NCBI GenBank assembly: GCA_028280575.1 | Contig: JANQLN010000068.1 | Coordinates: forward strand, 19,580-83,579 | Length of the DNA stretch: 64,000 nt | DNA from: Clostridia bacterium | Lineage (GTDB): Bacteria; Bacillota; Clostridia; Acetivibrionales; STF1-152 | Direction of reading: 5' to 3' | Shown: in pieces, positions 1 to 64,000 of the stretch | Numbering within the stretch: the stretch's first letter is position 1 | How the letters are laid out: each line of letters begins with the position of its first letter | Notes under the pieces: generated by a model | Database searches by the model: none | What the model saw: only the letters and a program-made list of their open reading frames with translations | Told to the model about the DNA's origin: nothing | Position numbers and translations under genes: made by a program

Positions 1-337
1 GAACAATGTACTGGGTCACACAAAGTCTGAACAGTGCAAGCAGGTGATCAGGTGGCTGACACGGGATAGCCTTCCTGCCTACGTCTATTCACTGCACAAA
101 GCCAACCTTTGGGTTAGAGAAAATCCTTCGGGGCTGAAGGTTCTTACTCTGCTAAACTCAAGTATGGATGCGGCAGAGGATCTCATTCTTCATGTGCGCA
201 CTGGTCTGGATTACCTGCTCATTATCGACGGGAATATGCGCAAGGTTCAGGTAGCAGCGTCAGGTGCTGACGGTGAATACCGGATTTTCAAGTTGCCGCA
301 ACTTAAACCGTGGAGCGTTTATTTGATTACGGAGTGA
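1..337 (+). CDS. 3' end of a gene truncated by the window edge (hypothetical, possibly glycoside-hydrolase C-terminal domain)
   Basis: Frame of ORF 44..337 stays open back to the window start; stop TGA at 335-337; no diagnostic motif. Confidence 0.5.
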   Translation, partial: NNVLGHTKSEQCKQVIRWLTRDSLPAYVYSLHKANLWVRENPSGLKVLTLLNSSMDAAEDLILHVRTGLDYLLIIDGNMRKVQVAASGADGEYRIFKLPQLKPWSVYLITE

Positions 338-344
338 TCAAGCG

Positions 345-620
345 TAAGAAATTTTTTTGATTAACTGATAAGAAAATCATCCAGCAAGCGGACCATTACG
401 CTGGAATTGGTGCCGTATCACATCGCCGTAGCGGACGGCGGATGGAGCTGCGGCGGAACGGCCACCAGGCCAGTTATCGGAAAGTAGCCAGACATATGGA
501 AGAAATGGGGCTTCGTTCGGTTCACAGACGGCGCCGGCAGCGATGCCTGACCGACAGCAGGAAAGTGCGTGCAGGTGGATATCCGAGCCTTGTACGGGGG
601 CTTGATATTACTGATCCGTT
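345..620 (+). pseudogene. IS3-family transposase (OrfB) remnant
   Basis: ELRRNGHQASYRKVARHMEEMGL...LTDSRK...YPSLVRGLDITDP resembles the IS3 OrfB segment just before the DDE core; similarity stops at about 620; no DDE domain. Confidence 0.7.
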
Positions 621-722
621 TAATTTTTTGTCCGTAAAAGTGTTGACGACCCATAAACATAGAGCTCGAAAGCTTTTAGAGTTTTCGAGAGGATTATTTA
701 AAAGGGAGGGAGGTATTTTATA

Positions 723-2786
723 ATGCTTTCTCAATTTGTATATGGAACACAGTATTATCGGGCTCCTACTCCTTTACCTGAAGAATGGGAAAAAGATATA
801 TCTAAATTTGATTCTCTGGGGATTAACTATTTTCAAATAAGGGCTCAATGGCGTTGGAACGAACCGAGAGAAGGTGTTTATTGTTTTGATGATATAGATA
901 GGCTATTTGAAATTGCTGGAAAATGCGACAAAAAAGTTATTTTCAAGTTTATGCTGGAGTGTGCTCCACAATATATTTTTAGAAAATATAATGGTGTACG
1001 TCGCGACTTTAACGGACAGCCACTAAGAGAAGGCACCAATGGCTCTATGTATGTCGGAGGCTGGTGGCCTTGTTTTGAAAATCCTAAAGTTAGAGATCAT
1101 GCAACACGATTTGTTGAAAAATGTGTAATACGTTACAAGGACTTTCCTCAGCTAGTGCTTTGGAATACATGGAATGAGCCTCGGTCAAGACCCGCCGAAG
1201 ATTGTGCCTGTGAATACTCAATAAGGATATTTAGGAAATGGCTGGAATCAAAATATGAGAATATAGAAAAATTTAATTCATTTTTTGGAGTAAGAGAAGA
1301 TAGCTTTTCTACTATATCAGCACCAGGTATGCCCCATGGATACTGGGATTTTTTCCTTTTCCGAAAATGGAGAGGCACTTCTGTTCTTGCGGAAAGAATA
1401 AAATGGGTATATGACACTATTAGAAAGCACGATACTAGCAGACCCATCATGGCACATGTGGGCTATTCCTCCTGTATTCAAGATACCGCCAGAGATACGA
1501 GTGATGATTTTTCTATAAGTAAAAGTACTGATTTTTATGGAACCTCATTTCCGGTGGAGTCAAGTCTAAAAACACAAAAAGATGAAGTTCTTTGTGGATT
1601 GATTGTGGATTTTATCAGGCATATTGATAAAAACTTCTTTGTACATGAATTATATCCAGACTGGGGAAATTGGACAATGCCTGTTTCTGTTGAAGACTTG
1701 AGATTTAAAGTATGGACAATCCTCTCCCGTGCTGCAAAAGGCATTGTGTATTGGCAATACAGAGCTGAAAGGTTAGGGAATGAGAATAATCTTGCAGGAT
1801 TGGTGAATATGGATGGCAGGTTTAACAATCGGAGCATTGAAGCTGGTAAGATAGGTAAAATTATAAATCAGAATAAAGAGCTTTTCCACAAATTGAATGT
1901 TCCAAGGTCTGATGTTGGAATATTGTACGACTTTGATTCTGCATTGATTTCACAAATTGAAGATACAGGTAGAGACTTGTGGGACTTTTCAATCAAAAAA
2001 AATGCAATAAATGCATTTAATCAAGCACACAGAGGTATGTATGAATTATTCTTTAATTTATCTGTTCCTGTAGACTATATGGATACAAGAGATCTGGAAA
2101 AAATTTTGGATTACCGCATTATTTATGCTCCTTACTTAACTATGATAAAGCCTGAAACAGCAAAGAAACTGGAAAAATTTGTTTTTAATGGAGGGTTATT
2201 GCTTGCGGATGAAGGGTTCGGATTAAGGCAGCAAAATACATGGCTGCATACAAATTATCAAAATGCAGAATGGAAAAATCTTATACCTGCCTTTTGGATT
2301 GATAGAGTAAAGAATAATGGAGAGGATAAAATACTGCTGCCTACAGGAAAAGTAAGTGTGACCCCAATGAGAACTGTCTTCAAATCGGAAAGCGGGATAG
2401 TTTTAGCTAAGTATATGAACGGTCAACCTGCAATATACCAGTTTACTTATGGTAAAGGTAATATTATTTTGTTTGGAAGTTCAATTGGATACAGTTTTCA
2501 AAAATTTGCGGAACGTCCATGGATTGAGTGGATTGGTCAATATATTGAAAAGAGGATAATTCGTAAGAATCCTTGTGATAATATTGAAAAGGGTATTTAC
2601 AGCAGAACTCTTAAAGCAGATAATAAAGAAGTAATTATAATCTTTAATAGGTCAAAAATGAAGCAGCAAGTAAATTATGCATTTGGTAAAAACTCATATG
2701 AAATTACAGGTGAAGTCAATTTTAATGGAAAATATGGAAAAGTGACTATAGACTCAGGTAAGGTTGCATGTATTGTTCTTGAATGA
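723..2786 (+). CDS. Beta-galactosidase, GH42-like
   Basis: YGTQYY, W..EP.EG.Y.F, WNTWNEP acid/base motif, C-terminal trimerisation-like domain; RBS gggaggt upstream. Confidence 0.85.
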   Translation: MLSQFVYGTQYYRAPTPLPEEWEKDISKFDSLGINYFQIRAQWRWNEPREGVYCFDDIDRLFEIAGKCDKKVIFKFMLECAPQYIFRKYNGVRRDFNGQPLREGTNGSMYVGGWWPCFENPKVRDHATRFVEKCVIRYKDFPQLVLWNTWNEPRSRPAEDCACEYSIRIFRKWLESKYENIEKFNSFFGVREDSFSTISAPGMPHGYWDFFLFRKWRGTSVLAERIKWVYDTIRKHDTSRPIMAHVGYSSCIQDTARDTSDDFSISKSTDFYGTSFPVESSLKTQKDEVLCGLIVDFIRHIDKNFFVHELYPDWGNWTMPVSVEDLRFKVWTILSRAAKGIVYWQYRAERLGNENNLAGLVNMDGRFNNRSIEAGKIGKIINQNKELFHKLNVPRSDVGILYDFDSALISQIEDTGRDLWDFSIKKNAINAFNQAHRGMYELFFNLSVPVDYMDTRDLEKILDYRIIYAPYLTMIKPETAKKLEKFVFNGGLLLADEGFGLRQQNTWLHTNYQNAEWKNLIPAFWIDRVKNNGEDKILLPTGKVSVTPMRTVFKSESGIVLAKYMNGQPAIYQFTYGKGNIILFGSSIGYSFQKFAERPWIEWIGQYIEKRIIRKNPCDNIEKGIYSRTLKADNKEVIIIFNRSKMKQQVNYAFGKNSYEITGEVNFNGKYGKVTIDSGKVACIVLE

Positions 2787-3037
2787 TCGGATGTATTCTA
2801 CAATTTTGGACAAGGAAATAAGCAGTGGACGCCTAAAATTTAGCGCTTGAGGGTTGACAAGGAGCCTCTGCCACCATGATGAACGGCAGTGGGGGCGTGA
2901 TACGTTGACCAATAGTGCAAAGGAGAAAATCACTGCAGAGGAAGAGAAGATTAATGTATTGCTACTGGCACCGGCTTATTATAATTACAAAGCAATTGCC
3001 AGTAAATATTTAGCAAAATAATAGGAGAAGTATTTTT

Positions 3038-3970
3038 ATGCTATTCAAAGAAAAAATATTGGAATGTTTGGGGAAATTCCCGGAGAAGGCTAAATTAAAA
3101 CCAAAAGTAATTGAGTCTATTGATAAGGGAACACATATTCTGCAATTGATAGAATACAATGTAGAAATGAATGAACGTATAAGAGCTTATCTTATGCTGC
3201 CTGGCAAGTTGAAAAGTGGAAATCCGGCAATTATTGCATCCCATCAGCATGGGAATGAGTATTTTCTGGGTAAATCCGAACCTGCCGGATTAAGTGCAAA
3301 TCCAATGTATCACTATGGACTTGATTTGTGTTTGAAAGGATATGTGGTCCTTTGTCCCGATCATCTGGGATTTGAAGATAGAAGACCTCAGGAATATAAG
3401 AGAATAGGGAATAATAACTTGCAGGAGGCAAACTATGAAAGATTTCTTTTCTGTAAGTACATACTGGAAGGAAGTACTCTTCAAGCTAAATACTTATCAG
3501 ACTTGAGCAGAGGAATTGATTTTCTTGAATCTCTTGATCTAGTGGATAACAACAGGATCGGTGCTATAGGTCATTCCCTTGGCGGACAGGAAACTTTTTG
3601 GCTGTCATGGTTTGAACATAGAATAAAAGCAGCAGTATCTTCATGCGGTTTCAGTCAAATCAGGACTATTCTAAGGGATGCTATAAATCATAATTTTGCA
3701 TCATATACTTACGGAATTTTGAATATAGGGGATATGGGAGATCTGGTATGTGATATTGCTCCAAAACCTTTTTTTATGGCTAATGGGAGTGAAGACTGGA
3801 TATTTCCGATTGATGGTGTTAAGGAAATTTCAGAAATGGCAGGAGATAAATATAGAAAAATGGGCAAGGCTGAGAATTTCAGATCAATCATTTTTGAAGG
3901 AGGGCATGCCTTTCCTCTTGAAGTAAAGTCTGAAGCATTTGCATGGCTGGATAAATTTTTAATGAAGTAA
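3038..3970 (+). CDS. Alpha/beta hydrolase (dienelactone hydrolase/acetylesterase-like)
   Basis: GHSLGG nucleophile elbow, downstream Asp (GSED) and GGH His; RBS aggag. Confidence 0.85.
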   Translation: MLFKEKILECLGKFPEKAKLKPKVIESIDKGTHILQLIEYNVEMNERIRAYLMLPGKLKSGNPAIIASHQHGNEYFLGKSEPAGLSANPMYHYGLDLCLKGYVVLCPDHLGFEDRRPQEYKRIGNNNLQEANYERFLFCKYILEGSTLQAKYLSDLSRGIDFLESLDLVDNNRIGAIGHSLGGQETFWLSWFEHRIKAAVSSCGFSQIRTILRDAINHNFASYTYGILNIGDMGDLVCDIAPKPFFMANGSEDWIFPIDGVKEISEMAGDKYRKMGKAENFRSIIFEGGHAFPLEVKSEAFAWLDKFLMK

Positions 3971-4226
3971 CACTAATAGTCTGTTAAGTTTATAATTGTG
4001 GATTAATTCTACCTGTAGCACTTGAGCAGTTTGATGTACGTTTTGCAGGAAAAAGCTATCGGGATTATTCACTGGATGAAAAAACGATGGCAAATGTATG
4101 GAATCATGTGAATTGTATATGTATAAGTGTGGTGCGCCACACTTGGAACAAATAATTTTACTTGATACAGGAAGACTGTTTTTGTGGCGTTTGATAGGTT
4201 TAAGTTTTTATGTGTTGATACTGACA

Positions 4227-5075
4227 TCAGCCTTTTCGATATTTGCCAGGTGTTATTTTTGAAATTTTTTTGAACACCCGGCAAAAATGCTGGATGTTAT
4301 TGAACCCACAATCGTAACAAATGTCAATGATTTTTTTCGAAGTTTCCCTTAACATTTTCTGTGCTTCTATGACTCTCCTGTTCTGTGTATACTCAACAAC
4401 TGAGAAGCCTGTTACTTTCCTGAAAACATGGGATATGTAATATTTATTGAGATGAAATTCATTTTGAAGGATATCCAGGCCGATCTCTTCCATATACCTT
4501 ACATCTATATAGCCAACAATTTTCTTGATAAGCATGTCGGTCTTATTAAGCGTTGCTGGTCTAAAGCCTTTTTCCTGCAATTTAATAATATATATGACCA
4601 GCCTTGCAAGATAAAGCTTAATGTCCGCATGGTGTAAGCTATCCTTTGTGCAAACGGGATTTTGCTTAAGATTTAAAATATTGTCCAGAATATTTATTAT
4701 TTCATATTTTTGTCTTAAGTCCGTTTCCACCTTTATATTTGAGGACCTTAGGATGTTTTCCCACAAATCTCTGATTCCCAATGCCTTAATAATATTTAAG
4801 ATAAATTTATTCTTGAAATTAATCACGTATCTTGCGTATTGAGAGTTGCTGGGATAAAGAATCCTGTGGATTTCATACTCCTTTATAAAAAGCATATCTC
4901 CGTCTTTGATGTTATAATGCCGGTCTTTTATAAATACCTGAATATCCGCTTTCATAAAAAAAGCTATTTCATGTGCATTGTGGAAGTGCTCAAGCGGACT
5001 TGTATTCTTCAATTTATAATCCTTATAGTCCAGCTGGAATCCTATATCATCAATTTGATCTACAGGGTAATCCAT
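4227..5075 (-). CDS. AraC-family transcriptional regulator
   Basis: N-terminal cupin (HFHNAHEI) and C-terminal GFNNIQHFCRVFKK..TPGKYRK. Confidence 0.93.
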   Translation of the reverse strand: MDYPVDQIDDIGFQLDYKDYKLKNTSPLEHFHNAHEIAFFMKADIQVFIKDRHYNIKDGDMLFIKEYEIHRILYPSNSQYARYVINFKNKFILNIIKALGIRDLWENILRSSNIKVETDLRQKYEIINILDNILNLKQNPVCTKDSLHHADIKLYLARLVIYIIKLQEKGFRPATLNKTDMLIKKIVGYIDVRYMEEIGLDILQNEFHLNKYYISHVFRKVTGFSVVEYTQNRRVIEAQKMLRETSKKIIDICYDCGFNNIQHFCRVFKKISKITPGKYRKG

Positions 5076-5261
5076 TTTTTATTCACACTCCTGTCATAAT
5101 ACTTATTATATAATAACACATAAGAGCAATATATGTTAGTTTTTTTTATCCTGGCAATATTCTTTAGGACATTTTTACTTGTAATCCTTATACTATCATT
5201 GTATTGATAATATGCATACAGGAGTTTTGTCAAAGGCTCCTGGACAGGAGGTATAAAGGGC

Positions 5262-6389
5262 ATGACACCCAGAGAAAGATATTTGGAAACAATTCTATTT
5301 GGAAATCCGGATAAAATTCCGTTAAACCCTGGAAACCCCAGAGAATCAACATTAAAGAAATGGAGACAGCAGGGACTGGATGAGGGGGCAGATTACATTT
5401 ATGCTGCATTGGATGTTTTGGGAATTTGCAGGGAAGCAGCACTTGCATTTAATGCAGTTGATATTTCTTTCAAAATGATACCGGAGTTTGATGTGAAAAT
5501 ACTGGAACACAAAGACAACCACTATATTGTGAGTGACTGGATGGGAGCCGTAACAGAAATATCTGATACCTATGATGAATCATATCTGAGGAGTGCAAAG
5601 GATTTCGTAACAAGAAGATGGCATAAATTCCCTGTTGAAAACAGAGAAGACTGGGAGAAGATGAAGGAAAGATTCGATATCCATACGAGGGAAAGGGTGC
5701 CTGAAGATGTAATAAAAAAATACAAGGATTCAAAAGATAGAGACTATTTATTATCTTTGAATTTCAATGGAGTTTTCTGGCAGCTCAGGGAGTGGTGCGG
5801 CTTTGAAAACCTGTGCATCATGATGGCGGAGGAACGCGGGTTCATACACGAAATGGCAGGCTTTTGGGCTGATTTTGTAGCGGGTGTTTTAAATAGGGTA
5901 CTGCCATATATACAGCCCGATAGAATCTTCATAAGTGAAGACATGGCTTATAAGGCACACAGCATGATTTCTCCTGCCATGACCCGTGAATTCATACTGC
6001 CTGCCTATAATAAATGGATACCGGAAATCAAAAAAGCAGGCTGTCCTGTTATAGAGCTGGACAGCGACGGTTACATAGAAGAATTGATACCCATATGGAT
6101 AGAAGCCGGTATCAATTGCTGCAGCCCCATAGAAGTTGCCGCACACTGTGATATTGTCAGGTTCAGGAAAAAGTTTGGCAAGCGGATGTCATATATGCAG
6201 GGAATTGACAAAAGATTGATGGCAAAAGGCCGTAATATTCTGGAAAAGCATGTAATGGTCATAGTAAAGGAGCTTTACAAGGATGGAGGCTTTATACCCG
6301 GATGTGACCATGGAGTTCCGCCAGATATATCATGGCAAAACTACGTGGAATTTACAAAGCTCCTTGCCGGACTGAGCGGTTGGCTATAG
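5262..6389 (+). CDS. Uroporphyrinogen decarboxylase/MtaA-CmuA family protein
   Basis: MTPRER start, EDMAYK, DSDG, GGFIPGCDHGVP motifs. Confidence 0.85.
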   Translation: MTPRERYLETILFGNPDKIPLNPGNPRESTLKKWRQQGLDEGADYIYAALDVLGICREAALAFNAVDISFKMIPEFDVKILEHKDNHYIVSDWMGAVTEISDTYDESYLRSAKDFVTRRWHKFPVENREDWEKMKERFDIHTRERVPEDVIKKYKDSKDRDYLLSLNFNGVFWQLREWCGFENLCIMMAEERGFIHEMAGFWADFVAGVLNRVLPYIQPDRIFISEDMAYKAHSMISPAMTREFILPAYNKWIPEIKKAGCPVIELDSDGYIEELIPIWIEAGINCCSPIEVAAHCDIVRFRKKFGKRMSYMQGIDKRLMAKGRNILEKHVMVIVKELYKDGGFIPGCDHGVPPDISWQNYVEFTKLLAGLSGWL

Positions 6390-6553
6390 GAAAAATACTG
6401 GTGAAAAAGCTCATGCACTAGGCTTCTTCTTATAGCAGCTTTTCAGATACAGATAGTAAGAGCAATTTGCTTAGTAAAAGTATTTGTTTACAAAATAAAT
6501 GAAATACGATATATTGGGTATGTTTAGTACCTTTCTCAATTTGAGGTGATTTA

Positions 6554-6715
6554 ATGACAAATGAAGTAAATCTTATAACAAAAGATGTAATTGTAGTCGG
6601 AGGGGGAATGGCCGGTATATCTGCTGCAATATCGGCAGCAGAGAAAGGGGCAGGGTTTAGGACCTCCTGCAATAATAGTAATAAAAAGCTTGCCTATTGT
6701 CAGCAGTCATTGTGA
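6554..6715 (+). pseudogene. N-terminal fragment of an FAD-dependent oxidoreductase
   Basis: RBS gaggtg plus MTNEVNLITKDVIVVGGGMAGISAAISAAEKGA (Rossmann GxGxxG), then unrelated sequence and a stop after 53 aa. Confidence 0.75.
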
Positions 6716-6734
6716 AATGTCAGGAGGTTTTTTA

Positions 6735-7385
6735 GTGAAGTATAAATATATTTTCTTTGATTTAGATGGAACTCTTACCGATCCTAAAGTAGGGATAACC
6801 AAATCTGTACAATATGCTTTAGAGAAAACTGGAATAGAGGGAGTAGCTTTAAGTGAACTAAAGAAATTTATTGGCCCGCCCCTGAAAGAATCATTTATGG
6901 AGTTTTATTATTATGATGAACAGACAGTAATACCTGCAATTAAATACTATAGAGAGTATTTTCAAGAGCAAGGGATCTTTGAGAATAAAGTTTATCAAGG
7001 TATACCCGGTTTATTAGATGAGCTGACAAAGAAGGGTATAATCAATGTGGTTGCTACATCAAAACCGACAATTTTTGCCGATAGAATTGTAGAACATTTT
7101 GGTTTAAAGAAATATTTTCATAGTATAGTAGGTAGTAATTTAGATGGAACTCGGAGCAGTAAAGCGGAAATAATAAGCTATATCATCACTAAACTAAATA
7201 TTAACACAATGGAAAATATTGTTATGATCGGGGATCGAAAATATGATGTAATTGGGGCACAGCATAATAATATTGATTCAATCGGCGTTTCATATGGGTA
7301 TGGAACAATCGAAGAATTAAGGTCAGCTGACCCGACTTTTATAGTGAATTCAATCAGTGAATTGCATAAATTATGCATAAAATAA
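6735..7385 (+). CDS. HAD-superfamily hydrolase (5'-nucleotidase/phosphoglycolate phosphatase-like)
   Basis: FDLDGTL, ATSK, MIGDR motifs; GTG start at 6735 after aggagg. Confidence 0.9.
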   Translation: MKYKYIFFDLDGTLTDPKVGITKSVQYALEKTGIEGVALSELKKFIGPPLKESFMEFYYYDEQTVIPAIKYYREYFQEQGIFENKVYQGIPGLLDELTKKGIINVVATSKPTIFADRIVEHFGLKKYFHSIVGSNLDGTRSSKAEIISYIITKLNINTMENIVMIGDRKYDVIGAQHNNIDSIGVSYGYGTIEELRSADPTFIVNSISELHKLCIK

Positions 7386-7647
7386 TTTCATTTATAAATA
7401 CGGCCACAAATGGGGAGTGGTTTTATGAATATAATTAAAAGTAGGAAATTTCATTTATCTGCTCTTTATACCTTTGATAGTTATTGGTCTAATAATATAT
7501 TCTTACGTCTTATATAAATAAGATGGAGACAAAACTATGAAATACTCAACTGCACTAATTGAAAAAGTCGATGTTTTCATGAAATTTGATTCCTGTGAGG
7601 AAATATAATATAATAAATTTAGATTTTAAAATTTAGATTTTAAAAAG

Positions 7648-9045
7648 GTGAATATTATGTTTGTTGGACGACAGACTGAATTGGCAAAATTTAATGAACG
7701 GTATAATGGTTCGAAAGCAGAATTGATTTTTTTATACGGCAGAAGAAGAGTAGGTAAAACCGAGTTTCTCAGGAAATTTGCAGAAGACAAATCACAGGTC
7801 TTATTTTTCAGTGCCACTGAAAGCAGTGATTTTGAACAACGGCAAAAAGTTAAATTAAGGATGGTCACAAGCGGATTCCAAGGTAATTGCGAATTGTTAA
7901 ATAGTTGGGAAAGTATTTTTAGTAATATGGCTTCTCTTAATAATAATGGCAAATCGTTGGTTATTATTGATGAATTTCAGTACATGTTTTCCAGTAACAA
8001 GGCGATACCTTCCATATTGCAAAATGTATGGGATGAATATTTGTCCAGGTCAAATATAATGCTGATATTATGTGGGTCTGCAATGAGTTTTATTGAAAAT
8101 GAAATATTAGGGTCTAAGAATCCTTTATATGGCAGGGGAACTGCTATTTTTAAGATGAAGGAACTAAACTTTTATGAGGCTGGCAAGTTTTTCCCATATT
8201 ACTCAGCAGAGGATAAAATGAGAGCTTATATGATTTTAGGAGGGATTCCATTTTATTTGAAACAATTCGACAGCAGCAAGTCTGTGGAATATAACATTAA
8301 AACCAATATTATATCTTCAGAAACAATTTTATATAATGAAATAGATTTTTTGATGAAGCAGGAGCTGAGGGAGACAGCAATTTACAATACCATAATTGCA
8401 GCTATTGCTCTTGGAAATACAAGGTTAAATGATATTTACCAGAAAACACAAATTGACAAAGCCAAAATAACTACTTATATCAAAAACCTTATAGATATAC
8501 ATGTGGTTGAAAGGGAAATGTCCATTAGTGCCGAAATAAAAGAATCAGCAAAAGTACAAAGAGGGATATATAGGATTAGTGATAATTATTTTCGTTTTTG
8601 GTATCGCTATGTATACCCTAACAAAAGTGAAATAGAAATCGGGTTTAATGAATATTTGTATGAAGATGTCATTGAGCAGAATTTAAATGAGTTTTTTGGA
8701 ATAGGGTTTGAAGATATTGCTGTACAATATATGTGGCGCCAAAATATGAAAGGAAATTTACCAATGCGATTTAGTAAATTTGGTCGGTTTTGGAGAAAGG
8801 ATTTGGAAATTGATATTTTTGCAATTGGTAAGTCAGGCATGATAATAGGTGAATGCAAATGGAAAAATAGTGCTCCGGGTAAAGGAGTTTATGAGAGCCT
8901 GTTAGCCAAATCTCAAAGGTTTACCGACTATAAGGATAAGTATTATTATATTTTCAGCAGGAGCGGTTTTACTCAAAGCCTTAAAGATTTGGCAAAAGAG
9001 TATCCAAATATATATCTTATCAGTATTGACGACTTGGCTGTTTGA
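7648..9045 (+). CDS. Archaeal-type AAA ATPase with C-terminal DUF234/PD-(D/E)XK-like domain
   Basis: FVGR..EL, GRRRVGKT Walker A, IIDEFQY Walker B, EIDI...GECKW. Confidence 0.88.
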   Translation: MNIMFVGRQTELAKFNERYNGSKAELIFLYGRRRVGKTEFLRKFAEDKSQVLFFSATESSDFEQRQKVKLRMVTSGFQGNCELLNSWESIFSNMASLNNNGKSLVIIDEFQYMFSSNKAIPSILQNVWDEYLSRSNIMLILCGSAMSFIENEILGSKNPLYGRGTAIFKMKELNFYEAGKFFPYYSAEDKMRAYMILGGIPFYLKQFDSSKSVEYNIKTNIISSETILYNEIDFLMKQELRETAIYNTIIAAIALGNTRLNDIYQKTQIDKAKITTYIKNLIDIHVVEREMSISAEIKESAKVQRGIYRISDNYFRFWYRYVYPNKSEIEIGFNEYLYEDVIEQNLNEFFGIGFEDIAVQYMWRQNMKGNLPMRFSKFGRFWRKDLEIDIFAIGKSGMIIGECKWKNSAPGKGVYESLLAKSQRFTDYKDKYYYIFSRSGFTQSLKDLAKEYPNIYLISIDDLAV

Positions 9046-9106
9046 CGGAACCAGGAATTTTACCGAAATTAAGTGTTACTCCTATAAAAGGAGGACATCT
9101 TGATGA

Positions 9107-9340
9107 AAATACTTATTGGTTTTTATGAAGGACACTTTAAGCGGATTTGCCGCATATGAGTTGGAGACAGCCCTGTAGGCCCATCTGGAGAGATTATACC
9201 TGTTTACTATACTCCTGAAAAAGATCAATCGAAAAATATTGTAACTTATAATGCAAAAGCACACCCTCATTTATCACAGGATGGGGAATTGTTAATCAGT
9301 TATAATGTCAATTCAACTGATTGGAATGCATTGGATGACG
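9107..9340 (+). pseudogene. C-terminal fragment of a DUF4185/DUF5005-like protein
   Basis: Frameshifted reading SPVGP...YNAKAHPHLSQDGELLISYNVNS, no start; family assignment from recalled motif. Confidence 0.5.
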
Positions 9341-9389
9341 TGACCCACAATTTCACAATGCTGCGTTCTGATTTCACCTTGAAACCAAA

Positions 9390-9626
9390 ATGATGAACCG
9401 GGAGATTTTTGGTCCTGCCCTGCCTGTTGTCAGTTTTGATAATCACAATGAGGCTGTAAAAATAATAAATGGCAAAGCCGCTTCCCTGGCAGTGTACCTT
9501 TTTACAAAAAACAGGACAATTGAAGAATTTTTTGTTTTAAATACTGTTTCCGGTGGAATATGTGTAAATGTAAATTATTTAAGAAGATGCTTCCTCCATA
9601 CAGGATGCAGGATTTTAATAAAATGA
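9390..9626 (+). pseudogene. Aldehyde dehydrogenase fragment
   Basis: EIFGPALPV, LAVYLFT, SGGICVN only; N- and C-terminal parts missing. Confidence 0.8.
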
Positions 9627-9752
9627 AGCTATTCATGAAAATATTTAATAAATAAATGATAGGAATTTCAACTGGTACGGCATAGTGGGTAATATGTTTA
9701 AAGATATAGAGCGAATTTGCAAAAGTGTTTTACTGACAAGGGGTGCATTATT

Positions 9753-11324
9753 ATGAGAAGGAAAAAAGTGATAATTGTTGGGGCAGGTCCGGGAGGATTA
9801 AGTGCAGGAATGCTTTTGTCCCATGAAGGATATGATGTAGAAGTATTTGAAAAACAGTCAGAAGTGGGGGGCAGGAATGCACCAATAAAACTTGGGGATT
9901 TTACCTTTGACGCCGGTCCTACATTTCTTATGATGACAAGTGTTCTAAAAGAGCTGTTTTCTATAACCGGAAGGAATATAAATGACTACTTGGAAATGAA
10001 AGAAATAGATCCTTTTTACAGGCTGAAATTCAAAAACAAAAATATTGAATTCTTCCCCACCAGGAATAGGGCGAAAATGCTCGAGCATATAAAAGAGATA
10101 TTTCCGGGGGATGAAAAAAATTATGAGAAATTCTTAAGAAAAGAAGGCATCAAGTTTGACAAGCTGTTTGAATGTTTAAAGATTCCATACCATTCACCTC
10201 TCCACTTTTTAAGAAAGCGTTTTATAAGAGCCATACCTGAATTTGAGATAGGTAAATCTCTTTACCGCAAGCTTTCCGACTATTTTGAGCATGATGAAAT
10301 GAAAATATCAATGACTTTCCAGGCTAAATATCTTGGAATGTCTCCCTGGGAATGTCCGGGAGCATTTACCATTCTTTCTTTCATTGAGCATGACGGCGGT
10401 ATTTATCATGTTACAGGAGGGTTAAACAGGATATCCCATGCAATGGCTGATGTGATTAAAGAAAACGGAGGTAATATACACCTTGAATCTGAAGTTGAAG
10501 AGGTTTTGGCTGAAAACAAAAAAGCCAGGGGTATAAAGCTTAAGAGCGGTGAAATGATTTATTCCGACTATGTTATAATAAATGCAGACTTTGCCCATGC
10601 TATGACCAATATAGTAAGCAAAAAAAACAGGAAAAAATATATGGACAGGGATATTGAAAGAAGAGATTACTCCTGTTCTACCTTCATGCTCTATCTTGGT
10701 CTGGACAAAAAATATGATTTACCCCATCACAATATTATCTTTGCTGATGACTATAAAAAGAATGTTGAAGAAATATACAAAGAAAAGTCACTGTCACAAG
10801 ATCCCTCCTTCTATTTGCATAATCCCTCGGCTATTGACACTACTCTCGCCCCGGAAGGAAAGTCAGCAGTATATATACTTGTGCCCGTTGCTAATAACAC
10901 TAGTAAAATAGACTGGGATAAAGAAAAAAAGGCGTTCCGGGACCTTATAATAAAAAAAATCAAAGAAAAAACTGAAATAAAGGACATTGAACGGCATATT
11001 GAAGTAGAAAAGATAATCACGCCCCATGACTGGGAGAAAGAATACGATATATATAACGGAGCCACTTTCAACCTAAGCCATAAACTTACCCAGATGCTTT
11101 ATTTCAGACCTCACAACAAGTTTGAGGAGTTTGACAAATGCTTTATAGCCGGAGGAGGTACCCATCCCGGAAGCGGCCTTCCCACCATATACCAGTCAGG
11201 AAGGATTGCAGCAAATTTAATAATAAAGGAAGATACAATAGGTTTGGGCATTAATTATAAAGATGAATTCGAAAATAATATAAAGAATACGGAAACAGGT
11301 AAATTTCCGGGAGTGGGAATATAA
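9753..11324 (+). CDS. Phytoene/diapophytoene desaturase family (CrtI/CrtN/CrtP)
   Basis: IVGAGPGGL FAD motif, FDAGPT, GGGTHPGSGLPTIYQSGRIAA C-terminal signature; ATG at 9753. Confidence 0.9.
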   Translation: MRRKKVIIVGAGPGGLSAGMLLSHEGYDVEVFEKQSEVGGRNAPIKLGDFTFDAGPTFLMMTSVLKELFSITGRNINDYLEMKEIDPFYRLKFKNKNIEFFPTRNRAKMLEHIKEIFPGDEKNYEKFLRKEGIKFDKLFECLKIPYHSPLHFLRKRFIRAIPEFEIGKSLYRKLSDYFEHDEMKISMTFQAKYLGMSPWECPGAFTILSFIEHDGGIYHVTGGLNRISHAMADVIKENGGNIHLESEVEEVLAENKKARGIKLKSGEMIYSDYVIINADFAHAMTNIVSKKNRKKYMDRDIERRDYSCSTFMLYLGLDKKYDLPHHNIIFADDYKKNVEEIYKEKSLSQDPSFYLHNPSAIDTTLAPEGKSAVYILVPVANNTSKIDWDKEKKAFRDLIIKKIKEKTEIKDIERHIEVEKIITPHDWEKEYDIYNGATFNLSHKLTQMLYFRPHNKFEEFDKCFIAGGGTHPGSGLPTIYQSGRIAANLIIKEDTIGLGINYKDEFENNIKNTETGKFPGVGI

Positions 11325-11359
11325 GGTCAAGGCCATAAAAGCCCAAAAATATATTTATT

Positions 11360-11635
11360 AAAATGGTTGGAGGGGCAAAATGATTAATGGACTGACCATA
11401 ACTGTTTTGGGGATAGTAAAGGGGAGAAATACTAGTTTTTATGGATGCCGACACAGTTTTCTTACATAATGGTCTTGAAAAAATTATAAAATTATATATT
11501 GCAAATGGAATGAAGGGGCTTTTATCAATTCAACCCTATCATACGGTAAGAAAAATGTATGAAAACCTGTCTGCTATATTTAATATAATTGTTGTAGCAG
11601 GAATAAATTTTACAATTAACTGCTATATCAATTAA
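11360..11635 (+). pseudogene. GT2 glycosyltransferase fragment, CrtQ-like
   Basis: GWRGK, FMDADT and LLSIQPYH...YENLSAIFNIIVVAG segments typical of carotenoid glycosyltransferases, interrupted by stops and frameshifts. Confidence 0.7.
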
Positions 11636-11821
11636 TTAAGTTAATTGAGAGAAAAAACCAATATATTCACATTTGCATTTTACAGATTTCCCTTTAATAC
11701 AAGCATCAGAGTGAGGTTTGCAAACTTTTACTGTCAGGATGTGTGGTCATGAATTTGCTGTGGATAAATACTAAAAACTTATTGACACGGTAAGTTGAAA
11801 TGTGCTAATATTTATTTATAC

Positions 11822-11846
11822 TTGTTATAACAATATAATGTTTTGG
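11822..11846 (+). promoter_or_regulatory. Putative GntR/HutC operator (TTGTTATAACAA palindrome)
   Basis: Perfect 12-bp palindrome fitting GT-x-TA-x-AC; near-identical copy upstream of the ALDH gene at 16486-16509. Confidence 0.6.
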
Positions 11847-11966
11847 TAAAGCGAGTCAACTTAAGCGGGCTTGTCTTAAAAGTCAAATCTGAAAAGACGA
11901 TTGTACAGCAGTAATAATTGTAAAAACAGGCACAGGAGTTTAATTATTTTAAAGGAAGGTGGACAA

Positions 11967-12362
11967 ATGTCGATAAAGGTAACAAATATAAGTAATACAG
12001 GGATACAACAGAGTGAGCACTCATTTGAGAATTTGCTTCAAAAAAAGAAATCAAACGTTCTCAGGGATTCATTCATCTTGATTTCTCCTGAAAACTCAAC
12101 AACCGAAACTCTCAAGGCTGGTTATACCACAGTGTATCCTGGCTGCAGGACAAGCGGGCATACCCATCCGGAATTGGAAGAAATATATCATATAGTCAAG
12201 GGACAGGGAATAATGAAAGTTGGGGAGCAGGAGTTTAAAGTAAAGGCGGGAGATACTTTCCTTGTTCCTTTTGGAGATTTCCATACCACTGAAAACCCAT
12301 TTACCGAAACGCTGGAATATTTTTGGGTGGTATCTCCTGACCATAACAGAGTTCAAAAGTAG
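11967..12362 (+). CDS. Cupin-domain protein
   Basis: HTHPELEEIYHIVKGQG and GD...VP.G..H cupin motifs; ATG at 11967 after ggaaggtg. Confidence 0.88.
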   Translation: MSIKVTNISNTGIQQSEHSFENLLQKKKSNVLRDSFILISPENSTTETLKAGYTTVYPGCRTSGHTHPELEEIYHIVKGQGIMKVGEQEFKVKAGDTFLVPFGDFHTTENPFTETLEYFWVVSPDHNRVQK

Positions 12363-12504
12363 ATGAATGCAGACAGCATCATATGAAAGGGAGTGCAGGA
12401 GCAGGCTCCTAGGAATTCCCAAGCCTTTGGAGATGGGGGTCATGAAGCCTGAGGGACCATGAATTCCGAGGCTTCAGTGGTGTTAAGGAAGTGATGTAGC
12501 AGTT

Positions 12505-14025
12505 ATGAATGATGGTTTTTTGATGGGTATTGATATAGGGACTGAAAGTGCTCGTGCAGCGCTTTTGACACTGGATGGAGAGGTTGCTGGAAGCAGTTCG
12601 AGAGAATACCCGCTTTACTGTCCGAGAGCTGAGTGGGCTGAACAGGACCCGGAAGACTGGTGGAATGCAACAATAGAAAACATCAGAGAAATATTGTCAA
12701 AGGTGAAAAAACCCAAAATATTGGGAATAGGGATAGGCGGTCAGATGCATGCCCCAGTGCCTGTGGATAGAGAAGGGGGATTGCTGCTGAATAGGGTCCC
12801 CCTCTGGTGCGATAAAAGAAGCAGTTATCTCTGTGATGAATTCAAAAAAAGATATGAGCCCGTCCAGGGCTTGAAAATTACCGGCAATGCTGTGCTTCCG
12901 GCTTGGACGGGGTTTAAGGTCCAATGGATAAGGGAGCACTATTCTGAAATATATAATAGGACATACAAATTTTTAACCTGCAAGGATTACCTCAACTTGA
13001 AACTCACCGGCAAGATGTTTACAGATTATTCGGAAGCTTCGGCAACCTATTTATTTGATGTTGAAAGAAAAATCTGGTCCGAAGAGCTTGTAAACCTTCT
13101 TGGCCTGGATATAGACAAGCTTCCTGATATTGCAGAAGCATCTAAGCTTATAGGTACTGTAACGCCGCAAGCCGCAGTACTTACAGGATTGGAGGAGGGT
13201 ACCCCGGTGGCTGCCGGGGGCGGGGATATGATGTGTATTCTGCTGGGCGCGGGTATTTCCAAATATGGGCAGGCATGTGATATAACCGGAACGGCAGCTG
13301 ACATTTCTGTCTTTGTCGAAAAGCCTTTGTATGATCCCCGTTTAATGCATATACATCATATTGTACCGGGCGGAGGCTGGGTTTCTTTTGGAATCCTGGA
13401 CGCAGGAGGGGGAAGTTTCAAATGGTTCAAGGATACTTTCTGCCAGAAAGAATCGGAAAGGGCAAAGGATAAAGGAATTTCGGTATACCAGCTTTTGGGC
13501 GACAAAGCCGGGCAGGTTCCCGAGGGTTCGGAACAGCTGCTTTTTTTTCCATATCTGCTTGGTGAAAGGACCTTGGGGTCAAGCAACAGCAGGGGCGTTT
13601 TCTTCGGATTGACACCAAGACACACAATTGCCCATTGTGTAAGGGCTATAATGGAAGGAGTTGCCTTCGACCTCAACCAAAGCCTTGAAATTATAGAGGA
13701 TAAGAATGTAGGAATTGAAGAAATACGCGCCATTGCAGGAGGGGCAAGAAGTGATGTGTGGTGTGATATCAAAGCCAATGTATATAGAAGAGCAATTGTT
13801 ACCCTGAATAACTTTGAAGGCGGTGTGATTGGAGCTGCAATGCTTGCAGGACTTGGTGCCGGATTATACGGGGATGTAGAAGAAGCAGCGCAGAGAATTA
13901 TAAATTTTGACAAGAGGTACATACCTGAGCATGGAAAAATGGAGCTGTATGAGAAAATGTATGCCTTATATAAAGAAATGCATGATGGAATACAGGGTTA
14001 TTATCATAAACTTGCTAAACTGTAA
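12505..14025 (+). CDS. FGGY carbohydrate kinase (xylulokinase-like)
   Basis: GIDIGT, EQDP, GQMH, AGGGD, PYLLGER, GGARS motifs. Confidence 0.92.
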   Translation: MNDGFLMGIDIGTESARAALLTLDGEVAGSSSREYPLYCPRAEWAEQDPEDWWNATIENIREILSKVKKPKILGIGIGGQMHAPVPVDREGGLLLNRVPLWCDKRSSYLCDEFKKRYEPVQGLKITGNAVLPAWTGFKVQWIREHYSEIYNRTYKFLTCKDYLNLKLTGKMFTDYSEASATYLFDVERKIWSEELVNLLGLDIDKLPDIAEASKLIGTVTPQAAVLTGLEEGTPVAAGGGDMMCILLGAGISKYGQACDITGTAADISVFVEKPLYDPRLMHIHHIVPGGGWVSFGILDAGGGSFKWFKDTFCQKESERAKDKGISVYQLLGDKAGQVPEGSEQLLFFPYLLGERTLGSSNSRGVFFGLTPRHTIAHCVRAIMEGVAFDLNQSLEIIEDKNVGIEEIRAIAGGARSDVWCDIKANVYRRAIVTLNNFEGGVIGAAMLAGLGAGLYGDVEEAAQRIINFDKRYIPEHGKMELYEKMYALYKEMHDGIQGYYHKLAKL

Positions 14026-14202
14026 TGAAAAAAGCTTTTAGGAAGATTTTATTGAAACGCGTGGCCGGAAAACAATATAATAATGAAGAATTAAGCTTTG
14101 GTTATAATGAAAATGTTTTATTATAGCATAAATTAGTGTATAATTTTTGTATGAATTTTTAAAAAAAATGTATATAAAAGCTGGAAGTGGAGTGGATGGA
14201 TT

Positions 14203-14940
14203 TTGATTAACAAGTCACAGCCTTTACCGTTATATTATCAGGTAAAAGAGGATATCCTGGATAAAATCAGTCAGGAGATATTTCAGGTGGGAGACATAAT
14301 ACCTTCTGAAAATGAGCTGCAAAGCATGTATAGAGTAAGCCGCATCACTATAAGGCGCGCTATACAGGAGCTGGTTCAGGAGGGCTATCTTTCTGCCCAG
14401 CAGGGTAAGGGTACTTTTGTAAGCCAACCTAAAGCTACCCAGGAGTTAAATGTGATAACAAGCTGGGCTGAAACCATGATGAATCTTGGTATGCACCCTG
14501 AAACAAAGAACATTCAGTTCAGCGAGGAGTCTTCGTCCGTTACTGTAGCCAAAATGTTAAATGTGGACCCCGGTGAAAGAGTATATAAGATTGAGAGATT
14601 AAGATATGCCGCGGGAGAGCCTATTTGTATAATGGTTAACTACCTGATACCTGAATTGGTTCCGGGTTTGATACAAAAAGGACTTGTGGGAGAATCCCTG
14701 TATGAAACTCTGGAAAAAAGGTATAACATTGTCATGGAGAGGGCTGTTGAAACTGTAGAAGCCTGTGCGGCCAATGTACGGGAGGCAGAGCTTTTAAACA
14801 TTAAGAAGGGTTCACCACTGCTGCGGGTAAAGAGGGTGACCTACGGCAGTGATGACAGGGTTATAGAAATAGTAATAGCGGTATCGAGGGCGGACAAGTA
14901 CTCATATACAATCAACCTGCTGGGAAGACCTAAGAAGTAG
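14203..14940 (+). CDS. GntR-family (HutC/UTRA) regulator
   Basis: PLYYQ, PSENEL...VSRITIRRA...QGKGTFV; UTRA-like C-terminus. Confidence 0.93.
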   Translation: MINKSQPLPLYYQVKEDILDKISQEIFQVGDIIPSENELQSMYRVSRITIRRAIQELVQEGYLSAQQGKGTFVSQPKATQELNVITSWAETMMNLGMHPETKNIQFSEESSSVTVAKMLNVDPGERVYKIERLRYAAGEPICIMVNYLIPELVPGLIQKGLVGESLYETLEKRYNIVMERAVETVEACAANVREAELLNIKKGSPLLRVKRVTYGSDDRVIEIVIAVSRADKYSYTINLLGRPKK

Positions 14941-15013
14941 TCCATAAATCCAGGTTTTGAAAGTATCAGCCTAAAAATTTATGTTTTATCATAAAAATGA
15001 TATTTTTGGTTCT

Positions 15014-16450
15014 CTATTCAAGTTCAATCTTCACATGCTTGAACTGCAGATACTGGTCCATAGCATGTTTGGACAACTCCACCCCAAACCCGCTGTCTTT
15101 TCTTCCCCCATACGGCGCATAGATTGAATCAGGGCTAACCGTATTGACTGCTACACTTCCACAGTCTAGAGCTTCACTGGCTTTAAAGGCAGTAGCCAGA
15201 CTGCTTGTGTAAACATACGAGACCAGACCATAATCTGTATTGTTTGCCTTATCTATAGCTTCTTTGAGATTTTTAAAGGTGTCGATGGCGACAACCGGGC
15301 CAAAGGTTTCTTCTTTCATTATTTTCATATCTTCAGACACGTTTGTAAGTATGGTAGGTTCAAAGAAGTTTCCCTTGGAATACTGCGCGCCTTCCGGCTT
15401 TTTACCTCCATACTTAATAATTGCCCCTTTTGAAACGGCATCCTGGATATGTTTTTTTGCAGTATGCAGGCCGTTTTCCTCCACCATTGGACCAAGGTGT
15501 ACCTCAGGGTTTGCAAATCCATCTCCAATAGTAAGTTTGCTGGTTTCCTCGACAAATGATTCTATAAATATGTCAAATACACTTTCCTGAATATAAATTC
15601 TGTTTAAAGCATTGCAGATCTGGCCCATATTGCGAAATGAGCGTTTTACCCCATCTTTTACTGCTTTTTGCAAGTTTGCATCTTCAAATACCACTAAGGG
15701 TGAGTGCCCCCCAAGTTCCAGGTTTAATTTTTTAAGGCTTGAAGCGGATGATTGAATGATTTTTTTTCCTGTTTGGGTCGAACCGGTAAAAGCGATTTTT
15801 TTAATGAGTTTACTGCTGAATAGTTCTTCCCCCACTTCACTGTGGTTTCCATACACAACATTCAGTGCCCCATCCGGGAAACCGGCTGAGTGGCAAAGCC
15901 TCATAAATTCTGTCAACGCCATAGGAGTTGCCTTCGGCGGTTTTACAACAACCGTACACCCTGCTGCCAATGCCGGTGCGATTTTCCATGCAATCAGCGA
16001 TACGGGATAGTTCCATGCTGCGATTGCAGCAACTACACCTATCGGCTCCTTAAACACCAGGCTTTTTGAAGTTTTTGAAGCGGGGCAAGATATTTCCCCT
16101 ACCAGGTCTACACAGACCTGTGAATAGTATTCAAGTACGTCTGCAGAGCCTAGAATTTCCTTTCTCGCGTCTCCTAATGGTTTTCCGTGCTCTTTTGTAA
16201 GCAATTCAGATAGTTGCCCAGAACATTCCCTTATGACATCCGACGCCTTTCTCAAAATCCTTGAACGCTGTATAGGAGATGTCTTTGACCATATTTTAAA
16301 AGCATTATGGGCGCTGCGTATTGCCGATTTTGCTTCATCCCCTGTAAGGAAAGGTATGGTGCCCACAGTTTCACCATTTGCAGGATTTTTTACCTCCAGC
16401 CTTTTTTCGCTGTTAAACATTTTGCCGTCTATTAATACACCTAAATCCAT
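15014..16450 (-). CDS. NAD(P)-dependent aldehyde dehydrogenase (SSADH-like)
   Basis: WNYP, FTGS, LELGG, GQIC catalytic Cys, EETFGP; ATG at 16450 after gaggtg. Confidence 0.93.
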   Translation of the reverse strand: MDLGVLIDGKMFNSEKRLEVKNPANGETVGTIPFLTGDEAKSAIRSAHNAFKIWSKTSPIQRSRILRKASDVIRECSGQLSELLTKEHGKPLGDARKEILGSADVLEYYSQVCVDLVGEISCPASKTSKSLVFKEPIGVVAAIAAWNYPVSLIAWKIAPALAAGCTVVVKPPKATPMALTEFMRLCHSAGFPDGALNVVYGNHSEVGEELFSSKLIKKIAFTGSTQTGKKIIQSSASSLKKLNLELGGHSPLVVFEDANLQKAVKDGVKRSFRNMGQICNALNRIYIQESVFDIFIESFVEETSKLTIGDGFANPEVHLGPMVEENGLHTAKKHIQDAVSKGAIIKYGGKKPEGAQYSKGNFFEPTILTNVSEDMKIMKEETFGPVVAIDTFKNLKEAIDKANNTDYGLVSYVYTSSLATAFKASEALDCGSVAVNTVSPDSIYAPYGGRKDSGFGVELSKHAMDQYLQFKHVKIELE

Positions 16451-16485
16451 TATTATCACACCTCTTAAATAAATTTTTACAAACT

Positions 16486-16509
16486 CCAAACATTATAATG
16501 ATATAACAA
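16486..16509 (-). promoter_or_regulatory. Second putative GntR operator
   Basis: Minus strand ttgttatatcattataatgtttgg versus ttgttataacaatataatgttttgg at 11822. Confidence 0.55.
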
Positions 16510-16937
16510 TATGTCCTCTAAAAACCCCCTAAAAATAATCAATAAGAGTTTGAAATAAATGAGAAAAATGCTGTTCGGCTTAAAAACACTTAAGAGTATG
16601 GAGCGGCTTTTTTAAAGTGTTCTGACATGGGCAAAAGCATTGAATATTCCCCCTTTCCGTTCCGAATTTACCCTGACGGTTATATACCACAGCATTTACT
16701 TTAAATGACCCAAGCTTGGAGCTTTTAATATAAAGTGATTATACTAGTTCACAGATGATAAGTCAAGCTGAGCCGGTCAGGGCCGCGATTAAAATCTGCA
16801 CCCAAAAATAGGCAATTAATTGACCCTTACATGATTTTATGTTAGAATATATTAGGTAAATTAAGTACTTTTTTAAATAAAATCTTGTATATTTGAGACA
16901 TCGCAAACATCTTATTTAAAGTAAGAAAAGGTGCCTA

Positions 16938-19184
16938 ATGAGTAAATATTATAAACAAGTATTATTAAATTATTTGTCACTCGTTTCTATGCTAAGTATA
17001 TTGATTGCTTTTGTAAGCATTTCTATCTTTGAAAAGTCATATAAAGAAATGATAAATGCAAATATGAACGAAATCCTTGCCTTTAATCAAAATAACCTTA
17101 TAGATTCAATAATAAGCATAAAAGATGATATCCGCTTTAGTATTTTCCAAAAAGAATCAGGTCAGACAAAAGCTATTTTAAGTGATAATATCTCGGTTAA
17201 TGAATATTTAAAGATAAAATCTATATATGATTATTTGACAATGTTAGAGCTCAAGCACAATCAAGCAGTCAATGGAATCCATTTATATTATAAAAACTCG
17301 GATATTATGATATCATCTAAATATGGCCTTAAGGTTGTTGATGAAGGCTGGAATAAAGATATAAACATAAGCTGGGTAGACGGCGTATCAGATTCTGATA
17401 CAGATGAAATATGGATACCTACACGGCCTGAAAATCTGACAATATCTCCTGTTAGTGCTGTGGAATATAATTTTTCTTATGTAATGGCTTATAATAAAAT
17501 ACTTACAGATAATACAATTTATATTTGTATAGATTTTAACGAATTATATTTAAAAGACAAATTATCACACGGAATAGAGGGGAAAAACTATGTTTTGGAC
17601 CACAATGGCAATGTTATATCTGTAAGCCATGGAGACGAGAAGCTTATTTATCGTAATATTGAAGGGTTTTTAGAGCACGAAAAGCATTTCCAGTTTGATA
17701 TAAATGATGTAAAGTATCTTGTTTCTTTTATAATTAATAAGCAAACAGGCTGGTATTTGGTGAATCAATATCCTATAGATTCATTATATGGGGCATTGAA
17801 AACTATAAAAATCATTGTAATTATTATTGCTGCATTTTTGAGTATTATAGGCATATCAATATCCATATTCTTAGCGCATAAATCATATTTACCCATTAAA
17901 GGATTGGTATACAAATTATCTAGCAGTTATGGTGTTAACTTCAGGCAAAAACGCAGTGAATTCAAAGTTATTGATAACTTCATAACCAATCTGGATTTGC
18001 AGATACACAAAATGGAAAATACTGTTAACCAGAATAGAAGCTCTTTAGAATCTCAACTTATAAATGATTTAGCTAATAACAGGATAAAGTCATATGATAT
18101 TCTAAAAGAACGCACAGAGTTCTTAGGTATTAACTTTGATAAGGTCTATTATGTATTAGTTAACTTAAGTATAAAGATTAATGCCCAAAATATTCCATTG
18201 ATAGAAAAGCACATGATTCGATATGAGCTGATAGAAAAAATCAATGATTTAAGTGATACGGAAAATATTATACTTATTAATGAGGAGTCTGAGCAGTCCA
18301 TAAATTTACTCATAAATACGAATAGTGAATACGGTATACTAATCTCTGACAAGATAAAATTGATAACGGCGCTTAAGAAAATACTGGGTGCAAATATCAA
18401 AATCCAGGCGATTATAACTCAGATGACAAATTCAGTTTTGAAGCTGGATGAGCAATATGTCCTTTTAGCCAGGCTGAAAAAATATGCGTTCTATATACCT
18501 GATGAACATATTATTACGTACAAACTATTAGACAGGGTAAATAATTCGCAGAGCATTGATCAAAAATTAATCCAAAACTTTACTCATTCGGTATTTAGTA
18601 TGGATTACCAAAATCTTATGCCCAGTATAAACAGGATCCATTTACAGTTACTTGACAATAATTGCACATATGAAGTTTGTAATGATGCAATGTATCAGCT
18701 TATAAACAGTGTTACACGTTATATTGAGCATATGAATTACAAATATAAGGGTAACCCTTATTCATTATTCACTACTGCCGGTGATATTGATATGTTTAAA
18801 CAAGCCCTTGTGAAAGAGATTAGGAATATACATAATGATATCAATGAAAAAAATGAGGATGATGCCGGATACATAATAAATAAAGTCAAACAGTACGTGA
18901 ATGATAACGTGGCAGAAAACCTTTCACTTAATACAATTTCTGAAAAAGTATATATTACACCACAATACCTAAGTACGTTATTTAAAAAGAAAACAGGCAG
19001 CAATTTAAGCGCTTACATCATTTCTGTCCGCATTGATAAAGCTAAACATTTACTTAATGATACATCATATAGTATAGCAGAAATAGGAAGGTGTATCGGA
19101 TATGAGACGTCTCACTACTTTATAAAAAAGTTTAAGGAATCTGAGGGCATGACACCTAAGCAATATAGAAATCACAGGTCTTAG
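16938..19184 (+). CDS. Membrane-anchored AraC regulator with extracellular Cache-like sensor (YesS/YtdP-like)
   Basis: Two TM segments flanking a sensor region; C-terminal AraC HTH (GYETSHYFIKKFK..GMTPKQYR). Confidence 0.85.
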   Translation: MSKYYKQVLLNYLSLVSMLSILIAFVSISIFEKSYKEMINANMNEILAFNQNNLIDSIISIKDDIRFSIFQKESGQTKAILSDNISVNEYLKIKSIYDYLTMLELKHNQAVNGIHLYYKNSDIMISSKYGLKVVDEGWNKDINISWVDGVSDSDTDEIWIPTRPENLTISPVSAVEYNFSYVMAYNKILTDNTIYICIDFNELYLKDKLSHGIEGKNYVLDHNGNVISVSHGDEKLIYRNIEGFLEHEKHFQFDINDVKYLVSFIINKQTGWYLVNQYPIDSLYGALKTIKIIVIIIAAFLSIIGISISIFLAHKSYLPIKGLVYKLSSSYGVNFRQKRSEFKVIDNFITNLDLQIHKMENTVNQNRSSLESQLINDLANNRIKSYDILKERTEFLGINFDKVYYVLVNLSIKINAQNIPLIEKHMIRYELIEKINDLSDTENIILINEESEQSINLLINTNSEYGILISDKIKLITALKKILGANIKIQAIITQMTNSVLKLDEQYVLLARLKKYAFYIPDEHIITYKLLDRVNNSQSIDQKLIQNFTHSVFSMDYQNLMPSINRIHLQLLDNNCTYEVCNDAMYQLINSVTRYIEHMNYKYKGNPYSLFTTAGDIDMFKQALVKEIRNIHNDINEKNEDDAGYIINKVKQYVNDNVAENLSLNTISEKVYITPQYLSTLFKKKTGSNLSAYIISVRIDKAKHLLNDTSYSIAEIGRCIGYETSHYFIKKFKESEGMTPKQYRNHRS

Positions 19185-19409
19185 AAAATAATTTTGCACT
19201 TGTTTATCAACACAGGCAATTTTCTGTATCTTATGATTGGCACACCATATTCAAAAAATATCACAGATTTATGATAATACAAACATATAATTCAAATATG
19301 CTTAAATGTTATTTTGTTGTACTTTTATAAAAAAATATTATTGTTTTTTTCATACATGATGATATATAATCACAACTGACCAATAAATAAAGAAGAAGGG
19401 GAGCATTGA

Positions 19410-20357
19410 ATGGAGAAAAACTATCTAATCAAGCCTAAAGGATTTGCTCTTTTGAAGGATTGGCTGGCCTCATACAGAAAACACAGGGTATTGTTTTTAA
19501 TGCTGATACCTGGGTTGTTGTATTTTATTGTTTTCAAGTATTTCCCGATATATGGTTTGCAGATTGCATTTAAAGATTTTAACCTGGTCGAAGGTATCTG
19601 GGGCAGTGACTGGGCAGGATTAAAATACTTCAATATGCTTTTTACTACAAAAAGCTTTTTTGACGTTTTTAAAAATACGATTATTATAAGCATATATCAA
19701 TTAGTATTTGGTTTCCCGGCACCTATCATACTGGCACTCATGTTATATGAGATAAGGAATTTGGCTTATAAAAAACTGGTACAAACTATCAGTTACCTTC
19801 CCCACTTTGTATCATGGGTCGTATTAGCCGGCGTTTTCACCCGATTTTTGTCGCCTTCTTCAGGCCCCGTCAATATTTTAATTAAAACATTTGGGGCTGA
19901 ACCGATCTTCTTTTTGGGCGATAACAGATATTTTAGAGCGACGTTGATTGTAACAGAGATTTGGAAAAGTATAGGATGGGGATCAATTGTTTATATTGCG
20001 GCTTTATCAGGAATTGACCCAGCATTATACGAATCAGCAAACATAGACGGTGCAAATAAAATTAAAAAAATTATTCATATTACTCTGCCATCATTGACGC
20101 CTGTCATTACAATTATGCTGATATTTGCTATAGGCAGGATAATTAATGATAACTTTAACCAGATATTTAATCTGTATAGTCCGATTGTATATCCAACCGG
20201 TGATGTTATCAGTACTTACGTATATCGAATGGGTTTGGCCAAAATGGAATTCAGCTTTACTACTGCAGTGGGTTTGTCCAAGAATGTTATATCATTTTCG
20301 CTGGTTATTATTGCTAATGCTGTTGCAAAAAAAGTCAACGATTACGGTATATGGTAA
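19410..20357 (+). CDS. Sugar ABC transporter permease (LplB/YteP-like)
   Basis: SYLPHFVSWV, EAA loop LYESANIDGA. Confidence 0.93.
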   Translation: MEKNYLIKPKGFALLKDWLASYRKHRVLFLMLIPGLLYFIVFKYFPIYGLQIAFKDFNLVEGIWGSDWAGLKYFNMLFTTKSFFDVFKNTIIISIYQLVFGFPAPIILALMLYEIRNLAYKKLVQTISYLPHFVSWVVLAGVFTRFLSPSSGPVNILIKTFGAEPIFFLGDNRYFRATLIVTEIWKSIGWGSIVYIAALSGIDPALYESANIDGANKIKKIIHITLPSLTPVITIMLIFAIGRIINDNFNQIFNLYSPIVYPTGDVISTYVYRMGLAKMEFSFTTAVGLSKNVISFSLVIIANAVAKKVNDYGIW

Positions 20358-20562
20358 GGAGGTGAGATATATGAGGATTAAACAATCAATACGTATATCA
20401 AATGGATTTGGCTAAAATGGAATTCAGTTTTACTACTGCGGCGGGTTTGTCTAAGAATGTTATATTATTTTCGCTGGTTACTGTTGCTGATGCTCCTTGT
20501 GAGAAAAGTCGGCGATACGGTATATGATAGGGAGGTGCCATAGATGAAGATTAATCAATCAA
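20217..20562 (+). repeat. Diverged 173-bp tandem duplication spanning the permease junction
   Basis: 20217-20389 and 20390-20562 align end to end (tacgtatatc...caatcaa). Confidence 0.92.
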
Positions 20563-21422
20563 AGGATGACAGGATGCTGGAGATAGTCGTTTCTGTGTCA
20601 TTGGCAATATTATGTATCACTACACTTTACCCTTTTTGGAACCTGATTGTAGTATCATTACTGCCGTCAACTGCTCCAATGTCAAAGTTATACTTCTTCC
20701 CGCCTGCGATAGACTTCCAAAACTATCTTATTGTATTGCGAAGCCCAGATATATATATTGGATTCAGAAACTCAGTTGTGCGCTTGGTTCTGGGCACAAT
20801 CCTGAGTGTCATCGTAACTATTACAATGGCATATCCACTATCAAAAAAATATTTGCCCAACAGGACTTTTTGGACAGCCATTATAGTATTTACCATGTAC
20901 TTTGGAGGCGGATTGATTCCTACTTATTTATTGATAACAAATACGCTGGAGCTGACAAATACAATCTGGGCATGGGTATTGCCGAATTTGGTAAGCGCAT
21001 TTCATTTAATTATTGCACGCAATTTTTTAAGCAGTATCCCAAAGGAGCTTGAAGAATCGGCAAGAATTGATGGAGCTGGAGATTTTAGGACTTTCGTTCA
21101 AATCATTGTACCTTTGTCAAAGCCTATAATAGCTACTGTAGCATTATGGACAGCGGTAGGATTATGGAACGAATGGTTTGATGCTCTGCTGTATACGCCT
21201 GCGCCGGAAATGGCGGTATTGCAAATGGTCATGAGGCGTGTAATTATGGCAGGCTCAAACAGTTTTGAGGATGCATTGACAATGGATGAATTGTCATATA
21301 TCAATCCTGAAAACCTTAAAGCTTCGACTGTTATTGTTGCAACTGTTCCTATATTAATAACCTATCCGTTTGTGCAAAAATACTTTGTAAGGGGTGTCCT
21401 GGTAGGTTCACTTAAAGGATAG
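20544..21422 (+). CDS. Sugar ABC transporter permease (LplC/YtcP-like)
   Basis: MYFGGGLIPTY, ELEESARIDGA, YPFVQKYF..G...GSLKG. Confidence 0.93.
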   Translation: MKINQSKDDRMLEIVVSVSLAILCITTLYPFWNLIVVSLLPSTAPMSKLYFFPPAIDFQNYLIVLRSPDIYIGFRNSVVRLVLGTILSVIVTITMAYPLSKKYLPNRTFWTAIIVFTMYFGGGLIPTYLLITNTLELTNTIWAWVLPNLVSAFHLIIARNFLSSIPKELEESARIDGAGDFRTFVQIIVPLSKPIIATVALWTAVGLWNEWFDALLYTPAPEMAVLQMVMRRVIMAGSNSFEDALTMDELSYINPENLKASTVIVATVPILITYPFVQKYFVRGVLVGSLKG

Positions 21423-21492
21423 AATTTGATTTGCCTAAATATCGCCATAGACAAAATATAATAAATATAAATAGAAAGGAAGGAAGGAAAGC

Positions 21493-23184
21493 ATGAACGC
21501 CAAAAAAATAATTGCTATTTTGCTAGTGTTGATGATGATACTTGGTGCAACAGTTGGCTGCACAAAGAACTCGACATCAGATATTAAAGATCAAACGGCT
21601 GAAAGTAAGACAGAAGTTAATGGGGAGCCTAAAAAAGAGGAACCAAAGGAGGAAAAAGAAAAAGGTCCTTATGCCAAATATGTTCCGGATGAAAACAAAG
21701 TATATAAGTTTGATATCGTAACATATATTAGAGAGCCTGTGCCTGATGATGATGATATTAAAGCTTTGATTGAAGAAAAATTCAATGTTAAGCTTAACTT
21801 ATGGAACCTGGAACAGAGCAACTATGTAGAACTGCTTAATTTAAGGGTGGTGAGTGGTGAAATTCCGGACATGTTTGAATTCTCAGGCCAGGCAAGCATG
21901 GCACCTGAATTGTATCGTCAAGGCGTTACACTGCCATTAGACAGAGCATTATTGGACTATGGCATGCCTAATGCTATGGCTCAGCTTGATATGCAAAAAC
22001 CCGGCTGGGAGGATTGGTGCCGTGCAGAAGATGGTATAATGTTCAAACTGCCTGATTTCAACATAAAACCGAATCAACAGGCTATTATCTGGCGGGGCGA
22101 CTGGTTAAAGAATGTTGGGATTACGAAAATTCCGGAAACATTGGAGGAATTTGAGGCTGCATTGTATGCATTTGCACACGAAGATCCCAATAAATCTGGT
22201 AATAAAGATACTTATGGTGCATCCACAACTGTAATGCAGCCTGTATTCGGAGCCTTTGGTGCAATGCCGTTCTGGAGCTTCGGATATGAGAAAGATTTCA
22301 GCAACACATGGCATATCAAGGACGGTGAACTGGTCTTTGCAGGTATCCAGCCTGAAATGAAAGATGCATTAGCCATGCTTAACAAATGGTATGTTGATGA
22401 AGTGCTGGATCCCGAGTTTGTTTTAGGTGAAAACCAAGGTGGCTATTGGGCACACACGCACCCATTCTTCAACTCAAAGATAGGATATACAGGACATGGT
22501 GCCGTGTATCATTGGTCACCACCCATGCACAACGAACATCAAGGTGGACCAAATTATAAGGAATTGATGCTGATTGATCCGGCTATAGCCGAAAGCTATG
22601 TATTTGGCGTGGCACCGGTCGGCCCTAATGGCAAAAAAGGTGTTTCAGGCAACCCATATATTAATATCACTAAAGGTGCAGGGTTTGGTTCTCATTTAGC
22701 AGACGAACCTGATAAGTTTGGTAAGCTTATGCAGTGTGTCGATTTCAGATATTCCGGTATGGAAAACAGCAGATTATACGCGGGTGAGGAAGGCAAACAT
22801 TATACATTCAAAGAAGTTACGGGTTGGGATGGTAAAACATATCAGTTACAACTCGCTACAGAATATGGTATAGAGGTTTATCCCCGTTCTGCCGAAAGAG
22901 TATTCAGAATATTTACGGCTTACTTCCCGGACAGCTTATCAGATCCGGATCTGGCATGGAGAAAGTTCATGAACTTTGGTGAGCACATCTATGTTAACCA
23001 ATTAGATACAATACTGCCGTCTGATGCTCAATACGCTAACGAGTTAGTTAAACTGACCAGTGAAACATATTATCAGATTATAACAGGCGGAAAACCAATT
23101 GAGTATTTTGATGAGTATGTAGATATATGGTGGAAGAACGGTGGTAAAATAATGCACGAAGAAGCCAATGAATGGTTAAGATAA
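21493..23184 (+). CDS. ABC transporter solute-binding lipoprotein
   Basis: Lipobox TVGC; RGDWLKNVG...PETLEEF; operon position. Confidence 0.9.
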   Translation: MNAKKIIAILLVLMMILGATVGCTKNSTSDIKDQTAESKTEVNGEPKKEEPKEEKEKGPYAKYVPDENKVYKFDIVTYIREPVPDDDDIKALIEEKFNVKLNLWNLEQSNYVELLNLRVVSGEIPDMFEFSGQASMAPELYRQGVTLPLDRALLDYGMPNAMAQLDMQKPGWEDWCRAEDGIMFKLPDFNIKPNQQAIIWRGDWLKNVGITKIPETLEEFEAALYAFAHEDPNKSGNKDTYGASTTVMQPVFGAFGAMPFWSFGYEKDFSNTWHIKDGELVFAGIQPEMKDALAMLNKWYVDEVLDPEFVLGENQGGYWAHTHPFFNSKIGYTGHGAVYHWSPPMHNEHQGGPNYKELMLIDPAIAESYVFGVAPVGPNGKKGVSGNPYINITKGAGFGSHLADEPDKFGKLMQCVDFRYSGMENSRLYAGEEGKHYTFKEVTGWDGKTYQLQLATEYGIEVYPRSAERVFRIFTAYFPDSLSDPDLAWRKFMNFGEHIYVNQLDTILPSDAQYANELVKLTSETYYQIITGGKPIEYFDEYVDIWWKNGGKIMHEEANEWLR

Positions 23185-23263
23185 CAAAGTAATATACAAA
23201 TTATTAAAATAAATTGATAGGGTACTATATTACCGTATAGTACTCCATTTTTTATTAGGGGGT

Positions 23264-25120
23264 TTGACAATGCTGGGTAAACAGAATATTGAAACATATA
23301 TACGGAAGAACTTACAATTGGGTGGCCGGGTTTTAGACGGACATAAGCAAAAAAATGTTATTTACGCAAAACTTGTGATCGGGGATAAAGTTGATATATC
23401 TGACTTTGATGATATTCTGAATAAATTGTATTATAGATATGATTGTGGTGATTTTGATGTTAACTTACTGGTAAGAATACTTTATTTGTATAGCAATACC
23501 GGGCAATTAACTGAGGAAACAAAAGATGCGATTAAGCAAGCCTTGCTTGATTTTGACTATTGGTTTAGTAAAAACAATAAAAATCCAGGCAAACATATTT
23601 TCTGGACGGAAAACCATGTAATGCAATTTTATACGGCTGAATACCTTCTTGCCCAATTCTATCCTGACGATACATTCAGAATGAGAGAGAAAAAGGGCAA
23701 AGACATGCTGGGCATGTTAAAGGATCGTGTCCTAGATTGGATTTGGATAAAGGCCAAAACCGGATTCTGCGAGTGGAACTCCAATGCATATACGGGAGGC
23801 AATATTTATGCGTTACTCAATATTTATGACTTTTCCGGGGATATGATTGTTCGTAATAAGGCAAAAGACTTATTGGACATCATTATGCTTGATATTGCAG
23901 TTAACTCATATAAGGGCAGCTTTGCTTCTACACATGGCCGTGCTTATGTTAACCATGTGATTTCCACAAAAAATGATAACACTTCATTAGCAACAAAAAT
24001 ATTATGGGACAATATATGCGGATTTAATGCAATCAGTTCCAACAGCGGTCTCGCTCTAATGACGAGCGGCTACGATACCCCGTCCATAATAAACAAAATT
24101 GCTTGTAACGAACAAGAAGTATTGCTCACTAAAGAACAGCAGAGCTTCAATGTGGAGGATGGCCCGGCTTTAGGTAAGGGCTTTGAGGATGAGGAAGACC
24201 TGACTTTATATTGGCATAACATGGGCTACACCCATCACGATATATTAGAAAAAAACCTTGAAATGGAAAAAAAATATCATCTAAACATTAATGAATGGCC
24301 ATATAGAGAATATTTGCACCTTAAGAATAACATGCACAGCAAATCGAAAGAAGGTGCCTGTTATGACCACAATTATTTAAGCAGAGTCAATTTTACAACC
24401 TGTAAAACGCCTGACTACATGATTAGCTGCGCACAAGATTTCAGAAAAGGCGGGTATGGATTTCAGCAGCATATATGGCAGGCAACAATGGATGGTGATA
24501 TTACGGTATTTACAAACCACCCTGGCCCAAATACCCGGCCTTGTTATTGGGCAGGCAGCTATTATTTGCCAAGAGCGGTACAATACAAAAACACCGTCAT
24601 AAGCATTCATGACATTAAAAGGAAATGCCATTTTGAATTCACCCATGCACATTTCCCGAGAAGCAAATTTGATGAAGTCTGTGAAATTGATGGATGGATA
24701 TTTGGTAGAAAAGGAGATGGCTACATTGCATTGTGTTCGCAAAATCATTATGAGTGGAATAATGAGCATCCATATCTCAATTGTGATGTGGTATGCAAAG
24801 CCAGAGAGAACATTTGGATATGCCAGATGGGGAGAAAAGAGGATGATGTCAGTTATAAATACTTTGTTGCCGGCATTTTGAGAAGTCAATTGACCTTTTC
24901 AGCTCAATCTGTAAAATATGCGACTCCTAAAGGCGATGTGCTTGAATTCGGCTGGGACGGTGATTTGCTGGTAAACGGCCAAGTAGAGAAAATCCGGGAC
25001 TACAAGCGGTTTGACAATAAGTATTGCCAAAGTGAATATATGAGCGGAATATATAAGATTAGTGACGGAACTGACAGTATTGAATATGATTTTACGGATA
25101 TAAAAAAAATTGATACATAG
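23264..25120 (+). CDS. Hypothetical protein, possibly carbohydrate-active (heparinase II/III-like architecture)
   Basis: WTENH, GFCEWNSNAY, THGRAY, GFQQHIWQAT, FTNHP motifs; last gene of the sugar ABC operon. Confidence 0.55.
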   Translation: MTMLGKQNIETYIRKNLQLGGRVLDGHKQKNVIYAKLVIGDKVDISDFDDILNKLYYRYDCGDFDVNLLVRILYLYSNTGQLTEETKDAIKQALLDFDYWFSKNNKNPGKHIFWTENHVMQFYTAEYLLAQFYPDDTFRMREKKGKDMLGMLKDRVLDWIWIKAKTGFCEWNSNAYTGGNIYALLNIYDFSGDMIVRNKAKDLLDIIMLDIAVNSYKGSFASTHGRAYVNHVISTKNDNTSLATKILWDNICGFNAISSNSGLALMTSGYDTPSIINKIACNEQEVLLTKEQQSFNVEDGPALGKGFEDEEDLTLYWHNMGYTHHDILEKNLEMEKKYHLNINEWPYREYLHLKNNMHSKSKEGACYDHNYLSRVNFTTCKTPDYMISCAQDFRKGGYGFQQHIWQATMDGDITVFTNHPGPNTRPCYWAGSYYLPRAVQYKNTVISIHDIKRKCHFEFTHAHFPRSKFDEVCEIDGWIFGRKGDGYIALCSQNHYEWNNEHPYLNCDVVCKARENIWICQMGRKEDDVSYKYFVAGILRSQLTFSAQSVKYATPKGDVLEFGWDGDLLVNGQVEKIRDYKRFDNKYCQSEYMSGIYKISDGTDSIEYDFTDIKKIDT

Positions 25121-25147
25121 CATTCTGTATGAAACGTCTTAATTCTT

Positions 25148-25318
25148 TATTATGACATGGTAAGAAAATTATATAGGTGAAGCATTGGATATTCGCGTTG
25201 AAAAAGATAAAAATGGGAACAGGTGCAAGTATCAAGCAGCTTGAGAAGGGTCTTGGAATAGGAAGAAATATAATTCAAAAAACTTAATCAGCAAGTCAAA
25301 CAAAACGTCCCCTTGACT
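25148..25318 (+). mobile_element. RAYT-like transposase relic, copy 1 (3' end plus REP-like palindrome)
   Basis: Encodes LKKIKMGTGASIKQLEKGLGIGRNIIQKT*, followed by agtcaaacaaaacgtccccttgact (25294-25318); aligns with 35270-35477. Confidence 0.7.
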
Positions 25319-25330
25319 CCCAACTATTTC

Positions 25331-25359
25331 TTGTTGTCAATAGGGTAATAGTATATAAT
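25331..25359 (+). promoter_or_regulatory. Putative sigma-A promoter of the TA operon
   Basis: TTGTTG-17 bp-TATAAT. Confidence 0.45.
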
Positions 25360-25392
25360 TATATGTGTGAATGAATAGCAATAGTATAAAGG

Positions 25393-25803
25393 TTGATTAA
25401 TATGGAAGAATACTTTAATACAATAAAAGAATACTTAATAAAAAAACTGGATCCACACCTGATAATCATATTTGGATCTGCAATACGTGGCGAAATGAAC
25501 GATGAAAGTGATATAGATGTTGGTTTTCTCAATGAACAAAAAAATGACCCATATCGAATTTTCTTGCTGTCACAAGAACTTGCAAATATAGTTGGAAAAG
25601 ATATTGACCTTGTGGATATGTCGAAATCCTCTACAGTTATGCAGGTGCAAATAATTAGTAGTGGTAAAATAATATATAATGCCAACTACGTTAAAAGTGC
25701 GGCTTTTATGATGAAATCCTTCAAGCAGTATGCAATGCTCAATGAAGAGAGAAAATGTATTTTGGATAAAATAAATGAAAGAGGTAGTATTTATGCAAAA
25801 TGA
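25393..25803 (+). CDS. mntA: MNT antitoxin (minimal nucleotidyltransferase, MntA-type)
   Basis: FGS...G...SDID motif, DLVD; overlaps the downstream HEPN gene. Confidence 0.85.
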   Translation: MINMEEYFNTIKEYLIKKLDPHLIIIFGSAIRGEMNDESDIDVGFLNEQKNDPYRIFLLSQELANIVGKDIDLVDMSKSSTVMQVQIISSGKIIYNANYVKSAAFMMKSFKQYAMLNEERKCILDKINERGSIYAK

Positions 25804-26197
25804 CATAATAATAAATAAATGTGCTACTATAGAAAGATGTATAAAAAGAATAGAACAGGAATATGATAACAACTATGAAAATCTGAAAAACTTTACCAAA
25901 CAAGACTCCATAATTCTTAATATACAAAGGGCTTGTGAAGCCTGTATTGACCTGGCCATGCATATAGTCTCAATAAAAGGATTGGGAATCCCACAAAAAA
26001 CAAGAGATGCATTTGATATTCTCTGCAAAAACGACATTATTAGTGAATTATTAAGTAAAAAAATGAAGTCAATGGTAGGATTCAGAAATATAGCAATCCA
26101 TGATTATCAGGAATTAAGTTTATCTATTATTAATGAAATTATTAAAAAGCATCTTAATGATTTTACTGAATTTACAAGCGTAATATTATCCATATAG
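25793..26197 (+). CDS. hepT: HEPN (DUF86) RNase toxin, HepT-type
   Basis: RNIAIHDY (R-x4-H followed by Tyr); ATG at 25793 after gaggt. Confidence 0.87.
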   Translation: MQNDIIINKCATIERCIKRIEQEYDNNYENLKNFTKQDSIILNIQRACEACIDLAMHIVSIKGLGIPQKTRDAFDILCKNDIISELLSKKMKSMVGFRNIAIHDYQELSLSIINEIIKKHLNDFTEFTSVILSI

Positions 26198-26213
26198 CAA
26201 GTCAAGGAGTCAG

Positions 26214-26468
26214 AGTCAAAGGGACGTTTCGTTTGACTTCAACTATATGTAATGTATTTATTAGGGTGAGATTAACATACCAGGAAAAGTCAGAATGATA
26301 AGTAAAACAGAAATTATCACACTACGGGGAATATTGGAGAATCAAGAAATAGTTGATGCGGATTTTTGTTTACTTTTCAATTATTGAAGAATTCATAAAA
26401 TATGAGACTGAATAAAGAACCGTGTAAATGGTAATAATCTCCACATAAAACAAAACGTCCCCTTGACT
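26214..26468 (+). mobile_element. RAYT-like relic, copy 2, bounded by inverted REP-like palindromes
   Basis: agtcaaagggacgtttcgtttgact (26214-26238) ... caaaacgtccccttgact (26451-26468); interior aligns with 35027-35224. Confidence 0.7.
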
Positions 26469-26470
26469 TC

Positions 26471-28258
26471 CTAAACGGTATACCATTCCATTTGTGCTGT
26501 ATACATTTTATAATATATACTATCAGGGTTATTTATTAATTCTTGATGTGAGCCGTCCTCATGTATGTATCCATCATTAATTACTATAATTCGGTCTGAA
26601 TATTTGGCAAATCCAAGGCGATGGGATACAAAAAATACCAATCTGTCTTTAGCAAGTGAAAAGACTAATTTATAAATGTCAATTTCGGCTAACGGGTCAA
26701 TATAAGAGGTGGGCTCGTCTAAAATCCAAACATTTGCTTTTTCATTAGCTATCAGCCTGGCAATTGCTAAACGCTGCCACTGTCCTTTTGATAATTCTAT
26801 TCCCTCTTCAAGATTACCTAACTTAGTATAAATTCCATCAGGTTTTGTTTTTATGAATTCATACAGGCCAACCATCTTTAGTATGTTATTAATTTTATCT
26901 GGATTTAGTTCCTTTCCTCCACAACCAATTTCTATATTTTCTTTAACACTCATTTGATAGTGCTTAAAATCTTGAATAACTGCAGTAGCACATAAATCAT
27001 TACAAGAATATTTTCCTTCATAATTTTCAAGCAATGATAGAATAATGGAAACAAATGTAGTTTTTCCGCTGCCGTTATAACCAACTACTGCTATCTTTTC
27101 ACCTTTTTTAAATGATATGTTTATTCCCTTTAACACATAATTAACAGTCTGAGAATATTTATATTTTAAATTTCTGATTTCTATTAAATTAGTGCTGGCC
27201 TGACAATCTATTGTGTTGTGTTCTTTATAATCCATAACTTCATAATAAGCTTCCAAGACTCTTATATACCAATTACTATTTAGCATAAAAACTGTAAAGC
27301 TTTTTACTGTCGAAAATAGATTGGTGAGTAGGGCTACAACCATACTAAAATACCCTATATTATATTCGCCGTCTGCCACGCCTTGTCCGACAGACAATAT
27401 GGTTATGATAAATGTAGCTAGAAAAAGGGCAGAAGAAACAAGCTCTGATGAAAATGACAAAACATTTAACTTTAAATAATTTTTACGTTCGCATTTATTA
27501 TAAAATTTATATTTGCTTAAAAAAAAGGCAAAGCTTCCTTCCACCTGTATATTTTGGTGGTTTATCCTATTGCCTAGAACTCCTTTGAAGTAATTATTTC
27601 TGCGTGTCTCGGGAGAAACGTGTTTTCTCCAATAATCAAGCTGCTTGTCTGTTACAATACCTGCCAAAATTATGTTAATTATCAAAGCTATTAATATTAC
27701 GACCAGAAACATAGTATTTATTTTTGATAAAAGAACTGAATAAACTACAAACATCAATATAATTCTGGCAATTTGTGTTATACCGAATACGGCATTGCTA
27801 TATTGTCCGCTAGCTTTGCGTGCAAAATCAATTTTTTCGTGAAATTGATTGTTTTCATAGTACTCGTATGATATATTTGAAAGCTTATTAACTATGCCTT
27901 TTTCCACTTCAAAAGATACCTTATCAACGTATTTTGCTGTTATTCTATAATATAAATTACTCAATAATCTCATAATCAGTAATGCAAGAAGAAACAGTAT
28001 TATTGATGCAAATATAGTAAAAAAATTATCATCAATTCCTTGCTTTGAATAAACCGATATGCTATTTGTGGTATATTCCAAAAATTTCAAATCAATAAAG
28101 CTAACGCTCATTGTTATACAGGCAAGGACAATAATCATAATAGTATCAAATTTGAATTTTGAATATAGCTCTTTAATAATTTTCCACTGGATAATAAAGA
28201 ACTTTTTTGCAGTTATTTTTTCATTCATGTCCTTACTTTTTACTTTTTTACTCTTCAT
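26471..28258 (-). CDS. ABC exporter (TMD + ATPase), RiPP cluster
   Basis: Multiple TM helices, GYNGSGKT, LSKGQWQR, LDEPT, SHRL. Confidence 0.92.
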   Translation of the reverse strand: MKSKKVKSKDMNEKITAKKFFIIQWKIIKELYSKFKFDTIMIIVLACITMSVSFIDLKFLEYTTNSISVYSKQGIDDNFFTIFASIILFLLALLIMRLLSNLYYRITAKYVDKVSFEVEKGIVNKLSNISYEYYENNQFHEKIDFARKASGQYSNAVFGITQIARIILMFVVYSVLLSKINTMFLVVILIALIINIILAGIVTDKQLDYWRKHVSPETRRNNYFKGVLGNRINHQNIQVEGSFAFFLSKYKFYNKCERKNYLKLNVLSFSSELVSSALFLATFIITILSVGQGVADGEYNIGYFSMVVALLTNLFSTVKSFTVFMLNSNWYIRVLEAYYEVMDYKEHNTIDCQASTNLIEIRNLKYKYSQTVNYVLKGINISFKKGEKIAVVGYNGSGKTTFVSIILSLLENYEGKYSCNDLCATAVIQDFKHYQMSVKENIEIGCGGKELNPDKINNILKMVGLYEFIKTKPDGIYTKLGNLEEGIELSKGQWQRLAIARLIANEKANVWILDEPTSYIDPLAEIDIYKLVFSLAKDRLVFFVSHRLGFAKYSDRIIVINDGYIHEDGSHQELINNPDSIYYKMYTAQMEWYTV

Positions 28259-30072
28259 ACCAATTCAAGTTTCTCCTCATACACCTTTTTTTGTTCATAA
28301 AAAAGCTTTGCATAATAGCCATTTTTTAAAAGCAGCTGTTCATGGGTTCCCTCTTCTGTAATTTTACCATTTTCAATCATGATAATCCTATCAGCAAGCC
28401 TTGCAAAGCCTATTCTATGTGATATTAGAATAGCTGTTTTACCTTTGATGTTTTCTCTCAGGCCATTTATCATATCTATTTCTTTTAGCGGGTCAATAGA
28501 CGCTGTCGGCTCGTCTAATATTAATATTTCAGGGTTTCCCAAATAAGCTGAGGCGATAATCAGTTTTTGCCACTCACCCCCGGATAGTTCAACTCCGTCA
28601 TCATTGTATTCTTTTCCGACAAAAGTATTATCCGAATCCTTATATTTAGATATAAAAGACTCTATACCTGCTTTTCTATAAGCAATCGTTAATTCGGGCT
28701 TGTCATTCATATATTTAATATTCCCAAGGCCGACAATTTCTTTTATTGATAATGAAAAACGCGAAAACTCTTGCGGAGCCATACCAAAGTATTGAAATAC
28801 TCTTGATTTTTCTTGTCCAATATCAAAACCATTAATAGCAACCTTTCCTCTTTGCGGATTAAGGCTTCCGTTAAGTAATTTTGATAACGTTGTTTTTCCG
28901 CTGCCGTTATATCCCATTATACTGACAATCTCCCCTTTTTTTAAATGCATTTTTAAATCATTAACAGCCGGATTATCACTATTTGGATAACAGTATGTTA
29001 CGTTAATTGATTCTAAGGATTCAAAAGAATCAAATACCAAATTATTTGACTCTTTACACTGCTTATTTAATTTTTTCGTCTCAATGTTACCAATAGGAGT
29101 TATAAATTCTACATAATCATTTATATATTTAAGGTCTTTATAAAAGCCATTCATTACAGTACTAACGACTTTATTTATCTGTGTGTATGATGCTTCTATT
29201 AAGCCAAACAGCATAACAAATGTACCGATATCGTACTTTTTATAATAAATTCCTGTAACTAATATGAGTATCGCAGCTACTCTCAAAAAGAATTTTACTA
29301 TCAGGGATAAATTATCCAGACTAATTCTTTTAAGCGATAAAGCTAAACGTTCCTGCCGAAGATTAGAATAGATATTATCCCACTTCTTGAGGATACTACT
29401 TTTATAATCATATATGCGGAGCTCTTTTGCATACTCCTTTCCAGTTAACAATTCAACAAAATAATCCCTGAACCGTTGTTCCTTTATTTGTTTTTTATCA
29501 AGTTCATATTCCTTTTTTGAAGTGTATTTCAATGTTATAAATGATATAACGGAACATAATATCGAATATGCTATCAACATGGGTTCATATATCACAAAAA
29601 TCATGATTGTACCAAAAATGGTGCCCATATTAGAAAAAAACAACATAATAAGATTATTCAAATAAGAACTAATCTTTTGTGTATTATTACTTATAAATGA
29701 ATACCTTTCCATAAACTTCTTATCAAAAAATCTCTCTTGCGGTGTTTCTAAACTTCTCCTCATAAATATACTTTGGAAAAGGAAATCAATATTAAGTCGA
29801 AAAAAATTATTACCAAATGCTTTGAGAAAACTATTTGATATATCTATAAAATACACAATCATATATGCCATGGCAATTCCAAAAAAGGCACCGGTTGTCT
29901 GGCCCACTTTAATACTTGAAGATAGCTCATTTATGAGATTTTTATTTAATATATTCAATAAAATACTTACGGCCGTTGAAAAAGAAAGTACCAGTATATA
30001 AACGAAAATGTAAAAAAAACAATATTTAAATGATTTTTTAATTATCCAAAGGATATTATTTATTTGCTTCAT
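28255..30072 (-). CDS. ABC exporter (TMD + ATPase), RiPP cluster
   Basis: GYNGSGKT, LSGGEWQK, LDEPT; 4-bp overlap with the next ABC gene; no C39 peptidase domain. Confidence 0.92.
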   Translation of the reverse strand: MKQINNILWIIKKSFKYCFFYIFVYILVLSFSTAVSILLNILNKNLINELSSSIKVGQTTGAFFGIAMAYMIVYFIDISNSFLKAFGNNFFRLNIDFLFQSIFMRRSLETPQERFFDKKFMERYSFISNNTQKISSYLNNLIMLFFSNMGTIFGTIMIFVIYEPMLIAYSILCSVISFITLKYTSKKEYELDKKQIKEQRFRDYFVELLTGKEYAKELRIYDYKSSILKKWDNIYSNLRQERLALSLKRISLDNLSLIVKFFLRVAAILILVTGIYYKKYDIGTFVMLFGLIEASYTQINKVVSTVMNGFYKDLKYINDYVEFITPIGNIETKKLNKQCKESNNLVFDSFESLESINVTYCYPNSDNPAVNDLKMHLKKGEIVSIMGYNGSGKTTLSKLLNGSLNPQRGKVAINGFDIGQEKSRVFQYFGMAPQEFSRFSLSIKEIVGLGNIKYMNDKPELTIAYRKAGIESFISKYKDSDNTFVGKEYNDDGVELSGGEWQKLIIASAYLGNPEILILDEPTASIDPLKEIDMINGLRENIKGKTAILISHRIGFARLADRIIMIENGKITEEGTHEQLLLKNGYYAKLFYEQKKVYEEKLELV

Positions 30073-30114
30073 AATGCTTCCTCATTAATTAATTAAGATA
30101 ATTGTGCTAATATT

Positions 30115-31164
30115 TTAGCTTACAATACTCTTTTTATTTGTTGCATAACGATACAAAAGATGATTAGTTTGCTTTTTCCTGAATAAACATCCTCCATCAG
30201 TTCCATAGAAATTGCCTAAATGAAAAGCTTTACCTCTGCACCCACCTCTGCAAATACTCTTACAAATACATTGATTGCAATTTGCCAGCTTTTCTTTACT
30301 GGCACTTTTTATGTTATTCAGAATGGTTTTATATTTTTCATTTTTAAAAATGTGTAGTAAATCATGGTCATTGATATTACCTAATATATATTCGTCACTA
30401 TATAATAATTGACACGGCAATACACAACCTTTGTAATTGATACATAAATTAATTTCACTTTTATCATCTGTTAACGGACAAATATAACCATATTGAATAG
30501 GATTTACATCTTCACGGTTATTCTTCATCATTAATTCACCAATTAGCAAATGTATTTTATATAAATCATCTACATTTTGAATAAACATGTCTTGTTTGCC
30601 TGACGCATTTCCTTGTCTTTCTAGGAGCCCAAAAATGGGAAGATAATCATAATATGAAATTAAATTATAAAACGCTTTTATGTCTTCTTTATTATAAGCT
30701 GAGACTACCATTTTCACAAATATTTTTTTAATACCACTCTTTTTTAACTGATCAATATTATGAATTGTTTTATTGAAGCTTCCATGTCCTCTAACTATAT
30801 CATTAGTTTCTGCTGTAGCACCATCTAAACTTATTTGCAAAGTTAAAAGTGAATATTTTTTGATATATTCTATGAACTTGGTATTAATAAGCGTACCATT
30901 AGTAACAATAGTAGCATTTAAACCTCTCTTAGTAATATAATCTAGTATTTTCAAAAAATTTTTATGTAATAGTGGTTCGCCACCTGACAGTGTTATGGAT
31001 TTAGCATTACTGATAAACAAATTGTCAACCAATGAACAAATTGCTTTATAAGATATTTCTTCATTGGGATTTTTTGGCGACTGGTTATAGCAATGCTTAC
31101 AACTTAAATTACATTTTGATGTTATTTCAATATAACAATTTCCAATTTTTCTCATAATAGCCAC
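30115..31164 (-). CDS. Radical SAM/SPASM peptide maturase
   Basis: CNLSCKHC (CxxxCxxC), SGGEPL, SLDG; SPASM region C...GCVLPC...CxxCx5CxxxCx16C; no N-terminal RRE. Confidence 0.92.
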   Translation of the reverse strand: MAIMRKIGNCYIEITSKCNLSCKHCYNQSPKNPNEEISYKAICSLVDNLFISNAKSITLSGGEPLLHKNFLKILDYITKRGLNATIVTNGTLINTKFIEYIKKYSLLTLQISLDGATAETNDIVRGHGSFNKTIHNIDQLKKSGIKKIFVKMVVSAYNKEDIKAFYNLISYYDYLPIFGLLERQGNASGKQDMFIQNVDDLYKIHLLIGELMMKNNREDVNPIQYGYICPLTDDKSEINLCINYKGCVLPCQLLYSDEYILGNINDHDLLHIFKNEKYKTILNNIKSASKEKLANCNQCICKSICRGGCRGKAFHLGNFYGTDGGCLFRKKQTNHLLYRYATNKKSIVS

Positions 31165-31172
31165 CCGTTAAC

Positions 31173-31733
31173 CTATATTATTTTTTGTATTAGTATACTA
31201 GCGTTTAACAATTGATATAAAAAATGATATGTTTCATCTAGCAATTCCTGTTTATCAACCTGAAACTCGTTTTGTAATGAAAGAATAATTTCAATTAAAG
31301 TTGTTTTACCATCAAACTTTTCTAATATATGTTTTTCCAAATCTTCAAGGACATAAACTATATTTTCTTGTGAATTAAAAATAACATATCCATCATCAAT
31401 ATTCTCTAAATGCAAAGATTTATTTGTAATATAGATTTTGTGCTTGTCATCTTTCATTTGTTCATTCTTATCCATCATTTGTTCAATAGTTTCTATTGCT
31501 ATATCCGTTTCATTTTCTTCATTGCCAAAATCATACTTAGTGCAATACCCTCCTGAAAAACTGAAACAAGTATCAGAATTGATATTCTTGTAGATACCTT
31601 TTTCATCCAGATTATTACTATTAGACCTTTTGCTCATACCCAAACCACATCCTTTATTCATACCCCCTCCAACTCCTTTGCTCATGCCCACTCCACTTTC
31701 TTTTATCAGGCTCCGTTCAGATATTTTTTTCAT
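31173..31733 (-). CDS. PqqD-family RiPP recognition element with an N-terminal precursor-like extension
   Basis: C-terminal ~88 aa fits PqqD (DDGYVIFN...VYVL......ILEKFDGKTTL.EI...L...F.V......D...FL.QL....IL); ATG at 31733 after gaaggtg. Confidence 0.8.
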   Translation of the reverse strand: MKKISERSLIKESGVGMSKGVGGGMNKGCGLGMSKRSNSNNLDEKGIYKNINSDTCFSFSGGYCTKYDFGNEENETDIAIETIEQMMDKNEQMKDDKHKIYITNKSLHLENIDDGYVIFNSQENIVYVLEDLEKHILEKFDGKTTLIEIILSLQNEFQVDKQELLDETYHFLYQLLNASILIQKII

Positions 31734-31801
31734 ATAACTACACCTTCTTTCAGTCAAATATATTTTTTTTATAAAACATCTGTAATAATTATAGAATACA
31801 C

Positions 31802-32100
31802 TTTATTGAATAATGAAAGAAAATAAACGATTATAGAACAATATCTTATTAAATCAATTTTCTGTATTCAAATAAATTATTTCGGACTACAATGGTCATC
31901 ACACCACCCACCGGAATAATTTGAACAAGCTCCAGCTACAATTTGATTATTGATTGATTCCTGATCCAGCTTTATGAGTTTAAGTGCTCTCCATTTCATG
32001 CATACCACCTCCTTTACATTCTCTTATAGTATGCTATATAAAATACGTAAATAGTTAATGATAAGTCTAGTTTTCGCTTTTCCCTTCATTATTCAATAAA
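31802..32100. repeat. Perfect 16-bp inverted repeat enclosing the precursor gene
   Basis: tttattgaataatgaa (31802-31817) and ttcattattcaataaa (32085-32100). Confidence 0.85.
31877..31999 (-). CDS. Putative RiPP precursor peptide, 40 aa: MKWRALKLIKLDQESINNQIVAGACSNYSGGWCDDHCSPK
   Basis: Hand-translated; strong RBS aaaggaggtgg upstream of the ATG at 31999; co-oriented in the cluster; Cys/Ser/aromatic C-terminal core. Confidence 0.88.
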   Translation of the reverse strand: MKWRALKLIKLDQESINNQIVAGACSNYSGGWCDDHCSPK

Positions 32101-32240
32101 TAGCAGTCAATAATTACTTTAATAGGAATTATATCAATTAACATACAGCATACAAAAATGATTTAAACAAGTTCTTCTATGATTTATTTATTAAATGTAT
32201 TTTACTCTAATTCCTAAGCTTAGAGATCATTAATTCCATT

Positions 32241-33791
32241 TCAACCTTTACAGATTACACCTTCCCCTTGCAAATATTTCCTGTTGTATTCTATATTTTT
32301 TATATTGTCTTGTGACAATAACGGCTTTATTACGCTGAAGCGGTCTTCACAGAAAAGTCTATCAAGGAAAGGGATCGGCCAAGTATTATATTCAGATTCT
32401 GCTAATCCAAACCGATCTAAAAAACCCGGTTCGCCTATTTCTAATTCCTGATAGGGTTCCAATATTGACTTATCGTCGAAAACCAAAGCTGTATAATACA
32501 AGGTGTAATATATGTATTTTTCAATATCATATAGTTTTGCTATCTTAATTACTAGGTCAGTATTTATATTCTCTTTCTTTACTAAACTATATACATCACA
32601 AAATCTACGTAAGCTTATACTTTTATTTCCGGATAATAAGTACAAAGAGCTATGTTCCTTATAATTGTGCAGACAATATTGTATAAAAGCCTTTTCAATG
32701 GAAAGTGTATAGAAATCAACCGAACCATATGTAGTCTTTACGGTATCTGATAAAAAATCTTTTATTTCTATAGATTGGCTTTCATGTTTCCCCCATAAGA
32801 TAGCAAAGTTAATGTTTATGCATATAAAGGGTATTCGTTCATCTGTATTAGGTTTTATATAAGGTAAAACTTGATTAGTAGAGTTTAAATAAAATAACAT
32901 CTGCTTTCGTGTAAATTTAGAAATGGTCATATTCTTATTCAGATATCCCTGTACGAAACCCTGTCTTTCTAATATAGATATAATATCTTGGAGATTTTGC
33001 TTGTCAATCAATATATTTATTTCTGATGAACCACTATAAGATTCGTCTTTATATACAGCTTTAGCTAAAGGTAGCCCTTTTATAATTGCATAGGGAAAAT
33101 CTATAGCAGAAATTATTGGGGGTAGCATATTATATAGTACCTGATAAGCTGATTTATTCAATACTCTCTTTACTCTTGATACAGCATCTAAGTTAAATTC
33201 TTTAAAACCATTCACTTTTGATAATAATTCTGTAATATTGTGACGTCGAAATATTCTCAAAGTATCTGCCAATATGTTTTTTGATAAGTGAGCAGTGTCA
33301 ATTAACCCCTTCTTAAATATTGAGCGTAATATGTGTAAAACAATATGGTAAAAGTTAGTTTCAACATTTAAGAATAAATTTTTGTACTTTTGATATTCAA
33401 CGTCCTTTATAATTTTTTCAATATTATAATTATAAATCTCTGCTACTTTGTGTACCTTAAAGGCCAAATCGATAAATATATTAATATTATTTATATCTAT
33501 ATATCCTTTTGTTAAATCGATTCCTCCCCTTTTTACAGATATAACTTTGCCTATGACGTTGTTTCTACTAACAAATTCCAAACGAAATGAATTATCACCT
33601 TTGCATAATAAACGGTTTTTTTGAACAGAGATAACTCTATGAACAAGATAACCTTCATCCTTATAAGAAAATACGACGATGTCTCCCGGATGATAATCAC
33701 AAAGTGGCCTTAAGCGAACTAAATCTCCATCTTTCAGGCGTGGATTCATACTAGCCCCTTTTACAATTATTGTAGTACCTTCAATTGTCAA
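32241..33791 (-). CDS. S24/S26 peptidase fused to an NTP_transf_5-type nucleotidyltransferase domain
   Basis: N-terminal GASMNPRLKDGD, LVHRV, KGDN; C-terminal YAIIKG..LA...Y, EINILI, later RRFCD. Confidence 0.8.
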   Translation of the reverse strand: MTIEGTTIIVKGASMNPRLKDGDLVRLRPLCDYHPGDIVVFSYKDEGYLVHRVISVQKNRLLCKGDNSFRLEFVSRNNVIGKVISVKRGGIDLTKGYIDINNINIFIDLAFKVHKVAEIYNYNIEKIIKDVEYQKYKNLFLNVETNFYHIVLHILRSIFKKGLIDTAHLSKNILADTLRIFRRHNITELLSKVNGFKEFNLDAVSRVKRVLNKSAYQVLYNMLPPIISAIDFPYAIIKGLPLAKAVYKDESYSGSSEINILIDKQNLQDIISILERQGFVQGYLNKNMTISKFTRKQMLFYLNSTNQVLPYIKPNTDERIPFICININFAILWGKHESQSIEIKDFLSDTVKTTYGSVDFYTLSIEKAFIQYCLHNYKEHSSLYLLSGNKSISLRRFCDVYSLVKKENINTDLVIKIAKLYDIEKYIYYTLYYTALVFDDKSILEPYQELEIGEPGFLDRFGLAESEYNTWPIPFLDRLFCEDRFSVIKPLLSQDNIKNIEYNRKYLQGEGVICKG

Positions 33792-34599
33792 AGTCCATCC
33801 TCCTTATCACTTGATTTACAAACTTCATTTCAGTGTAACTTATTTTCTTACAGAAGTATTGAGATAGTTGAGTCAGGAATTTTAGATAATTTTCAGATAT
33901 CTTTACTCTTTGAATAGAGTTTTCAAGCAATAGTTTTATTTTTTCTCCACAGTTCAATTTTTCAACTGCATTAGTATTTTCTGTTCTTTCAATTAGAAAT
34001 ATTTTTCCAAGCGGTACATTGCAATTTACTACATTTCCAGGTTTATATATATACCGCTCTGCAATGATATGGTTAAAAAAATGGGTATTAATGTTAATAT
34101 TATTATTATATAATGCTGTTATTCCACCACTCCTCAGATGGATATTACATGGAAAGGGAATTACTTCCTTTGTTTCTCTATCAATTATAGAACAATCATC
34201 TGTAATATAACCAAAATCTTGCTGTATTAAATAAGTAGTCAGTGTTGTCTTTCCACTGCTTGTAGGTCCCACTAGCAAAAAAGCCTCGCCGTTATATTCA
34301 ACTGCTGCTGCATGAATAGCAAAAAAACTTCGATTTATTTCAGTATTTTCATAAATAAAGTTTATTATTGTCTGTAAAGGATTTCTAACTTGTGTTCTTT
34401 TGTTATTCATATCAATCCATATACCGCTATCATTTTTTATTACCTTAATAATAGCGGACTTATTTGTCTGTGCTTTAGCAATAAAAGGCTCGTAATACAT
34501 TTCTATTTGTTTGATTAATTCCTTCATATTGGTATGAATCTCAATATCCGTATCATGGCAGGGTCTATTAATATATAATACATTTGTCATGCAGTCCAA
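33781..34599 (-). CDS. HPr kinase-related (RiPP-type) Ser/Thr kinase
   Basis: IHAAAV...GPTSSGKTTL P-loop and ITDD motif; 11-bp overlap with the peptidase gene. Confidence 0.8.
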   Translation of the reverse strand: MDCMTNVLYINRPCHDTDIEIHTNMKELIKQIEMYYEPFIAKAQTNKSAIIKVIKNDSGIWIDMNNKRTQVRNPLQTIINFIYENTEINRSFFAIHAAAVEYNGEAFLLVGPTSSGKTTLTTYLIQQDFGYITDDCSIIDRETKEVIPFPCNIHLRSGGITALYNNNININTHFFNHIIAERYIYKPGNVVNCNVPLGKIFLIERTENTNAVEKLNCGEKIKLLLENSIQRVKISENYLKFLTQLSQYFCKKISYTEMKFVNQVIRRMDFDN

Positions 34600-35026
34600 A
34601 TAAACATCAACTCCTTTTTTGTTTTTGGCTATCTACTAATTTTATTATTTATGTTTATTATTTATGCAAGTTTCACACAAACATGAACCTTCAAAGTGGA
34701 ATATTTAGTGCACCCTATTTCGTCCTGTCTGTGTTTTTTTTAACCTTTTTGCCGCATCTTTAAATGTAATTTTCCTTATTAAACAGCTACCTCTAAGCTT
34801 ATTATTTTGACCTTTGACATGCCTTTTTGAGCAAAAACAACAATAAGTAAATCCATACAATTTTCAATTGACATATTTATACTATACTATATAATTCAAT
34901 AAAAACCAAACATAAATTGGATTACTTCTTCTTTATATGTGATTACAAATATATGGTATACTATAATTTTATTCACGTCAACCTATTTTTGCTAATTTTG
35001 TGTAATTTATTTTTATTTGTTATTAA

Positions 35027-35480
35027 AGTCAAAGGGATGTTTTGTTTGCTTTAACTATATGTAATGATATATTTATTAGACAAGGGAGATGATTACTATG
35101 CCAAAAAAAGTCAGAATGATAAGTAAAACAGGGAATTTAACACACCACTAGGAATAGTTATGGAAATTACATGTCGGGAATCAAGGGATAGTTGATACGG
35201 ATTTTTGTTTTGGTTACTTTTCAAGTATCAAAGAATACAAAATATAATGAAGAAAAAAGAATGTCTGGATTATTATGACAGGGTGAGGTAAAAAGATGAT
35301 GGATTAAAGAAAAATATAGGTGAAAGGGTTGACATAAAGGTAATGGACACATCGGATATTCGCGTAGAAAAAGATAAAAATGGAAACAGGTGCAAGTATC
35401 AGGCACTTGAATGGTTCTTGGAAAAAATATAATTCAAAAAGCTTAATTAGCAAGTCAAACGAAACGTCCCCTTGACTTGC
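35027..35480 (+). mobile_element. RAYT-like relic, copy 3 (most complete; internally deleted)
   Basis: Inverted REP-like ends (35027-35050, 35450-35480); RBS plus MPKKVRMISKTG at 35098; fragments IVDTDF, ECLDY, TGASIR, NIIQKA*; HUH/Y1 core absent. Confidence 0.72.
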
Positions 35481-35550
35481 TTTTAAATAAATTCGAGAAT
35501 TATAAGACATTTTAAAATTTTCTCCGTATTTATATATGTAAACATAAATT

Positions 35551-36015
35551 GTGAAACAGGAGTTAATTTATATGAATAATGACCTTTTTAAATCTCAGAA
35601 AAATAAAATGATTGCCGGTGTTTGCGGAGGAATTGCCGAATTTACCCGGATAGATGCTACAATAATTCGTTTGGCGGTAGCAGCTATAGCATTTGTATTT
35701 CAACCGATTATTATCCTTTATATAATTGCTGCCATTGTTATACCCAGATATGACGGCAATGCACAATCAAATATGAATGGAACGTGTTCTTCTGAGGGTA
35801 ATCAGGATTCTTACTACAATGCCGGGGATGAAAACGGGCAAAATGATGATTATGATCCGCAAAATACAAGAGTTGTTTTGGGAGGAGCATTGATTTTGAT
35901 TGGTGCAGGTTTTCTTTCAAATTATATGTTTCCACAGTTTTATGAAAAGTTTTTCTGGCCATTTTTATTCATAGCGGCAGGTGCCGCAGTAATATATACT
36001 TCATATAAGAAATAA
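35551..36015 (+). CDS. PspC-domain membrane protein
   Basis: KMIAGVCGGIAE...DATIIRL...YIIAAIVIP plus a C-terminal TM pair. Confidence 0.88.
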   Translation: MKQELIYMNNDLFKSQKNKMIAGVCGGIAEFTRIDATIIRLAVAAIAFVFQPIIILYIIAAIVIPRYDGNAQSNMNGTCSSEGNQDSYYNAGDENGQNDDYDPQNTRVVLGGALILIGAGFLSNYMFPQFYEKFFWPFLFIAAGAAVIYTSYKK

Positions 36016-36360
36016 AAGCATGTAATCCTGCTTATACATGTACCAATCTTTTATTGAAAAAATAGTTAGCTTCAAGTATCATATTAGCTGTTGATTTTTA
36101 AACATTGATAATAAAATTTTCGCTATAGTAATAGTTAACCGGCTTTTATATGCATGTCCGTTTAAAGAAAGATTATGTATTAATAGGTTTAGAGATTTCT
36201 AAAGTGCACATTACCTGTGTAAAAAAATTTTTTTAGAATAAAAAAAACAAATCAATTGGAAATTATTCCCGGAAGCTGCAGGGAGTTTACTTTAATTATA
36301 GTAACAATTTTTTTCTTTTTTGAATAAGATGGTATATAAGAGTTTGGGGAGGTATGTCAA

Positions 36361-36513
36361 TTGGCAGAGAATAGAGGGGTTTTAGATTGGTTTTTTGGAG
36401 ACTGTACAATCTTGTGGTTTATAATTCTTTTCCTGCTATTGTTCTACGGCTGTAATTTTTATGGTACCGGATACAGGGGGGACGCTGTAGATATCGGTCC
36501 GGTGGAGGAGTAG
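36361..36513 (+). CDS. Small 50-aa membrane protein MAENRGVLDWFFGDCTILWFIILFLLLFYGCNFYGTGYRGDAVDIGPVEE
   Basis: Hand-translated; RBS ggggagg before a TTG start; single hydrophobic helix; below the ORF-track size cutoff. Confidence 0.7.
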   Translation: MAENRGVLDWFFGDCTILWFIILFLLLFYGCNFYGTGYRGDAVDIGPVEE

Positions 36514-36710
36514 AATAATTAAATCCATTTATAGTCGGGATTAAGCAGCGGGCTTTTAGGCATTTATTCGTGCCTTGAAAGTCCGTTGATTTATATGAAA
36601 CGTCATTAATTCTTGTAATATGGTTTTTGAAATGTGTTTTCCAAAGCCATATTCTATAGAGTATTACGCTTGCATTTAAGCTGTACATAAAAACGCCGGG
36701 AGGGAATGTA

Positions 36711-38462
36711 ATGTCCGACAATGAACATGTTAAAACAGTGAATGGGAAAGTGCTGGATAATAAAAATGGAATAAATAATATTGAAATTTATCTTTACCGT
36801 GTTGTACAGAAAAGAGAGCTTGAGGATGGTCCGACTGTTTATCTTGAAACTTTTTATGGAAGTACCCGGACATCAAAAGACGGAGGATTTTATTTTATTG
36901 TTCCGGAAGGGGATTATTCGTTAGCGGTTAATATAGATTCACTTCCTGATGGGAAAACCGTATTAAAAAAAGATTACTTTCTGGAAAAATCCGTACACGA
37001 TCTGACCATAAACCTGGTAGGCAAAGAGCTGGAAAAGACCGGCGGCAGCCATATGCCGGAACGGCCGCAGATAAAAAAGGATGCCATTGATATAATCAGG
37101 AGCGACTACAGAAATGGAGTCATTAACAGGGAACAAATGGTAAGGAATATCCTCTACAGTATATTTGACAAATCAAAACTGGCAGAAAAATATACAAAAA
37201 GAAGAAGCATACCTATAAAATGTGCAACTACCGCCTTAGAGGAGATCAGGGAATATTCTGCAAGCAGGTATGCAGATCCTGCCCTGGCGTCAGAAGCAAG
37301 AAGGTATATAAGCAATATGATTCCTTCACTTGAAAAAAGCTATATAAGCAAAAGCGGCAATTTCAAAATATTTTATACAACTGAAGGAAGGCATGCGGTC
37401 TCCCTGAAGGACAGCAATAGAAACGGCGTACCCGATTATATCGAGGACGTAGCTTATGCCATGGAAAATGTAAGGACCGTTACCTGTGGACAGCGCGGCT
37501 TCAAGTATCCGCTCCTGGGCGGAAAAAATAGCTACTATAAAGTCTATCTTTATGACCTTGACGGCATATACGGATATACTGCATCTTCTTATAAAAGAGG
37601 CTATGGCAGCAGGGTAACATCATCTTCCTTTCTGGCGCTTGATAATAACTATTCTTCAAAAAAAGGATTTGAAATATCAAGAAATGCTGCTATGAAAGTT
37701 ACGGCAGCACATGAATATTTCCATGCCGTTCAATATGCGTATAATATGGATGCTGACAAATGGTGGAAGGAAGCTTCGGCAACATGGAATGAAGACGAAT
37801 TGTATTCATCGGTCAATGATTATTTCAGGTATATTGACGATATTTTTGAACAGCCTAATAAATCTTTGGATGAATATACTTACAGCGGTGTAGTGTTTGC
37901 CAAATACATTACCGAGTATAATAAAGGGTATGAAAGCATGAAACGGATTTGGGAAATTCAGAATGAAAAGACCGACAACAGCATTAATGCTATTGACCGG
38001 TTTTCAAAAGAAGGCAAGAATAAAAGCATAGGCGATATATTCAACAGGTTTTCAGCATATAACTTCAATCCTTCACAGTACTACGAAGAGGGCAGACAGT
38101 GGGACAGCAAACTGGCTGTCCAAAATACCTACGAGCAGTACCCTGTATTTTCCAGAAACAACAAGCTTGACCATCTTGCTGCCGATTACCAGCTATTTAA
38201 GTTGAGCGGGGTTAACAGCAGCAATGTCAGAATAACAGTTGAAGGCATCAGCAGTATAAAGTGGGGATTTAAGCTCCAGAAGAAAAGGAAAAGCGACGGC
38301 AGGTGTGACACCACATATATAGAGCTGGGAGAAGCAGCCAACAGGGCGGAGATTATACTAAAGAAGGCAGGGCAAACCTACAGCGAAATATGCCTTATAC
38401 CGGCAAACCTGGATAAAAGCAAAGACGGAGCATCATATGATTATTCCCTAAACATTGAATGA
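36711..38462 (+). CDS. Putative zinc metalloprotease (HEXXH; MXAN_6640-like) with N-terminal beta-sandwich
   Basis: AAHEYFHAVQYAY followed by WWKEASATW; D.N.NGVPDY motif. Confidence 0.7.
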   Translation: MSDNEHVKTVNGKVLDNKNGINNIEIYLYRVVQKRELEDGPTVYLETFYGSTRTSKDGGFYFIVPEGDYSLAVNIDSLPDGKTVLKKDYFLEKSVHDLTINLVGKELEKTGGSHMPERPQIKKDAIDIIRSDYRNGVINREQMVRNILYSIFDKSKLAEKYTKRRSIPIKCATTALEEIREYSASRYADPALASEARRYISNMIPSLEKSYISKSGNFKIFYTTEGRHAVSLKDSNRNGVPDYIEDVAYAMENVRTVTCGQRGFKYPLLGGKNSYYKVYLYDLDGIYGYTASSYKRGYGSRVTSSSFLALDNNYSSKKGFEISRNAAMKVTAAHEYFHAVQYAYNMDADKWWKEASATWNEDELYSSVNDYFRYIDDIFEQPNKSLDEYTYSGVVFAKYITEYNKGYESMKRIWEIQNEKTDNSINAIDRFSKEGKNKSIGDIFNRFSAYNFNPSQYYEEGRQWDSKLAVQNTYEQYPVFSRNNKLDHLAADYQLFKLSGVNSSNVRITVEGISSIKWGFKLQKKRKSDGRCDTTYIELGEAANRAEIILKKAGQTYSEICLIPANLDKSKDGASYDYSLNIE

Positions 38463-38531
38463 GGGAAGGCTTGAATTTTAAATTTATATGGCTTTACAAA
38501 CAGTTTTAGCTTTGGTAACAAAAGCTCTCAG

Positions 38532-39897
38532 CTATTTCCTGCGCTTTCTTTGAAACAGCAGCAGCAGTGAAAGTATAGCCAGGTACCCTGTAAAGGTAAA
38601 TAAGGTAATAATAAAAAACCCGGGTTTGTTTTCCTTTATACCCATTATTGGAAGGGTAAGCAGAATCATTAATGGAAATCCCAAAAATAATCCCACCCCG
38701 CTTCCTAAAAGAAGATGTTTTGCAACAGGTGTTTCAAATTCAGGATCGACTTCCCGCAGCAGGGCAAGACCTGTAGAAATAGTTCCGGTAAGCATTGCAT
38801 AGAAAGCTACAATGCTTTCAATAATATGGCTTTTAAAATGCTTTTTGCATATAAAGATTATATAGGCCATTGTAATAACTCCGCCCAGTATTGTAACAGC
38901 CAGGGTCGGCAGCAGGTATTTATTTAATATGGATAGTGAGATTGCACTTATGGCTGCCGTTATCATAAAATCGAATGAGCCCCCGGCAATTCTCTGCAGT
39001 AAAAAGTTATTAGGATAGTTGCGCGTCATAATATTTTTCTTTTTGAACAGGTCAAATATGATTCTGAGTAATATAGCATATAACGCCCCTATAATAAAAT
39101 TAAATCCCCAGAACAAGTGAGAAAGGGTTTCTCCCATGCTGCCCAAATTGACCAGCAGGACATCAAGCAGTTTTAATGTCAGATATGTTGTTAAATATAC
39201 TATCCCTATTAAAAAAATCTGGACTGAAATCCTGTCGATTGATTCACTTAAGGGAATATCGTCAGGGCTATCCTGTTCACTTACAGCAGAGAGTTTTTTA
39301 TTCCCTGTTTTTGTATAAAGCTTATATTTTCCTTTCCTTACAAGGTAGTTCATAAGAGGAACTCCTCCCAGGCAAGCCCACAAGAAGCCTATGGCGCCTA
39401 TTGATATTCCGATATTGCCGCCTTTCCAAAAGCCGATTGCTTCCCATTGCCTTCCTATTGAAAATGCCTGGCCCGGACCCTGGCCAAAGCCAAGCGGCAG
39501 CAAAAGTCCAAAGGCTTTAAACAGGTCAGGATATATGGTGTATGCCATTACAAGAGATATGCAAAATCCCAGTATACCCTGTATTAAATAGGTAGATACT
39601 ATGACAGCCCCTGAATTGACAACATCTTTGCTTTTGTCTCTTTTTCTTTCCTTAAGGGCAAGGGAGATAAATCCAATAGCCATTAAATGGTATACAAGAG
39701 TACCTAACCTTTCAGGGTCAAGCTTGATAATGTTCAACAGCTCAGGTCCCGCTAATAATCCGATAAATCCTGCAATAATAGAGTTTGGAATAAGGTATTT
39801 TTTAAAAAAGACAACCTTTCGCTTGAAATATGTTGCAATTCCAAGAAACAATGACAATACTGCCACATCGATTACATATCCCCATTCGGTATTCATT
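38532..39897 (-). CDS. Sodium/glutamate symporter family (GltS-like)
   Basis: IPNSIIAG, GFGQGPG, TGLALLREVDP; many TM helices; ATG at about 39897 after ggaggg. Confidence 0.8.
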
Positions 39898-39984
39898 ATA
39901 TCCCTCCATTGATTCCTCGTTTTCTCCCGCCAGGCTTTAAAAGCCAACAAATTGTCCACTAAATTATCAAAAGCAAATTGTAAA

Positions 39985-41196
39985 CTACAGGGCAGCCTTT
40001 TTCTGGGTTATTATTCTTTTAGCCATATTCAAAGCCATTGCCCATTTATATGCAGATATTTTACCCATTGTAAATGTTATTCTGTATAAATCTCCCATAT
40101 AGTAAAATTCAAAAAGCTTATTATATTGAACATTTATTCCATTGATACTATGTATATCAAAAAAGATGGTATCTTTTTTCAAAAGAGCCTTAAATAAAAT
40201 TCCACCTCTTTGAAATTCTGCTTTTCCAAGCCTTATCACTCTAAAAGGTGACATACGCCTGCCCTTTTTTAAAACCGCACCTTTATCTTCAAATATTGTT
40301 TGCTCATCCTTGGATGTTATTATGGTATTGTGAAGCCTGGAAAGCTGCCAATGGTTCCAGTCTGCCGTATTGTCGAAATAATTTTTTTTAGAATTTGACT
40401 TTAAAAACCCAAACCTGTCATAGGTTACACTGTAGCCGCATTCACCGCATATGAATTTATCCTTGTCAGAATACTGTTTACCCAGGGAATTGCATGAGGG
40501 ACATGTAAATAGAAACAATTCAAGGCTTTCTGCAAGCTTTTTACCGTGATACGGGATCATGGCGGCTCTTTGATATTCATACTCGTTATGGGATAGGCTT
40601 ACAGTTAGTCTATCATATATTTTAGCCGTTGACATACCTTTTATTTCTTCTGATTTAAGTACAAGCTTATAGTCAATATTAATAGTCCCGAACCTGGGCC
40701 TGTCCGCCCATCTGGGATAGGAAATGCATCCTCCCTTCAGTACGGCACATACAACCGGGACTTCAAGCTTTTTGACAAGTTTTGCAGTAGGATAAAGGAT
40801 TTTAAGGGTATTGCCGTCCCAGCTCCTTTCTCCTTCCGGATATACACCCACTACGCCGTTATTATTCCTTACACGTAATATTTTTTTTACCGTATCCGAA
40901 TCGGAAATAAATTTTGCTTTTGGTATGCCTCCAACGAGCTTTAATAATAATTTTAGAATTGTATTACGAAAATATTCATCAGATGTTACGAAATGAATGG
41001 GATGTTTTATAAATATGGAAACCATAAAAGGGTCCCAGAAATTGACATGGTTTGCAAAAACCATATATGGAGGTTTAATACCTTTTATACTGCTGGTGTC
41101 GGCATTAAGGCCATATCTGATTCTAATATATTTACCTATTGTAAACTTAAGAAATTTATGAAAAATTCTATTTGTATTTTTATATCTTTTTTTCAT
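39985..41196 (-). CDS. Lysophospholipid (PlsC-like) acyltransferase with Zn-ribbon extension
   Basis: NHVNFWD (HxxxxD), YPEG; CPSC...CGEC. Confidence 0.85.
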   Translation of the reverse strand: MKKRYKNTNRIFHKFLKFTIGKYIRIRYGLNADTSSIKGIKPPYMVFANHVNFWDPFMVSIFIKHPIHFVTSDEYFRNTILKLLLKLVGGIPKAKFISDSDTVKKILRVRNNNGVVGVYPEGERSWDGNTLKILYPTAKLVKKLEVPVVCAVLKGGCISYPRWADRPRFGTINIDYKLVLKSEEIKGMSTAKIYDRLTVSLSHNEYEYQRAAMIPYHGKKLAESLELFLFTCPSCNSLGKQYSDKDKFICGECGYSVTYDRFGFLKSNSKKNYFDNTADWNHWQLSRLHNTIITSKDEQTIFEDKGAVLKKGRRMSPFRVIRLGKAEFQRGGILFKALLKKDTIFFDIHSINGINVQYNKLFEFYYMGDLYRITFTMGKISAYKWAMALNMAKRIITQKKAAL

Positions 41197-41292
41197 AAAA
41201 ACAACTGCCCCAAATAAGTTAATAATCAGTCAATTTGATTGTAGCATACCGGGAGGCAGTTTATCAACAAGAAAATGTTAAAAAACTATCTG

Positions 41293-41709
41293 TCAGGAGT
41301 TAATTATTTCAATAATTTTAAGCATTTTTTCAATTGTTGTCTTGCTCTTGCTGTCCAATGCAGGCCTGATTAGATCAAGTGTTTTTAATATACCTTCACC
41401 GGACGGTCCTCTGCTGTCCATAGTTCTTAAATGATTTTTCAAATCTTTGTAAGTACAGCTGAGGCTGTCACATTTTCCAACGGCATTTATGAGAGAGCCT
41501 CCCTGCCTTGTTGAAGAAGAGTATTCTCCGATTACATTCAGTATATCCTTAATAAGGCACATACTATTGTCGCGCTGTGCTTCGGGAGAATCATCTCTTT
41601 TTTGGGAATTATTTTTTTCAACAGCCTTCCTCATTTTGTTAACTGCATTTAATCCGCCTGTTATCTGTTCAAGCTTTGCGTATCTGTCCATAATACACCA
41701 CCATTTCAA
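41293..41709 (-). CDS. Hypothetical protein
   Basis: 138-aa ORF filling the gap between genes; no recognised motif. Confidence 0.55.
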   Translation of the reverse strand: MKWWCIMDRYAKLEQITGGLNAVNKMRKAVEKNNSQKRDDSPEAQRDNSMCLIKDILNVIGEYSSSTRQGGSLINAVGKCDSLSCTYKDLKNHLRTMDSRGPSGEGILKTLDLIRPALDSKSKTTIEKMLKIIEIINS

Positions 41710-41870
41710 ATAAAAAACATATAGTTTTGCCCATATATCTATTTTATGTAGTATTTTTTTGGTTGTTACAATTTTGAAAACAGATGTAATGTCATAATAT
41801 AAGAATTAAAGTTGTTTCATACAGTTGAAATATAACCAGGCAAGGTTTATAATAAAAAAAATACATCTAA

Positions 41871-41948
41871 ATGTAACGTCATAATTCTATGCAATATGAC
41901 TTTTTGTGCATTTTTAAAGCCATATTGCAAAAATTAAAGGCGTTCCAT
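41871..41948. repeat. ~78-bp imperfect palindrome, copy A
   Basis: atgtaacgtc-ataatt..tgcaatatgacttt / aaagccatattgca..aattaa-ggcgttccat; homologous to 43101-43179. Confidence 0.8.
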
Positions 41949-41965
41949 ATAATTGTGAGGTAATT

Positions 41966-43114
41966 ATGGGATATAAGAGTTTTGATGAGATTAATGAAAA
42001 GATAAAAAAGGGTAAGGCAGTAGTAGTTACGGCGGAGGAAGTTATTAATATAACAAAAGAAAAGGGTGTAAAAAAGGCGGCGGAAGAAATTGATGTAGTT
42101 ACGACCGGTACATTTGGTCCCATGTGTTCTTCCGGTGTATTTATCAATTTTGGACATTCGGAGCCCCCGATAAAAATGAACAGGATCTGGCTGAATGATG
42201 TACCTGCATATGCCGGAATAGCAGCAGTTGACGCATATCTGGGAGCAACTGAGATGTCGGATTCCAAGGGTATGGAATATGGAGGTGCCCACGTAATAGA
42301 GGACCTGGTTTCAGACAGGGATATCAGGCTGTATGCTGAGTCATACGGTACAGATTGTTATCCAAGAAAAGAAATATCTACGATAATTAATAGGAATAAT
42401 GTGAACCAGATATATATGTACAATCCCAGAAATGCATACCAGAATTACCCGGCAGCTACAAATATGTCCGACCGCATAATATATACGTATATGGGAACTT
42501 TGCTTCCAAAAGGCGCAAACATTACCTATTCCACATCGGGTGAGCTGAGCCCCTTGCTTAATGATCCGGAATACAGGACTATAGGCATTGGGACGAGGGT
42601 ATTCATTGGAGGAACCCAGGGATATGTAGCCTGGGAGGGTACACAGCATAATCCGGGGCAAAAAAGAGGGGAAAACAAGGTGCCTGTATCCCTTGCAGGG
42701 ACATTGGCTTTAGTGGGAGACTTAAGGGGAATGAACCAGCGTTTTGTCAGGGCTGCCGTGTATGAAAAATATGGAGTCAGCCTTTTTGTGGGTATTGGCA
42801 TACCTATACCTATACTGGATGAAGACATTTTAATAAAAACAGCAATCAAAAACAGTGATATATATACGGATATTTTTGACAAGAGCGGAAATGAAGGTGT
42901 AGTAGGAAAGGTATCATATGAACAATTGAGAAGCGGATTTGTCGAAATGAACGGCAGGAAGATTCCTACGGCACCTCTTTCAAGCCTAAAAACAGCAAGG
43001 GAAATAGCCGGTATTTTAAAACAGCAGATAGAACGGGGAGAATTTTTAATATCCCAACCTGTTCAGACCTTACCTATGAATAACAATATAAACAAACTTG
43101 ATGTAAGGCCATAA
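41966..43114 (+). CDS. Homocysteine biosynthesis enzyme (L-aspartate semialdehyde sulfurtransferase, DUF39/MA1821-MJ0100 family)
   Basis: EINEKI..G.AVV.TAEE, DVVTTGTFGPMCSSG, YGTDCYPR, NPRNAYQNY. Confidence 0.88.
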   Translation: MGYKSFDEINEKIKKGKAVVVTAEEVINITKEKGVKKAAEEIDVVTTGTFGPMCSSGVFINFGHSEPPIKMNRIWLNDVPAYAGIAAVDAYLGATEMSDSKGMEYGGAHVIEDLVSDRDIRLYAESYGTDCYPRKEISTIINRNNVNQIYMYNPRNAYQNYPAATNMSDRIIYTYMGTLLPKGANITYSTSGELSPLLNDPEYRTIGIGTRVFIGGTQGYVAWEGTQHNPGQKRGENKVPVSLAGTLALVGDLRGMNQRFVRAAVYEKYGVSLFVGIGIPIPILDEDILIKTAIKNSDIYTDIFDKSGNEGVVGKVSYEQLRSGFVEMNGRKIPTAPLSSLKTAREIAGILKQQIERGEFLISQPVQTLPMNNNINKLDVRP

Positions 43115-43179
43115 TTTTTATGCAACATGACTTTTGGCAGATTTCAAAAGCAGTATTGCAAGAATTAAAGATGTTCCAT
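43101..43179. repeat. ~78-bp imperfect palindrome, copy B (contains the stop codon of the upstream gene)
   Basis: atgtaaggcc-ataatt..tgcaacatgactttt / aaaagcagtattgca..aattaa-gatgttccat. Confidence 0.8.
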
Positions 43180-43201
43180 ATTTATATAAGGGGAAATAGA
43201 A

Positions 43202-43624
43202 ATGAATAAAATCAAGGTAACAATGTATTTTCGCGCAAACGAACTGACAATGCCGTTAACGTATCACCTGGTTAAGGATTATGACCTTAAGCTGAATATA
43301 CTGCACGCAGATATCAGCTTAAACAAGGTAGGGAAGCTTGTTGTCGATATTACGGGCACCGATGAGAATATAAAGGAAGGTCTGGATTTTGTCAAGCAAA
43401 AAGGTGTCGAATACAAGATTTTCAATAAGAGTATAATATGGAAAGAGGGAGAATGTGTCCACTGCGGGGCATGTACCGCAGTATGTCCTTCGGGGGCATT
43501 GGCTATGGATAAGGATACCTGGGAGCTGACTTTTTACAGGGATAAATGCCTTGTGTGCGGCCTATGTGTTAAAGCCTGTCCTTTAAAGGTAATGACTTTG
43601 GCCGACAATGGCAATGGGTCATAG
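43202..43624 (+). CDS. NIL-domain 2x[4Fe-4S] ferredoxin (MA1822-like)
   Basis: LNILHA NIL motif; CVHCGACTAVCP and CLVCGLCVKACP. Confidence 0.9.
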   Translation: MNKIKVTMYFRANELTMPLTYHLVKDYDLKLNILHADISLNKVGKLVVDITGTDENIKEGLDFVKQKGVEYKIFNKSIIWKEGECVHCGACTAVCPSGALAMDKDTWELTFYRDKCLVCGLCVKACPLKVMTLADNGNGS

Positions 43625-43626
43625 CC

Positions 43627-44349
43627 ATGTATGAAAAAAGAGAGTACAGAAACAGGTTTTATGCAGAGAACCTTGTATTTTTCAGGGTTATTGAAAAAGA
43701 AACCGATCTCATGATTGGTGCGAAAAGTAATTTGGCTAACGAGGCCCTGAAAGCTGTTAAAAATTGCAGGAAACAGCTTGAGCGATATATAAAGGTGCAT
43801 GAGGAGTTTAAAACAAGCCTTAAACCGGTTAATCTTAAGAATAATCCCCGCCATATTATTTGCAGGATGTGTGAAGCGGCAAAAAAGGCAGGCGTAGGAC
43901 CGATGGCCGCTGTAGCCGGTGCAATAAGTGAGAAGGTGGGCATGGAGCTTTTAAATTATTCAGACGAGGTAATTGTTGAAAATGGCGGTGACATTTTCAT
44001 TAAAACAAATGTTTCAAGAAAAGTTGGAATTCACGCAGGACAGTCTCCTTTGAATGAAAAGATTGCCATCCAAATACTGCCGGAAAAAACCCCCCTGGGC
44101 ATATGCACATCATCGGGAACCGTCGGGCACTCATTGAGCTTCGGAAAGGCAGATGCGGTAGTTGTTGTGTCAAAGGATACTTCTCTTGCAGATGCGGCTG
44201 CAACATCACTTTGCAATACGATAAAATGTGAAGATGATATTGATACTGCCATTAGGAAGGCTTCAAAAATCGAAGACATATCAGGTATAGTTGCCGTAAT
44301 GGGAGATAAATTTGGTGCGTGGGGAGATATTAAGCTAACGGAGTTTTAA
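43627..44349 (+). CDS. UPF0280/ApbE-like protein (MA1715-like)
   Basis: GVGPMAAVAGA, VENGGDI, GICTSSGTVGHSLSFG.ADA. Confidence 0.88.
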   Translation: MYEKREYRNRFYAENLVFFRVIEKETDLMIGAKSNLANEALKAVKNCRKQLERYIKVHEEFKTSLKPVNLKNNPRHIICRMCEAAKKAGVGPMAAVAGAISEKVGMELLNYSDEVIVENGGDIFIKTNVSRKVGIHAGQSPLNEKIAIQILPEKTPLGICTSSGTVGHSLSFGKADAVVVVSKDTSLADAAATSLCNTIKCEDDIDTAIRKASKIEDISGIVAVMGDKFGAWGDIKLTEF

Positions 44350-44374
44350 TTATATGTTTTAAGGAGCTGATTTT

Positions 44375-45109
44375 ATGAAATTGACCATATTGGGTAACAA
44401 TGGCCCGTTTCCGGCAGCAGGAGGGGCTTGCTCCGGATATTTGCTCCGGCATGGTGATAAGAATATTTTGTTGGACTGTGGTAACGGAGTTCTGGCAAAC
44501 CTTCAAAAGCATATTGAAATAGAAAATATTGATGCTGTCATTTTGACCCATTTGCATAGTGACCATATAAGTGACATGATGGTATTGAGATATGCCATTC
44601 AAATTAAAAGAAAAAACGGATTCCCAATTGATATACTTGATGTATATGCACCTGATGAACCTGAAGGGGAATACGGCAGGCTGGATGATAAAGCAGCATT
44701 TAACCTCCGGCCAATTAATGATGATAGTGAGATTGTCATTGGGGATATCAAGCTGCGGTTCAGGAAAACAAAGCATCCATACAAATGTTATGCGGTATCT
44801 GCCCGGGCAGATGGTAAGAAGCTTGTCTATTCGGGAGACACTGCCTGGGATGAAGGCCTGACAGATTTTTTTATGGATTCCGATGTAATAATGCTTGATT
44901 CAGGGCTTCTTTCAAAGGATAAAAAAGATGACAGTGCAGTCCATATGACCGCAGAAGAATGCGGTATCATGGCATGCAGGTCAAATGCCGGCAAGCTTAT
45001 ATTGACACACTTCTGGCCTGGATATGAAATAAATGAGCTTGTAGATGAAGCCAAAACCAAATTCAATAACGTTGCTGCAGCCCATATAGGCCATTCGTAT
45101 ATAATATAG
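44375..45109 (+). CDS. MBL-fold hydrolase (RNase Z/YhfI-like)
   Basis: THLHSDH, YSGDT, H.T...G, LTHFWP. Confidence 0.88.
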   Translation: MKLTILGNNGPFPAAGGACSGYLLRHGDKNILLDCGNGVLANLQKHIEIENIDAVILTHLHSDHISDMMVLRYAIQIKRKNGFPIDILDVYAPDEPEGEYGRLDDKAAFNLRPINDDSEIVIGDIKLRFRKTKHPYKCYAVSARADGKKLVYSGDTAWDEGLTDFFMDSDVIMLDSGLLSKDKKDDSAVHMTAEECGIMACRSNAGKLILTHFWPGYEINELVDEAKTKFNNVAAAHIGHSYII

Positions 45110-45163
45110 AGAGAACAGTATCAACTTTTTATGTGAAAGGACTTAATTTGCTTTTTTTAAAAT

Positions 45164-45204
45164 AAATAAAGAGATTTCTATTATTATAGGAAATCTCTTT
45201 ATTT
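45164..45204. terminator. Bidirectional intrinsic terminator
   Basis: aaataaagagatttc ... gaaatctctttattt stem between convergent genes. Confidence 0.8.
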
Positions 45205-45211
45205 TCAAAAT

Positions 45212-46480
45212 CTATCTTATTTTATACTTTTTAAGCTTTTCTTCCAGCTCGTGAATGAGGCTGTTAAGACTATCTGCGGCACTTTTCAGGTCTACAAATG
45301 ATTTCGTCTGGTTTTCCACTATTGCTGCAACTTCCTGGCTTGATGCGGCCGTTTCCTGTGACACTGAAGATATGTTGTCTATTGCCATGGTAACATTTTC
45401 CTTATCCTCATTCATCTTTGTTACCGAATCATTTACCGATTCCATTTTTTGGACAATTGCCGTGATTGCATTTGCAATATTCTTAAAAGATTCATTTGTC
45501 CTTTTAACTGATTGGTTTTGCTCCTTTGATGATTTTCTCATTAAATCCATTGTTTCTATAGCCATATTGGATTCTTCCTGTATGCTTTCCATTAAGTCTG
45601 CTATTTCTTCCGTTGACTTTCTGCTCTCATCCGCAAGCTGTCTAACTTCATCGGCTACAACAGCAAATCCTTTTCCCGCTTCTCCTGCCCTGGCAGCTTC
45701 AATGGCAGCGTTTAAAGCCAACAGGTTAGTCTGTTCCGCAATGTTTTCAATTGATTCGACAAATTGGCCTATATCCTTTGTGGTTTTTACAAGCTTTTCA
45801 ACTACGGAAAATATTTCCTCCGATGCATTGCTGTTTTCGGTGGACTTATCCTTAAGTGCACCTATTGCGTCAACGCCTATATCGTTAAGCTCATTAATTT
45901 TCATCGTATTCTCCAGGATATTGTTGTAGTGGTCATAGACTGTGTTTATCTGCTTGGACAGCTTATCTACAGCCATAACAGCTTGTTGGGCCTGCTCGGC
46001 CTGTTCAGAGGCACCTCTGGCAATTTCATCTACTGTGTTGTTAATATCCGACATTACATCTGATGCTTCACCGGAGGTTTTTCCCACCTGTTTTGATGCC
46101 ATGATTAAAGAATTGGAAACGTTGAAAAAACCGTCTATCAATGAGCGTATGTCACTTAACAGCATATTTACGTTAGAAGCTACTTTGGCCAGTATACCAA
46201 AGCTTTTTGAATCTATAAACCTGGAGAAATCTCCATTTTTGACCAGATCTACTTCAGATGACAGGCGCCCGGCATCTTTTTTTAATGTTTTTGAAATAAA
46301 TATATTTGCTGTAATAGCATTAAGTATACCGAATAAAATGATTATCGGGACAACTATCCAATTTTTTGTTATTGAAAAAATCCATCCCCCAAACAAGATT
46401 ACAAGGACAACCGTAAGAATTACAACAGGATTTGACGAAGATTTTTTACCGGTTTGCTTTGACATTACTTTACCTCCCAA
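45212..46480 (-). CDS. Methyl-accepting chemotaxis protein
   Basis: [34 protein letters not shown] signalling hairpin; two TM helices. Confidence 0.95.
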
Positions 46481-46734
46481 GGGTTTATTTTATTCATATC
46501 ACTTCTATGGGAATTAATTCTATATGGCCTGTCGAAAATCCTTCATAATAGTCAAAAAAAATATTTTCCTGCTGTTTTTATATCTTTCGTTTTTCTACAG
46601 ACAAAATTACAAATATGGAGTATAATAAAAAAGACAGGGAACAGAATATCTTCATGCCGGAGAGTTTACGGCAGATAAAAATATATGCCTTGAAATTTTT
46701 TTCCGGCAGCCTGTTCTATGGAATTGGGGTGAGC

Positions 46735-47289
46735 ATGGATTTGGAGTTGACCGATTACCAGCTTGTGCAAAAATGTCTTGATGGGGAGCAAATTTTTTTT
46801 GAAGAATTGGTCGAAAGATATAAAAAGCTTGTATACAGTGTTGTGTGGAACAAAATAAAGGATAAACAGGAAGTTAATGATATCGCCCAGGAAATTTTTA
46901 TACGTTTATATAAAACACTCCATAAATACAACCCTGAATACAAGTTCTCCACGTGGACGGTAAAAATTGCCACTAATATATGCCTTGACATTCTCAGGAA
47001 GAAAAAGGTTGACTCAGTTCCAATTGAGGAAATTGAGATTATGTCAAAGGACGATACAACTCCGGAAGCCCAGTATTTGAAGGAGGAGAGCAGGCAGCAG
47101 CTTTTTAGCGCAATTGACGAGCTTCCTGACAAGTACAAAGAACCGATAATCATGTTTCATCAAAAAGGGTTATCATACGAAGAAATTATGCTGGAATTGA
47201 ACCAACCCATGAGTATTGTTAAGAACAGGCTTTACAGGGCAAGAATAATGTTGAGGCAAAAGCTTCGGCATTATGTTTCACATTCATAA
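46735..47289 (+). CDS. ECF sigma factor (SigW-like)
   Basis: DIAQEIF, FSTW..KIA.N, region 4 LSYEEI...VKNRLYRAR; start at 46735 after ggggtg. Confidence 0.9.
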   Translation: MDLELTDYQLVQKCLDGEQIFFEELVERYKKLVYSVVWNKIKDKQEVNDIAQEIFIRLYKTLHKYNPEYKFSTWTVKIATNICLDILRKKKVDSVPIEEIEIMSKDDTTPEAQYLKEESRQQLFSAIDELPDKYKEPIIMFHQKGLSYEEIMLELNQPMSIVKNRLYRARIMLRQKLRHYVSHS

Positions 47290-47313
47290 ATGATTGGGAT
47301 AGGAGGACATTTT

Positions 47314-47889
47314 ATGAATTGCAGAATTATAAGTGACCATATTATAAAATATTTTGACGGAACTCTGGGGGAAGCTGAAAATAGTACTCTTGAAAAACAT
47401 CTTTCCGCCTGCCGCCTATGTAATGATGAGTTTGAATCCATGTGTGAATCCTTTGACTTGATCGAAAAAAACGGATATGTTGAACCGCCTGAGAATTTCA
47501 AAAGCATGGTAATGGAAAAGGTAAATACCATGGAGGAAAAGAGAAAAAATATCAATTCAATAGCTTTGACAGTTTTGTATAATACATCTGCATTGGTATC
47601 CATAGCTTTTATTTTAACATTTGTTATGCCGGGTATTTTTTCTTTAAGTGGAAGAGGAATGGATGGGATAAATTTTCCTGGCTTTATAACAGGCCTTCTG
47701 GTCAGGATATCGGTTTTGGCTGAAAAACTTACAATATTTGCAGAAAGTATGCGAAGCCTGTTTTTCCAGTTAAACAGGTTTATACTGGAGGAATATTACC
47801 CTGTCATGGTTGCGTGCATTGCAACTATTTTGATCATACACAAAGTACTGGTTAAAAGATATGGTGAAGGCGGTGAAAGATCAATTTGA
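47314..47889 (+). CDS. Zinc-binding anti-sigma factor (zf-HC2) with TM helices
   Basis: HLSACRLC (HxxxCxxC); ATG after aggagg. Confidence 0.85.
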   Translation: MNCRIISDHIIKYFDGTLGEAENSTLEKHLSACRLCNDEFESMCESFDLIEKNGYVEPPENFKSMVMEKVNTMEEKRKNINSIALTVLYNTSALVSIAFILTFVMPGIFSLSGRGMDGINFPGFITGLLVRISVLAEKLTIFAESMRSLFFQLNRFILEEYYPVMVACIATILIIHKVLVKRYGEGGERSI

Positions 47890-48779
47890 AAAAAATATCA
47901 CTGGCCGTACTTTTATTTCTGGTGGTTTTATCCGGACTGAAATTAACTGTTTTCGGACAGGGAGCTTCCATTAATATAGATAAGAACGATATGGTTTCCG
48001 GTTTTGAGGATATATACATAGATGAGCCTTTCAGCGGAAGCGTTGTAAGTTTTTTTGGTGATGTGTATATAAAAGAGCAGGTAACGGGAGATCTGGTAGT
48101 ATTATTTGGTGATGCCAAGGTCCATGCCGATATAACAGGGGAAATAGTGGTAGTTTTCGGAAAAACAGAGATTGCCGACGGTGTTGAAATCGGCGGCAGC
48201 GTATTGTCAATAGGCAGGATGCAAAAAGGCAGTGCCCGCATCGGGGGAGAGATAGTCAGAATTTATCCGGGAGATTGGGACGCAGATATAGAAGCTGTTG
48301 TATTTGTCAAAACAATTACCGTAGTTGTTTTTTCAGTTTTCATATTCCTGGTAGGACTTGCTATTTGTGCTTTATTAAAAGAAAAACTTGCAGATATCCA
48401 GGCAGCTTTTGAAAATAGCTTCGGAATTAAAATTCTGTTTGGATTTATTATATATATAGCGCTAATTATTATGCTGCTGCCGTTATTTGTAACTATATTA
48501 TATCCTCTGGCATTTATTATTTTACTGGCAATTGCTGAGGGCCTTTCCGCCATATTTTTTGGGAGGATTATTTCTGCTGTCCTTAAAGCAAAATATGGTA
48601 TTTATATACAATTTACAACAGGCTTGATAACAATTACGCTTATCAAGGTTTTGCTTCTGTCAATGATACCTTATGGCAGTACGGTATTTAACATATCCCT
48701 ATACTTGCTTTTTGAATTATTTGTTATCTGCCTTGGAATCGGTTTTATAATATCCATGAAAAAAGTGCTGGGCAAGTAA
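47886..48779 (+). CDS. Membrane protein with bactofilin-like beta-helix repeats (ECF operon)
   Basis: G.VV.FG repeats followed by several TM helices. Confidence 0.6.
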   Translation: MKKISLAVLLFLVVLSGLKLTVFGQGASINIDKNDMVSGFEDIYIDEPFSGSVVSFFGDVYIKEQVTGDLVVLFGDAKVHADITGEIVVVFGKTEIADGVEIGGSVLSIGRMQKGSARIGGEIVRIYPGDWDADIEAVVFVKTITVVVFSVFIFLVGLAICALLKEKLADIQAAFENSFGIKILFGFIIYIALIIMLLPLFVTILYPLAFIILLAIAEGLSAIFFGRIISAVLKAKYGIYIQFTTGLITITLIKVLLLSMIPYGSTVFNISLYLLFELFVICLGIGFIISMKKVLGK

Positions 48780-48943
48780 CTATAATTCAAGCTAAAGCTC
48801 TTTATTTAAATGTGTTTTCATATCTTTTTTTTTCTGGTATAATAGTAGTTGGATAATTTTTAAGATAACTTATATTATGATTAGAACTAATATTTATATA
48901 ATTGGCAAACAATTTGGATAAACTATCAGGAGGTTAGTGTTCT

Positions 48944-49234
48944 ATGATTGTAAAAGAGATTTCAATAAATAGTAAGAACGGACTTCAGTCTAAAATGGCG
49001 GCCGTTTTTATTCAAAAGGCATCCAATTACAAATCCAGGATATGGATTGAGAAAAATGAAAGGAAAGCTAATGCGAAAAGTCTTCTTGGGCTTCTCTCTT
49101 TAAGCATATCGGATGGTATGAAGGTATCCCTGATGATTGACGGAGAAGATGAGAAAAAAGCCGTAGACGACCTGGAGAAGTTCTTAACAGCAGGTTATGC
49201 AGAAGATAGCGATTCCTCTCATGCAATAGGATAG
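48944..49234 (+). CDS. HPr-family protein, Crh-like (His15 position is Gln)
   Basis: GLQSK at the His15 position; NAKSLLGLLSL Ser46 motif. Confidence 0.85.
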   Translation: MIVKEISINSKNGLQSKMAAVFIQKASNYKSRIWIEKNERKANAKSLLGLLSLSISDGMKVSLMIDGEDEKKAVDDLEKFLTAGYAEDSDSSHAIG

Positions 49235-49235
49235 C

Positions 49236-49391
49236 AGTCCGTTCGCAAAGCCGTGTATGCAGATTTTCGGTTATTTTTTTGACCTGCGCCTTCAAAAAAA
49301 CGCTGAATATACTTATATTCAGCATTTTTTTTAAAGGGAGCGGGGAGGAAATAACGGTAATGAAGTGTGTGCGGGACTTTTCGAACGGACT
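49236..49391. repeat. 156-nt rod-like imperfect palindrome (MITE-like or structured RNA)
   Basis: Nested pairs agtccgttcg/cgaacggact, gttattt/aaataac, gctgaata/tattcagc. Confidence 0.65.
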
Positions 49392-49420
49392 TTGCATACT
49401 TTACTAAGCCGGATGGGGAA

Positions 49421-51229
49421 GTGATACACATTTTTGATATCAATAATGAATTAAAAAAAATGCCTGGTAAACCAGGCGTTTATCTTATGAAAGATAAATC
49501 GGGAAAAATAATTTATGTAGGTAAAGCGTCGGTTCTTAAAAACAGAGTCAGGCAGTATTTTCAATCCAGTTCAGGTCAGACACCCAAAGTCAAAGCCATG
49601 ACAGAACATATTGCCAGTTTTGAATGTATTGTAACCGATTCGGATTTTGAAGCACTTATTTTAGAGTGCAATCTGATTAAAAAGCACCGGCCAAGGTTTA
49701 ATGTACTTCTTAAAGATGACAAAAATTATCCCTATATTAAAATATCAAATGAAGCATTTCCCAGAATATATATTACCAGGAGGCTTGACAGGGACGGAGC
49801 CAGGTATTTTGGCCCTTATACAAATATGGGTGCGGTAAAGGAGACAATCGGCATTATAAAGAGGATATTTCCTGTTAAAACATGCAAGAGAAATCTTCCG
49901 AAGGATATAGGAAAGGGAAGGCCTTGCCTTAATTTCCATATAGGGCAGTGCCTTGCACCTTGCAGCGGCAATATGGATATTGAAAACTATAAAAGGATAA
50001 TAAAAAGCATATGTAATTTCCTTACGGGCAAATATGAAGAATCCATATCTGAGCTGGAAGAGCAAATGGCGGATGCATCAAATAAAATGGAATATGAAAA
50101 AGCTGCCAGGATACGGGACAAAATTTTAAGCTTAAGGCATATATCGGAAAAACAAAAGGTGATTTCAACTACTTTTGAGGATATGGATGTAATTGCATGT
50201 GAAAAACAAGGGCCGGACAGCTGTGTACAGGTATTTGCATTGAGGAACGGCAAGCTGACGGGCAGGAGGCATTTTATTCTTGAAAAGACCGAAGAAGAAG
50301 AAGTAAAAGATTTGACCGGTGTTTTTATAAAGCAGTTCTATGAAAAGGTTGTTGAGCTGCCAAAGATTATTCTTCTGGAAGAAGATATTGAAGAAAAAGA
50401 TTTAATTGAAAAGTGGCTTGGAAATAAAAAAAACGCCAGGGTATACTTAAAAGTGCCTGTAAGAGGGCAAAAAGCCGAGCTTGTAAAAATGGTAAAGGAA
50501 AATGCGGCAATAGAGCTTAAAAGGTACAAGGAAAATGAAGAATGGCAGTCAAAGCTTTCAAATGAGGGGCTAAAGGAATTGGCTTGCCTGGCCGGCCTTG
50601 AATCCTTTCCAAAAACAATTGAGGCGTATGATATTTCCAATACAGGTTCTTCGGAAATGGTTGCTTCCCTGGTCGTTTTTAAAAATGGCAGGACCAGCAA
50701 GGAGAATTACAGAAGATATGGTATTAAAAATATTAAAGGGCAAAATGATTACGGAGCTATGCAGGAAGTGGTGTTTAGAAGGTTTAAGGGCGAAAACCTG
50801 CCTGATTTGATTCTTATTGATGGGGGAAAAGGCCATGTTTCGGCAGTTAAAGCTGTCCTTTGTGATATGGGTATAGAAATTCCGGTATACGGCATGGTGA
50901 AGGATGACAGGCATAAAACAAGGGCTTTATGCACGGATTTAGAAATATTGAAAATGAATGGTTATCCCAACGCATTCAGGCTGGTAACATTGATTCAGGA
51001 TGAAGCACACAGGTTTGCCGTAGATTATAACAGGAGATTAAGAAAAAAAAGATATACTTCATCGGAACTGGATAATATAAATGGTATAGGCGAAAAAAGA
51101 AAAAAAGCTCTAATCATGCATTTTGGTTCGGTAAAAAAAATCAGGAAAGCCGATATAAAGGAGCTGGAAGCTGTTGAAGGTGTTGGGAAAAAAGCTGCAG
51201 AAACCATTCACCGGTATTTTAAAAAATGA
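49421..51229 (+). CDS. uvrC: Excinuclease ABC subunit C
   Basis: GIY-YIG PGVY...IYVGKA, UVR domain, YDISN, IDGGKG, DEAHRFA, HhH; exact start uncertain. Confidence 0.96.
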   Translation: MIHIFDINNELKKMPGKPGVYLMKDKSGKIIYVGKASVLKNRVRQYFQSSSGQTPKVKAMTEHIASFECIVTDSDFEALILECNLIKKHRPRFNVLLKDDKNYPYIKISNEAFPRIYITRRLDRDGARYFGPYTNMGAVKETIGIIKRIFPVKTCKRNLPKDIGKGRPCLNFHIGQCLAPCSGNMDIENYKRIIKSICNFLTGKYEESISELEEQMADASNKMEYEKAARIRDKILSLRHISEKQKVISTTFEDMDVIACEKQGPDSCVQVFALRNGKLTGRRHFILEKTEEEEVKDLTGVFIKQFYEKVVELPKIILLEEDIEEKDLIEKWLGNKKNARVYLKVPVRGQKAELVKMVKENAAIELKRYKENEEWQSKLSNEGLKELACLAGLESFPKTIEAYDISNTGSSEMVASLVVFKNGRTSKENYRRYGIKNIKGQNDYGAMQEVVFRRFKGENLPDLILIDGGKGHVSAVKAVLCDMGIEIPVYGMVKDDRHKTRALCTDLEILKMNGYPNAFRLVTLIQDEAHRFAVDYNRRLRKKRYTSSELDNINGIGEKRKKALIMHFGSVKKIRKADIKELEAVEGVGKKAAETIHRYFKK

Positions 51230-51275
51230 TAGGTAATTGTCGCAATGTGAAACTTAAAGGAGAGGAGTTTAGTAT

Positions 51276-51986
51276 TTGTCTATTTACGCTATTTCGGATC
51301 TGCATCTTGCCAAAAGTGTTGATAAACCAATGGATATATTTGGGGCGCAATGGGATAATTATATGGACAGGCTTTGTGAAAACTGGAATCAATCAATCAG
51401 CGGGGATGATTTAGTTATAATACCCGGTGATGTTTCTTGGGCCACCTATCTTGAAGAGTGCTGCGAAGACTTCAAATTTTTAGATTCATTGCCCGGGAAA
51501 AAAATAATATTGAAAGGCAATCATGATTACTGGTGGACTACTGTAACCAAAATGAATGAATATGTGAAATGCAGAGGATTTGACAGTTTGGTATTTTTAA
51601 ATAACAACAGCTATATAATAAATGATATTGCAATATGCGGGACAAGAGGATGGAATTCTCCCCTGGACAATGATTTTAGGATAGAGGACCGGAAAATATA
51701 CAATAGGGAGCTTAAAAGGCTTGAAATGTCTCTTGATAGTATAGCGGACCGTAAAGATAAAACAATAATATGTGCCATGCATTATCCGCCGGTAAGCATT
51801 GATGGGAAAGCAACGGAGTTTATGGATATAATGCATGAATATAATGTTAAAATATGCATTTACGGGCATCTCCATGGAGATATAGGCGAAAAAGCCTATA
51901 ATGGGAAAATTAAAGGAACGGACATATATTTTGTATCGGCTGATTATTTAAAATTTAAGCCCTATGAAATCATAACAATAAAATAA
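51276..51986 (+). CDS. Metallophosphoesterase
   Basis: DLH, GD, GNHD, GHLH motifs. Confidence 0.9.
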   Translation: MSIYAISDLHLAKSVDKPMDIFGAQWDNYMDRLCENWNQSISGDDLVIIPGDVSWATYLEECCEDFKFLDSLPGKKIILKGNHDYWWTTVTKMNEYVKCRGFDSLVFLNNNSYIINDIAICGTRGWNSPLDNDFRIEDRKIYNRELKRLEMSLDSIADRKDKTIICAMHYPPVSIDGKATEFMDIMHEYNVKICIYGHLHGDIGEKAYNGKIKGTDIYFVSADYLKFKPYEIITIK

Positions 51987-52140
51987 AAAATTCGACTTTT
52001 TGTTGGATTTAGTCAGGCAATATGTTATAATGTACAGGTTAAAATGCACTCATGCTTTTAGAGTAGATAAAAATTAGCAATATTACGGGCGTTAAGCCCA
52101 TTTTTAAAGCAAAAAAGGGAATTTGGAGGACAGGTAAAAA

Positions 52141-53430
52141 ATGAATTTAAAAGTCGAAAATGTCGAAAAAAATGTTGTAAAGCTGGAAATTGAAGTAGAC
52201 GATGAAAAATTTAGGGAAGGTATTAATAAAGCATACCTTAAGAACAAAAAAAAATTTAACATACCCGGATTCAGAAAGGGCAAAGCTCCAAGGCATATTA
52301 TAGAGAATTACTATGGAGAGCAGGTATTTTATGAAGATATGATAAATATTATATGTCCTGAAGAATATGATAAAGCAGTCAAAGAAACCGGTATAAGTCC
52401 TGTTGAACAGCCCGAAATGGATATTGTCCAGATCGGAAACGGTGAAAAATTCATTTTTACCGCAAAGGTGACGGTTCAACCGGAAGTTGAATTGGGCCAA
52501 TACAAAGAAGTTGAAGTAGAAAAGCAGGAAGCCCGGGTCACCGACGAAGATGTTGACAATGAGCTTAAGGCAGTTGCAGAAAGGAATTCAAGATTAATAA
52601 CTGTGGAGGAAGACAGAGGACTTGAAAAAGACGATATAGCATTTATAGATTTTGAGGGATTTGTAGACGGAGAGGCATTTGAAGGCGGCAAAGCGGAGGA
52701 TCACCAGCTTACCATAGGAAGCGGGCAGTTTATACCCGGGTTTGAGGACCAGTTAATAGGGAAAAAGGCGGATGAGGACGTAGAAGTCAGTGTGAAATTC
52801 CCGGAAGATTATCAAAGTGAGGACCTTGCCGGAAAAGATGCTGTTTTTAAAGTAAAGGTAAAACTAATCAAGGTTAAGGAGCTTCCCGAACTGGATGATG
52901 AATTTGCCAAGGATGTGAGTGAATTTGATACCCTTGACGAATACAGGGAAGATTTAAGGGAAAAAGCCCTTGAGCGTGAAAAAGACAGGGTTAAGTCTGA
53001 AACTGAGAGCAGGGTTGTTAAGGCAGTAGTTGATAATGCAAAAGTAGATATTCCGCAGGTAATGGTCGAAAACAGGATAGACGGTATGATGCGGGATTTG
53101 GATATGAGACTCAGGTACCAGGGGATGGGACTTGAAAAATATGTTGAGATGACGGGAAATACCGAAGAAGAATTAAGGAAACAATTTGCCGGGGATGCAA
53201 AGGCTGATGTAAAGTCACAATTGGTGCTTGAAGCTATTTCAAATACGGAAGATATACCGGTTCCCGAGGAGAAAATTGATGAAGAAATCAAACGTATGGC
53301 CGATAATTACAAGCAAGAGGCCGAAGATTTTAAGAAACATTTAAAAGAAGATGATATAGAATATATTAAGGGTAGTTTGAAGATACAGGAAACAGTGAGT
53401 TTTCTTGTTGAAAGTGCTAAAATAAAATAA
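52141..53430 (+). CDS. tig: Trigger factor
   Basis: IPGFRKGKAP signature and FKBP domain. Confidence 0.98.
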   Translation: MNLKVENVEKNVVKLEIEVDDEKFREGINKAYLKNKKKFNIPGFRKGKAPRHIIENYYGEQVFYEDMINIICPEEYDKAVKETGISPVEQPEMDIVQIGNGEKFIFTAKVTVQPEVELGQYKEVEVEKQEARVTDEDVDNELKAVAERNSRLITVEEDRGLEKDDIAFIDFEGFVDGEAFEGGKAEDHQLTIGSGQFIPGFEDQLIGKKADEDVEVSVKFPEDYQSEDLAGKDAVFKVKVKLIKVKELPELDDEFAKDVSEFDTLDEYREDLREKALEREKDRVKSETESRVVKAVVDNAKVDIPQVMVENRIDGMMRDLDMRLRYQGMGLEKYVEMTGNTEEELRKQFAGDAKADVKSQLVLEAISNTEDIPVPEEKIDEEIKRMADNYKQEAEDFKKHLKEDDIEYIKGSLKIQETVSFLVESAKIK

Positions 53431-53567
53431 TTATTGAAATAATATTTTGGGTTTATTTTATGGTATATTGGGAAAGTAATATTAGAGGTAACAGACAAAT
53501 AAACCAGGGTTTCGTAATATAATAAAATATGCTTTAAAAATAAAGGTTTTTTAAGGAGGTATTTTAC

Positions 53568-54152
53568 ATGAGTTTGGTTCCTATAGTTGTTGAACAATCC
53601 AACAGGGGTGAAAGATCTTATGACATATATTCAAGGTTGCTTAAGGACAGGATAATTGTCTTAAGTGACCAGGTAAATGACGTTACTGCAAGTCTTGTAA
53701 TGTCACAGATGCTGTTTCTTGAGGCAGATGATCCTGATAAGGATATCCAGCTTTACATAAACAGTCCCGGAGGCTCTATCACATCAGGGTTTGCAATATA
53801 TGACACCATGCAGTATATAAAGCCTGACGTACAGACGATATGTGTGGGAATGGCAGCCAGCATGGGAGCTTTCCTGCTTGCTGCGGGAGCAAAGGGAAAA
53901 AGGTATGCCCTTCCCAACAGCGAAATAATGATACATCAGCCTTTAGGAGGAACAAGGGGTCAGGCAACCGATATTCAGATTCATACTGAATGGCTTATTA
54001 AAATAAAGAAAAAGCTTAACAAGATTTTAAGTGAACGTACCAAGCAGCCCCTTGACAGGATAGAGACAGATGTGGAGCGGGATTTCTTTATGTCGGCAGA
54101 GGATGCTAGAGAATATGGTATAGTAGACGAGGTAATGATAAGGAAAAAGTGA
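53568..54152 (+). CDS. clpP: ATP-dependent Clp protease proteolytic subunit
   Basis: [25 protein letters not shown]. Confidence 0.98.
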
Positions 54153-54165
54153 ATGAGGTGAAATA

Positions 54166-55461
54166 ATGTCCAGATACGATGAAAAAAAACAGCTAAAATG
54201 TTCTTTTTGCGGTAAAACGCAGGAACAGGTTAAAAGGCTTGTTGCTGGACCGGGCGTATATATATGTGATGAATGTATAGAGTTATGCTCTGAAATAATT
54301 GAAGAAGAGTTTGAAGAGATAAAAGTTGAGGGCGATCTTGGGGATATTCCAAAACCCCAGGAAATCAAAGCTGTTCTTGACCAATATGTAATTGGGCAGG
54401 AGCAGGCTAAGAAGACCCTTTCGGTTGCGGTGTACAATCATTACAAGAGGATTAATACCGATATATATACAGATGATGTTGAACTTCAAAAGAGCAACAT
54501 TATAATGCTGGGGCCAACCGGATGCGGTAAAACGCTTCTTGCGCAAACTTTAGCCAATATACTGAATGTGCCGTTTGCTATAGCCGACGCCACATCCTTA
54601 ACTGAAGCAGGATACGTGGGTGAGGATGTAGAAAACATATTGCTAAAGCTTATACAGGCTGCAGATTATGATATTGAAAGTGCGGAAAAGGGCATAATAT
54701 ATATTGATGAGATAGACAAAATTGCCAGAAAATCAGATAATCCTTCAATAACCAGGGATGTCAGCGGAGAGGGTGTCCAGCAGGCCCTTCTGAAGATTCT
54801 TGAAGGAACTGTTGCCTCGGTTCCTCCCCAGGGTGGAAGGAAGCATCCCCATCAGGAATTTATACAAATAGATACTACAAATATCCTGTTTATTTGCGGC
54901 GGTGCATTTGACGGTATAGAGAAAATGATACAAAATCGCATTGGCAGGAAGTCCATTGGATTTGGCGCAAAAATAGAAAGCCGCAAGGAAATGGACGTGG
55001 GAGAAGTACTCAAGCATATTTTACCCCAGGACCTTTTGAAATATGGACTCATACCCGAATTTGTGGGTAGGGTGCCAATAGTTGTTACACTTCATTCTCT
55101 TGACAAAAGCGCACTGGTGAAGATATTAACCGAACCGAGAAATGCACTGGTGAAGCAGTATAGAAAGCTTTTTGAAATGGATGATACACTCCTGGAATTT
55201 GAGGATGAGGCCCTGGAGGCAATAGCGGAAAAGGCGATCAAGCGAAATACAGGAGCCAGGGGCTTAAGGGCAATAATTGAAGAGATTATGCTTGATGTCA
55301 TGTATGATATACCTTCATCAACCAACATAGAGAAGTGCATTATAAACAAGGAAACAGTGAAGGAAAGCATACAACCTGAACTGGTGATAAATGACAATAA
55401 AAAGCCTCTCAAAAAAACAGGCAGTAAAAAGCCCAGGATAAAAAGAGAGTCGGTTTCTTAA
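54166..55461 (+). CDS. clpX: ATP-dependent Clp protease ATPase subunit
   Basis: CSFCGK Zn finger, [21 protein letters not shown] loop. Confidence 0.98.
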
Positions 55462-55512
55462 AATAGATGGATTTATAAAAAAATGGTATATGAAGAAAAT
55501 GTGGAGTACAAA

Positions 55513-55548
55513 AAGCCCTCAATGATTTTTAGCATCATTAAGGGCTTT
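55513..55548 (+). terminator. Probable terminator after clpX
   Basis: aagccctcaatgat / atcattaagggctt hairpin. Confidence 0.6.
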
Positions 55549-55734
55549 CTTGGTGTCAGGATAAAAATTGATATAACTGCTTATTTCTGGGCATTCCCCA
55601 TTTTTTTGCAAGTTAAAATGCTGCAATCCTTCCCAATGACAAATAAAATTATTTTTCAAAAAAATGAAAATGCTCAAAAGCAAAAATAGCTTGATATAAA
55701 TAATAAATTGATATAAAATATTATTATCATATTT

Positions 55735-57528
55735 TTGGGGCTGAAATGTGCTATGAAAATCCCTTTTGTGAAGCGGAGAAGTATCCAGAATGGACTATTT
55801 GTCCAATATTTTATTTTAATCTCCCTGATAGTTATTCTGGTTGCAATGATCATATTCAATACAGCTGTTAAGATTATAGAAAACGAAGTTGGACAATCAC
55901 GGGTCGAAATATTAAAACAGGTAGGCAGAAATATTAATACCATAACAAGTGCCGTAACATCCATTTCTAATTTATACTATTTCGACGAATCGCTGAATGC
56001 CATTATTAAAGAGCCTCCTGGTGATGTCCAAAAAACAAGTATGAGGCTAAACAGCTTTTATGAGACTGCTTGCAGGTACAATCTTTCTTTTGATAACATA
56101 AACATGAAGCTATATACTATTATATATGGATTTAATGGTCAGAGGTTTTGTTCATGGAGTACAGAATTATACAATTTTGAAAATATTATAAAAAAGCCAT
56201 GGTATGAAGATGCCATTAAAATGAACGGTAAAATTCTTTGGGTAAGCACTTACAATGATTTTGAGGGTTGCGGTGAAGAAAAGCATGTGTTTGCCGCAGC
56301 AAGACTTTTAAAACACAGCCTTAACAATGAGCATTTAGGTTTGTTTATAGTAAATGTAGATGAGGAGGTTTTATTAAATTCATATAAAAGCTTGCTTATA
56401 GGTGAAAACAACATCTATATTTGTGACAGAGATGGGAGGATAATATCCCATCCCGTGAAAAGCAGGCTGGGTAATATTTTACAGGGCAAAGGCTTTAGCA
56501 GCATTTCAAATGGTATGTCCGGATATCATGTAGAATACGATAATGATGATAAAATGCTTATATCCTATTATACCATTCCACAGGTTGAGTGGATAATTGT
56601 TGAGAAAATACCATTGAGAATACTCATGCTTCCAATGGGGAGGATGAAATACATCACCCTTTTGCTATTAGCCGTATGTATGCCTGTAGCGTTTTTAGTT
56701 TCGTACATTATTGCCAGGAAAATATCATCACCTATTAAATCTCTATGTGTTTCTATGAAACAGGTTAGACAGGGTAATATGAATACTATTCCCGCAATTC
56801 GCAGCTGGAATGAATTAGAGGAGCTAAATAACGGATTTAACAGGATGATTGACAGGATTAAGAACCTTATGGATGATATCCGTAAAGAAGAGAGATTAAA
56901 GCGTAAGGCAGAATTAGATTCTTTGCAGGCACAGATTAATCCTCATTTTATGTATAATACCCTTTATACGGTTAAATGTATGATTAATATGAATAGATAT
57001 GATAACGCAGGTAAAATGATTACATCTTTTTTAAACCTTTTAAGAAAGACTTATGCAAACAAGTGGGCACTTATCAATATTGAGGAAGAGATAATTAATT
57101 TGGAAGGGTATGTTGACATTCAAAGATTGAGGTACCCTGAAAAATTTGATGTTGTTTTTAGAGTAGACAGAAATATTATGAGCTGCAAGATTCCCAGGTT
57201 AATTTTACAGCCACTTGTAGAAAATTCAATTTTTCACGGTATAGAGCCTTCAAATAAAAAATGTATGATAACCGTCAGAGGATACAGGATGAATAATAGA
57301 ATTACTTTAAAGGTTTCAGATACCGGTATTGGCATGAATGATGAGCAAATCAGGCAGCTGTGGGAAAAAAAACATGTTCAGTCCGACATGATGTTCAGCA
57401 GTATAGGGATAACAAACGTTCATGAAAGAATAAGACTCAATTTTGGCCCCGGTTATGGACTGGAAATACACAGCGAGCCCGGAAAGGGTACGGAAGTAAA
57501 TATAAGCTTACCTATCATTTATACTTAG
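55735..57528 (+). CDS. Sensor histidine kinase (YesM-like)
   Basis: Cache and HAMP regions, LQAQINPHFMYNTL, LQPLVENS, D.G.G. Confidence 0.93.
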   Translation: MGLKCAMKIPFVKRRSIQNGLFVQYFILISLIVILVAMIIFNTAVKIIENEVGQSRVEILKQVGRNINTITSAVTSISNLYYFDESLNAIIKEPPGDVQKTSMRLNSFYETACRYNLSFDNINMKLYTIIYGFNGQRFCSWSTELYNFENIIKKPWYEDAIKMNGKILWVSTYNDFEGCGEEKHVFAAARLLKHSLNNEHLGLFIVNVDEEVLLNSYKSLLIGENNIYICDRDGRIISHPVKSRLGNILQGKGFSSISNGMSGYHVEYDNDDKMLISYYTIPQVEWIIVEKIPLRILMLPMGRMKYITLLLLAVCMPVAFLVSYIIARKISSPIKSLCVSMKQVRQGNMNTIPAIRSWNELEELNNGFNRMIDRIKNLMDDIRKEERLKRKAELDSLQAQINPHFMYNTLYTVKCMINMNRYDNAGKMITSFLNLLRKTYANKWALINIEEEIINLEGYVDIQRLRYPEKFDVVFRVDRNIMSCKIPRLILQPLVENSIFHGIEPSNKKCMITVRGYRMNNRITLKVSDTGIGMNDEQIRQLWEKKHVQSDMMFSSIGITNVHERIRLNFGPGYGLEIHSEPGKGTEVNISLPIIYT

Positions 57529-57535
57529 GGAGAAG

Positions 57536-59080
57536 GTGATGTATATGCTTAAAATATTGGTAGTTGACGACGAGATTTTAATACGTCAATGGTTTGTATT
57601 CTGCATAGAGAAAAGCTCAGAGTCTTATGAAGTGGTTGGTGAAGCAGAAAATGGCCTGGAAGCACTGGAATTATATAAGAAGCTATCTCCCGATATAATA
57701 ATTACCGATATAAAAATGCCTGTTATGGATGGTATTGAATTAATGAAACAAATCAGAAGTATTAATCGGTCTACTGATTTTGTTGTATTGACATGCCACG
57801 CAGACTTTGATTATGCAAGAGAAGCCATAAAGTTTGGTGCTGCAGAGTATATGCTGAAGACTGAGGTGGAGCAAAAACAGATTATAAATATACTGGAGAA
57901 GATTGAAAAGGCGAGGAATGAAAAGATAAATTCAGACAAGGCAATCCAGATACACAGCCAAAATATGCGAAACAGGCTCTTTTATGATATTCTTGAAAGC
58001 AAAAGGCCTGATGGGGTATGTATAAAAGAAAGGTTAACAGAACTGGAGATAAACTTAAACGGCAGGAATATTTTTGCGCTTGCAATCAGGCCTTATAATA
58101 CTTCCTTAGGTTTAGCCAATGGGGCTAAGGCTCTTAAGTCTAAAGCAGAAGAAATATTTGAAGCTGTTTTCTTTTTCATACATAATAACACTGTTGTTTT
58201 GTTTGGAAATACAGGAAGTAACCCAAGCCTTTTAATGCAAAACCATATTTTAAAAGAAGCAGTAAAAAGAATAGAAGAAAAAGGATTATATTCCATAGGC
58301 ATTAGTAAAATCCATAATGGATTGGATTCGTTGAAGGCTTGTATAGAGGAAGCTTTATGGGCATTAGAGCAGGAATTTTTCGAGCATAGGGGAAGTATCA
58401 TCTATAGTGAAGCCATAAGTGAAGATGAAAATAAATATAAAGAAGTGGATAATATACAGAAATCTCTATTTAAAGCCATAAATGAAGCATCTGTCGATTC
58501 AATAATTGACCTGGCGGAAAAAGTGTTTGAATTATTCGAATTAAAAAAAATAAGAAGTATTGAGTACATACATAAGGTTTGCACAGACATTCTTGATATG
58601 ACTTACAATAAGCTGCATTATGACATGGGAATAAATAATATTGGAAAGGTTGACTATATTAATGAAGTTAAAAACAAATTATTTTTATCGGAACTAAAAG
58701 CTTGGGTAATAGAAATATTAAGAGAAATGCTAAGCTTTGTCAAATTAAAGAAACCAATTTATTCCTCCAGTGTCCGGAAAGCTTTGAACTACATTGAGGA
58801 ACACTATCATGAAGACACATCCCAGAAAAGAATATCCCGTTATCTGCATCTGAGCCCTGAATATTTCTGTAAGATTTTCAAAGAGGAGGTCGGCTGTAAT
58901 TACAGTATATATGTCATAAAATTTAGAATGGAGAAGGCACAAAAGCTGTTGCAGGACTCCGATATGAAAATATATGAGATAGCCGAAAGGGTGGGCTATC
59001 ACAATTTAAGCTATTTTTCCCGTTTATTTAAAAAGTATTATAATATAAGCCCGTTCAACTTTAAAAAGATGTTAAAATAA
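57536..59080 (+). CDS. Response regulator with AraC output domain (YesN-like)
   Basis: VVDDE, DIKMPVMDG, C-terminal AraC HTH. Confidence 0.93.
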   Translation: MMYMLKILVVDDEILIRQWFVFCIEKSSESYEVVGEAENGLEALELYKKLSPDIIITDIKMPVMDGIELMKQIRSINRSTDFVVLTCHADFDYAREAIKFGAAEYMLKTEVEQKQIINILEKIEKARNEKINSDKAIQIHSQNMRNRLFYDILESKRPDGVCIKERLTELEINLNGRNIFALAIRPYNTSLGLANGAKALKSKAEEIFEAVFFFIHNNTVVLFGNTGSNPSLLMQNHILKEAVKRIEEKGLYSIGISKIHNGLDSLKACIEEALWALEQEFFEHRGSIIYSEAISEDENKYKEVDNIQKSLFKAINEASVDSIIDLAEKVFELFELKKIRSIEYIHKVCTDILDMTYNKLHYDMGINNIGKVDYINEVKNKLFLSELKAWVIEILREMLSFVKLKKPIYSSSVRKALNYIEEHYHEDTSQKRISRYLHLSPEYFCKIFKEEVGCNYSIYVIKFRMEKAQKLLQDSDMKIYEIAERVGYHNLSYFSRLFKKYYNISPFNFKKMLK

Positions 59081-59087
59081 TAAAAAA

Positions 59088-59159
59088 TACATTAAAAAAA
59101 GAAAAAATATATAAACTTATTTGAGATGAATAAAGAATTTACATTAAAAAAAGAAAAAA
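59088..59159 (+). promoter_or_regulatory. 20-bp direct repeat, candidate response-regulator binding sites
   Basis: tacattaaaaaaagaaaaaa at 59088 and 59140, upstream of the solute-binding protein gene. Confidence 0.45.
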
Positions 59160-59255
59160 GTTCATTAACTGTATGCATGTCTTTTTATTTTGAAAAGAGT
59201 TATTATATAAATTGAAAAGATTCGACGAATAATCTAATAAAAGGGAGGATGGATT

Positions 59256-60584
59256 ATGAAACGCATTTTAATTGTACTCATATGTATGTTATTGCTGCTT
59301 CTGCCTATAATGAGCGGGTGTAACAATTCAGGCAAAGCGCCGGATGAAGGAAAAAAAGTTACAGAGGATAACAATGCAGAAAAAGGACCGGAAGAAAACA
59401 AGAAGAAAACAGTTAAACTCAAGCTCTGGAAATCGGGAGTTGAGGAACAGGAACATGAGTACTGGCTTAACTTTGTTAAGAAGTTTGACGAAGCTAACGA
59501 CAACATTGAGATGGAATACCTGGATGCTCCCTGGACTGATTTCCAAACCAAATTGAATGTTGCTTTTGCTTCGGGTACGGTGCCGGACATAGTGGGCAAC
59601 AGTATAAATACTATGCCCCAATTGGTGGAGAAAAACCATTATATTCCTCTTGACGGCTATATTAAAAACTGGTCTAACAAGGATGAAATAGAGGACTTTT
59701 ATATTAACTCCGGTGTTTATAAAGGAAAACAGTATGGGATCGGCCATAAAGCAACTGCAGCAATATGGGTATATAGAAAGGACTTCTTTGAAAATGCAGG
59801 GCTTAATCCTGAAAAGCCTCCCGAAACATGGGAGCAGCTGGCCGAATATGCTTCCAAGCTTACTATACGGGAAAATGGTACGGTAAAGCAGGCCGGTTTT
59901 AATATACCCGTTAATGATGACAAATTGTTCCTTACATTTTTATACCAGGCCGGCGGCAAATTAATAGATGAAAACAGCAACCCGGCATGGAATTCTCCTG
60001 AGGCGCTGGAGGCATTGAATTTCATCAAGGAATTAACTATTGAAAGAAAAGTGAATATTGAAATAAGTACTACCGCTAACGACAAACAAAATCTTTTCAG
60101 TGCGGGAAGAGCTGCTATGGCATATATGTATACCTCATGGCTTAAAACTCTATTAAAGGAAAAGCCGTCTTTAAGTGAAAAAATCGGATTGATGGAATTA
60201 AAGAACAAAAGGCAGGCAGCATTTTGCGGCTGTGAGCTTTTCTTCATAACAGCAGATTCAAGGCATCATGATGAGGCATGGAAGCTCATTGAAAATGCTA
60301 TGACAGAGGATGAAGTCTGGGAAAGATATAAAAAGACGGGTAATCCTCCAAATATAACTTCATTAAAAGAACAGTTTATTAATGATGATCCATTACTTAA
60401 TAAAGGTACCCTCAACAGTATTGAAAATGGTGTTCATAACGCTAAAGCGGTATGGGGCGGGCTTTATACGATGAACTACGGAATGAAAATGGTAGAAGAG
60501 GTTGTGTATGGTGTCAAGACCCCTGAAGAAGCACTTAAATCTTATTACGATAAATTTATTAAAGAAATAAGCAGCTTTAAGTAG
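59256..60584 (+). CDS. Sugar ABC solute-binding lipoprotein
   Basis: Lipobox MSGC; YRKD.F..AGL.P..PPETWE. Confidence 0.92.
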   Translation: MKRILIVLICMLLLLLPIMSGCNNSGKAPDEGKKVTEDNNAEKGPEENKKKTVKLKLWKSGVEEQEHEYWLNFVKKFDEANDNIEMEYLDAPWTDFQTKLNVAFASGTVPDIVGNSINTMPQLVEKNHYIPLDGYIKNWSNKDEIEDFYINSGVYKGKQYGIGHKATAAIWVYRKDFFENAGLNPEKPPETWEQLAEYASKLTIRENGTVKQAGFNIPVNDDKLFLTFLYQAGGKLIDENSNPAWNSPEALEALNFIKELTIERKVNIEISTTANDKQNLFSAGRAAMAYMYTSWLKTLLKEKPSLSEKIGLMELKNKRQAAFCGCELFFITADSRHHDEAWKLIENAMTEDEVWERYKKTGNPPNITSLKEQFINDDPLLNKGTLNSIENGVHNAKAVWGGLYTMNYGMKMVEEVVYGVKTPEEALKSYYDKFIKEISSFK

Positions 60585-60606
60585 GAGCGCAGCTAATGAT
60601 GTATGC

Positions 60607-61566
60607 TTGTGCACAGGATTATTAAGCTCCCGGCATAAGCATACAATTTTGAAAAACGGCCTGTGGGAGAGGAGCAGACTCTTGAATAGGAGAAGGTTAT
60701 TTAATAATTTTTATGGTTATTTATTAGTATTGCCCAGTTATGCCATATTCTTTTTATTTATTCTAATACCTTGCTTGATGACTGTAATTATAAGCTTTAC
60801 AAATTATGATTTATACAAGACAATGGATTTTATAGGGCTTGACAATTATAAGAGGATTATACTGGACGACGTATTTATTATTTCAATTAGAAATACTGTG
60901 GTCTACACTTTATTCACAATATTCCCTAACCTGGCGCTGGGTTTGCTTGCAGCCGTATTCTTAAGCAGCAGGATTTTCGGAAGAAGCTTTTTTAGGGCAG
61001 CATTTTATATACCATATATTCCTTCCATGATATCGGTATCAATGGTATGGTTATGGATGTTTGATCCTTCAAACGGCATCTTAAACAAAATAATGCAGGT
61101 TTTAAAATTGCCGCAGCAGAAGTGGCTCTTTGATATGGACCTTGCGCTGCCATGCTTGATTGTAATAGGCATATGGAAATCTATAGGATATAATATGATA
61201 TTGTACATAGCAGGAATAAAAGAAATACCTAAATATCTATATGAAGCGTCAAAAATAGATGGTGCATCATCTGTAAAAACATTTTTTTTAATAACTTTGC
61301 CTATGTTAAGGCCTATTACGTTTTTTTTGCTTGTAACAGGAATGGTCTCTTCATTCAATGTATTTGATCAGGTTAACGTGTTGACTGAAGGAGGTCCGAT
61401 TAATGCTACTACAACTATCGTTCATCAGATTTACAGCAGAACGTTTCTCACATATGAAGCAGGCTACGGTTCTGCTATGACAATTGTACTTATGATAATT
61501 GTACTCATACTTACTTTGTTAAACTTCAAGCATGGAAGTCAAGGTATAGACAGGGGATTTGTATAG
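60607..61566 (+). CDS. Sugar ABC permease
   Basis: FIGLDNY, LYEASKIDGA, GGP...T; true start may be the TTG at 60682. Confidence 0.92.
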   Translation: MCTGLLSSRHKHTILKNGLWERSRLLNRRRLFNNFYGYLLVLPSYAIFFLFILIPCLMTVIISFTNYDLYKTMDFIGLDNYKRIILDDVFIISIRNTVVYTLFTIFPNLALGLLAAVFLSSRIFGRSFFRAAFYIPYIPSMISVSMVWLWMFDPSNGILNKIMQVLKLPQQKWLFDMDLALPCLIVIGIWKSIGYNMILYIAGIKEIPKYLYEASKIDGASSVKTFFLITLPMLRPITFFLLVTGMVSSFNVFDQVNVLTEGGPINATTTIVHQIYSRTFLTYEAGYGSAMTIVLMIIVLILTLLNFKHGSQGIDRGFV

Positions 61567-61584
61567 AGAAAGGAGTTATAAAAT

Positions 61585-62466
61585 TTGGAAGAAGCCGCAT
61601 CTCGTTTTTATAAAAGCCATAAAAAATACATTCTTTTCACGGTGATGTGTATTTTGTCCTGTTTAGTTTTATTTCCCTTTGTAATTATGTTTCTTACATC
61701 GCTAAAAACAGCTGATGAAATACTTTCCCCCGTTTTTAAAATACTGCCGGAAAGAATTAATTTGGAGAACTACCTTAAAATATTACAGAAAGGGAATTGG
61801 ACAAGATACTTTATTAACAGCATTTTCTTAACGATAACGGTTACCTGTTTAAGCCTTTTGATAAACTCCATGGCAGGATTTTCATTTGCACGTATAGAAT
61901 TCATAGGAAGAAAAACATTGTTTATTCTTTTAATGCTGGGATTGATGATTCCTGCTCAGATTACATTAATTCCTATGTTCATAATCATTAAGAACTTTCC
62001 TTTGGCCGGCGGCAATAATTTGTTGGGATTCGGAGGCAGCGGATTAATTGATACATATCTTGGAATTATGCTTCCGCAGCTTTCAGGAGCATTTGGCATA
62101 TTCCTATGCAGGCAGTTTTATTTAAGCTTTCCAAAAGCTATAGATGATGCGGCATTTATAGACGGCTGCGCATATCCGAGAATATATTTTAATATATATT
62201 TGCCCCAGAGCAAGTCAGTTTTAATCAGTTTAGGTACTTTGAAACTTACTTACACCTGGAATGACTATATGTGGCCGCTAGTTGTTGTAAAATCGGACAG
62301 AATGAGGACAGTCCAGTTAGCCCTGGCCAGTTTTAGGGATGAAGTAATAAAATGGGAAATGCTTATGGCTGCAACAACACTTGTATCAATACCTTTAATA
62401 ATAGTATTCTTGATTAACCAAAACCTTTTTACTCAAGGAATAAGCACTACCGGCATTAAAGGATAG
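61585..62466 (+). CDS. Sugar ABC permease
   Basis: DAAFIDG, WNDYMWP, TGIKG end. Confidence 0.92.
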   Translation: MEEAASRFYKSHKKYILFTVMCILSCLVLFPFVIMFLTSLKTADEILSPVFKILPERINLENYLKILQKGNWTRYFINSIFLTITVTCLSLLINSMAGFSFARIEFIGRKTLFILLMLGLMIPAQITLIPMFIIIKNFPLAGGNNLLGFGGSGLIDTYLGIMLPQLSGAFGIFLCRQFYLSFPKAIDDAAFIDGCAYPRIYFNIYLPQSKSVLISLGTLKLTYTWNDYMWPLVVVKSDRMRTVQLALASFRDEVIKWEMLMAATTLVSIPLIIVFLINQNLFTQGISTTGIKG

Positions 62467-62480
62467 GAGACCGTATAGTT

Positions 62481-63965
62481 ATGTTAAAAGACGGCGTTAA
62501 CAGTCCGGACAAAAAACAATATAACAGGCCCAATATTTTATGGATATGCACCGACCAGCAAAGGTGTGACACATTGGGATGTTATGGGAATAAATATACA
62601 ATCACACCAAACATCGATAAGCTGGCAAAAACAGGTGTAATATTTGATAACTGCTTCTGTCAATGCCCGGTATGCTCACCAAGCCGTTCGAGCTTTCTTA
62701 CGGGCAGGTATCCCAGGACCACAAGATGCAGGCAGAATGGCCAGGCAATACCTCTAGATGAGAAAACTGTGACAGGAATACTTAATGAGTATGGATATAT
62801 ATGCGGTCTGTCCGGAAAGCTTCACCTGTCCCCATGCGCACCTTCCGCCTGCAAAGCAATGGAAAGACGCATAGATGACGGGTACTCAGAGTTTCACTGG
62901 TCACATAGTACCGATAACTTGTGGCCTACAAATGAGTATTTGCGGTTTCTAAAGCAAAAGGGCATAAGTTATACGACAAAAAAGCTGCAAGGATTTGATA
63001 CGGTGAATTATGGAATGGATGAAGAATATCACCAGACTACCTGGTGTGTGGATAAAGCAATTTCATTTATTGAAGCAAACCATGAAAGCAATACCAGATG
63101 GATGTTTTCCGTTAATATTTACGATCCGCATCATCCATTTGATCCTCCTAAAAAATATATTGACAGGTATTTAAAATCTTTAAATGAAATTCCCTTGCCA
63201 AATTATGTAAAGGGAGAGTTGTACAACAAACCCCGGGTTCAGACGGCCGACCACAGGGGGGCATACAACAGTCGAAATGTAAAATATAGTTATGACAGGA
63301 TGAGCGATTACGAACATAGGCTGATTAAAGCCTCGTACTGGGCTATGACCGACCTTATAGACAAGCAGGTGGGAAGACTTGTGGACATACTTGAAAGTAC
63401 GGAACAGCTTGATAATACAATTATTATTTTTTCTTCAGACCATGGAGAAATGCTGGGGGACCATGGGATATATTTAAAAGGACCATATTTTTATGACCCT
63501 CTTGTCAAGGTACCTTTAATCATTTCATGGCCGGGAAGCATTAAAAAAGCATTCAGGTCTAAGGCCCTTGTAGAGTTAATTGATATTGCTCCCACATTGC
63601 TTGAGGCCATTGACGAAAAACCCTATGAGGGGATGCAGGGCAAATCGTTCTGGAAGCATATAAATCTTGAAAAGAATGAGGCAGCACACAGGGACAGCGT
63701 TTACAGCGAGTATTATAATGCAATGCCGTTTCACAAGAAGCCTTCGGCTTATTCTACAATGGTTTTTGACGGAAGGTATAAGCTTGTAAAGATGCATGCA
63801 ACCAATGAAGGTGAATTGTACGACCTGCAGGAAGATAGGTATGAAACGGTAAACAGGTGGAGTGATGATTCATATAAAGATGTAAAAATAAATATGCTGG
63901 CTCTTATGTGTGACAGGATGTGTTGGACAATAGACCCTTTGCCTTTACGATTATCTGCATGGTAG
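62481..63965 (+). CDS. Cys-type sulfatase (S1 family)
   Basis: NILWICTDQ, CSPSRSSFLTGRYP (CxPxR), GKLH, SDHG. Confidence 0.93.
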   Translation: MLKDGVNSPDKKQYNRPNILWICTDQQRCDTLGCYGNKYTITPNIDKLAKTGVIFDNCFCQCPVCSPSRSSFLTGRYPRTTRCRQNGQAIPLDEKTVTGILNEYGYICGLSGKLHLSPCAPSACKAMERRIDDGYSEFHWSHSTDNLWPTNEYLRFLKQKGISYTTKKLQGFDTVNYGMDEEYHQTTWCVDKAISFIEANHESNTRWMFSVNIYDPHHPFDPPKKYIDRYLKSLNEIPLPNYVKGELYNKPRVQTADHRGAYNSRNVKYSYDRMSDYEHRLIKASYWAMTDLIDKQVGRLVDILESTEQLDNTIIIFSSDHGEMLGDHGIYLKGPYFYDPLVKVPLIISWPGSIKKAFRSKALVELIDIAPTLLEAIDEKPYEGMQGKSFWKHINLEKNEAAHRDSVYSEYYNAMPFHKKPSAYSTMVFDGRYKLVKMHATNEGELYDLQEDRYETVNRWSDDSYKDVKINMLALMCDRMCWTIDPLPLRLSAW

Positions 63966-63970
63966 GGATT

Positions 63971-63992
63971 AATATGATACCGGTATCATATT
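63971..63992. promoter_or_regulatory. Perfect 22-bp palindrome (LacI-type operator or hairpin)
   Basis: aatatgataccggtatcatatt is its own reverse complement. Confidence 0.5.
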
Positions 63993-64000
63993 CTAAAAAT

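Follow-up and report, generated by a model that had tools for sequence, protein, structure and literature searches.

Gene content and composition of the locus

The window (the entire 64-kb stretch of DNA analysed) contains a HepT/MNT toxin–antitoxin (TA) pair of 0.9 kb on the plus strand and a RiPP-type gene cluster of 8.1 kb on the minus strand, associated with three relics of a REP-flanked RAYT gene that we call A, B and C. As the first-pass annotation had placed them, the TA pair lies between relics A and B, and the RiPP cluster between relics B and C. The genes are:

25393–25803, plus strand: MNT-type nucleotidyltransferase, antitoxin of the HepT/MNT pair (Pfam Polbeta, 3e-20; GC3 0.277)
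25775–26197, plus strand: HepT-like ribonuclease toxin (Pfam HepT-like, 3.3e-30; GC3 0.248)
26471–34599, minus strand: RiPP-type cluster as a whole (GC3 0.206–0.276 in its five ORFs of at least 200 aa)
26471–28258 and 28255–30072, minus strand: two ABC exporters
30115–31164, minus strand: radical-SAM/SPASM enzyme
31173–31757, minus strand: PqqD-like protein
31877–32008, minus strand: candidate precursor peptide gene of the RiPP cluster
32241–33791, minus strand: S24 peptidase fused to NTP_transf_5
33781–34599, minus strand: HPr-kinase-like P-loop protein

The TA pair and RiPP cluster form a compositionally foreign block, with GC3 of 0.21–0.28 compared to 0.38–0.41 in the flanking genes, the shift falling at relics A and C. 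Sites resembling promoters precede the TA pair, and a 427-bp AT-rich region lies upstream of the first gene of the RiPP cluster; the plus strand of the window has a positive GC skew. No integrase or recombinase domain was detected by comparison with Pfam among 44 window proteins (those from outside the region being ORFs of at least 200 aa), and megablast of positions 25100–35500 against plasmids gave no match.

REP palindromes and the relics they bound

A search of the entire window for the pattern AGTCAA-N5-ACGTCCC-N-TTGACT, allowing up to three mismatches, returned five matches, each 25 nt long, while the same search returned none in 100 shuffles. These are the five palindromes in alternating orientation (+ − + − +) that had been described previously, the third of them now placed at 26444. 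The relics and their REPs are as follows:

25147–25318, plus strand: relic A, comprising the last quarter of the RAYT (about codons 180–246, with further small deletions) and the right REP
25294–25318, plus strand: REP palindrome 1, right end of relic A (0 mismatches; AGTCAA end outward; −3 kcal/mol)
26199–26213, plus strand: stuttered, incomplete copies of the 5' half of the REP (AGTCAAGG, AGTCAG), immediately beyond the left end of relic B
26214–26468, plus strand: relic B, comprising the left REP, RAYT leader, approximately the first 22 codons, then approximately codons 143–170, and the right REP (eroded)
26214–26238, minus strand: left REP of relic B (0 mismatches)
26444–26468, plus strand: right REP of relic B, eroded (3 mismatches; fold lost, −0.5 kcal/mol)
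35027–35477, plus strand: relic C, comprising the left REP, leader, approximately codons 1–22, then approximately 139–246, and the right REP
35027–35051, minus strand: left REP of relic C (3 mismatches)
35453–35477, plus strand: right REP of relic C (0 mismatches)

A profile built from 44 repeat copies of other genomes recovered the same five sites (E 7e-10 to 7e-5), and neither the pattern nor the profile search found a REP away from the relics, the remaining ~54 kb of the window being free of them. The label of hairpin, applied to all five in the first-pass annotation, holds in part: on single-strand folding one palindrome folds well (−10 kcal/mol), but three do so only moderately (−3 to −5.4 kcal/mol) and that at 26444 has lost its fold. 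A role for the REPs as terminators was dropped, as a scan for intrinsic terminators around them called none. The 5'-half stutter beside relic B is seen also at the REPs of loci L011, L013 and L032. The relics are not a known RNA family, since an Rfam scan of the whole window at gathering thresholds gave no matches.

Relic C (451 bp) is the most complete copy and matches relic A at 25183–25318 with 86.8% identity over 136 nt (blastn, E 8e-41), a weaker extension of the match reaching 25147, and relic B at 26214–26419 with 73.5% identity over 238 nt (blastn, E 3e-34). These DNA matches, together with the distinct deletions of A, B and C, bear out the view that we are dealing with three differently deleted copies of one element, and the coding traces quoted for it (IVDTDF, ECLDY and others) are present as cited. 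The catalytic core, at about codons 22–139, is deleted in both B and C and absent from A, which also lacks the left REP and the 5' part of the RAYT. In relic C the deletion has removed the HUH and Tyr motifs, and the remaining codons (~139–246) contain frameshifts and a stop. The left breakpoint of the core deletion (...GGAATA) is common to B and C and the right breakpoint is nearly the same, B lacking a further 16–17 nt compared to C. All three relics share one orientation; B and C each have an inverted REP pair with the AGTCAA end outward, while A retains its right REP only. We dropped an age ranking in which the A–C pair is younger than the B–C pair, as the part of the element in which A and C overlap is not the part in which B and C do.

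The similarity between copies ends exactly at the outer ends of the REPs, at all five ends: BLAST matches terminate at 25318, 26214 and 35477–35478, and the flanks do not align. Around the relic ends we found no flanking direct repeats, target duplication or conserved target sequence, nor any other direct trace of transposition. The left flanks of relics B and C differ (…GAGTCAG vs …GTTATTAA); the 3 nt preceding the REP are mostly A-N-A across other genomes and may be part of the repeat. HepT and the adjacent ABC gene converge, and relic B with its stuttered half copies takes up all the space between their stop codons, the HepT stop (26195–26197) lying 2 nt from the partial palindrome copies and the ABC stop (26471–26473) 1–2 nt from the palindrome end, in agreement with the close spacing first noted for the ABC stop. 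Profile searches found no Y1_Tnp-like pieces beyond the relics in all six frames of the window, and no intact RAYT within it.

An intact homologue of the element

The identity of the relics was tested by comparison with a locus in another genome (L007), in which an intact ORF of 246 aa (2197–2937) is flanked on both sides by the same palindrome in inverted arrangement (REP(+) ×3, ORF, REP(−) ×3). This ORF matches Pfam Y1_Tnp (2.7e-13), scores 78.1 bits against NCBIfam NF047646 (REP_Tyr_transpos), just under the cutoff of 80, and aligns with E. coli TnpA-REP (PDB 4er8) over the HVH and Y-I-x-x-N-P motifs (YIHQNP in L007). It has 3488 homologues at E ≤ 1e-10, which several sources label REP-associated tyrosine transposase or RayT. 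The window relics are collinear with the L007 protein in alignment. Residues 218–245 match relic A at 25198–25281 with 71% identity (tblastn, E 8e-7), and the relic A tail matches a profile of 120 homologues with E 1.2e-6. The likeness to RAYT/REP relics suggested in the first-pass annotation is supported by these matches. Relics B and C on their own match the RAYT homologue profile weakly (E 0.6–1.8), and are assigned on the basis of DNA similarity among the copies, collinearity and their REPs. As the catalytic core is present in the L007 homologue and missing from all three window copies, these are relics of a RAYT family member and not working members. A tblastn search of plasmids with the RAYT hit 31 records, all below 60% identity and none informative. 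At another locus, L005, the RAYT N-terminus has a tblastn match (E 5.5e-4) inside a cation-efflux ORF on the opposite strand.

The same REP in other genomes

The REP was found in 15 other species-level genomes, all of anaerobes and belonging to several phyla, with a core identical across all of them. It occurs there as singlets, tandem clusters and inverted doublets, with 2–4 copies at 16 of 39 sites, and it tends to lie close to the 3' ends of ORFs (at most 10 nt away at 10/39 sites, at most 50 nt at 23/39). One Clostridiaceae MAG has nine REP loci, and in one MAG the REPs punctuate operons at intervals of 0.6–4 kb. The neighbouring genes are ordinary (recA/recX, FGGY kinase, ABC transporters, Mn catalase) and include no recurring cargo. 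None of 33 distinct REP loci of other genomes shares cargo with the window; a synteny comparison of 34 loci found nothing in common with it except the REP or RAYT tail, and 13 window proteins compared with the REP loci by tblastn gave only distant ABC matches (26–33% identity). An MNT/HepT pair at L013 was rejected as shared cargo, as it lies 600 nt from a REP present on one side only and has no detectable similarity to the window pair. Since the same REP occurs elsewhere in ordinary gaps and without recurring cargo, modules separated by REPs are what any REP family shows.

Comparison with known systems

The element resembles REP/RAYT systems (REPtrons; E. coli TnpA-REP, PDB 4er8; Pseudomonas REPIN–RAYT) in that a Y1 HUH homologue is flanked by inverted short palindromes, which in the other genomes studied here are also scattered in extragenic DNA. 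It differs in that the gene in the window is dead and present three times, with no REP seen there away from the relics. REPs are usually lineage-specific, whereas the REP core here is identical across 15 species-level genomes. The repeat is also not GTAG-tagged; Di Nocera et al. describe RAYT genes flanked by either GTAG REPs or long TIRs (PMC3733652). We rejected the CGTC-tagged REP families of the same study, which have 8–9-bp stems and 4–5-nt loops and are reported without a transposase, as the REP here is of a different build (PMC3733652).

With IS200/IS605 elements and their non-autonomous derivatives, the relics share a discrete unit with hairpin ends and no visible target duplication, a common deletion of the transposase core in two copies, and orientation along the replication direction. 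Transposase-less IS200/IS605 derivatives of MITE or PATE type exist, and here too the same internal transposase deletion recurs between copies (only two being available) and the ends are discrete at terminal hairpins without target duplication. However, IS200/IS605 ends are distinct from each other, whereas the relic ends are inverted copies of one another; no conserved 4–5-nt target is seen beside the left end, and the encoded protein falls on the RAYT side of the superfamily.

The first-pass annotation had proposed that REP sites act as capture points for gene cassettes, as in an integron array without an integrase. The locus does resemble an integron cassette array in having gene modules separated by imperfect palindromes, but no IntI-type tyrosine recombinase was found among the 44 scanned window proteins, the palindromes form inverted pairs around a gene relic rather than one co-oriented attC per cassette, and the cargo, one part of which is a multi-gene cluster of 8 kb, is found on both strands, unlike integron cassettes, which are co-oriented and mostly promoterless. 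Together with the ordinary gaps occupied by the REP elsewhere, these features leave the proposal unsupported. A parallel may also be drawn with the dRS3/NIME repeats and minimal mobile elements of Neisseria, short intergenic palindromes beside variable genes for which recombination with incoming DNA has been proposed; yet about 700 of these are present in each genome, a phage integrase uses them, and the cassette exchange rests on conserved flanking genes (PMC3898611).

Origin of the relics

We consider that the relics are probably ordinary mobile-element debris, namely three dead, non-autonomous and co-oriented copies of a REP-flanked RAYT (Y1 HUH, IS200 superfamily); they occupy three gaps of an AT-rich accessory block made up of the HepT/MNT pair and the radical-SAM RiPP cluster. 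B and C share the core deletion and therefore descend from a single already-defective copy; similarity stops at the outward REP ends and does not continue into the flanks, so that copying involved a discrete element rather than a segmental duplication. We propose that an intact RAYT mobilised the defective unit in trans, working on single-stranded DNA at the hairpins of the REPs as IS200/IS605 elements do. Such a mechanism would also account for the shared orientation of the relics along the direction of replication; for the IS200 family, a bias towards the direction in which forks move has been reported (PMC3971601). The copies would have decayed later, two of the five REPs being eroded, and the cassette-like appearance may have arisen incidentally, as REP-type elements settled between transcription units. 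We lean towards the relics having been in the AT-rich block before it arrived on this chromosome, given that no REP occurs in the window's remaining 54 kb.

Several observations weigh against the debris interpretation. The window contains neither an intact RAYT nor a free REP, so that an active system is not to be seen here; the low-GC3 block is bounded by relics A and C exactly as a model of capture or recombination predicts; the relic ends bear no conserved target or other direct trace of transposition; and the protein-level matches of B and C on their own are weak. The copy number is also atypical: according to PMC3116915 and PMC3337134, RAYTs occur as single copies and cannot mobilise themselves, and here three relic copies, two with a common deletion, lie within 10.3 kb. 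The same group reports 6.3% duplicates among 'Group 1' RAYTs, which are also found in Clostridia (PMC5581495).

A capture reading is kept alive by the foreign composition of the cargo and the coincidence of its outer edges with relics A and C. In one form, which we regard as unlikely, the relics served as portable sites of homology or recombination: first the TA and then the RiPP module came on relic-bearing circles that integrated beside a resident relic, by homologous recombination or RAYT catalysis, generating relic–cargo–relic–cargo–relic with the relics as direct repeats. Arrays of IS26 and ISCR are built likewise, with direct repeats between cargo. This would explain why the three relics are directly oriented with cargo only between them, why GC3 changes at A and C, and why both cargo ends abut the REP ends of relic B within 2 nt, and the repeat arrays of Neisseria that promote gene exchange and cassette-like sites offer a precedent (PMC3898611). 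However, none of the 33 other REP loci has cargo in common with this one beyond distant ABC similarity, no recombinase was found in the window, and the layout needs no capture, as REPs elsewhere hug stop codons beside ordinary genes; furthermore the relics differ in their deletions, which recent recombination between copies would tend to homogenise.

A broader version, in which directly repeated RAYT relics are the joints of an HUH-transposase cassette array whose modules are installed or re-moved as 'relic + cargo' units, is decidedly doubtful. It would operate by relic–relic recombination or by a RAYT acting in trans on the left end of one relic and the right end of its neighbour, as a single-strand counterpart of IS26/ISCR arrays. 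The compositional edges at A and C, the flush contact of cargo and relic at B and the uniform orientation of the relics are compatible with it.

It is very improbable that the cargo moved as a composite single-strand transposon, in which a RAYT in trans pairs a relic's left end with the right end of the relic that follows, the unit being relic B, RiPP cluster and relic C (26214–35477, 9.3 kb) and formerly also A, TA pair and B. Direct orientation does place a left REP before each cargo and a right REP after it, as a Y1 transposase with distinct ends would require, and the chance of three copies being co-oriented is only 1 in 4. But the left end of relic A is missing, erosion has affected two of the four ends that such movement requires (3 mismatches in each, with loss of the fold in one), and excision of the IS608 type drops steeply with length, making a 9-kb unit unlikely. 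Neither cargo was found in a second copy among the REP loci (tblastn) or plasmids (megablast), and replication bias in the IS200 family explains the co-orientation equally well (PMC3971601). Local segmental or tandem duplication with later deletions, and no element-specific mobility, is extremely improbable: the copies are close (10 kb) and co-oriented, and this family does contain 'gene tail + REP' units duplicated in tandem (L007 2975–3075; L032), but a segmental duplication would carry flanking DNA, and here similarity ends at the REP outer ends.

Implications

For annotation of this genome the outcome is mainly one of tidying, in that 880 bp of 'intergenic' DNA are now named as RAYT/REP relics, and the TA pair and RiPP cluster are marked as a block of foreign composition. 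Were the capture reading true, the locus would represent a new route for the assembly of defence and antibiotic gene modules. Conservation of the REP core, base for base, in 15 anaerobe species from several phyla is of possible interest for the study of REPINs. Of interest in the same context is a RAYT unit that has lost its catalytic core and has still been copied with exact REP-to-REP ends, as a core-less copied unit is the type of intermediate required if REPINs arose, as has been proposed, from an ancestor resembling IS200 (PMC3116915, PMC3337134).

Three relics of a REP-flanked transposase

The REP palindrome (AGTCAA-N5-ACGTCCC-N-TTGACT) occurs at five sites in the 64-kb window when up to three mismatches are allowed, while the same pattern search gave no match in 100 shuffled versions of the window. 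Scanning with a profile of 44 repeat copies taken from other genomes gave these five sites again (E 7e-10 to 7e-5), with no sixth across the whole 64 kb. The sites are the termini of three copies of one element, relics A, B and C, as the first-pass annotation had described; its account of the genes lying between the copies also held. All three copies are in one orientation.

REPs (pattern search), relics and cargo genes of the window
25147-25318, relic A, last part and right end only
25294, +, REP
between A and B, MNT/HepT toxin-antitoxin pair
26214, -, REP
26214-26468, relic B, both ends present, interior shorter
26444, +, REP with 3 mismatches
26471-34599, -, between B and C, RiPP-type cluster (radical-SAM/SPASM, PqqD, double-ABC)
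31877-32008, -, 43-aa ORF ending in ...GACSNYSGGWCDDHCSPK, candidate precursor
35027, -, REP with 3 mismatches
35027-35477, relic C, fullest copy, 451 bp
35453, +, REP

Relic C shares 86.8% identity with A over 136 nt and 73.5% with B over 238 nt. The AGTCAA end points outward in all three, and the relic ends are therefore a true terminal inverted repeat. As single strands the REPs fold into modest hairpins (-3 to -10 kcal/mol), the folding being lost in the site at 26444. Immediately outside many REPs the 5' half of the repeat is stuttered in partial copies (AGTCAAGG, AGTCAAGGGGACG; window 26199-26213 and, in other genomes, loci L011 1783-2021, L013 1640-1684 and L032 100-250), a pattern resembling joining that aborted repeatedly, or slippage, at one end. 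Together with the stutter at 26199-26213, relic B takes up all the space that separates the stop codons of the convergent HepT and ABC genes, with 1-2 nt to spare on each side.

An intact counterpart lies in another genome at locus L007 (the same place as L008), where REPs bracket a gene of 246 aa: three precede it on one strand and three follow it on the opposite strand. Its product matches Pfam Y1_Tnp (2.7e-13), scores 78.1 bits against the NCBIfam model 'REP-associated tyrosine transposase', slightly below the cutoff of 80, and aligns with E. coli TnpA-REP (PDB 4er8) across the H-V-H and Y-I-x-x-N-P motifs, weakly overall (E 0.005). It has 3488 homologues at E<=1e-10; among the matches listed most are 246 aa long and several, in Alkaliphilus, Natronincola, Clostridium aceticum, Desulforamulus and others, carry the source names REP-associated tyrosine transposase or RayT.

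The relics are collinear with this RAYT gene. B and C retain the leader plus roughly 22 codons from the start of the gene (alignment A2), the tail of A corresponds to residues 218-245 (71% identity, E 8e-7), and pieces of C match residues 146-164, 176-211, 219-232 and 238-246. Against a profile of the best 120 of the 3488 homologues the tail of A scored E 1.2e-6 and the pieces of C 0.6 and 1.8, individually not significant; the profile found no further RAYT-like piece in the window. Since the intact gene is bracketed by the same REP, the relics are collinear with it, and the spacing from gene start and stop to REP is equal in both, sequence comparison confirms the window elements as relics of a REP-flanked RAYT, the resemblance put forward in the first-pass annotation.

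Fragments consisting of the last 12-70 RAYT codons plus the right REP occur in four genomes, in two cases tandemly duplicated, and vary in their 5' limits (L007 2975-3075; L031 1017-1130; L032 1-140; window 25147-25318), that of L031 being 86.5% identical to relic A over 104 nt. A UbiA prenyltransferase gene adjoins the RAYT in two genomes (L007 3134-4105; L032 254-1243), the RAYT being intact in L007 and represented in L032 by tail fragments only, at a contig end; this suggests a conserved chromosomal position.

The REP family in other genomes

A search of genome contigs with the palindrome core identified 34 loci (L001-L034) in 15 species-level genomes, the source genome of the window not being among them. 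These are Anaerovirgula multivorans and MAGs labelled Clostridiaceae, Tissierellales, Syntrophomonadaceae, Halanaerobiales, Bacillota and Atribacterota, plus three lone contigs whose bins carry the names Thermoplasmata, Nitriliruptoraceae and Bacteroidales, perhaps through mis-binning. The 21-nt core is identical across the 15 genomes, including Atribacterota and several Bacillota classes, an unusually wide range for a REP.

We examined 39 REP sites in 33 distinct loci, with ORFs called mechanically. The REP lies within 10 nt of an ORF 3' end at 10 sites and within 50 nt at 23, and 16 of the 39 hold 2-4 copies. Neighbouring genes include recA/recX, an FGGY kinase, ABC transporters, Mn catalase and regulators. 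On two contigs of a Clostridiaceae MAG, REP doublets folding as perfect 70-nt hairpins come at intervals of 0.6-4 kb between genes or operons. The REPs of Clostridiaceae MAG M1-B18 (L009 1995-2064, L004, L025, L026) have the terminus GGCACG, not GACTT, and form inverted doublets with perfect 33-bp stems (-40.9 kcal/mol), which are REPIN-like units; L009 has three of these sites within about 4 kb, and L016 three within 1.5 kb.

Cargo genes and the cassette question

The RiPP cluster has an unusual accessory set: it also encodes an S24-peptidase/NTP_transf_5 fusion, an HPr-kinase-like P-loop protein, a PqqD-like protein extended by 120 aa at its N-terminus and, in its ABC genes, two predicted exporters. 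The 43-aa ORF is a possible RiPP precursor.

The cargo is compositionally distinct, with GC3 of 0.206-0.276 in the five island ORFs of at least 200 aa, 0.277 in MNT and 0.248 in HepT, compared to 0.38-0.41 in the flanking genes; only one of the 35 other window ORFs of at least 200 aa is as low. The shift coincides with relics A and C, although pspC (35551-36015), just outside the island, is also low (0.277). On the other side the island is bordered by a gene of 618 aa that ends at 25120. A perfect sigma-70 consensus (TTGACA, 16 nt, TATAAT; 12/12) lies at 34868-34895 on the + strand, 130 nt upstream of relic C, facing the relic and, beyond it, pspC. Low GC (0.30) recurs at 16500-19500, a stretch that carries a 748-aa AraC-type regulator (16938-19184, GC3 0.299) and has no REP or relic nearby.

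This composition, and the location of all five window REPs inside the cargo block, speak for a cassette array, and relic copies might conceivably have served as recombination joints. One account proposes such a role for Neisseria repeat arrays (PMC3898611); for Pseudomonas, by contrast, REPs are described as marking old DNA and islands as REP deserts (PMC3390384). The proposal of the first-pass annotation, that the REPs are capture or recombination points of an integron-like cassette array without an integrase, is not supported. In other genomes this REP occupies unremarkable gaps beside ordinary genes, often close to ORF 3' ends, so that modules separated by REPs and stop codons near the palindrome are the norm for the family. 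Moreover, no cargo common to the window and other REP loci was found, successive palindromes switch orientation, the cargo modules run in opposite directions with a ninefold difference in size, and a scan of 44 window proteins turned up no integrase or recombinase domain. A search of a plasmid collection gave no informative match. We read the relics as having travelled with, or settled in, a block of foreign, AT-rich DNA.

Origin of the copies

The catalytic core is missing from B and C alike. Their left breakpoint is common, after ...GGAATA at about codon 22, while on the right C resumes at about codon 139 and B lacks an additional 16-17 nt. The simplest reading is that their common ancestor lost the core once and was copied in this defective state. 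Similarity between copies stops precisely at the outer ends of the REPs (five of five ends) and the flanks are unalignable, which argues against segmental duplication and for movement of a discrete unit. Having no transposase, the core-deleted unit must have moved in trans, presumably by single-strand cutting and joining at the REP hairpins in the manner of the IS200/IS605 superfamily. All three relics lie on the strand of positive GC skew, in keeping with a report that IS200-family elements favour the direction in which the fork moves (PMC3971601).

RAYTs are described as single-copy and unable to move themselves (PMC3116915, PMC3337134), whereas here the element is present in three copies and moved as a discrete unit, behaviour nearer to that of an IS than of a textbook RAYT. 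For 'Group 1' RAYTs, also present in Clostridia, the group behind the single-copy description gives 6.3% duplicates (PMC5581495), and Di Nocera et al. describe moderately abundant families of RAYT genes flanked by long TIRs (PMC3733652). The modest interest of these relics is that a RAYT unit without its core was nevertheless copied end to end, and that of their REP is the conservation of one core over 15 species.

Follow-up and report, generated by a model that had tools for sequence, protein, structure and literature searches.

Seven co-oriented genes lie on the minus strand at 26471-34599 of the window, the 64,000-nt stretch of DNA analysed here, with a dispersed repeat on either side:

35091..35477, no strand assigned: dispersed repeat of ~390 nt, bounding the cluster upstream (families D1, D3, D4, D6, D7)
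33781..34599, minus strand: HprK-like P-loop kinase, 272 aa (HMM scores and fold)
32241..33791, minus strand: signal peptidase I / NTP_transf_5 fusion (PF00717, PF14907, TIGR02228)
31877..31999, minus strand: pepA precursor, 40 aa, Cys-rich, MKWRALKLIKLDQESINNQIVAGACSNYSGGWCDDHCSPK (profile and alignment)
31173..31733, minus strand: PqqD/RRE protein, 186 aa (PF05402 1.6e-6, above cutoff)
30115..31164, minus strand: rSAM/SPASM peptide maturase; translation from the ATG at 31155 gives 346 aa (PF04055, PF13186)
28255..30072, minus strand: ABC exporter half-transporter 1, 605 aa (PF00005 3.5e-26; MsbA TIGR02203 1.7e-50, below cutoff)
26471..28258, minus strand: ABC exporter half-transporter 2, 595 aa (PF00005 4e-19; MsbA TIGR02203 4.3e-46, below cutoff)
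26270..26468, no strand assigned: partial copy of the same ~390-nt repeat, directly downstream of half-transporter 2

All seven frames were open across 8.1 kb, and the ORFs accounted for all the space within the cluster. A Shine-Dalgarno-like motif preceded each gene. The kinase and fusion genes overlapped by 11 nt and the two half-transporter genes by 4 nt. The first-pass annotation of seven minus-strand genes in one orientation, some of them overlapping, was reproduced in every ORF coordinate. The cluster was AT-rich, as had been claimed, with a GC content of 29.6% against 36.0% for the window and 38.1% for the genome. The ~390-nt repeat gave 26 matches across its own genome and none against Rfam. 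A further piece of it was located at 25183-25318, beyond an MNT/HepT pair, and the repeat relics said to bound the cluster were thereby substantiated upstream and downstream. Judged by sequence, the catalytic motifs and residues of the peptidase, kinase, rSAM enzyme and ABC proteins were intact. Contigs from three more samples (two studies) matched a 1.5-kb stretch letter for letter, bar one insertion, namely an additional base that one contig of run X3 had in the poly-A tract where the RRE gene begins.

The pepA gene occupies a small ORF (31877-32008) and probably begins with the ATG at 31999, which has AAGGAGG 8 nt upstream. Alignment of pepA with 15 precursors of related loci revealed one invariant Cys (C33 in pepA) and at least 90% conservation of W, P, I, A and S across the 16 sequences. 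W3, I20, A24 and S26 of pepA fell in these conserved columns, and L6 occupied the Pro column, leaving the leader with Leu instead of Pro. The distance from W to S was 24 residues, equal to that in the L004 precursor, and S26 followed the junction A-G-A (A22-G23-A24).

The kinase scored below the cutoff of each model (PF07475, E 4.5e-4; TIGR04352, 1.5e-10; TIGR04355, 1.7e-10; ScmC, 3.3e-7). Its AF2 model, built from a 17-row alignment, had a pLDDT of 90.6, and Foldseek against the PDB placed PEP carboxykinases first (E 7e-8) and HprK/P (1kkl and 1kkm, 7e-5) next. Identity with the kinases of related loci was 35-38%. The predicted target is the conserved Ser just past the leader-core junction.

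The fusion protein matched Peptidase_S24 (PF00717, 2.9e-7, above cutoff) and NTP_transf_5 (PF14907, 6e-23), and its best NCBIfam match was the archaeal-type signal peptidase I (TIGR02228, 4.6e-13). Residues ~1-90 correspond to a soluble archaeal/SipW-type signal peptidase I domain with S14, H51 and D66, and residues ~190-516 to the NTP_transf_5 domain. S14, H51, D66 and N67 were invariant across three fused proteins. The metal motif of the NTase domain is E257-I-N259, while D-x-D was present in 32-33 of 33 aligned relatives. Because E-I-N replaces D-x-D, NTase activity is doubtful; the domain has probably lost catalysis, and its role may be limited to that of a scaffold attached to the peptidase. 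Full-length fusions were the window's own, P0002, P0003 and that of L013. None was found in the two genomes of the same family or in the 40 relatives searched, and the window's particular cluster is therefore rare.

The rSAM gene starts 17 nt past the RRE gene. Its product matched Radical_SAM (PF04055, 1e-26) and SPASM (PF13186, 5.8e-9) and carries the CX3CX2C motif plus 10 more Cys in the C-terminal part. The best NCBIfam match was the sactipeptide maturase StsB (1.8e-40, 139 bits vs a cutoff of 625), the PapB model scored 85.9 vs a cutoff of 340, and the best solved relative was SkfB (6efn, 2.4e-15). Thioether chemistry is thus only the nearest guess, since the enzyme lies far below the cutoff of every named maturase. 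It was 35-37% identical to the rSAM enzymes of related loci. TIGR02203 was the best or near-best match of both half-transporters, of which the first lacks a C39 peptidase domain; the ABC proteins of L042 shared 51% identity with half-transporter 1 and 55% with half-transporter 2.

The RRE protein is encoded by an ORF at 31173-31757, with a likely start at the ATG at 31733. The PqqD domain lies in the C-terminal half (~99-186) and is preceded by an N-terminal extension of ~98 aa, within which residues 42-64 (LDEKGIYKNINSDTCFSFSGGYC) resemble the leader-core junction of pepA. The gapless match of pepA residues 11-33 to this segment scored 54 vs 22.5 +/- 4.2 for shuffles, a score attained by none of 2000 shuffles. 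In a six-frame translation of the whole genome, C-x3-S-G-G-[WYF]-C occurred only in pepA and in the RRE extension. The precursor-RRE fusion proposed earlier is supported by these results as a similarity. The junction between the two parts showed neither a stop nor a frame change in contigs of runs X2, X3 and X4. A search for RRE homologues of 101-324 aa returned only the protein itself. In the AF2 model, residues 1-71 had a pLDDT below 50 and the RRE part 86-92. Identity with family RREs was 12-19%, and the only sequence match among solved RREs was PqqD, at E 0.49.

The predicted complex of the RRE domain with pepA scored 0.48, compared with 0.00 for the best of three controls. The runs agreed in at least 95% of contacts, with a partner pLDDT of at least 54. 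Of 80 solved complexes, 58 reached the mark for a pass, as did 2 of 110 mismatched pairs; passes at a score of 0.60 or lower comprised only 7 of the 80 solved complexes, together with both passing mismatches. The prediction weakly suggests that the RRE domain may bind pepA, and its pass may reflect memory because RRE-leader complexes have already been solved.

The related loci numbered 63, of which species genomes supplied 11 and metagenomes 52. Peptidase and kinase matches occurred together in 29, and 23 of these 29 also had an rSAM match. Of the six that lack one, five end on short contigs (1.7-7.3 kb), and the remaining contig, L041, is 3.3 kb long. A PqqD match lay at most 250 nt past the peptidase match in 22 loci, and in L001-L004 the two formed single ORFs of 239-240 aa. 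Direct PqqD-rSAM junctions numbered 22. In L018 the peptidase adjoins NT5, and an rSAM is present too. A precursor was located in 12 of the 22 peptidase-PqqD loci, and the precursor profile matched 240 representative proteins (protein clusters) at E<=1e-3, so the conserved small peptide that the first-pass annotation expected of homologous clusters was indeed found. Members of the precursor family have in common a leader with WxxP, small residues at the junction, a Cys and a conserved Ser. Of the best 150 of the 240 matches, 147 were at most 80 aa long; among these 147, WxxP was present in 139, a terminal R in 113, and exactly one Cys within the last 20 residues in 98. On another contig, the window's own genome harbours a second cluster whose enzyme types are the same and whose YxxPxL precursor terminates in GGWC-x3-C. 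Three peculiarities mark the window's locus: E-I-N in the NTase, Leu for Pro in the leader, and an RRE with a diverged precursor copy. It is a divergent representative of a large family, so far uncharacterised and centred on Clostridia, and was probably acquired horizontally.

[quoted passage not shown] As described in that paper, the kinase polyphosphorylates core Ser3; cleavage by the SpI peptidase (LppS, triad S29/H68/D93) depends on the RRE and is poor when the precursor lacks phosphate; deletion of the NTase leaves phosphorylation and cleavage unaffected (PMC13381572). The window's cluster likewise has an archaeal/SipW-type signal peptidase I with a Ser/His/Asp triad as leader peptidase, a PqqD-type discrete RRE (PF05402 above cutoff; AF2 pLDDT 86-92) plus its ~98-aa extension, an HprK-like kinase (weak HMM scores; the model fits PEPCK and HprK/P folds), a PF14907-type NTP transferase (6e-23, with E-I-N for D-x-D) and an MsbA-like ABC exporter that lacks a peptidase domain, here two half-transporters with sub-cutoff TIGR02203 scores. 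The likeness extends to [W/Y]xxP-type leaders across the wider family and to a conserved Ser 2-3 residues past the junction. The LPP experiments (PMC13381572) fit the earlier guess that a signal-peptidase-type protease stands in place of a lasso peptidase.

The cluster differs from LPP in having an rSAM/SPASM enzyme and a Cys-bearing core, which go unmentioned in the LPP main text (PMC13381572), where radical SAM, SPASM, thioether and Clostridia have 0 occurrences; LPPs are linear products without a cyclising enzyme, whereas this cluster pairs an rSAM/SPASM gene with an invariant core Cys. The peptidase forms a fusion with the NTase here, but with the RRE in 22 relatives (single ORFs in L001-L004). 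The junction is A-G-A in pepA or A-A-A in relatives, vs F-E-T in LPP, and the leader motif YxxPxVLxHQxIxFETxxS was not matched (W-R-A-L in pepA, WxxP in relatives), although the design is related. Clostridia-type MAGs and a coral-metagenome genome, not Bacilli, are the hosts, and the window's RRE gave no sequence match to a solved LPP RRE. Our literature search returned no paper joining LPP-type features with rSAM/SPASM and a Cys-bearing core. The earlier statement that no characterised RiPP has this enzyme set thus fell for five of the six enzyme types, given the LPP description (PMC13381572), and stood for the addition of the rSAM/SPASM enzyme and a Cys-bearing core.

Other known systems matched in part. 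Paeninodin/pseudomycoidin-type lasso clusters share the HprK-like kinase, the PsmN-type NTase, which attaches a hexose to the phosphate and is inactive as a D134A/D136A mutant (PMC6993621), the discrete RRE, the ABC exporter and, in relatives of this cluster, the W-type leader motif. However, the presumed phospho-Ser here lies near the core N-terminus rather than C-terminally, and a Pfam scan of the seven genes and flanking ORFs found neither a lasso cyclase nor a B2 transglutaminase-type cysteine peptidase, as the first reading had stated. With sactipeptides and ranthipeptides (StsB for streptosactin, SkfB, CteB, PapB) the cluster shares a CX3CX2C rSAM with SPASM, an RRE, a short Cys-bearing core and an ABC exporter. 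It departs from them in an rSAM far under each family cutoff (StsB 139/625; PapB 85.9/340), an RRE that is discrete rather than N-terminal to the rSAM, and the added kinase, NTase and signal-peptidase-type leader peptidase. The HPr-rel-A system (TIGR04352/TIGR04353) and the SynChlorMet cassette (ScmC/D/E/F) are in-silico systems, and we know of no products for either. HprK-like and PqqD-like proteins co-occur in both, in the latter also with rSAM/SPASM enzymes, and the PqqD part of the L001 fusion was above the TIGR04353 cutoff (43 bits vs 35). The window's proteins nevertheless fell below the corresponding cutoffs (TIGR04352 40.7/200, TIGR04353 15.8/35, TIGR04249 30/125, TIGR04248 23.7/100, TIGR04250 109.9/400).

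HMM searches agreed with the initial RiPP assignment and with all its domain calls. We read the locus, with a probability of about 0.7, as an operon that combines an LPP-type toolkit with an rSAM/SPASM maturase to modify and export a peptide of ribosomal origin, and as a divergent member of a large family. The product is most likely a small exported peptide, cross-linked by the rSAM enzyme and phosphorylated by the kinase. The gene set unites an LPP-type pathway, whose first description dates from 2026, with an older type of peptide chemistry. The RRE domain would bind the leader of the 40-aa precursor (W3...I20), and the rSAM/SPASM enzyme would cross-link a core Cys, most probably as a thioether, C33 being the invariant position. 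The kinase would phosphorylate S26, one residue past the junction A22-G23-A24, as the counterpart of Ser3 in LPP cores. Removal of the leader at or beside the junction would then fall to the soluble peptidase domain with its Ser/His/Asp residues, and export of the product to the heterodimeric ABC pump, which itself carries no peptidase domain. Several observations sit uneasily with this explanation, namely the sub-cutoff kinase, the far sub-cutoff rSAM, the missing Pro of pepA, the lost NTase motif, the low identity (12-19%) of the RRE to family RREs with no solved RRE matched beyond PqqD at E 0.49, an A-G-A junction differing from F-E-T, and the rarity of the full-length fusion.

The rSAM/SPASM enzyme might instead install a non-thioether change, such as a C-C or C-O crosslink to a conserved aromatic residue or an epimerisation, with LPP-like phosphorylation and cleavage. 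Scores for the mycofactocin, DynA and WgkB models were similar in order to those for the sacti- and ranthipeptide models, all sub-cutoff, and many cores have W, Y or F near the junction. We consider this unlikely, as Cys is the sole invariant core column, at least one Cys lies in the last 20 residues of 141 of the 147 short family members (from the best 150 of 240), and sactisynthases are the best NCBIfam and PDB relatives (StsB 1.8e-40, SkfB 2.4e-15). A further possibility, that the kinase primes Ser for elimination in the manner of class III/IV lanthipeptides, Cys then adding to the dehydroalanine while the rSAM has a separate job, would suit the Ser-Cys spacing of 2-8 residues in most cores. 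It appears highly improbable: the cluster has no lyase or cyclase domain, and the phosphate stays on Ser in the LPP and paeninodin-type pathways (PMC13381572, PMC6993621).

The window's copy could also be a relic, the decaying remains of such a cluster that no longer makes a product. The E-I-N motif, the change of the leader Pro to Leu, the odd RRE extension found nowhere else, the low GC with a flanking dispersed repeat, and the extra poly-A base in the X3 contig are all compatible with decay. Yet seven frames remain open over 8.1 kb with Shine-Dalgarno motifs and coupled overlaps, the catalytic residues of the peptidase, kinase, rSAM and ABC proteins persist, and the 1.5-kb stretch is identical in three further samples (two studies), one insertion aside. 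The NTase, moreover, was dispensable for LPP phosphorylation and cleavage (PMC13381572). A relic is quite unlikely.

A bolder extension of the preferred reading, speculative and in our view unlikely, is that the RRE has captured a precursor copy, making the 186-aa protein a self-tethered second substrate, that the NTase is a dead scaffold, and that the family represents a new RiPP class with a polyphosphorylated Ser and a Cys crosslink. One short core would then carry both the polyphosphorylated Ser beside the cleavage site and the rSAM-made crosslink. The RRE would recruit the signal-peptidase-type leader protease, the precursor copy in the RRE protein would no longer need leader recognition, and the NTase would hold the peptidase.

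The locus proved to be a genuine RiPP operon, and it is intact. The first-pass annotation had placed seven co-oriented minus-strand genes at 26471-34599, and the ORF listing of the window has all seven at exactly those coordinates:

33781-34599, minus strand: HprK-like P-loop protein (kinase); its Pfam and NCBIfam matches all lie under the curated cutoffs
32241-33791, minus strand: peptidase-NTase fusion of 516 aa, N-terminally Peptidase_S24, the C-terminal two thirds being NTP_transf_5 (NT5); best NCBIfam model TIGR02228, the archaeal-type signal peptidase I
31877-32008, minus strand: small ORF (pepA), the candidate precursor, with no family in Pfam or NCBIfam; likely start at 31999, giving 40 aa
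31173-31757, minus strand: RRE protein with PqqD in its C-terminal half; likely start at 31733, giving 186 aa
30115-31164, minus strand: rSAM enzyme with Radical_SAM and SPASM domains; the start may be 31155
28255-30072 and 26471-28258, minus strand: a pair of ABC half-transporters, both lacking a peptidase domain

A Shine-Dalgarno-like motif lies ahead of all seven genes; in the DNA reading, AAGGAGG is found 8 nt upstream of the likely pepA start at 31999. There is an 11-nt overlap between the kinase and fusion genes and a 4-nt overlap between the ABC genes. The cluster has a GC content of 29.6%, below that of the window (36.0%) and of the 4.35-Mb genome (38.1%). A promoter and terminator scan returned 60 promoter-like sites, against 57.2 ± 7.5 in shuffled sequences, and no terminators. 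A 38-nt inverted repeat (31786-31823 and 32079-32116, 82% complementary) flanks pepA on both sides. Its two arms may pair to form a long stem in the pepA transcript; alternatively, the repeat may have arisen by chance in AT-rich DNA.

Most of this enzyme set has a precedent. The linear polyphosphorylated peptides (LPPs) were described in 2026 from Bacilli (Popov et al., Nat Commun, PMC13381572) as linear products whose final structure and role are not known. According to the main text of that paper, the LPP kinase places up to four phosphates on the core residue Ser3, and the signal-peptidase-I-type leader peptidase (SpI; triad S29/H68/D93) removes the leader only when the RRE is present. The unphosphorylated precursor was poorly cut, while deletion of the NTase had no visible effect (PMC13381572). 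The earlier claim that no characterised RiPP has the window's enzyme set therefore fell for five of the six enzyme types, which make up the LPP set, and stood for the sixth, the rSAM/SPASM enzyme, which is the addition. The main text of the LPP paper, supplements apart, contains no occurrence of SPASM, thioether, Clostridia or radical SAM. In the searchable literature we found no report of an LPP-type toolkit combined with an rSAM enzyme, the one related paper being confined to a lasso context, and the rSAM compendium paper held no kinase or peptidase terms.

The predicted structure of the kinase (AF2, pLDDT 90.6) matched PEP carboxykinases and HprK/P, and likeness to PEP carboxykinase is expected for HprK-type kinases. 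The rSAM enzyme carries CX3CX2C and ten further Cys residues. Its best named relatives are the sactisynthases StsB (1.8e-40, far under the cutoff) and SkfB (2.4e-15). In the peptidase domain only 13 residues precede the catalytic Ser; 26-36 residues do so in the peptidases of the related locus L001 and of a second cluster in the same genome. The N-terminal helix ahead of the SpI catalytic Ser is the part touching the RRE in the LPP model, as the main text presents it (PMC13381572). The NTase domain also deviates from its family. Among the 33 relatives aligned with it (34 NT5 domains in all), one Asp of the metal motif is kept in 32 and the other in all 33; one sequence has a masked residue. 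The window's domain reads E257-I-N259 at the D-x-D position, and the conserved Arg preceding the motif is also absent. PsmN, an NTase related to NT5, is required for hexose addition to phosphorylated pseudomycoidin, and its D134A/D136A mutant is inactive (Zyubko et al. 2019, PMC6993621). Since the window's protein has lost the corresponding motif, its NTase domain is, by analogy, probably inactive.

The gene set as such is common. We collected 63 related loci, 11 from one species-genome scan and 52 from one metagenome-contig scan, and mapped them by tblastn with the window's proteins and those of two relatives. The 11 species-genome loci were all titled Clostridia-type or Bacillota MAGs; by record names, the related loci came from gut, rumen and fermenter metagenomes, and the window from a coral metagenome. 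Among the 63 loci, the peptidase was matched in 50, NT5 in 41, ABC in 32, the kinase in 30, the rSAM enzyme in at least 28 and PqqD in 22. Peptidase and kinase occurred together in 29 of the 63, at least 23 of which also had the rSAM enzyme. The rSAM counts are minima, because the 465-aa neighbour in L018 proved to be an rSAM enzyme missed by tblastn. The six peptidase-kinase loci without an rSAM match (L019, L028, L041, L051, L052 and L059) lie on contigs of 1.7-7.3 kb, five of which stop just past the peptidase or PqqD match. The window's kinase and rSAM enzyme share 35-38% identity with those of the peptidase-RRE-type loci, and its ABC proteins share 51-55% with those of L042.

The gene order in these loci was also informative. 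A peptidase match was followed by a PqqD match within 250 nt in 22 loci, as a single ORF of 239-240 aa in L001-L004, and Pfam confirmed both S24 and PqqD in the L001 ORF. At 22 junctions the PqqD part abuts the rSAM gene directly. These natural peptidase-RRE fusions fit the published need of SpI cleavage for the RRE. The peptidase was followed by NT5 in nine loci, including L029 and L063. Among the seven examined more closely, L013, a metagenome contig, has a true fusion (500 aa, 40% identity), and separate abutting genes occur in L006, L018, L020, L027, L036 and L042. Full-length fusions are rare, with only P0002 (42% identity) and P0003 (36%) besides the window's own in 5.8 billion clustered proteins. 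Beside the main cluster of L001, a 55-aa Cys-rich peptide, an 89-aa PqqD-like ORF and a 342-aa rSAM enzyme were seen at 18301-19881, and an ACP-like ORF of 86 aa at 14599-14859. In L042, a 413-aa minus-strand ORF, which may be a transposase, interrupts the cluster between the rSAM and kinase genes.

A conserved small peptide, which the first-pass annotation had expected in related clusters, was found in 12 of the 22 peptidase-RRE loci and also in L051. The other 10 of the 22 yielded none, either with our filter, which required a small ORF to have an SD motif, a [WYF]xxP leader and a Cys late in the sequence, or with a looser scan. The window's motif C-x3-SGG-[WY]-C was absent from the first 11 related loci; it was the leader motif that revealed the precursors. 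The peptide of L004 is an example: MKKLWKKPVCTTMAAQTLSNHIKAAAWSGEGICDFEDFR. Variants with an A-C-S junction were also present. An alignment of 16 precursors, with pepA first, contained one invariant Cys (C33 of pepA), and the columns of W3, L6, I20, A24 and S26 were at least 90% conserved; at L6 the window's leader has Leu at a position that is Pro elsewhere. The Trp and the conserved Ser are 24 residues apart in pepA, as they are in the L004 peptide. At 176-854 of L042, upstream of the rSAM gene, lie four precursor genes in tandem, whose leaders are of the FxxP type and whose junctions end in A-C.

The precursor profile retrieved 240 proteins at E<=1e-3 from 1.84 billion representatives (clusters at 50% identity). 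Among the best 150 of these, 147 are at most 80 aa long; WxxP occurs in 139 of these 147 short precursors, a C-terminal Arg in 113, and exactly one Cys within the last 20 residues in 98. The commonest junctions among the best 150 are AAARS, VAARS and ASACS, and the window's AGACS was found three times. The cores are very short, at 10-16 residues. Small residues at -3 and -1 (A-A-A, A-G-A) agree with the usual signal-peptidase rule. By analogy with LPPs (F-E-T, then A-Q-S), the cut could instead fall one residue earlier. The conserved Ser that directly follows the junction is the evident counterpart of LPP Ser3. No NCBIfam model matched any of the seven precursors tested, and none of five precursor motif strings occurred in the searchable literature. 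Three long proteins, P0012 (401 aa), P0085 (1013 aa) and P0112 (850 aa), matched the profile in 5-10 separate stretches; these could be low-complexity false matches or multi-copy precursors.

The proposed precursor-RRE fusion was borne out as a similarity. Residues 42-64 of the RRE protein, within an N-terminal extension of about 98 aa, align without gaps to pepA 11-33. The alignment score was 54, compared with 22.5 ± 4.2 for shuffled sequences (maximum 49; 0 of 2000 reached 54). In a six-frame translation of the whole genome, C-x3-SGG-[WYF]-C occurred only in pepA and this extension. At the DNA level, a copy of pepA within the RRE gene was considered and rejected (score 57 against 45.8 ± 7.5 in shuffles, not significant). 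The extension is not an assembly artefact, because contigs of three further sequencing runs from two studies span its junction, without difference but for a single exception. The exception was a contig of run X3 (depth 5.3) with an extra base at window 31723, within the poly-A stretch of RRE-gene codons 2-4; it would shift the frame and could reflect an error or slippage. The extended RRE had no homologue besides itself among proteins of 101-324 aa. The window's RRE shares 12-19% identity with RREs of the related loci and 24% with that of the second cluster, and against PDB sequences the RRE protein retrieved PqqD 3g2b only (E 0.49), with no LPP or lasso RRE. In the AF2 model of the whole RRE protein, residues 1-71 were predicted to be disordered (pLDDT <50), and docking of the extension in cis was unsupported. 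Complex prediction weakly supported a pairing of the RRE domain and pepA (score 0.48; best of three controls 0.00), with at least 95% contact agreement among runs and a partner pLDDT of at least 54. Of 80 solved complexes, 58 pass the mark used, as do 2 of 110 mismatched pairs; at scores of 0.60 or less, only 7 of the 80 pass, along with both of those mismatches. Because similar complexes have been solved, the predictor may have reached the mark through memorisation.

A second cluster of the same kind was found on contig C30 of the same genome (L012:2102-13457, minus strand). It encodes PqqD, three rSAM/SPASM enzymes, one B12-binding rSAM enzyme, an HprK-like kinase, an ABC protein, an S24 peptidase and an NTP_transf_5 protein of 543 aa in which D-x-D is intact. 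Its 42-aa precursor has a YxxPxL leader and a GGWC-x3-C core. The repeat relics noted earlier around the window's locus turned out to be copies of an element of about 390 nt, complete at 35091-35477 and in pieces at 26270-26468 and 25183-25318. The element is non-coding and ends in a 26-nt hairpin-forming sequence. A genome search with it gave 26 matches, of which several, on contigs C60, C51 and C11, are separated by 3-7 kb. Rfam has no family for it, window 24500-36800 being without any Rfam match, and it may mark cassette boundaries in variable regions. The full-length peptidase-NTase fusion was found in none of 40 related genomes, and neither of two same-family genomes had any match to the fusion protein. 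This absence, the low GC content and the flanking repeats suggest horizontal acquisition of the locus. Between two pieces of the repeat, at 25393-26197, overlapping genes encode an MNT-type nucleotidyltransferase (Polbeta, 3e-20) and a HepT-like RNase (3.3e-30), a toxin-antitoxin-like pair. A PspC-domain membrane protein is encoded at 35551-36015, and the flanking proteins at 23264-25120 (618 aa) and 36711-38462 (583 aa) had no Pfam family at E<=0.001.

In mechanism, the locus comes closest to an LPP pathway combined with a maturase of the sacti- or ranthipeptide type. However, the LPP leader motif is YxxPxVLxHQxIxFETxxS in the main text (PMC13381572), and the window's locus departs from LPPs in both this motif and the linear product. 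Because these two LPP features fail, and the rSAM enzyme lies under every curated rSAM-maturase cutoff, the locus is a member of neither class. For the window's locus, we infer the crosslink type, the phosphorylation and cleavage sites, the role of the RRE extension and the order in which the steps occur.

Taken together, the kinase, peptidase, RRE and NTase toolkit of LPPs is wired to radical-SAM chemistry across a large set of clusters. Because peptidase-RRE and peptidase-NTase fusions exist in nature, they support the RRE-peptidase contact, which the main text of the LPP paper presents as a model only (PMC13381572). Should the RRE extension prove to be a genuine substrate, it would exemplify the fusion of a precursor to its own recognition element. 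The short cores make the system tractable, and it could reveal whether phosphorylation gates rSAM crosslinking or cleavage.

Follow-up and report, generated by a model that had tools for sequence, protein, structure and literature searches.

Within a radical SAM (rSAM) RiPP cluster on the minus strand of the 64-kb window (the whole stretch of DNA analyzed here), the PqqD-like RRE protein carries an N-terminal tail into which a counterpart of the neighboring precursor peptide, A1, has been built. The tail resembles A1, contains a relic of a start region collinear with that of A1 as well as a tandem repeat, is open throughout, recurs in independent read sets, and is absent from relatives. We lean towards the explanation that a second precursor gene (A2) became fused into pqqD and now persists as a flexible passenger tail, which would make the segment more likely a fossil than a new mechanism.

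The cluster consists, in this order, of genes for an HprK-like protein, an S24 peptidase–NTP_transf_5 protein (a candidate leader peptidase), the precursor A1, the PqqD/RRE protein, an rSAM/SPASM maturase, and two ABC exporters (Table 1). Homologs of the HprK-related protein occur in seven related loci, with an additional 48-residue fragment match in L026. A1 lies in an open frame of 48 codons, is preceded by a strong ribosome-binding site (anti-SD pairing of –13.0 kcal/mol), and matches a profile of nine precursors from other genomes with 22.8 bits (genome-wide E-value of 2.2e-4). The fusion ORF divides into the tail (residues 1–92) and the PqqD/RRE domain (residues 93–186), and this domain shares a 209-codon open frame with the A1-like copy. 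The family to which the cluster belongs, defined by an rSAM/SPASM enzyme, a discrete lasso-like RRE, HprK-like, S24 peptidase and NTP_transf_5 proteins, W-x-x-P leaders, and two-Cys cores, appears uncharacterized in the searchable literature.

Table 1. Features of the RiPP cluster and of the PqqD/RRE fusion gene, with positions in the window.
Feature	Positions	Strand	Basis or detail
HprK-related P-loop protein	33781..34599	–	NCBIfam HprK_rel_A and HprK_rel_B, E ~1e-10, below cut-offs
S24/S26-type peptidase fused to NTP_transf_5, 516 aa	32241..33791	–	Pfam/NCBIfam scan
Stand-alone precursor A1, 40 aa, MKWRALK...	31877..31999	–	ORF; ribosome-binding site at 32004-32015
PqqD/RRE fusion ORF, 186 aa, MKKISERS...	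31173..31733	–	ATG at 31731-33; Pfam PqqD
Tandem repeat, in-frame, 24 nt x 3.1 copies	31629..31703	–	Tandem Repeats Finder: 72% matches, no indels, score 80
Relic of ribosome-binding site and start codon M33	31635..31655	–	12-mer 31644-31655; M33 = 31635-31637
Gap-free A1 paralog: proximal leader remnant and C-x7-C core-like motif	31542..31610	–	residues 42-64
Acidic linker, residues 65-92, between relic and RRE domain	31458..31541	–	by comparison with A1
RRE (PqqD-like) domain from M93; entire protein in relatives	31176..31457	–	alignment A3, AlphaFold2, Foldseek
Radical SAM/SPASM maturase	30115..31164	–	Pfam Radical_SAM, Fer4_12, SPASM
Two ABC exporter genes	28255-30072 and 26471-28258 (span 26471..30072)	–	Pfam/NCBIfam scan

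Positions 31542–31610 (minus strand) encode LDEKGIYKNINSDTCFSFSGGYC, corresponding to residues 42–64 of the 186-aa ORF as numbered from its ATG at 31731–33. A preliminary description of this DNA had aligned the segment without gaps to A1 residues 11–33, and this alignment was reproduced with nine of 23 residues identical: four of 14 in the leader part, where the proximal pattern L-D-x3-I-x3-I is kept, and five of nine in the C-x7-C part, which additionally shows two aromatic swaps (F/Y and Y/W). In gapless BLOSUM62 scoring of A1 against the first 100 residues of the fusion, the top score was 54. Failure against shuffled controls had been named as a reason to abandon the similarity; however, none of 1000 shuffles reached the real score in either of two tests, be it upon shuffling A1 (mean 21.5, sd 3.9, maximum 47) or the N-terminus (mean 22.1, sd 4.0, maximum 42). 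Among 89,760 six-frame segments of the genome, the copy was the top non-self match of A1 (rank 1 of 89,759), and its likeness is specific to A1. The homology concerns one pair of short sequences.

The genome-wide E-values of this match are weak (blastp 0.39, phmmer 1.3, and 0.478 in another search), and the match derives its weight from its first rank combined with its position in the adjacent gene. Two profiles of the precursor family built without the copy's row do not recognize it (–4.8 and –7.3 bits; ranks 69,153 of 69,333 and 68,522 of 68,706 among the matches listed). At the DNA level, copy and A1 agree in 41 of 69 bases, and local alignment of both loci fell short of significance (51 of 500 shuffles did equally well). 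Matches by codon position amounted to 15, 16, and 10 of 23 for positions 1, 2, and 3, respectively (Fisher p = 0.07), with third positions near saturation, and overall the similarity is about that between A1 and precursors from other genera.

A further trace of a former gene lies upstream of the copy. Here, 6 nt before M33, a 12-mer is identical in 11 of 12 positions to the ribosome-binding site of A1; across the window, only two sites have at most one mismatch to this 12-mer, namely A1's own and the relic (expectation 0.33 per window; two or more sites in two of 100 shuffles). The relic is collinear with its counterpart, being located 45 nt upstream of the aligned Leu codon as compared to 46 nt in A1. 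It is covered by the in-frame tandem repeat, whose units encode G-x-G-M-S/N-K and each comprise a GGAG-like site plus an ATG (M17, M25, M33). Downstream of the copy, the linker matches A1's tail in none of seven residues and bears no likeness to the 3′ flank of A1 (473 of 500 shuffles score as high); these comparisons leave no trace of the route by which a stop codon would have been lost. Were the tail an unrelated, low-complexity extension that came to resemble A1 by chance or convergence, the weak E-values, the profile scores below zero, and the insignificant DNA alignment would be readily accounted for. However, the shuffling results, the first rank achieved by a neighboring gene, the collinear ribosome-binding-site relic, and the presence of a precursor gene at exactly the same place in relatives (see below) all speak against a coincidence, rendering this the least credible of the readings considered.

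The tail frame is devoid of stops over 92 codons despite the AT-rich DNA, as opposed to 9 and 15 stops in the other two frames, and in none of 20,000 shuffles did it stay open. An identical sequence was found in contigs of three further runs from two studies, namely X2 (31421–31685), X3 (31338–31778), and, from the second study, X4 (31403–31553 and 31619–31930). As these contigs show the same open frame, the fusion is not an assembly artefact, a possibility that the preliminary description had considered. In one low-depth X3 contig, the A7 run directly after the M1 start codon is longer by one base, and hence the homopolymer length at the 5′ end is uncertain or variable.

Predicted anti-SD pairing is pronounced at M1 (–6.3 kcal/mol), M17 (–6.0), M25 (–11.4), and M33 (–6.6), relative to a mean of –2.1 kcal/mol over all 2529 ATGs in the window, whereas M86 and M87 (+0.2 each) and M93 (–3.1) possess no ribosome-binding site. 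This disfavors translation starting only at an internal Met before the PqqD domain, a scenario previously held to undermine the fusion, and on these predicted sites the long form is probably the one made. A2 and PqqD might instead arise as two separate products, through a hidden stop or frameshift, an internal start at M86, M87, or M93, or programmed termination. Initiation at M93 would indeed yield a 94-aa PqqD of normal family size, and the extra base in the A7 run of X3 points in the same direction. Yet, besides the missing ribosome-binding sites, contigs of X2, X3, and partly X4 are identical over residues 64–93, with no difference listed. We also count against separate products that all read sets represent one identical sequence, seemingly from one strain, with rare variants dropping out of contigs. 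Taken together, separate products seem quite unlikely.

The fused arrangement is unique among the loci compared. PqqD was present in eight of nine related loci, in each case as a stand-alone protein of 89–116 aa that matches PF05402 and, in alignment A3, begins opposite fusion residues ~98–99. Whether homologous clusters encode this region fused or split, as the preliminary description had asked, is thus answered in favor of split genes (none of eight PqqD genes fused). Three of the nine loci (L026, L029, and L030) have the gene order precursor–pqqD–rSAM with an overlap of 1–4 nt between the stop of the precursor gene and the start of pqqD. Precursor-like matches totaled 15 in eight of nine related genomes (open frames of 39–106 aa), with two or more in six of the nine, and none of the 15 copies runs into a downstream domain.

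Wider searches returned the same picture. In a word search of 5.8 billion proteins (102–326 aa), the fusion protein matched itself alone, and HMMER against 1.84 billion representatives gave five other matches, each confined to residues ~90–184; these cover nothing but the PqqD domain and so provide no series in which the tail could be compared. Searching longer proteins with the precursor profile gave two matches and no other precursor–PqqD fusion, although such a blank is weak evidence. One of the two was the window's own protein, which is a row of the query, and the other, P0007, an overextended ORF prediction whose C-terminus is the precursor. Searched against 150 relatives, the fusion protein had three weak matches (E-values of 2.7e-4 to 0.0097), while no rSAM match at 1e-35 was found in 148 other genomes of the order. 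Scans of genome and metagenome contigs for the rSAM gene recovered only distant rSAM genes (24–30% identity), and residues 1–95 had no usable match in the ESM Atlas. Four marginal precursor-profile matches in 400 other genomes of the phylum (E ~0.008, ~17.5 bits) were regarded as noise. The fusion is thus seen in this organism only. RRE surveys, in their accessible portions, describe RRE fusions with enzymes and do not mention a precursor–RRE fusion.

Alignment of the precursor peptides of this rSAM cluster family (A2; 11 sequences including the copy) revealed how far the copy has diverged. Of the W-x-x-P/L motif (W3 and L6 in A1), the Trp lies ~22 residues ahead of the first Cys and is conserved in 10 of 11 sequences, the copy being the sole exception with a Ser at this position; the Pro/Leu position of the motif is missing as well. 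At the first Cys, the copy reads S-D-T followed by C-F, whereas the other ten have A/S/L-x-A/G followed by C-S, so that both the small-x-small candidate peptidase site and the Ser at +2 (Phe in the copy) are absent, even if S-D-T may still be cleavable. The earlier observation that neither the W-x4-L motif nor the A-x-A site is present in the copy, with SDT in place of the latter, is hence correct in the alignment. What the copy does retain are the two Cys columns (C56 and C64 of the tail), invariant in all 11 sequences, the C-x7-C spacing of A1, and the S-G-G between the Cys residues; it is no stand-alone short ORF with its own stop, its 209-codon frame continuing into the PqqD domain. Better conservation of the core than of the leader was initially considered special to the copy, and was dropped given the same pattern among true precursors (45 pairs; mean identity 0.34 for leader vs. 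0.54 for core, leader higher in five of 45). Since the WxxP-type positions, the small-x-small site, and the Ser are lost, the copy should no longer be recognized, cleaved, and exported as a normal precursor. The relevance of the motif is illustrated by WxxP / KPxWxxP, the experimentally supported recognition sequence of StsC, a discrete sactipeptide RRE, in the StsA–StsC pair (PMC12710340, partial text).

The mixture of lost and retained elements bears on the possibility that the segment is a substrate tethered in cis, with its C-x7-C loop delivered to the rSAM active site by the covalent link to the RRE. No recognition motif would then be needed, and the pathway would end in either a crosslinked RRE protein or a peptide freed by another protease. 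The loss of the recognition motif fits this possibility, because tethering would make it dispensable, and both Cys residues, the A1-like spacing, and the aromatic-SGG-aromatic signature are kept. The open frame with its preceding ribosome-binding sites, lacking at the internal Met codons, and a linker of ~35 residues between the core-like loop and the RRE domain would suit a tethered substrate too, and fused as well as split precursor/enzyme systems are known for borosins and BURP cyclases (accessible sections of PMC8429565 and PMC10107690). On the other hand, the fusion occurs in one organism (zero of eight related PqqD genes, zero of 15 precursor copies), the Ser at +2, shared by 10 of 11 aligned sequences, is a Phe, no small-x-small site exists for release, core vs. 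leader conservation is no better than between true precursors of different genera, and AlphaFold2 shows no ordered contact. We therefore rate a cis substrate as unlikely. A more specific version, in which the long form works as a "self-loaded" RRE and the rSAM enzyme crosslinks, in cis, the leaderless core that this protein itself carries, strikes us as slightly less likely again; the three modules of ribosome-binding site plus ATG, together with the A7 tract behind the first start, could set which isoform is made.

The C-terminal domain itself belongs to the PqqD/RRE family: residues 116–180 match PF05402 with 28.9 bits (gathering cut-off 23.4), as do all 12 rows of alignment A3. Named NCBIfam PqqD subfamilies remained below their cut-offs (bits/cut-off: PQQ PqqD, 29.6/46; ScmD, 23.8/100; lasso PqqD, 21.6/80; PqqD_rel_X, 16/35; WgkC, 14.5/110). 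AlphaFold2 modeled the domain with a pLDDT of 90–95 and with the three strands and three helices of the winged-helix RRE fold, defined as a winged helix of three strands followed by three helices (PMC12710340, as far as accessible). The best Foldseek matches were RREs bound to leader peptides, led by 5v1v_A (TbiB1 plus leader; TM 0.85 on target, E-value of 3.6e-5), followed by 5v1u, 6jx3, and 5sxy. In contrast, residues 1–66 mostly had a pLDDT below 50 (1–3, 6–43, and 46–66) and no secondary structure, and a helix was predicted for residues 72–96 (block-mean pLDDT of 67–82 over residues 71–100). In the monomer model, the tail remained undocked and made no ordered contact, which for a tail without alignment depth is a weak test, and predicting a complex of the RRE domain with residues 33–80 gave a score of 0.02, a value that speaks neither for nor against docking.

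These models are pertinent to the idea of a decoy or autoregulatory pseudo-substrate, in which the tail would sit in the cleft of the RRE or in the active site of the rSAM enzyme and so damp or gate the maturation of A1. The retained L-D-x3-I-x3-I leader pattern and the core-like loop, held right beside the RRE, speak for such a decoy. However, the copy is without the WxxP-type motif bound by the RRE of the closest characterized discrete-RRE system (PMC12710340, partial text), the RRE is closest in structure to lasso B1 proteins in complex with their leader peptides, the tail of the monomer model is undocked and of low confidence, and it is conserved nowhere else. A mimic filling the RRE cleft, as put forward in the preliminary description, is accordingly disfavored by the missing motif and the undocked segment, and we consider a decoy of either kind very improbable.

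Under the favored explanation of an absorbed precursor gene, A2 would once have resided directly before pqqD, as does the precursor gene in related clusters. Residues 1 to ~92 of the RRE protein would be its remains, in which the ribosome-binding site, the start codon, the proximal leader, and the two-Cys core can still be recognized. We infer that the A2 stop was lost, that the 5′ region was triplicated in frame, and that a new upstream start was gained, in an order that is likewise deduced, so that the entire stretch would now be translated as the N-terminal tail of the RRE. Unable to act as an ordinary precursor, the copy would be part of a flexible passenger, presumably devoid of function, while the C-terminal RRE domain would present A1 in trans to the rSAM enzyme. 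The preliminary description had entertained a recent fusion of a second precursor gene. The fusion as such is backed by the collinear relic, the precursors abutting pqqD in three loci, and the two matches in six of nine genomes, whereas third positions near saturation and a likeness as between genera give no grounds for calling it recent. With the first two codon positions better preserved than the third and a frame open over 92 codons, there is a hint of some constraint on the peptide; a pure fossil would be a poor fit to this pattern, unless the fusion happened recently. The read sets, all identical in sequence, stand for a single lineage. If only the long form of the RRE is produced, the cell at least tolerates the tail, which might then have some role.

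A fossil would provide a clean case of RiPP cluster remodeling, with a precursor abutting a chaperone gene losing its stop and joining the chaperone. It would also be a warning for genome mining, as over-long "PqqD-only" proteins may hide precursors, whether dead or alive, and counts of precursors can err. A functional tail, in turn, would be the first natural precursor–RRE fusion and would offer a handle on whether an rSAM maturase can do with tethering in place of leader recognition. If a self-loaded RRE proved true, absorbed precursors may also lie hidden in some of the over-long proteins with PF05402 alone that are noted in PMC12710340 (accessible part).

Among characterized systems, streptosactin biosynthesis (StsA/StsB/StsC) shares most with the present cluster. 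The maturase has the StsB family (NF045574) as its top NCBIfam match, the RRE is discrete and PqqD-like, the core contains Cys residues, and related precursor leaders carry K-x-W-x-K-P, resembling the StsA–StsC WxxP / KPxWxxP sequence (PMC12710340, partial text). With 139.1 bits against a cut-off of 625, however, the rSAM enzyme is not an StsB member. Moreover, the cluster adds the HprK-like protein, the S24 peptidase–NTP_transf_5 protein, and the 92-residue RRE tail that probably derives from a precursor. The products of StsB-type systems have Cys-to-alpha-carbon thioether crosslinks, from which the crosslink formed here may differ.

The RRE domain best matches lasso B1 proteins, namely TbiB1 and another leader-bound B1 (TM 0.81–0.85 on target), and the leader of L030 weakly matches the paeninodin leader model (E-value of 0.0016, 18.1 bits, cut-off 27). 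HPr-kinase-like and nucleotidyltransferase genes are typical of paeninodin-type lasso clusters, and HprK-like and NTP_transf_5 genes co-occur in the present cluster. In contrast to lasso systems, the modifying enzyme is an rSAM/SPASM protein, and neither a lasso cyclase nor a B2 protease was found among the seven proteins of this cluster scanned with Pfam and NCBIfam. The SynChlorMet cassette (ScmC, HprK-like; ScmD, PqqD-like; ScmE/ScmF, rSAM/SPASM) and the HPr-rel-A set of NCBIfam have the same parts, with weak matches to ScmC (30.0 bits), ScmD (23.8), ScmE (109.9), HprK_rel_A (40.7), and PqqD_rel_X (16). As these scores are far below the cut-offs of 125, 100, 400, 200, and 35, respectively, the cluster belongs to neither.

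As for the covalent arrangement, borosins (OphMA vs. SonM/SonA) and BURP cyclases likewise unite a core-like peptide and a biosynthetic protein in one polypeptide; the BURP core sits in an N-terminal extension that is missing from split forms, and related systems keep the precursor apart (PMC8429565 and PMC10107690, accessible sections). In those systems, a productive core is joined to the catalyst, and many species share the fused form. In the present case, by contrast, the copy is degenerate and its fusion partner is the non-catalytic PqqD/RRE domain only, with the rSAM enzyme encoded by a separate gene and the fused form confined to one organism, being conserved in none of the eight related PqqD genes. 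Leader–enzyme fusions have also been engineered, and a self-loaded RRE would be their natural counterpart.

On the minus strand of the window, 26.4–34.6 kb is occupied by one gene cluster, whose layout is that of a radical-SAM (rSAM) RiPP cluster in which the RiPP recognition element (RRE) is a discrete protein. The top NCBIfam match of the rSAM enzyme is the StsB sactipeptide family, far under the cut-off. A promoter-like site (TTGATT, 16 nt, TATAAT; 10/12) lies between the stand-alone precursor gene A1 and the fusion gene (31830–31857, minus), in a region whose promoter-like count is not above shuffled expectation; across 26000–35600, no terminator-like sites were found. Elsewhere in the genome, normal-sized PqqD-like ORFs also occur at C103:79110–79355 and C30:93196–93417, in open frames 96 and 100 codons long, so other RRE-dependent clusters are probably present in this organism.

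Features of the cluster and of the fusion gene
Feature	Coordinates	Strand	Remarks
HprK-related P-loop protein	33781–34599	minus	
S24/S26-type peptidase fused to NTP_transf_5	32241–33791	minus	516 aa
Peptide gene A1	31877–31999	minus	40 aa, MKWRALK...; strong ribosome-binding site
Fusion ORF	31173–31733	minus	186 aa; sole Pfam match PqqD, residues 116–180
In-frame tandem repeat	31629–31703	minus	24 nt × 3.1 copies; contains relic ribosome-binding site
Radical SAM/SPASM enzyme	30115–31164	minus	
Two ABC exporters		minus	within the same cluster

As given in the preliminary description, nucleotides 31542–31610 encode residues 42–64 of the fusion protein, and this copy aligns without gaps to A1 residues 11–33 (9 of 23 identical). 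Its top gapless BLOSUM62 score of 54 exceeds those of shuffled controls (21.5 ± 3.9 and 22.1 ± 4.0), with 0 of 1000 shuffles reaching 54 in either test. In a genome-wide comparison (89,760 six-frame segments), the copy is also A1's top non-self match, at weak E-values of 0.39 (blastp), 1.3 (phmmer) and 0.478 (another search); it scores below zero against a family-precursor profile built without it, and nucleotide alignment of the two loci gave no significance. Because these genome-wide E-values, profile and DNA alignment are weak, the case for homology rests on the shuffles, the first rank together with adjacency, the likeness of the start regions, and the relatives. Past the second Cys no likeness to A1 was found (A1 tail 0/7 identical; the linker, residues 65–92, unlike A1's 3′ flank), and the route by which A2, the proposed second precursor gene, lost its stop does not appear reconstructable from this comparison.

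The 12-base ribosome-binding site of A1 recurs with one mismatch at 31644–31655, 6 nt ahead of the Met-33 codon (Met codons of the fusion ORF, M1 to M93, are counted from the ATG at 31733). Such sites occur only at those two places in the 64-kb window (0.33 expected; at least two in 2 of 100 shuffles), and the spacing to the aligned Leu codon is 45 nt in the copy vs. 46 nt in A1; given this near-equal spacing, the copy extends from what was once a ribosome-binding site and start through the proximal leader to the two-Cys core. The surrounding repeat encodes G-x-G-M-S/N-K three times, each unit comprising a GGAG-like site, an ATG and two codons (M17, M25, M33). It has the appearance of a translation-start module that was triplicated and has come to be read as protein repeats, and might yield nested isoforms.

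A word search of 5.8 billion proteins with the fusion protein found no protein but itself, and an exhaustive HMMER search matched just five other proteins, all on the PqqD domain only. Two distant HMMER hits, P0003 (205 aa) and P0005 (208 aa), have two matched stretches each, suggesting tandem double-PqqD proteins as another route to PF05402-only proteins above discrete size. Among 5.8 billion sequences, a precursor-profile search of longer proteins returned the window's own protein, one over-long ORF call and nothing else. Searching 148 further genomes of the order gave no related rSAM (E ≤ 1e-35); in a class-level sample (401 genomes drawn, 2 unscorable, 399 scored), nine genomes encoded one at 28–37% identity. 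This patchy spread, with none in the other genomes searched from the order and the nearest relatives in other families of the class, suggests horizontal acquisition.

The nine related loci read, L025–L033 from six of these nine genomes, apparently represent an uncharacterised rSAM RiPP family spread over several families of the same class. They share an HprK-like protein and an S24 peptidase, and in most cases NTP_transf_5; alongside the rSAM/SPASM enzyme and a discrete RRE, clusters of the family also contain a conserved protein of ~350 aa whose function is unknown. Unlike the window's S24 peptidase–NTP_transf_5 fusion, the peptidase is a separate gene in L027–L030; proteins of 709–714 aa in L031 (8381–10510), L032 (3790–5925) and L033 (8717–10861) match both halves, both clearly so in L031. 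The loci encode one precursor family, K-x-W-x-K-P-x-M ... E-L ... small-x-small, then C-S-x-Y/F ... C; one related leader weakly matches the paeninodin lasso-leader model.

As to whether homologous clusters encode the copy's region fused or split, PqqD stands at 89–116 aa in eight of the nine loci, starting opposite fusion residue ~98, and matches PF05402 in all. The order in L026, L029 and L030 is precursor–pqqD–rSAM, with the precursor stop overlapping the pqqD start by 1–4 nt, so that one lost stop suffices to join both genes. With the precursor profile, 15 matches were obtained across eight of the nine related genomes, in open frames of 39–106 codons (the 106-codon frame is extended upstream only); since six of the nine have at least two matches, an ancestor may plausibly have carried A1 as well as A2. 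We consider it very probable that the pqqD reading frame has incorporated a second precursor gene together with that gene's ribosome-binding site and start. Of the 'recent fusion' proposed earlier, it is the fusion, rather than its recency, that is borne out by the start-region relic, the abutting layout in three related loci and the two precursor-like matches per genome in six of the nine relatives.

An assembly error does not account for this arrangement: separately assembled contigs of other sequencing runs agree with the window, no difference being listed, over 31421–31685 (X2), 31338–31778 (X3), and 31403–31553 and 31619–31930 (X4, second study). The window DNA may itself derive from X1, which spans the region in full, and all runs were compared as contigs, which lose rare variants. 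The frame of the tail (residues 1–92) has 0 stops in 92 codons, while the two alternative frames have 9 and 15, and 0 of 20,000 shuffles remain open. Anti-Shine-Dalgarno pairing (generic core) amounts to –6.3, –6.0, –11.4 and –6.6 kcal/mol at M1, M17, M25 and M33, the mean of all 2529 window ATGs being –2.1. Initiation only at an internal Met just before the PqqD domain is made unlikely by pairing, which reveals no ribosome-binding site before M86, M87 or M93 (+0.2, +0.2 and –3.1 kcal/mol). All four starts with such a site take in the paralog, a normal-sized PqqD needs initiation without one, and the RRE is probably made in long form only. In one contig of X3 (depth 5.3), the A7 run at 31724–31730 (minus), directly behind the M1 ATG, contains one base more; this change, which may reflect a sequencing error or a tract whose variable length switches the start used, would close the M1 frame after five codons, with M17, M25 and M33 still available.

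Among 11 aligned precursor sequences, the copy alone lacks the Trp and alone carries Phe rather than Ser after the first Cys, and it has Ser instead of Pro/Leu three residues past the Trp position; the loss of the W motif and of the A-x-A site was noted correctly before, S-D-T standing where others have small-x-small. 'Core better kept than leader' was dropped as a copy-specific sign, as the same rule holds among true family precursors. In passages of PMC12710340, WxxP is the recognition sequence for StsC, the discrete RRE of an StsB-type system, and retention was lost in the variants changed at W(–15)/V(–14) and in those changed at K(–13)/P(–12). By analogy, we infer that the W-x-x-P/L motif would be what the present RRE grips, a motif missing from the copy. 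This loss disfavors a cleft-filling decoy, which we regard as very improbable; a substrate tethered in cis, for which the recognition motif could be dispensable, is unlikely.

AlphaFold2 models the RRE domain confidently (pLDDT 90–95; the closest structures, at TM 0.81–0.85 on target, are crystals of lasso-peptide B1 proteins in complex with leader peptide), residues 1–66 without secondary structure (mostly pLDDT < 50), and a helix at residues 72–96 running into the domain. With the fusion unique to this organism, nearly all family-specific positions outside the two Cys lost from the copy, and no sign of ordered contact, a passenger tail is favored; taken as one statement, this origin and a passenger tail are somewhat better than an even bet. 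The open tail frame is some evidence against a pure fossil. So are the better-kept codon positions 1 and 2 (positions 1, 2 and 3 identical to A1 in 15, 16 and 10 of 23; p = 0.07), the retained C-x7-C with S-G-G, and an RRE probably existing in long form only.

Borosins and BURP cyclases are established examples of a precursor joined to a biosynthetic protein, the two being split in related systems (passages of PMC8429565 and PMC10107690); there, unlike in the precursor–RRE fusion of the window, it is the catalyst that the precursor is joined to, and fusion is conserved. In passages of two surveys (PMC7470986, PMC12710340), RREs are discrete or enzyme-fused and a precursor–RRE fusion is not mentioned. 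The probable absorption of a precursor into an RRE is so far seen in this one case. PF05402-only proteins above discrete size and without other annotation do exist, according to passages of PMC12710340, and the fusion locus offers one possible explanation for some of them.

Follow-up and report, generated by a model that had tools for sequence, protein, structure and literature searches.

A conserved 40-codon precursor gene beside a radical SAM/SPASM enzyme, an HprK-like protein and a signal-peptidase-like fusion in a Clostridia genome

The locus lies on the minus strand of the window, by which we mean the whole stretch of 64,000 nt that was analysed. On this strand the genes follow each other in the order HprK-like protein, S24/S26::NTP_transf_5 fusion, precursor, PqqD-family protein, radical SAM (rSAM)/SPASM enzyme and two ABC exporters (Table 1). 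A spacing of 143 nt separates the precursor gene from the PqqD frame downstream of it, which the rSAM gene follows directly. All seven ORFs of the cluster are intact and have kept their catalytic motifs. The first-pass annotation had proposed an ORF at 31877-31999 without stating its strand; the frame is present as claimed and runs on the minus strand. The ribosome-binding site proposed with it, AAAGGAGGTGG, was found at 32015..32005 of this strand and is a consensus Shine-Dalgarno (SD) sequence at ideal spacing, with 8 nt between the end of GGAGG and the ATG at 31999. Likewise, the residues counted in the core (three Cys, three Ser, Tyr, Trp and His) are correct and correspond to Cys25/33/37, Ser26/29/38, Tyr28, Trp32 and His36. 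In the mechanical ORF list the same frame is entered as a 43-aa ORF with a GTG start (31877..32008). An identical 40-aa protein already has an entry in the protein collection, and hence the precursor has been called by at least one gene caller. The local DNA is AT-rich (GC 0.36); the promoter scan gave 12 promoter-like sites, which is not above the 9.4 +/- 2.6 of the shuffles, and no terminator was found in the terminator scan.

Table 1. Positions of the genes, domains and signals of the cluster within the window.
Feature	Position	Strand	Basis
HprK-like P-loop protein, 272 aa, putative peptide kinase	33781..34599	minus	weak family matches
S24/S26::NTP_transf_5 fusion, 516 aa	32241..33791	minus	Pfam domains
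S24/S26 signal-peptidase-like domain, N-terminal in fusion	about 33543-33770	minus	Pfam Peptidase_S24
NTP_transf_5 nucleotidyltransferase domain of fusion	about 32478-33101	minus	Pfam, 82.1 bits
Shine-Dalgarno AAAGGAGGTGG of precursor gene	32005..32015	minus	direct reading
Precursor gene, 40 codons	31999..31877	minus	reverse-complement translation, MKWRALKLIKLDQESINNQIVAGACSNYSGGWCDDHCSPK plus stop
Leader, codons 1-24 (MKWRALKLIKLDQESINNQIVAGA)	31928..31999	minus	gap-free alignment to family leaders
Predicted core, codons 25-40 (CSNYSGGWCDDHCSPK)	31880..31927	minus	match to C-[ST]-x-aromatic motif
Stop codon TAA of precursor gene	31877..31879	minus	direct reading
PqqD-family RRE frame, 186 aa, ATG after GAAGGTG	31173..31733	minus	Pfam PqqD
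24-nt tandem repeat, 3.1 copies, in frame, G-x-G-x-G-M-[SN]-K units	31629..31703	minus	TRF
Precursor-like paralogous segment in PqqD extension (LDEKGIYKNINSDTCFSFSGGYC)	31542..31610	minus	BLASTP, DNA alignment
Radical SAM/SPASM maturase, 349 aa as listed (346 in collection)	30115..31164	minus	Pfam
ABC exporter, fused permease-ATPase, 605 aa	28255..30072	minus	ABC_tran, 92.9 bits
Second ABC exporter, fused permease-ATPase, 595 aa	26471..28258	minus	ABC_tran, 70 bits

Judged by sequence comparison, the 40-codon ORF is a real precursor gene and belongs to a widespread family of peptides that has no name. A profile built from 23 other members, without the window's own sequence, was run against the six-frame translation of the window (1,725 segments of at least 20 aa). 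The precursor ranked 1/1,725 (E 2.6e-5, 20.4 bits) and the runner-up reached E 0.053; the match adjoins the orthologous enzyme genes. Purifying selection is evident in seven family pairs, where pN is 0.21-0.29 and pS 0.63-0.93. At E<=0.01 the family takes in 42 proteins of the collection; a full-library HMMER search at E<=0.001 found 117 cluster representatives (50% identity). Nearly all of the 60 representatives inspected read W-x-K-P...[SAG]-A-C-S-x-[YF]. None of the 42 collection proteins bears a family name in its source annotation, and no description of the peptides was found in the full-text literature, subscription papers and supplements lying outside this search. In the ESM Atlas the clusters nearest to the precursor are unnamed small proteins (0.90, 0.88 and 0.88). 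Among clusters that bear a name, clostridial CLI_3235-type bacteriocins and lanthipeptide leaders come closest, at 0.75-0.77, and serve as a lead only.

The 25 precursors that we aligned combine a conserved leader with a variable core and show no gaps from Trp -22 to Cys +1. W-R-A-L-K-L near the start of the window peptide had been likened to the [YW]xxPxL motif of lasso leaders, Leu replacing Pro. The alignment bears this out, since Trp -22 is found in all 25 and Pro -19 in 24, the window peptide with its Leu being the sole exception; the +5 position of this W-x-x-P-x-[ML] motif is hydrophobic throughout. Glu -10 is likewise present in 24 of the 25 and is replaced by Ser in the window peptide, which is the most divergent member. 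The cleavage site predicted earlier, after A-G-A, agrees with the family: position -1 is always Ala or Gly and position -3 always Ala, Ser, Leu or Ile, and the motifs of the putative peptidase are kept. Position -2 is Gly in the window peptide and G, A, N, S or R across the family, never Thr. At this predicted junction of leader and core the pattern of conservation shifts in character.

In the core, Cys +1, Ser or Thr at +2 (the only hydroxyl conserved throughout), an aromatic residue at +4 and a second Cys are present in 25/25. The spacing between the leader end and the aromatic residue is constant; the position of the second Cys varies from +6 to +10. The candidate acceptors proposed earlier for the rSAM and the kinase can thus be narrowed to these four positions, which in the window are Cys +1, Ser +2, Tyr +4 and Cys +9. 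The third Cys of the window core (+13) is unique among the aligned precursors. Core lengths range from 12 to 25 residues, some cores are devoid of Asp and Glu, and no precursor ends in Ser.

The association of peptide and enzymes was followed through 14 loci that carry this rSAM family, namely the window, L024 and L204-L215. Nine of these loci have a canonical precursor, and the combination of gene set and peptide is found again in distant Clostridia genomes. Both the synteny and the peptide family are conserved, which supports the assignment of the ORF to the neighbouring rSAM cluster. PqqD is present at all 14 loci, an HprK-like match at all 14 (short and partial in L204, L208 and L215) and the S24 domain at 12; a similar ABC pair occurs also in L206 and L106. 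No canonical precursor was seen in L208, L209, L212, L214 and L215. The sequence of L209 is cut off where the precursor would be expected, L214 and L215 offer distant candidates only, and even with relaxed motifs no precursor came to light in L208, L209 or L212. Our first leader regular expression had matched L024 only, among 13 loci.

In the scans of the collection, the family loci among the matches listed were L024, L105 and L106, and most of the 160 were unrelated rSAMs. No precursor was seen within 1.2 kb upstream in L105, whose contig ends just past the rSAM, and the metagenome contig L104 apparently carries the same cluster as L024. The rSAM family was reached at class level only, by profile. 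No close orthologue of the rSAM was found in 41 relatives or in 149 genomes of the order, and therefore the window copy stands without confirmation by close comparison.

The rSAM itself matches Pfam Radical_SAM (94.5 bits) and SPASM (36.6 bits) above the cut-offs, and its CxxxCxxC motif (C15, C19, C22) and seven C-terminal SPASM cysteines are invariant in 33 sequences. Its best NCBIfam match is StsB, where it scores 139.1 bits and the cut-off is 625, and PapB gives 85.9 bits (cut-off 340); no curated sacti- or ranthipeptide synthase family matched at its NCBIfam cut-off. Since the protein falls far below every curated cut-off, its chemistry is unreadable from homology. The AF2 model (pLDDT 90.9) resembles CteB (5.5e-17) and SkfB (8.8e-17) most closely among PDB folds, with anSME and SuiB nearly as good, and SkfB is also the nearest solved relative by sequence (2.4e-15). 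The crosslinks of the core, with its invariant Cys +1 and its second Cys, would probably be thioethers.

Alternatively, precursor and cluster could be the same and the rSAM could link the conserved +4 aromatic residue through a C-C or C-O bond, giving a cyclophane or ether of the triceptide, streptide or darobactin kind, with the two cysteines forming a disulfide or serving another role. The fixed distance of the aromatic residue in 25/25 peptides, next to a second Cys that floats, would suit such a reaction. Moreover, SuiB, which forms a Lys-Trp C-C bond, matches the fold almost as well as CteB does, and the WgkB, DynA and MftC-type models score in the range of the sactisynthase models. Against this reading, Cys +1 is invariant and the second Cys is never missing, the best matches in both sequence and fold are thioether-forming enzymes, and no curated cyclophane family reaches its cut-off. 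We therefore consider a C-C or C-O crosslink unlikely.

The PqqD frame matches Pfam PqqD with 28.7 bits (cut-off 23.4) over residues 124-188 of the 194-aa listing. Only its last ~100 aa (31176-31478) match the stand-alone homologues of 84-94 aa (12 aligned), and it begins with an 85-aa extension that carries a degenerate copy of the precursor. This paralogous segment aligns with the precursor without gaps (9/23 identical, 15/23 positive), at a pairwise BLASTP E of 1e-5 and an E of 0.478 in a genome-wide tblastn search, and is devoid of the Trp/Pro leader motif. The tandem repeat in the same frame (TRF score 80, 72% matches) consists of units that each resemble the SD-plus-ATG region of the precursor in the DNA alignment. 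No SD is visible before the Met residues of the frame where the homologues begin.

Such an extension could be a sign of a decaying locus. The peptide family would then be real, and the window would hold a copy without a mature product, in which the leader has lost its Pro and Glu and a second copy has become fused into the PqqD frame. In favour of decay, only the window peptide, of 25, has both Leu -19 and Ser -10, and the degenerate paralogue, the repeat and the lack of an internal SD point in the same direction. On the other hand, none of the seven ORFs is broken, the catalytic motifs are kept, the SD of the precursor is strong, and the C-S-x-Y core motif and second Cys are intact. Decay of the locus thus appears quite improbable to us.

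When the RRE and the precursor were co-folded with alignments of our own, the score was 0.57 against 0.01 for the best control, a result that the tool marks as 'weak support'. Of 80 solved complexes, 58 earned this mark, as did 2 of 110 mismatched pairs; among those that passed, however, scores of 0.60 or below belonged to only 7 of the 80 solved complexes and to both mismatches. The partner pLDDT was at least 52 and the runs agreed in at least 89% of contacts. As solved RRE-leader complexes exist, the pass may reflect likeness to, or memory of, these structures.

The HprK-like protein has a Walker-A-like GPTSSGKTT sequence and matches Pfam Hpr_kinase_C with 20.2 bits, below the cut-off of 33.3. 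The NCBIfam models HprK_rel_A (40.7 bits), HprK_rel_B (40.5) and ScmC (30) all remain far below their cut-offs as well; orthologues in the syntenic loci are 30-34% identical. In the fusion protein, the peptidase domain reaches 30.6 bits with Peptidase_S24 (cut-off 23.3) and 16.7 bits with Peptidase_S26, below the cut-off of 22.9, and the best NCBIfam match is TIGR02228, archaeal-type signal peptidase I, at 49.3 bits, just under 51.85. The motifs GxSMxP, VHR and KGDN, which we take to be the boxes of the Ser nucleophile, the general base and the GDN signature, are conserved in the window (GASMNP, VHRV, KGDN) and in 14 related loci. No membrane anchor was found in the 516-aa sequence. Among the exporters, the 605-aa protein resembles NHLM_micro_ABC1 (199 bits, below cut-off), and no peptidase domain was detected in it with Pfam or NCBIfam.

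Two further readings were considered and rejected. That the ORF arose by chance and is untranslated might be argued from its mere 40 codons in AT-rich DNA; it is highly improbable given the consensus SD at ideal spacing, the first rank in the leave-one-out profile search, the same peptide family beside the same enzymes in distant genomes, and pN << pS. A lasso peptide precursor, as hinted by the likeness of the leader to YxxPxL, by weak matches of 4/25 family members to the paeninodin precursor model (best E 0.0015; the window peptide itself has no match to NF033524, paeninodin family lasso peptide, at E<=1) and by a kinase, a nucleotidyltransferase and a PqqD protein such as Firmicutes lasso clusters also encode, is contradicted by the gene content and has next to no probability: the seven genes include neither an Asn-synthetase-like cyclase nor a B2 peptidase, the only Transglut_core3 match of the genome belongs to another rSAM cluster, located on a different contig, position -2 is Gly and not Thr, and the first acidic residues of the core stand at +10 and +11, with some family cores having none.

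In the reading that we favour and hold to be very likely, the surrounding minus-strand operon makes a radical-SAM-modified RiPP, and the ORF supplies its precursor (A) peptide. The leader (residues 1-24) would probably be bound by the PqqD-type RRE via W3-x-x-L6-x-L8, equivalent to W-x-x-P-x-[ML] of the family. The rSAM/SPASM enzyme may then crosslink the core via Cys25 and the second Cys, and sacti- or ranthipeptide-type thioethers, the likeliest outcome of this step, are an evenly balanced prospect. The HprK-like protein might phosphorylate Ser26 (+2) and the fused nucleotidyltransferase might decorate the phosphate, as in phospho-glycosylated lasso peptides; for this step we remain somewhat doubtful. 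With a little more confidence than not, we expect the cytoplasmic Ser/His signal-peptidase-like domain to cut off the leader after Ala24, and the two ABC half-transporters would export the 16-residue product. Both the cleavage at Ala24|Cys25 and the phosphorylation of Ser26 are what we infer from the family pattern and the domain content.

Several parts of this scheme have counterparts in lasso peptide biosynthesis. According to two papers (PMC8498205, PMC10368454), K kinases of lasso clusters phosphorylate Ser residues of the precursor, including a core Ser3, with the RRE accelerating phosphorylation, and the phosphate is glycosylated by the nucleotidyltransferase N, which in some clusters forms one protein with the leader peptidase. 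Phosphorylated and glycosylated lasso clusters (paeninodin, pseudomycoidin, Bradymonas Bsf) have several features in common with ours: an aromatic-x-x-Pro-x-Leu/Met leader motif, a discrete PqqD-type RRE (B1), an HPr-kinase-like K, an NTP_transf_5-type N and ABC export (PMC8498205, PMC10368454). However, our cluster has neither a lasso cyclase nor a B2 cysteine peptidase; their roles fall to the rSAM/SPASM enzyme and to the S24/S26 peptidase of the Ser/His kind. Moreover, the leader motif is found at -22..-17 in the family and at -17..-12 in lasso precursors, and the family has neither Thr -2 nor a conserved C-terminal Ser; its cores contain Cys and start with C-[ST]-x-aromatic.

With sacti- and ranthipeptide systems (CteB/thermocellin, SkfB/sporulation killing factor, StsB/streptosactin) the cluster shares a full-SPASM rSAM and a small Cys-containing precursor. 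The window rSAM is only 19-24% identical to their maturases in structural alignments, and its RRE is a separate protein, whereas theirs is an N-terminal domain of the rSAM. To our knowledge, these systems do not include kinase, nucleotidyltransferase or signal-peptidase-like genes. The SynChlorMet (SCM) cassette is a bioinformatic definition of NCBIfam/TIGRFAMs, and our full-text literature search for 'SynChlorMet' returned no paper. It combines HprK-like (ScmC), PqqD-like (ScmD) and rSAM/SPASM (ScmE/F) proteins as our cluster does, but the window's proteins match weakly and stay far below all equivalog cut-offs (ScmC 30/125, ScmD 23.7/100, ScmE 109.9/400 and ScmF 93/400 bits). Finally, the peptidase domain shares the S-M-x-P, H-R and GDN boxes with Ser/His type I signal peptidases (archaeal, ER, SipW), and the small residue at -1 and the small or aliphatic residue at -3 before the predicted cut in the family recall their substrates. 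Unlike these enzymes, it shows no membrane anchor and has a nucleotidyltransferase as its fusion partner, a place taken by PqqD in other loci.

The same genome holds two further hybrid clusters, one of them still with a lasso B2 peptidase; no precursors of these two were found in the intergenic stretches examined. Their presence could point to a swapping of modules between the lasso and rSAM pathways.

We found no description of a cluster combining rSAM, HprK-like, S24/S26 and NTP_transf_5 proteins in the freely searchable full-text literature, including PMC4289311, PMC9389541, PMC13289728 and PMC7470986. As a tentative proposal, in which we place less than even trust, the cluster may represent an undescribed RiPP class, where the leader recognition and the phospho/glyco tailoring of lasso pathways (RRE, HprK-like kinase, NTP_transf_5) have come together with an rSAM/SPASM crosslinker that replaces the lasso cyclase. 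The soluble Ser/His signal-peptidase-like domain would then be a new RiPP leader protease, and C-[ST]-x-aromatic would mark a new modification. If so, one may expect a new crosslink beyond those of sacti- and ranthipeptides, or a step beside the N-terminal Cys that depends on phospho-Ser.

Overall, the 40-codon ORF provides an entry point to a family of 117 representatives, whose leader, junction and core motif can now be precisely defined. The clusters join lasso-type recognition and tailoring with radical SAM crosslinking, two RiPP worlds that are normally kept apart, and hint that the leader protease may be a soluble enzyme akin to signal peptidases. Should a crosslink of a new kind, or a step that depends on phosphate, take place at the C-[ST]-x-aromatic motif, the family would offer a new enzyme reaction and a new class of products from gut and anaerobe Clostridia.

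Direct translation of the minus strand shows an ORF of 40 codons, MKWRALKLIKLDQESINNQIVAGACSNYSGGWCDDHCSPK, followed by TAA, and the Shine-Dalgarno sequence AAAGGAGGTGG has its GGAGG core 8 nt before the ATG. These readings confirm the 40-aa precursor ORF and ribosome-binding site proposed in the first-pass annotation. Its remark that the ORF track had missed the gene does not generalise: a mechanical ORF list gives the frame as a 43-aa GTG ORF, and a large protein collection already contains the identical 40-aa sequence. Because the GTG of the 43-aa version overlaps the Shine-Dalgarno sequence, the ATG is the likely start. A promoter and terminator scan at the locus was uninformative, and the nearest look-alikes in the atlas are unnamed.

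Judged by its sequence, the window peptide, though divergent, genuinely belongs to a broad family of RiPP precursors that has no name. A profile of 23 other members, with the window sequence left out, ranked the window ORF first among 1,725 six-frame segments of at least 20 aa (E 2.6e-5, 20.4 bits; runner-up 0.053). The alignment of 25 family sequences has no gaps from the Trp through the aromatic residue after Cys-Ser. With Cys25 counted as +1 and Ala24 as -1, Trp-22 and Cys+1 are found in all 25 sequences, and position -17 is always Met, Leu, Ile or Val. Glu-10 is present in 24 of the 25, the window peptide having Ser there and its Glu one position earlier. Position -3 is occupied by Ala (15), Ser (5), Leu (4) or Ile (1), position -1 by Ala (13) or Gly (12), position +2 by Ser (23) or Thr (2) and position +4 by Tyr (19), Phe (4), His (1) or Trp (1). 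A second Cys lies between +6 and +10 in every member, while a third, at +13, occurs only in the window peptide. Family pairs gave a pN of 0.21-0.29 against a pS of 0.63-0.93 (synonymous sites saturated), a pattern expected of a peptide that is translated and constrained; the window precursor is the most divergent member, with a pN of 0.46-0.48 to three others. A word-indexed search with nine members returned 42 proteins at E<=0.01, none named beyond 'hypothetical protein', and HMMER, run in full on 1.84 billion representatives, gave 117 matches at E<=0.001. Nearly all of the 60 inspected show W-x-K-P-x-[ILVM]...E-L...[SAG]-A-C-S-x-[YF], then a second Cys.

The assignment of this peptide to the adjacent radical SAM (rSAM) cluster is supported by synteny as well as by the conserved peptide family. 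No orthologue of the window rSAM was found in 41 relatives (best matches 28-31% identity) or in 149 genomes of the same order. In the protein collection there is a family of rSAMs of ~340 aa that share 33-38% identity with it; the members with a source name come from Clostridia metagenome-assembled genomes. A profile of 33 of these sequences, run on the 399 genomes of the class that were scored, gave 11 matches of at least 272 bits in nine other genomes and one of 200 bits. All 12 loci were taken with wide flanks (L204-L215), and L024 is one named locus from the genome collection, among the matches listed. Across related loci, HprK-like gene, S24 peptidase, PqqD and rSAM are found together, the peptidase standing alone or fused to NTP_transf_5 or PqqD, and small ORFs of one family adjoin these sets. 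The canonical precursor is present in 9 of 14 loci, the window counted: directly upstream of PqqD-rSAM in L204, L205, L207 and the window, and at other cluster positions in L206, L210, L211 and L213 (two copies each in the last two) and L024. The short-ORF scan beside homologous rSAMs bears out conservation in syntenic clusters. The sequence of L209 ends at the expected precursor position, motif scans found no precursor in L208 and L212, and the only candidates in L214 and L215 are distant ones of the MKYSKP type.

Features of the window cluster and of related loci
Feature	Location	Strand	Basis or remark
HprK-like P-loop protein	window 34599..33781	minus	domain search
516-aa fusion, S24/S26 signal-peptidase-like domain + NTP_transf_5 nucleotidyltransferase	window 33791..32241	minus	domain search
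Shine-Dalgarno sequence	window 32015..32005	minus	read directly
Precursor ORF	window 31999..31877	minus	between fusion and PqqD frame
PqqD-family frame	window 31733..31173	minus	domain search
N-terminal extension of PqqD frame	window 31479-31733	minus	absent from 12 homologues
24-nt tandem repeat	window 31629-31703		3.1 copies, in frame
Precursor-like segment	window 31542-31610		within extension
rSAM/SPASM enzyme	window 31164..30115	minus	domain search
Two fused ABC exporters	window 30072..26471	minus	domain search
Overlapping small genes, 136 + 140 aa	window 25393-26197	plus	downstream of exporters
S24-PqqD fusion	L105 1981-2721; L206 9055-9861		one protein
Acyl-carrier-protein-like ORF, 82-85 aa; in L024 also a 549-aa ORF	L024 9011-10901; L206 6841-7098		some family clusters
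Cys-rich small ORFs	L106 7102-7260, 7273-7428; L215 7386-7598; L214 7228-7437; L109 8881-9105		beside more distant rSAM relatives
Second hybrid cluster (L220)	C103:72000-88000, 6077-11423	plus	source genome
Third hybrid cluster (L221)	C30:78000-97000, 4102-15457	minus	source genome

The Cys-rich ORFs start MKY[ST]KP or MKKYNKP and keep a K-P-x-[ILV] leader piece; Trp and the A-C-S junction are absent, and they may be sister precursor families. The acyl-carrier-protein-like ORFs, together with a 549-aa ORF between rSAM and nucleotidyltransferase in L024, hint at acyl modification in those family members; the window cluster has neither. The 136/140-aa gene pair looks, by its sequence, like a nucleotidyltransferase/HEPN-type pair and is probably outside the RiPP cluster.

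None of the window cluster's enzymes reached a curated NCBIfam cut-off. The top match of the rSAM was the sactisynthase family StsB (139 bits, cut-off 625), and the HprK-like and PqqD proteins weakly matched HprK-related A/B, SynChlorMet ScmC/ScmD and lasso-PqqD models. The rSAM keeps CxxxCxxC and seven SPASM cysteines and has no N-terminal RRE, which is consistent with a separate PqqD. Its closest solved relative by sequence is SkfB (2.4e-15), and its model (pLDDT 90.9) is closest in fold to CteB (5.5e-17) and SkfB (8.8e-17), with anSME and SuiB close behind. Given these nearest relatives, the balance leans towards thioether chemistry for the enzyme.

When the PqqD region (13-row alignment) was co-folded with the precursor (25 rows), the score was 0.57 and that of the best control 0.01. 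The co-folding tool grades this as weak support, to be read with the possibility that the model remembers solved RRE-leader complexes. Solved complexes attained this grade in 58 of 80 cases and mismatches in 2 of 110; values no higher than 0.60 were seen for only 7 of the 80, and for both passing mismatches. Partner pLDDT was at least 52 and contact agreement between runs at least 89%. Homologous PqqD proteins have 84-94 aa; the window frame is longer by ~85 codons at its start, where an ATG is preceded by a GAAGGTG. The repeat units in this extension resemble the Shine-Dalgarno-plus-ATG region of the precursor, and the segment LDEKGIYKNINSDTCFSFSGGYC aligns gap-free to LDQESINNQIVAGACSNYSGGWC of the precursor, at its leader end and core start (9/23 identical; pairwise E 1e-5, genome-wide E 0.478). 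The segment lacks the Trp/Pro motif, and no stop separates it from PqqD. We read the extension as a putative degenerate duplicate of the precursor gene with its initiation region, now continuous in frame with the RRE gene.

The peptidase keeps the motifs GxSMxP, [LV]VHR and KGDN both in the window and at 14 related loci. We take these motifs to be the Ser box, general-base box and box E of type I signal peptidases, with His presumably the general base as in the archaeal/ER/SipW type. The 516-aa fusion, as read, has no apparent membrane anchor. Type I signal peptidases follow a -1/-3 rule at the cleavage site, and the residues before the invariant Cys of the family, small at -1 and small or aliphatic at -3, fit it. 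The leader is conserved and constant in length and the core varies in length, and the change between them at this point supports Ala24/Cys25 as the junction, where the signal-peptidase-like domain would remove the leader. Cleavage after A-G-A, as first suggested, fits these residues and this change; the cut itself is a prediction, as are crosslink type and phosphorylation site. No aligned member ends in Ser, which rules out a C-terminal kinase site of the paeninodin type. A hydroxyl is kept in 25/25 at one position alone, as Ser/Thr at +2, and Ser26 is therefore proposed as the kinase target, by analogy with Bsf Ser3.

Could the peptide be a lasso precursor? The leader has the spacing of lasso YxxPxL, with an aromatic residue, Pro at +3 and Leu/Met at +5 of the motif; the earlier view of W-R-A-L-K-L as such a motif with Leu for Pro agrees with Pro-19 in 24/25 and Leu in the window. 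The NCBIfam paeninodin-family model weakly matched 4 of the 25 members, the window's excluded (best E 0.0015). The accessory genes of the window cluster are those of phosphorylated and glycosylated lasso clusters. In such clusters, lasso K kinases phosphorylate a Ser of the linear precursor (PMC8498205, PMC10368454), the N nucleotidyltransferase adds a hexose to the Ser phosphate of pseudomycoidin and in several instances forms a fusion with the B2 leader peptidase (PMC8498205), and the Bradymonas kinase targets core Ser3, the RRE speeding up the reaction (PMC10368454). Lasso membership was rejected, as the window cluster has no cyclase and no B2, Thr at -2 is absent and core positions 7-9 of the window peptide carry no acidic residue. 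Unlike in lasso clusters, the cyclase and B2 roles are here held by rSAM/SPASM and a Ser/His signal-peptidase-like domain.

Two other contigs of the source genome bear clusters of the same hybrid kind. L220 encodes rSAM/SPASM, PqqD, Transglut_core3 (a lasso B2-like peptidase), HprK-like, NTP_transf_5 and ABC transporter proteins, with no lasso cyclase among eight ORFs scanned. L221 has PqqD, three rSAM/SPASM enzymes, a B12-binding rSAM, HprK-like, ABC transporter and NTP_transf_5 genes. Precursors were not found in the intergenic stretches examined at either locus.

Searches of openly available full texts turned up no account of clusters of this type or of the peptide family. Overall, gene content and motifs point to the clusters being a variant of rSAM-RiPP pathways made from lasso-type recognition and tailoring parts. 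The S24 partner is PqqD in L105 and L206 as against NTP_transf_5 in the window, and the PqqD fusion ties the peptidase directly to leader recognition.
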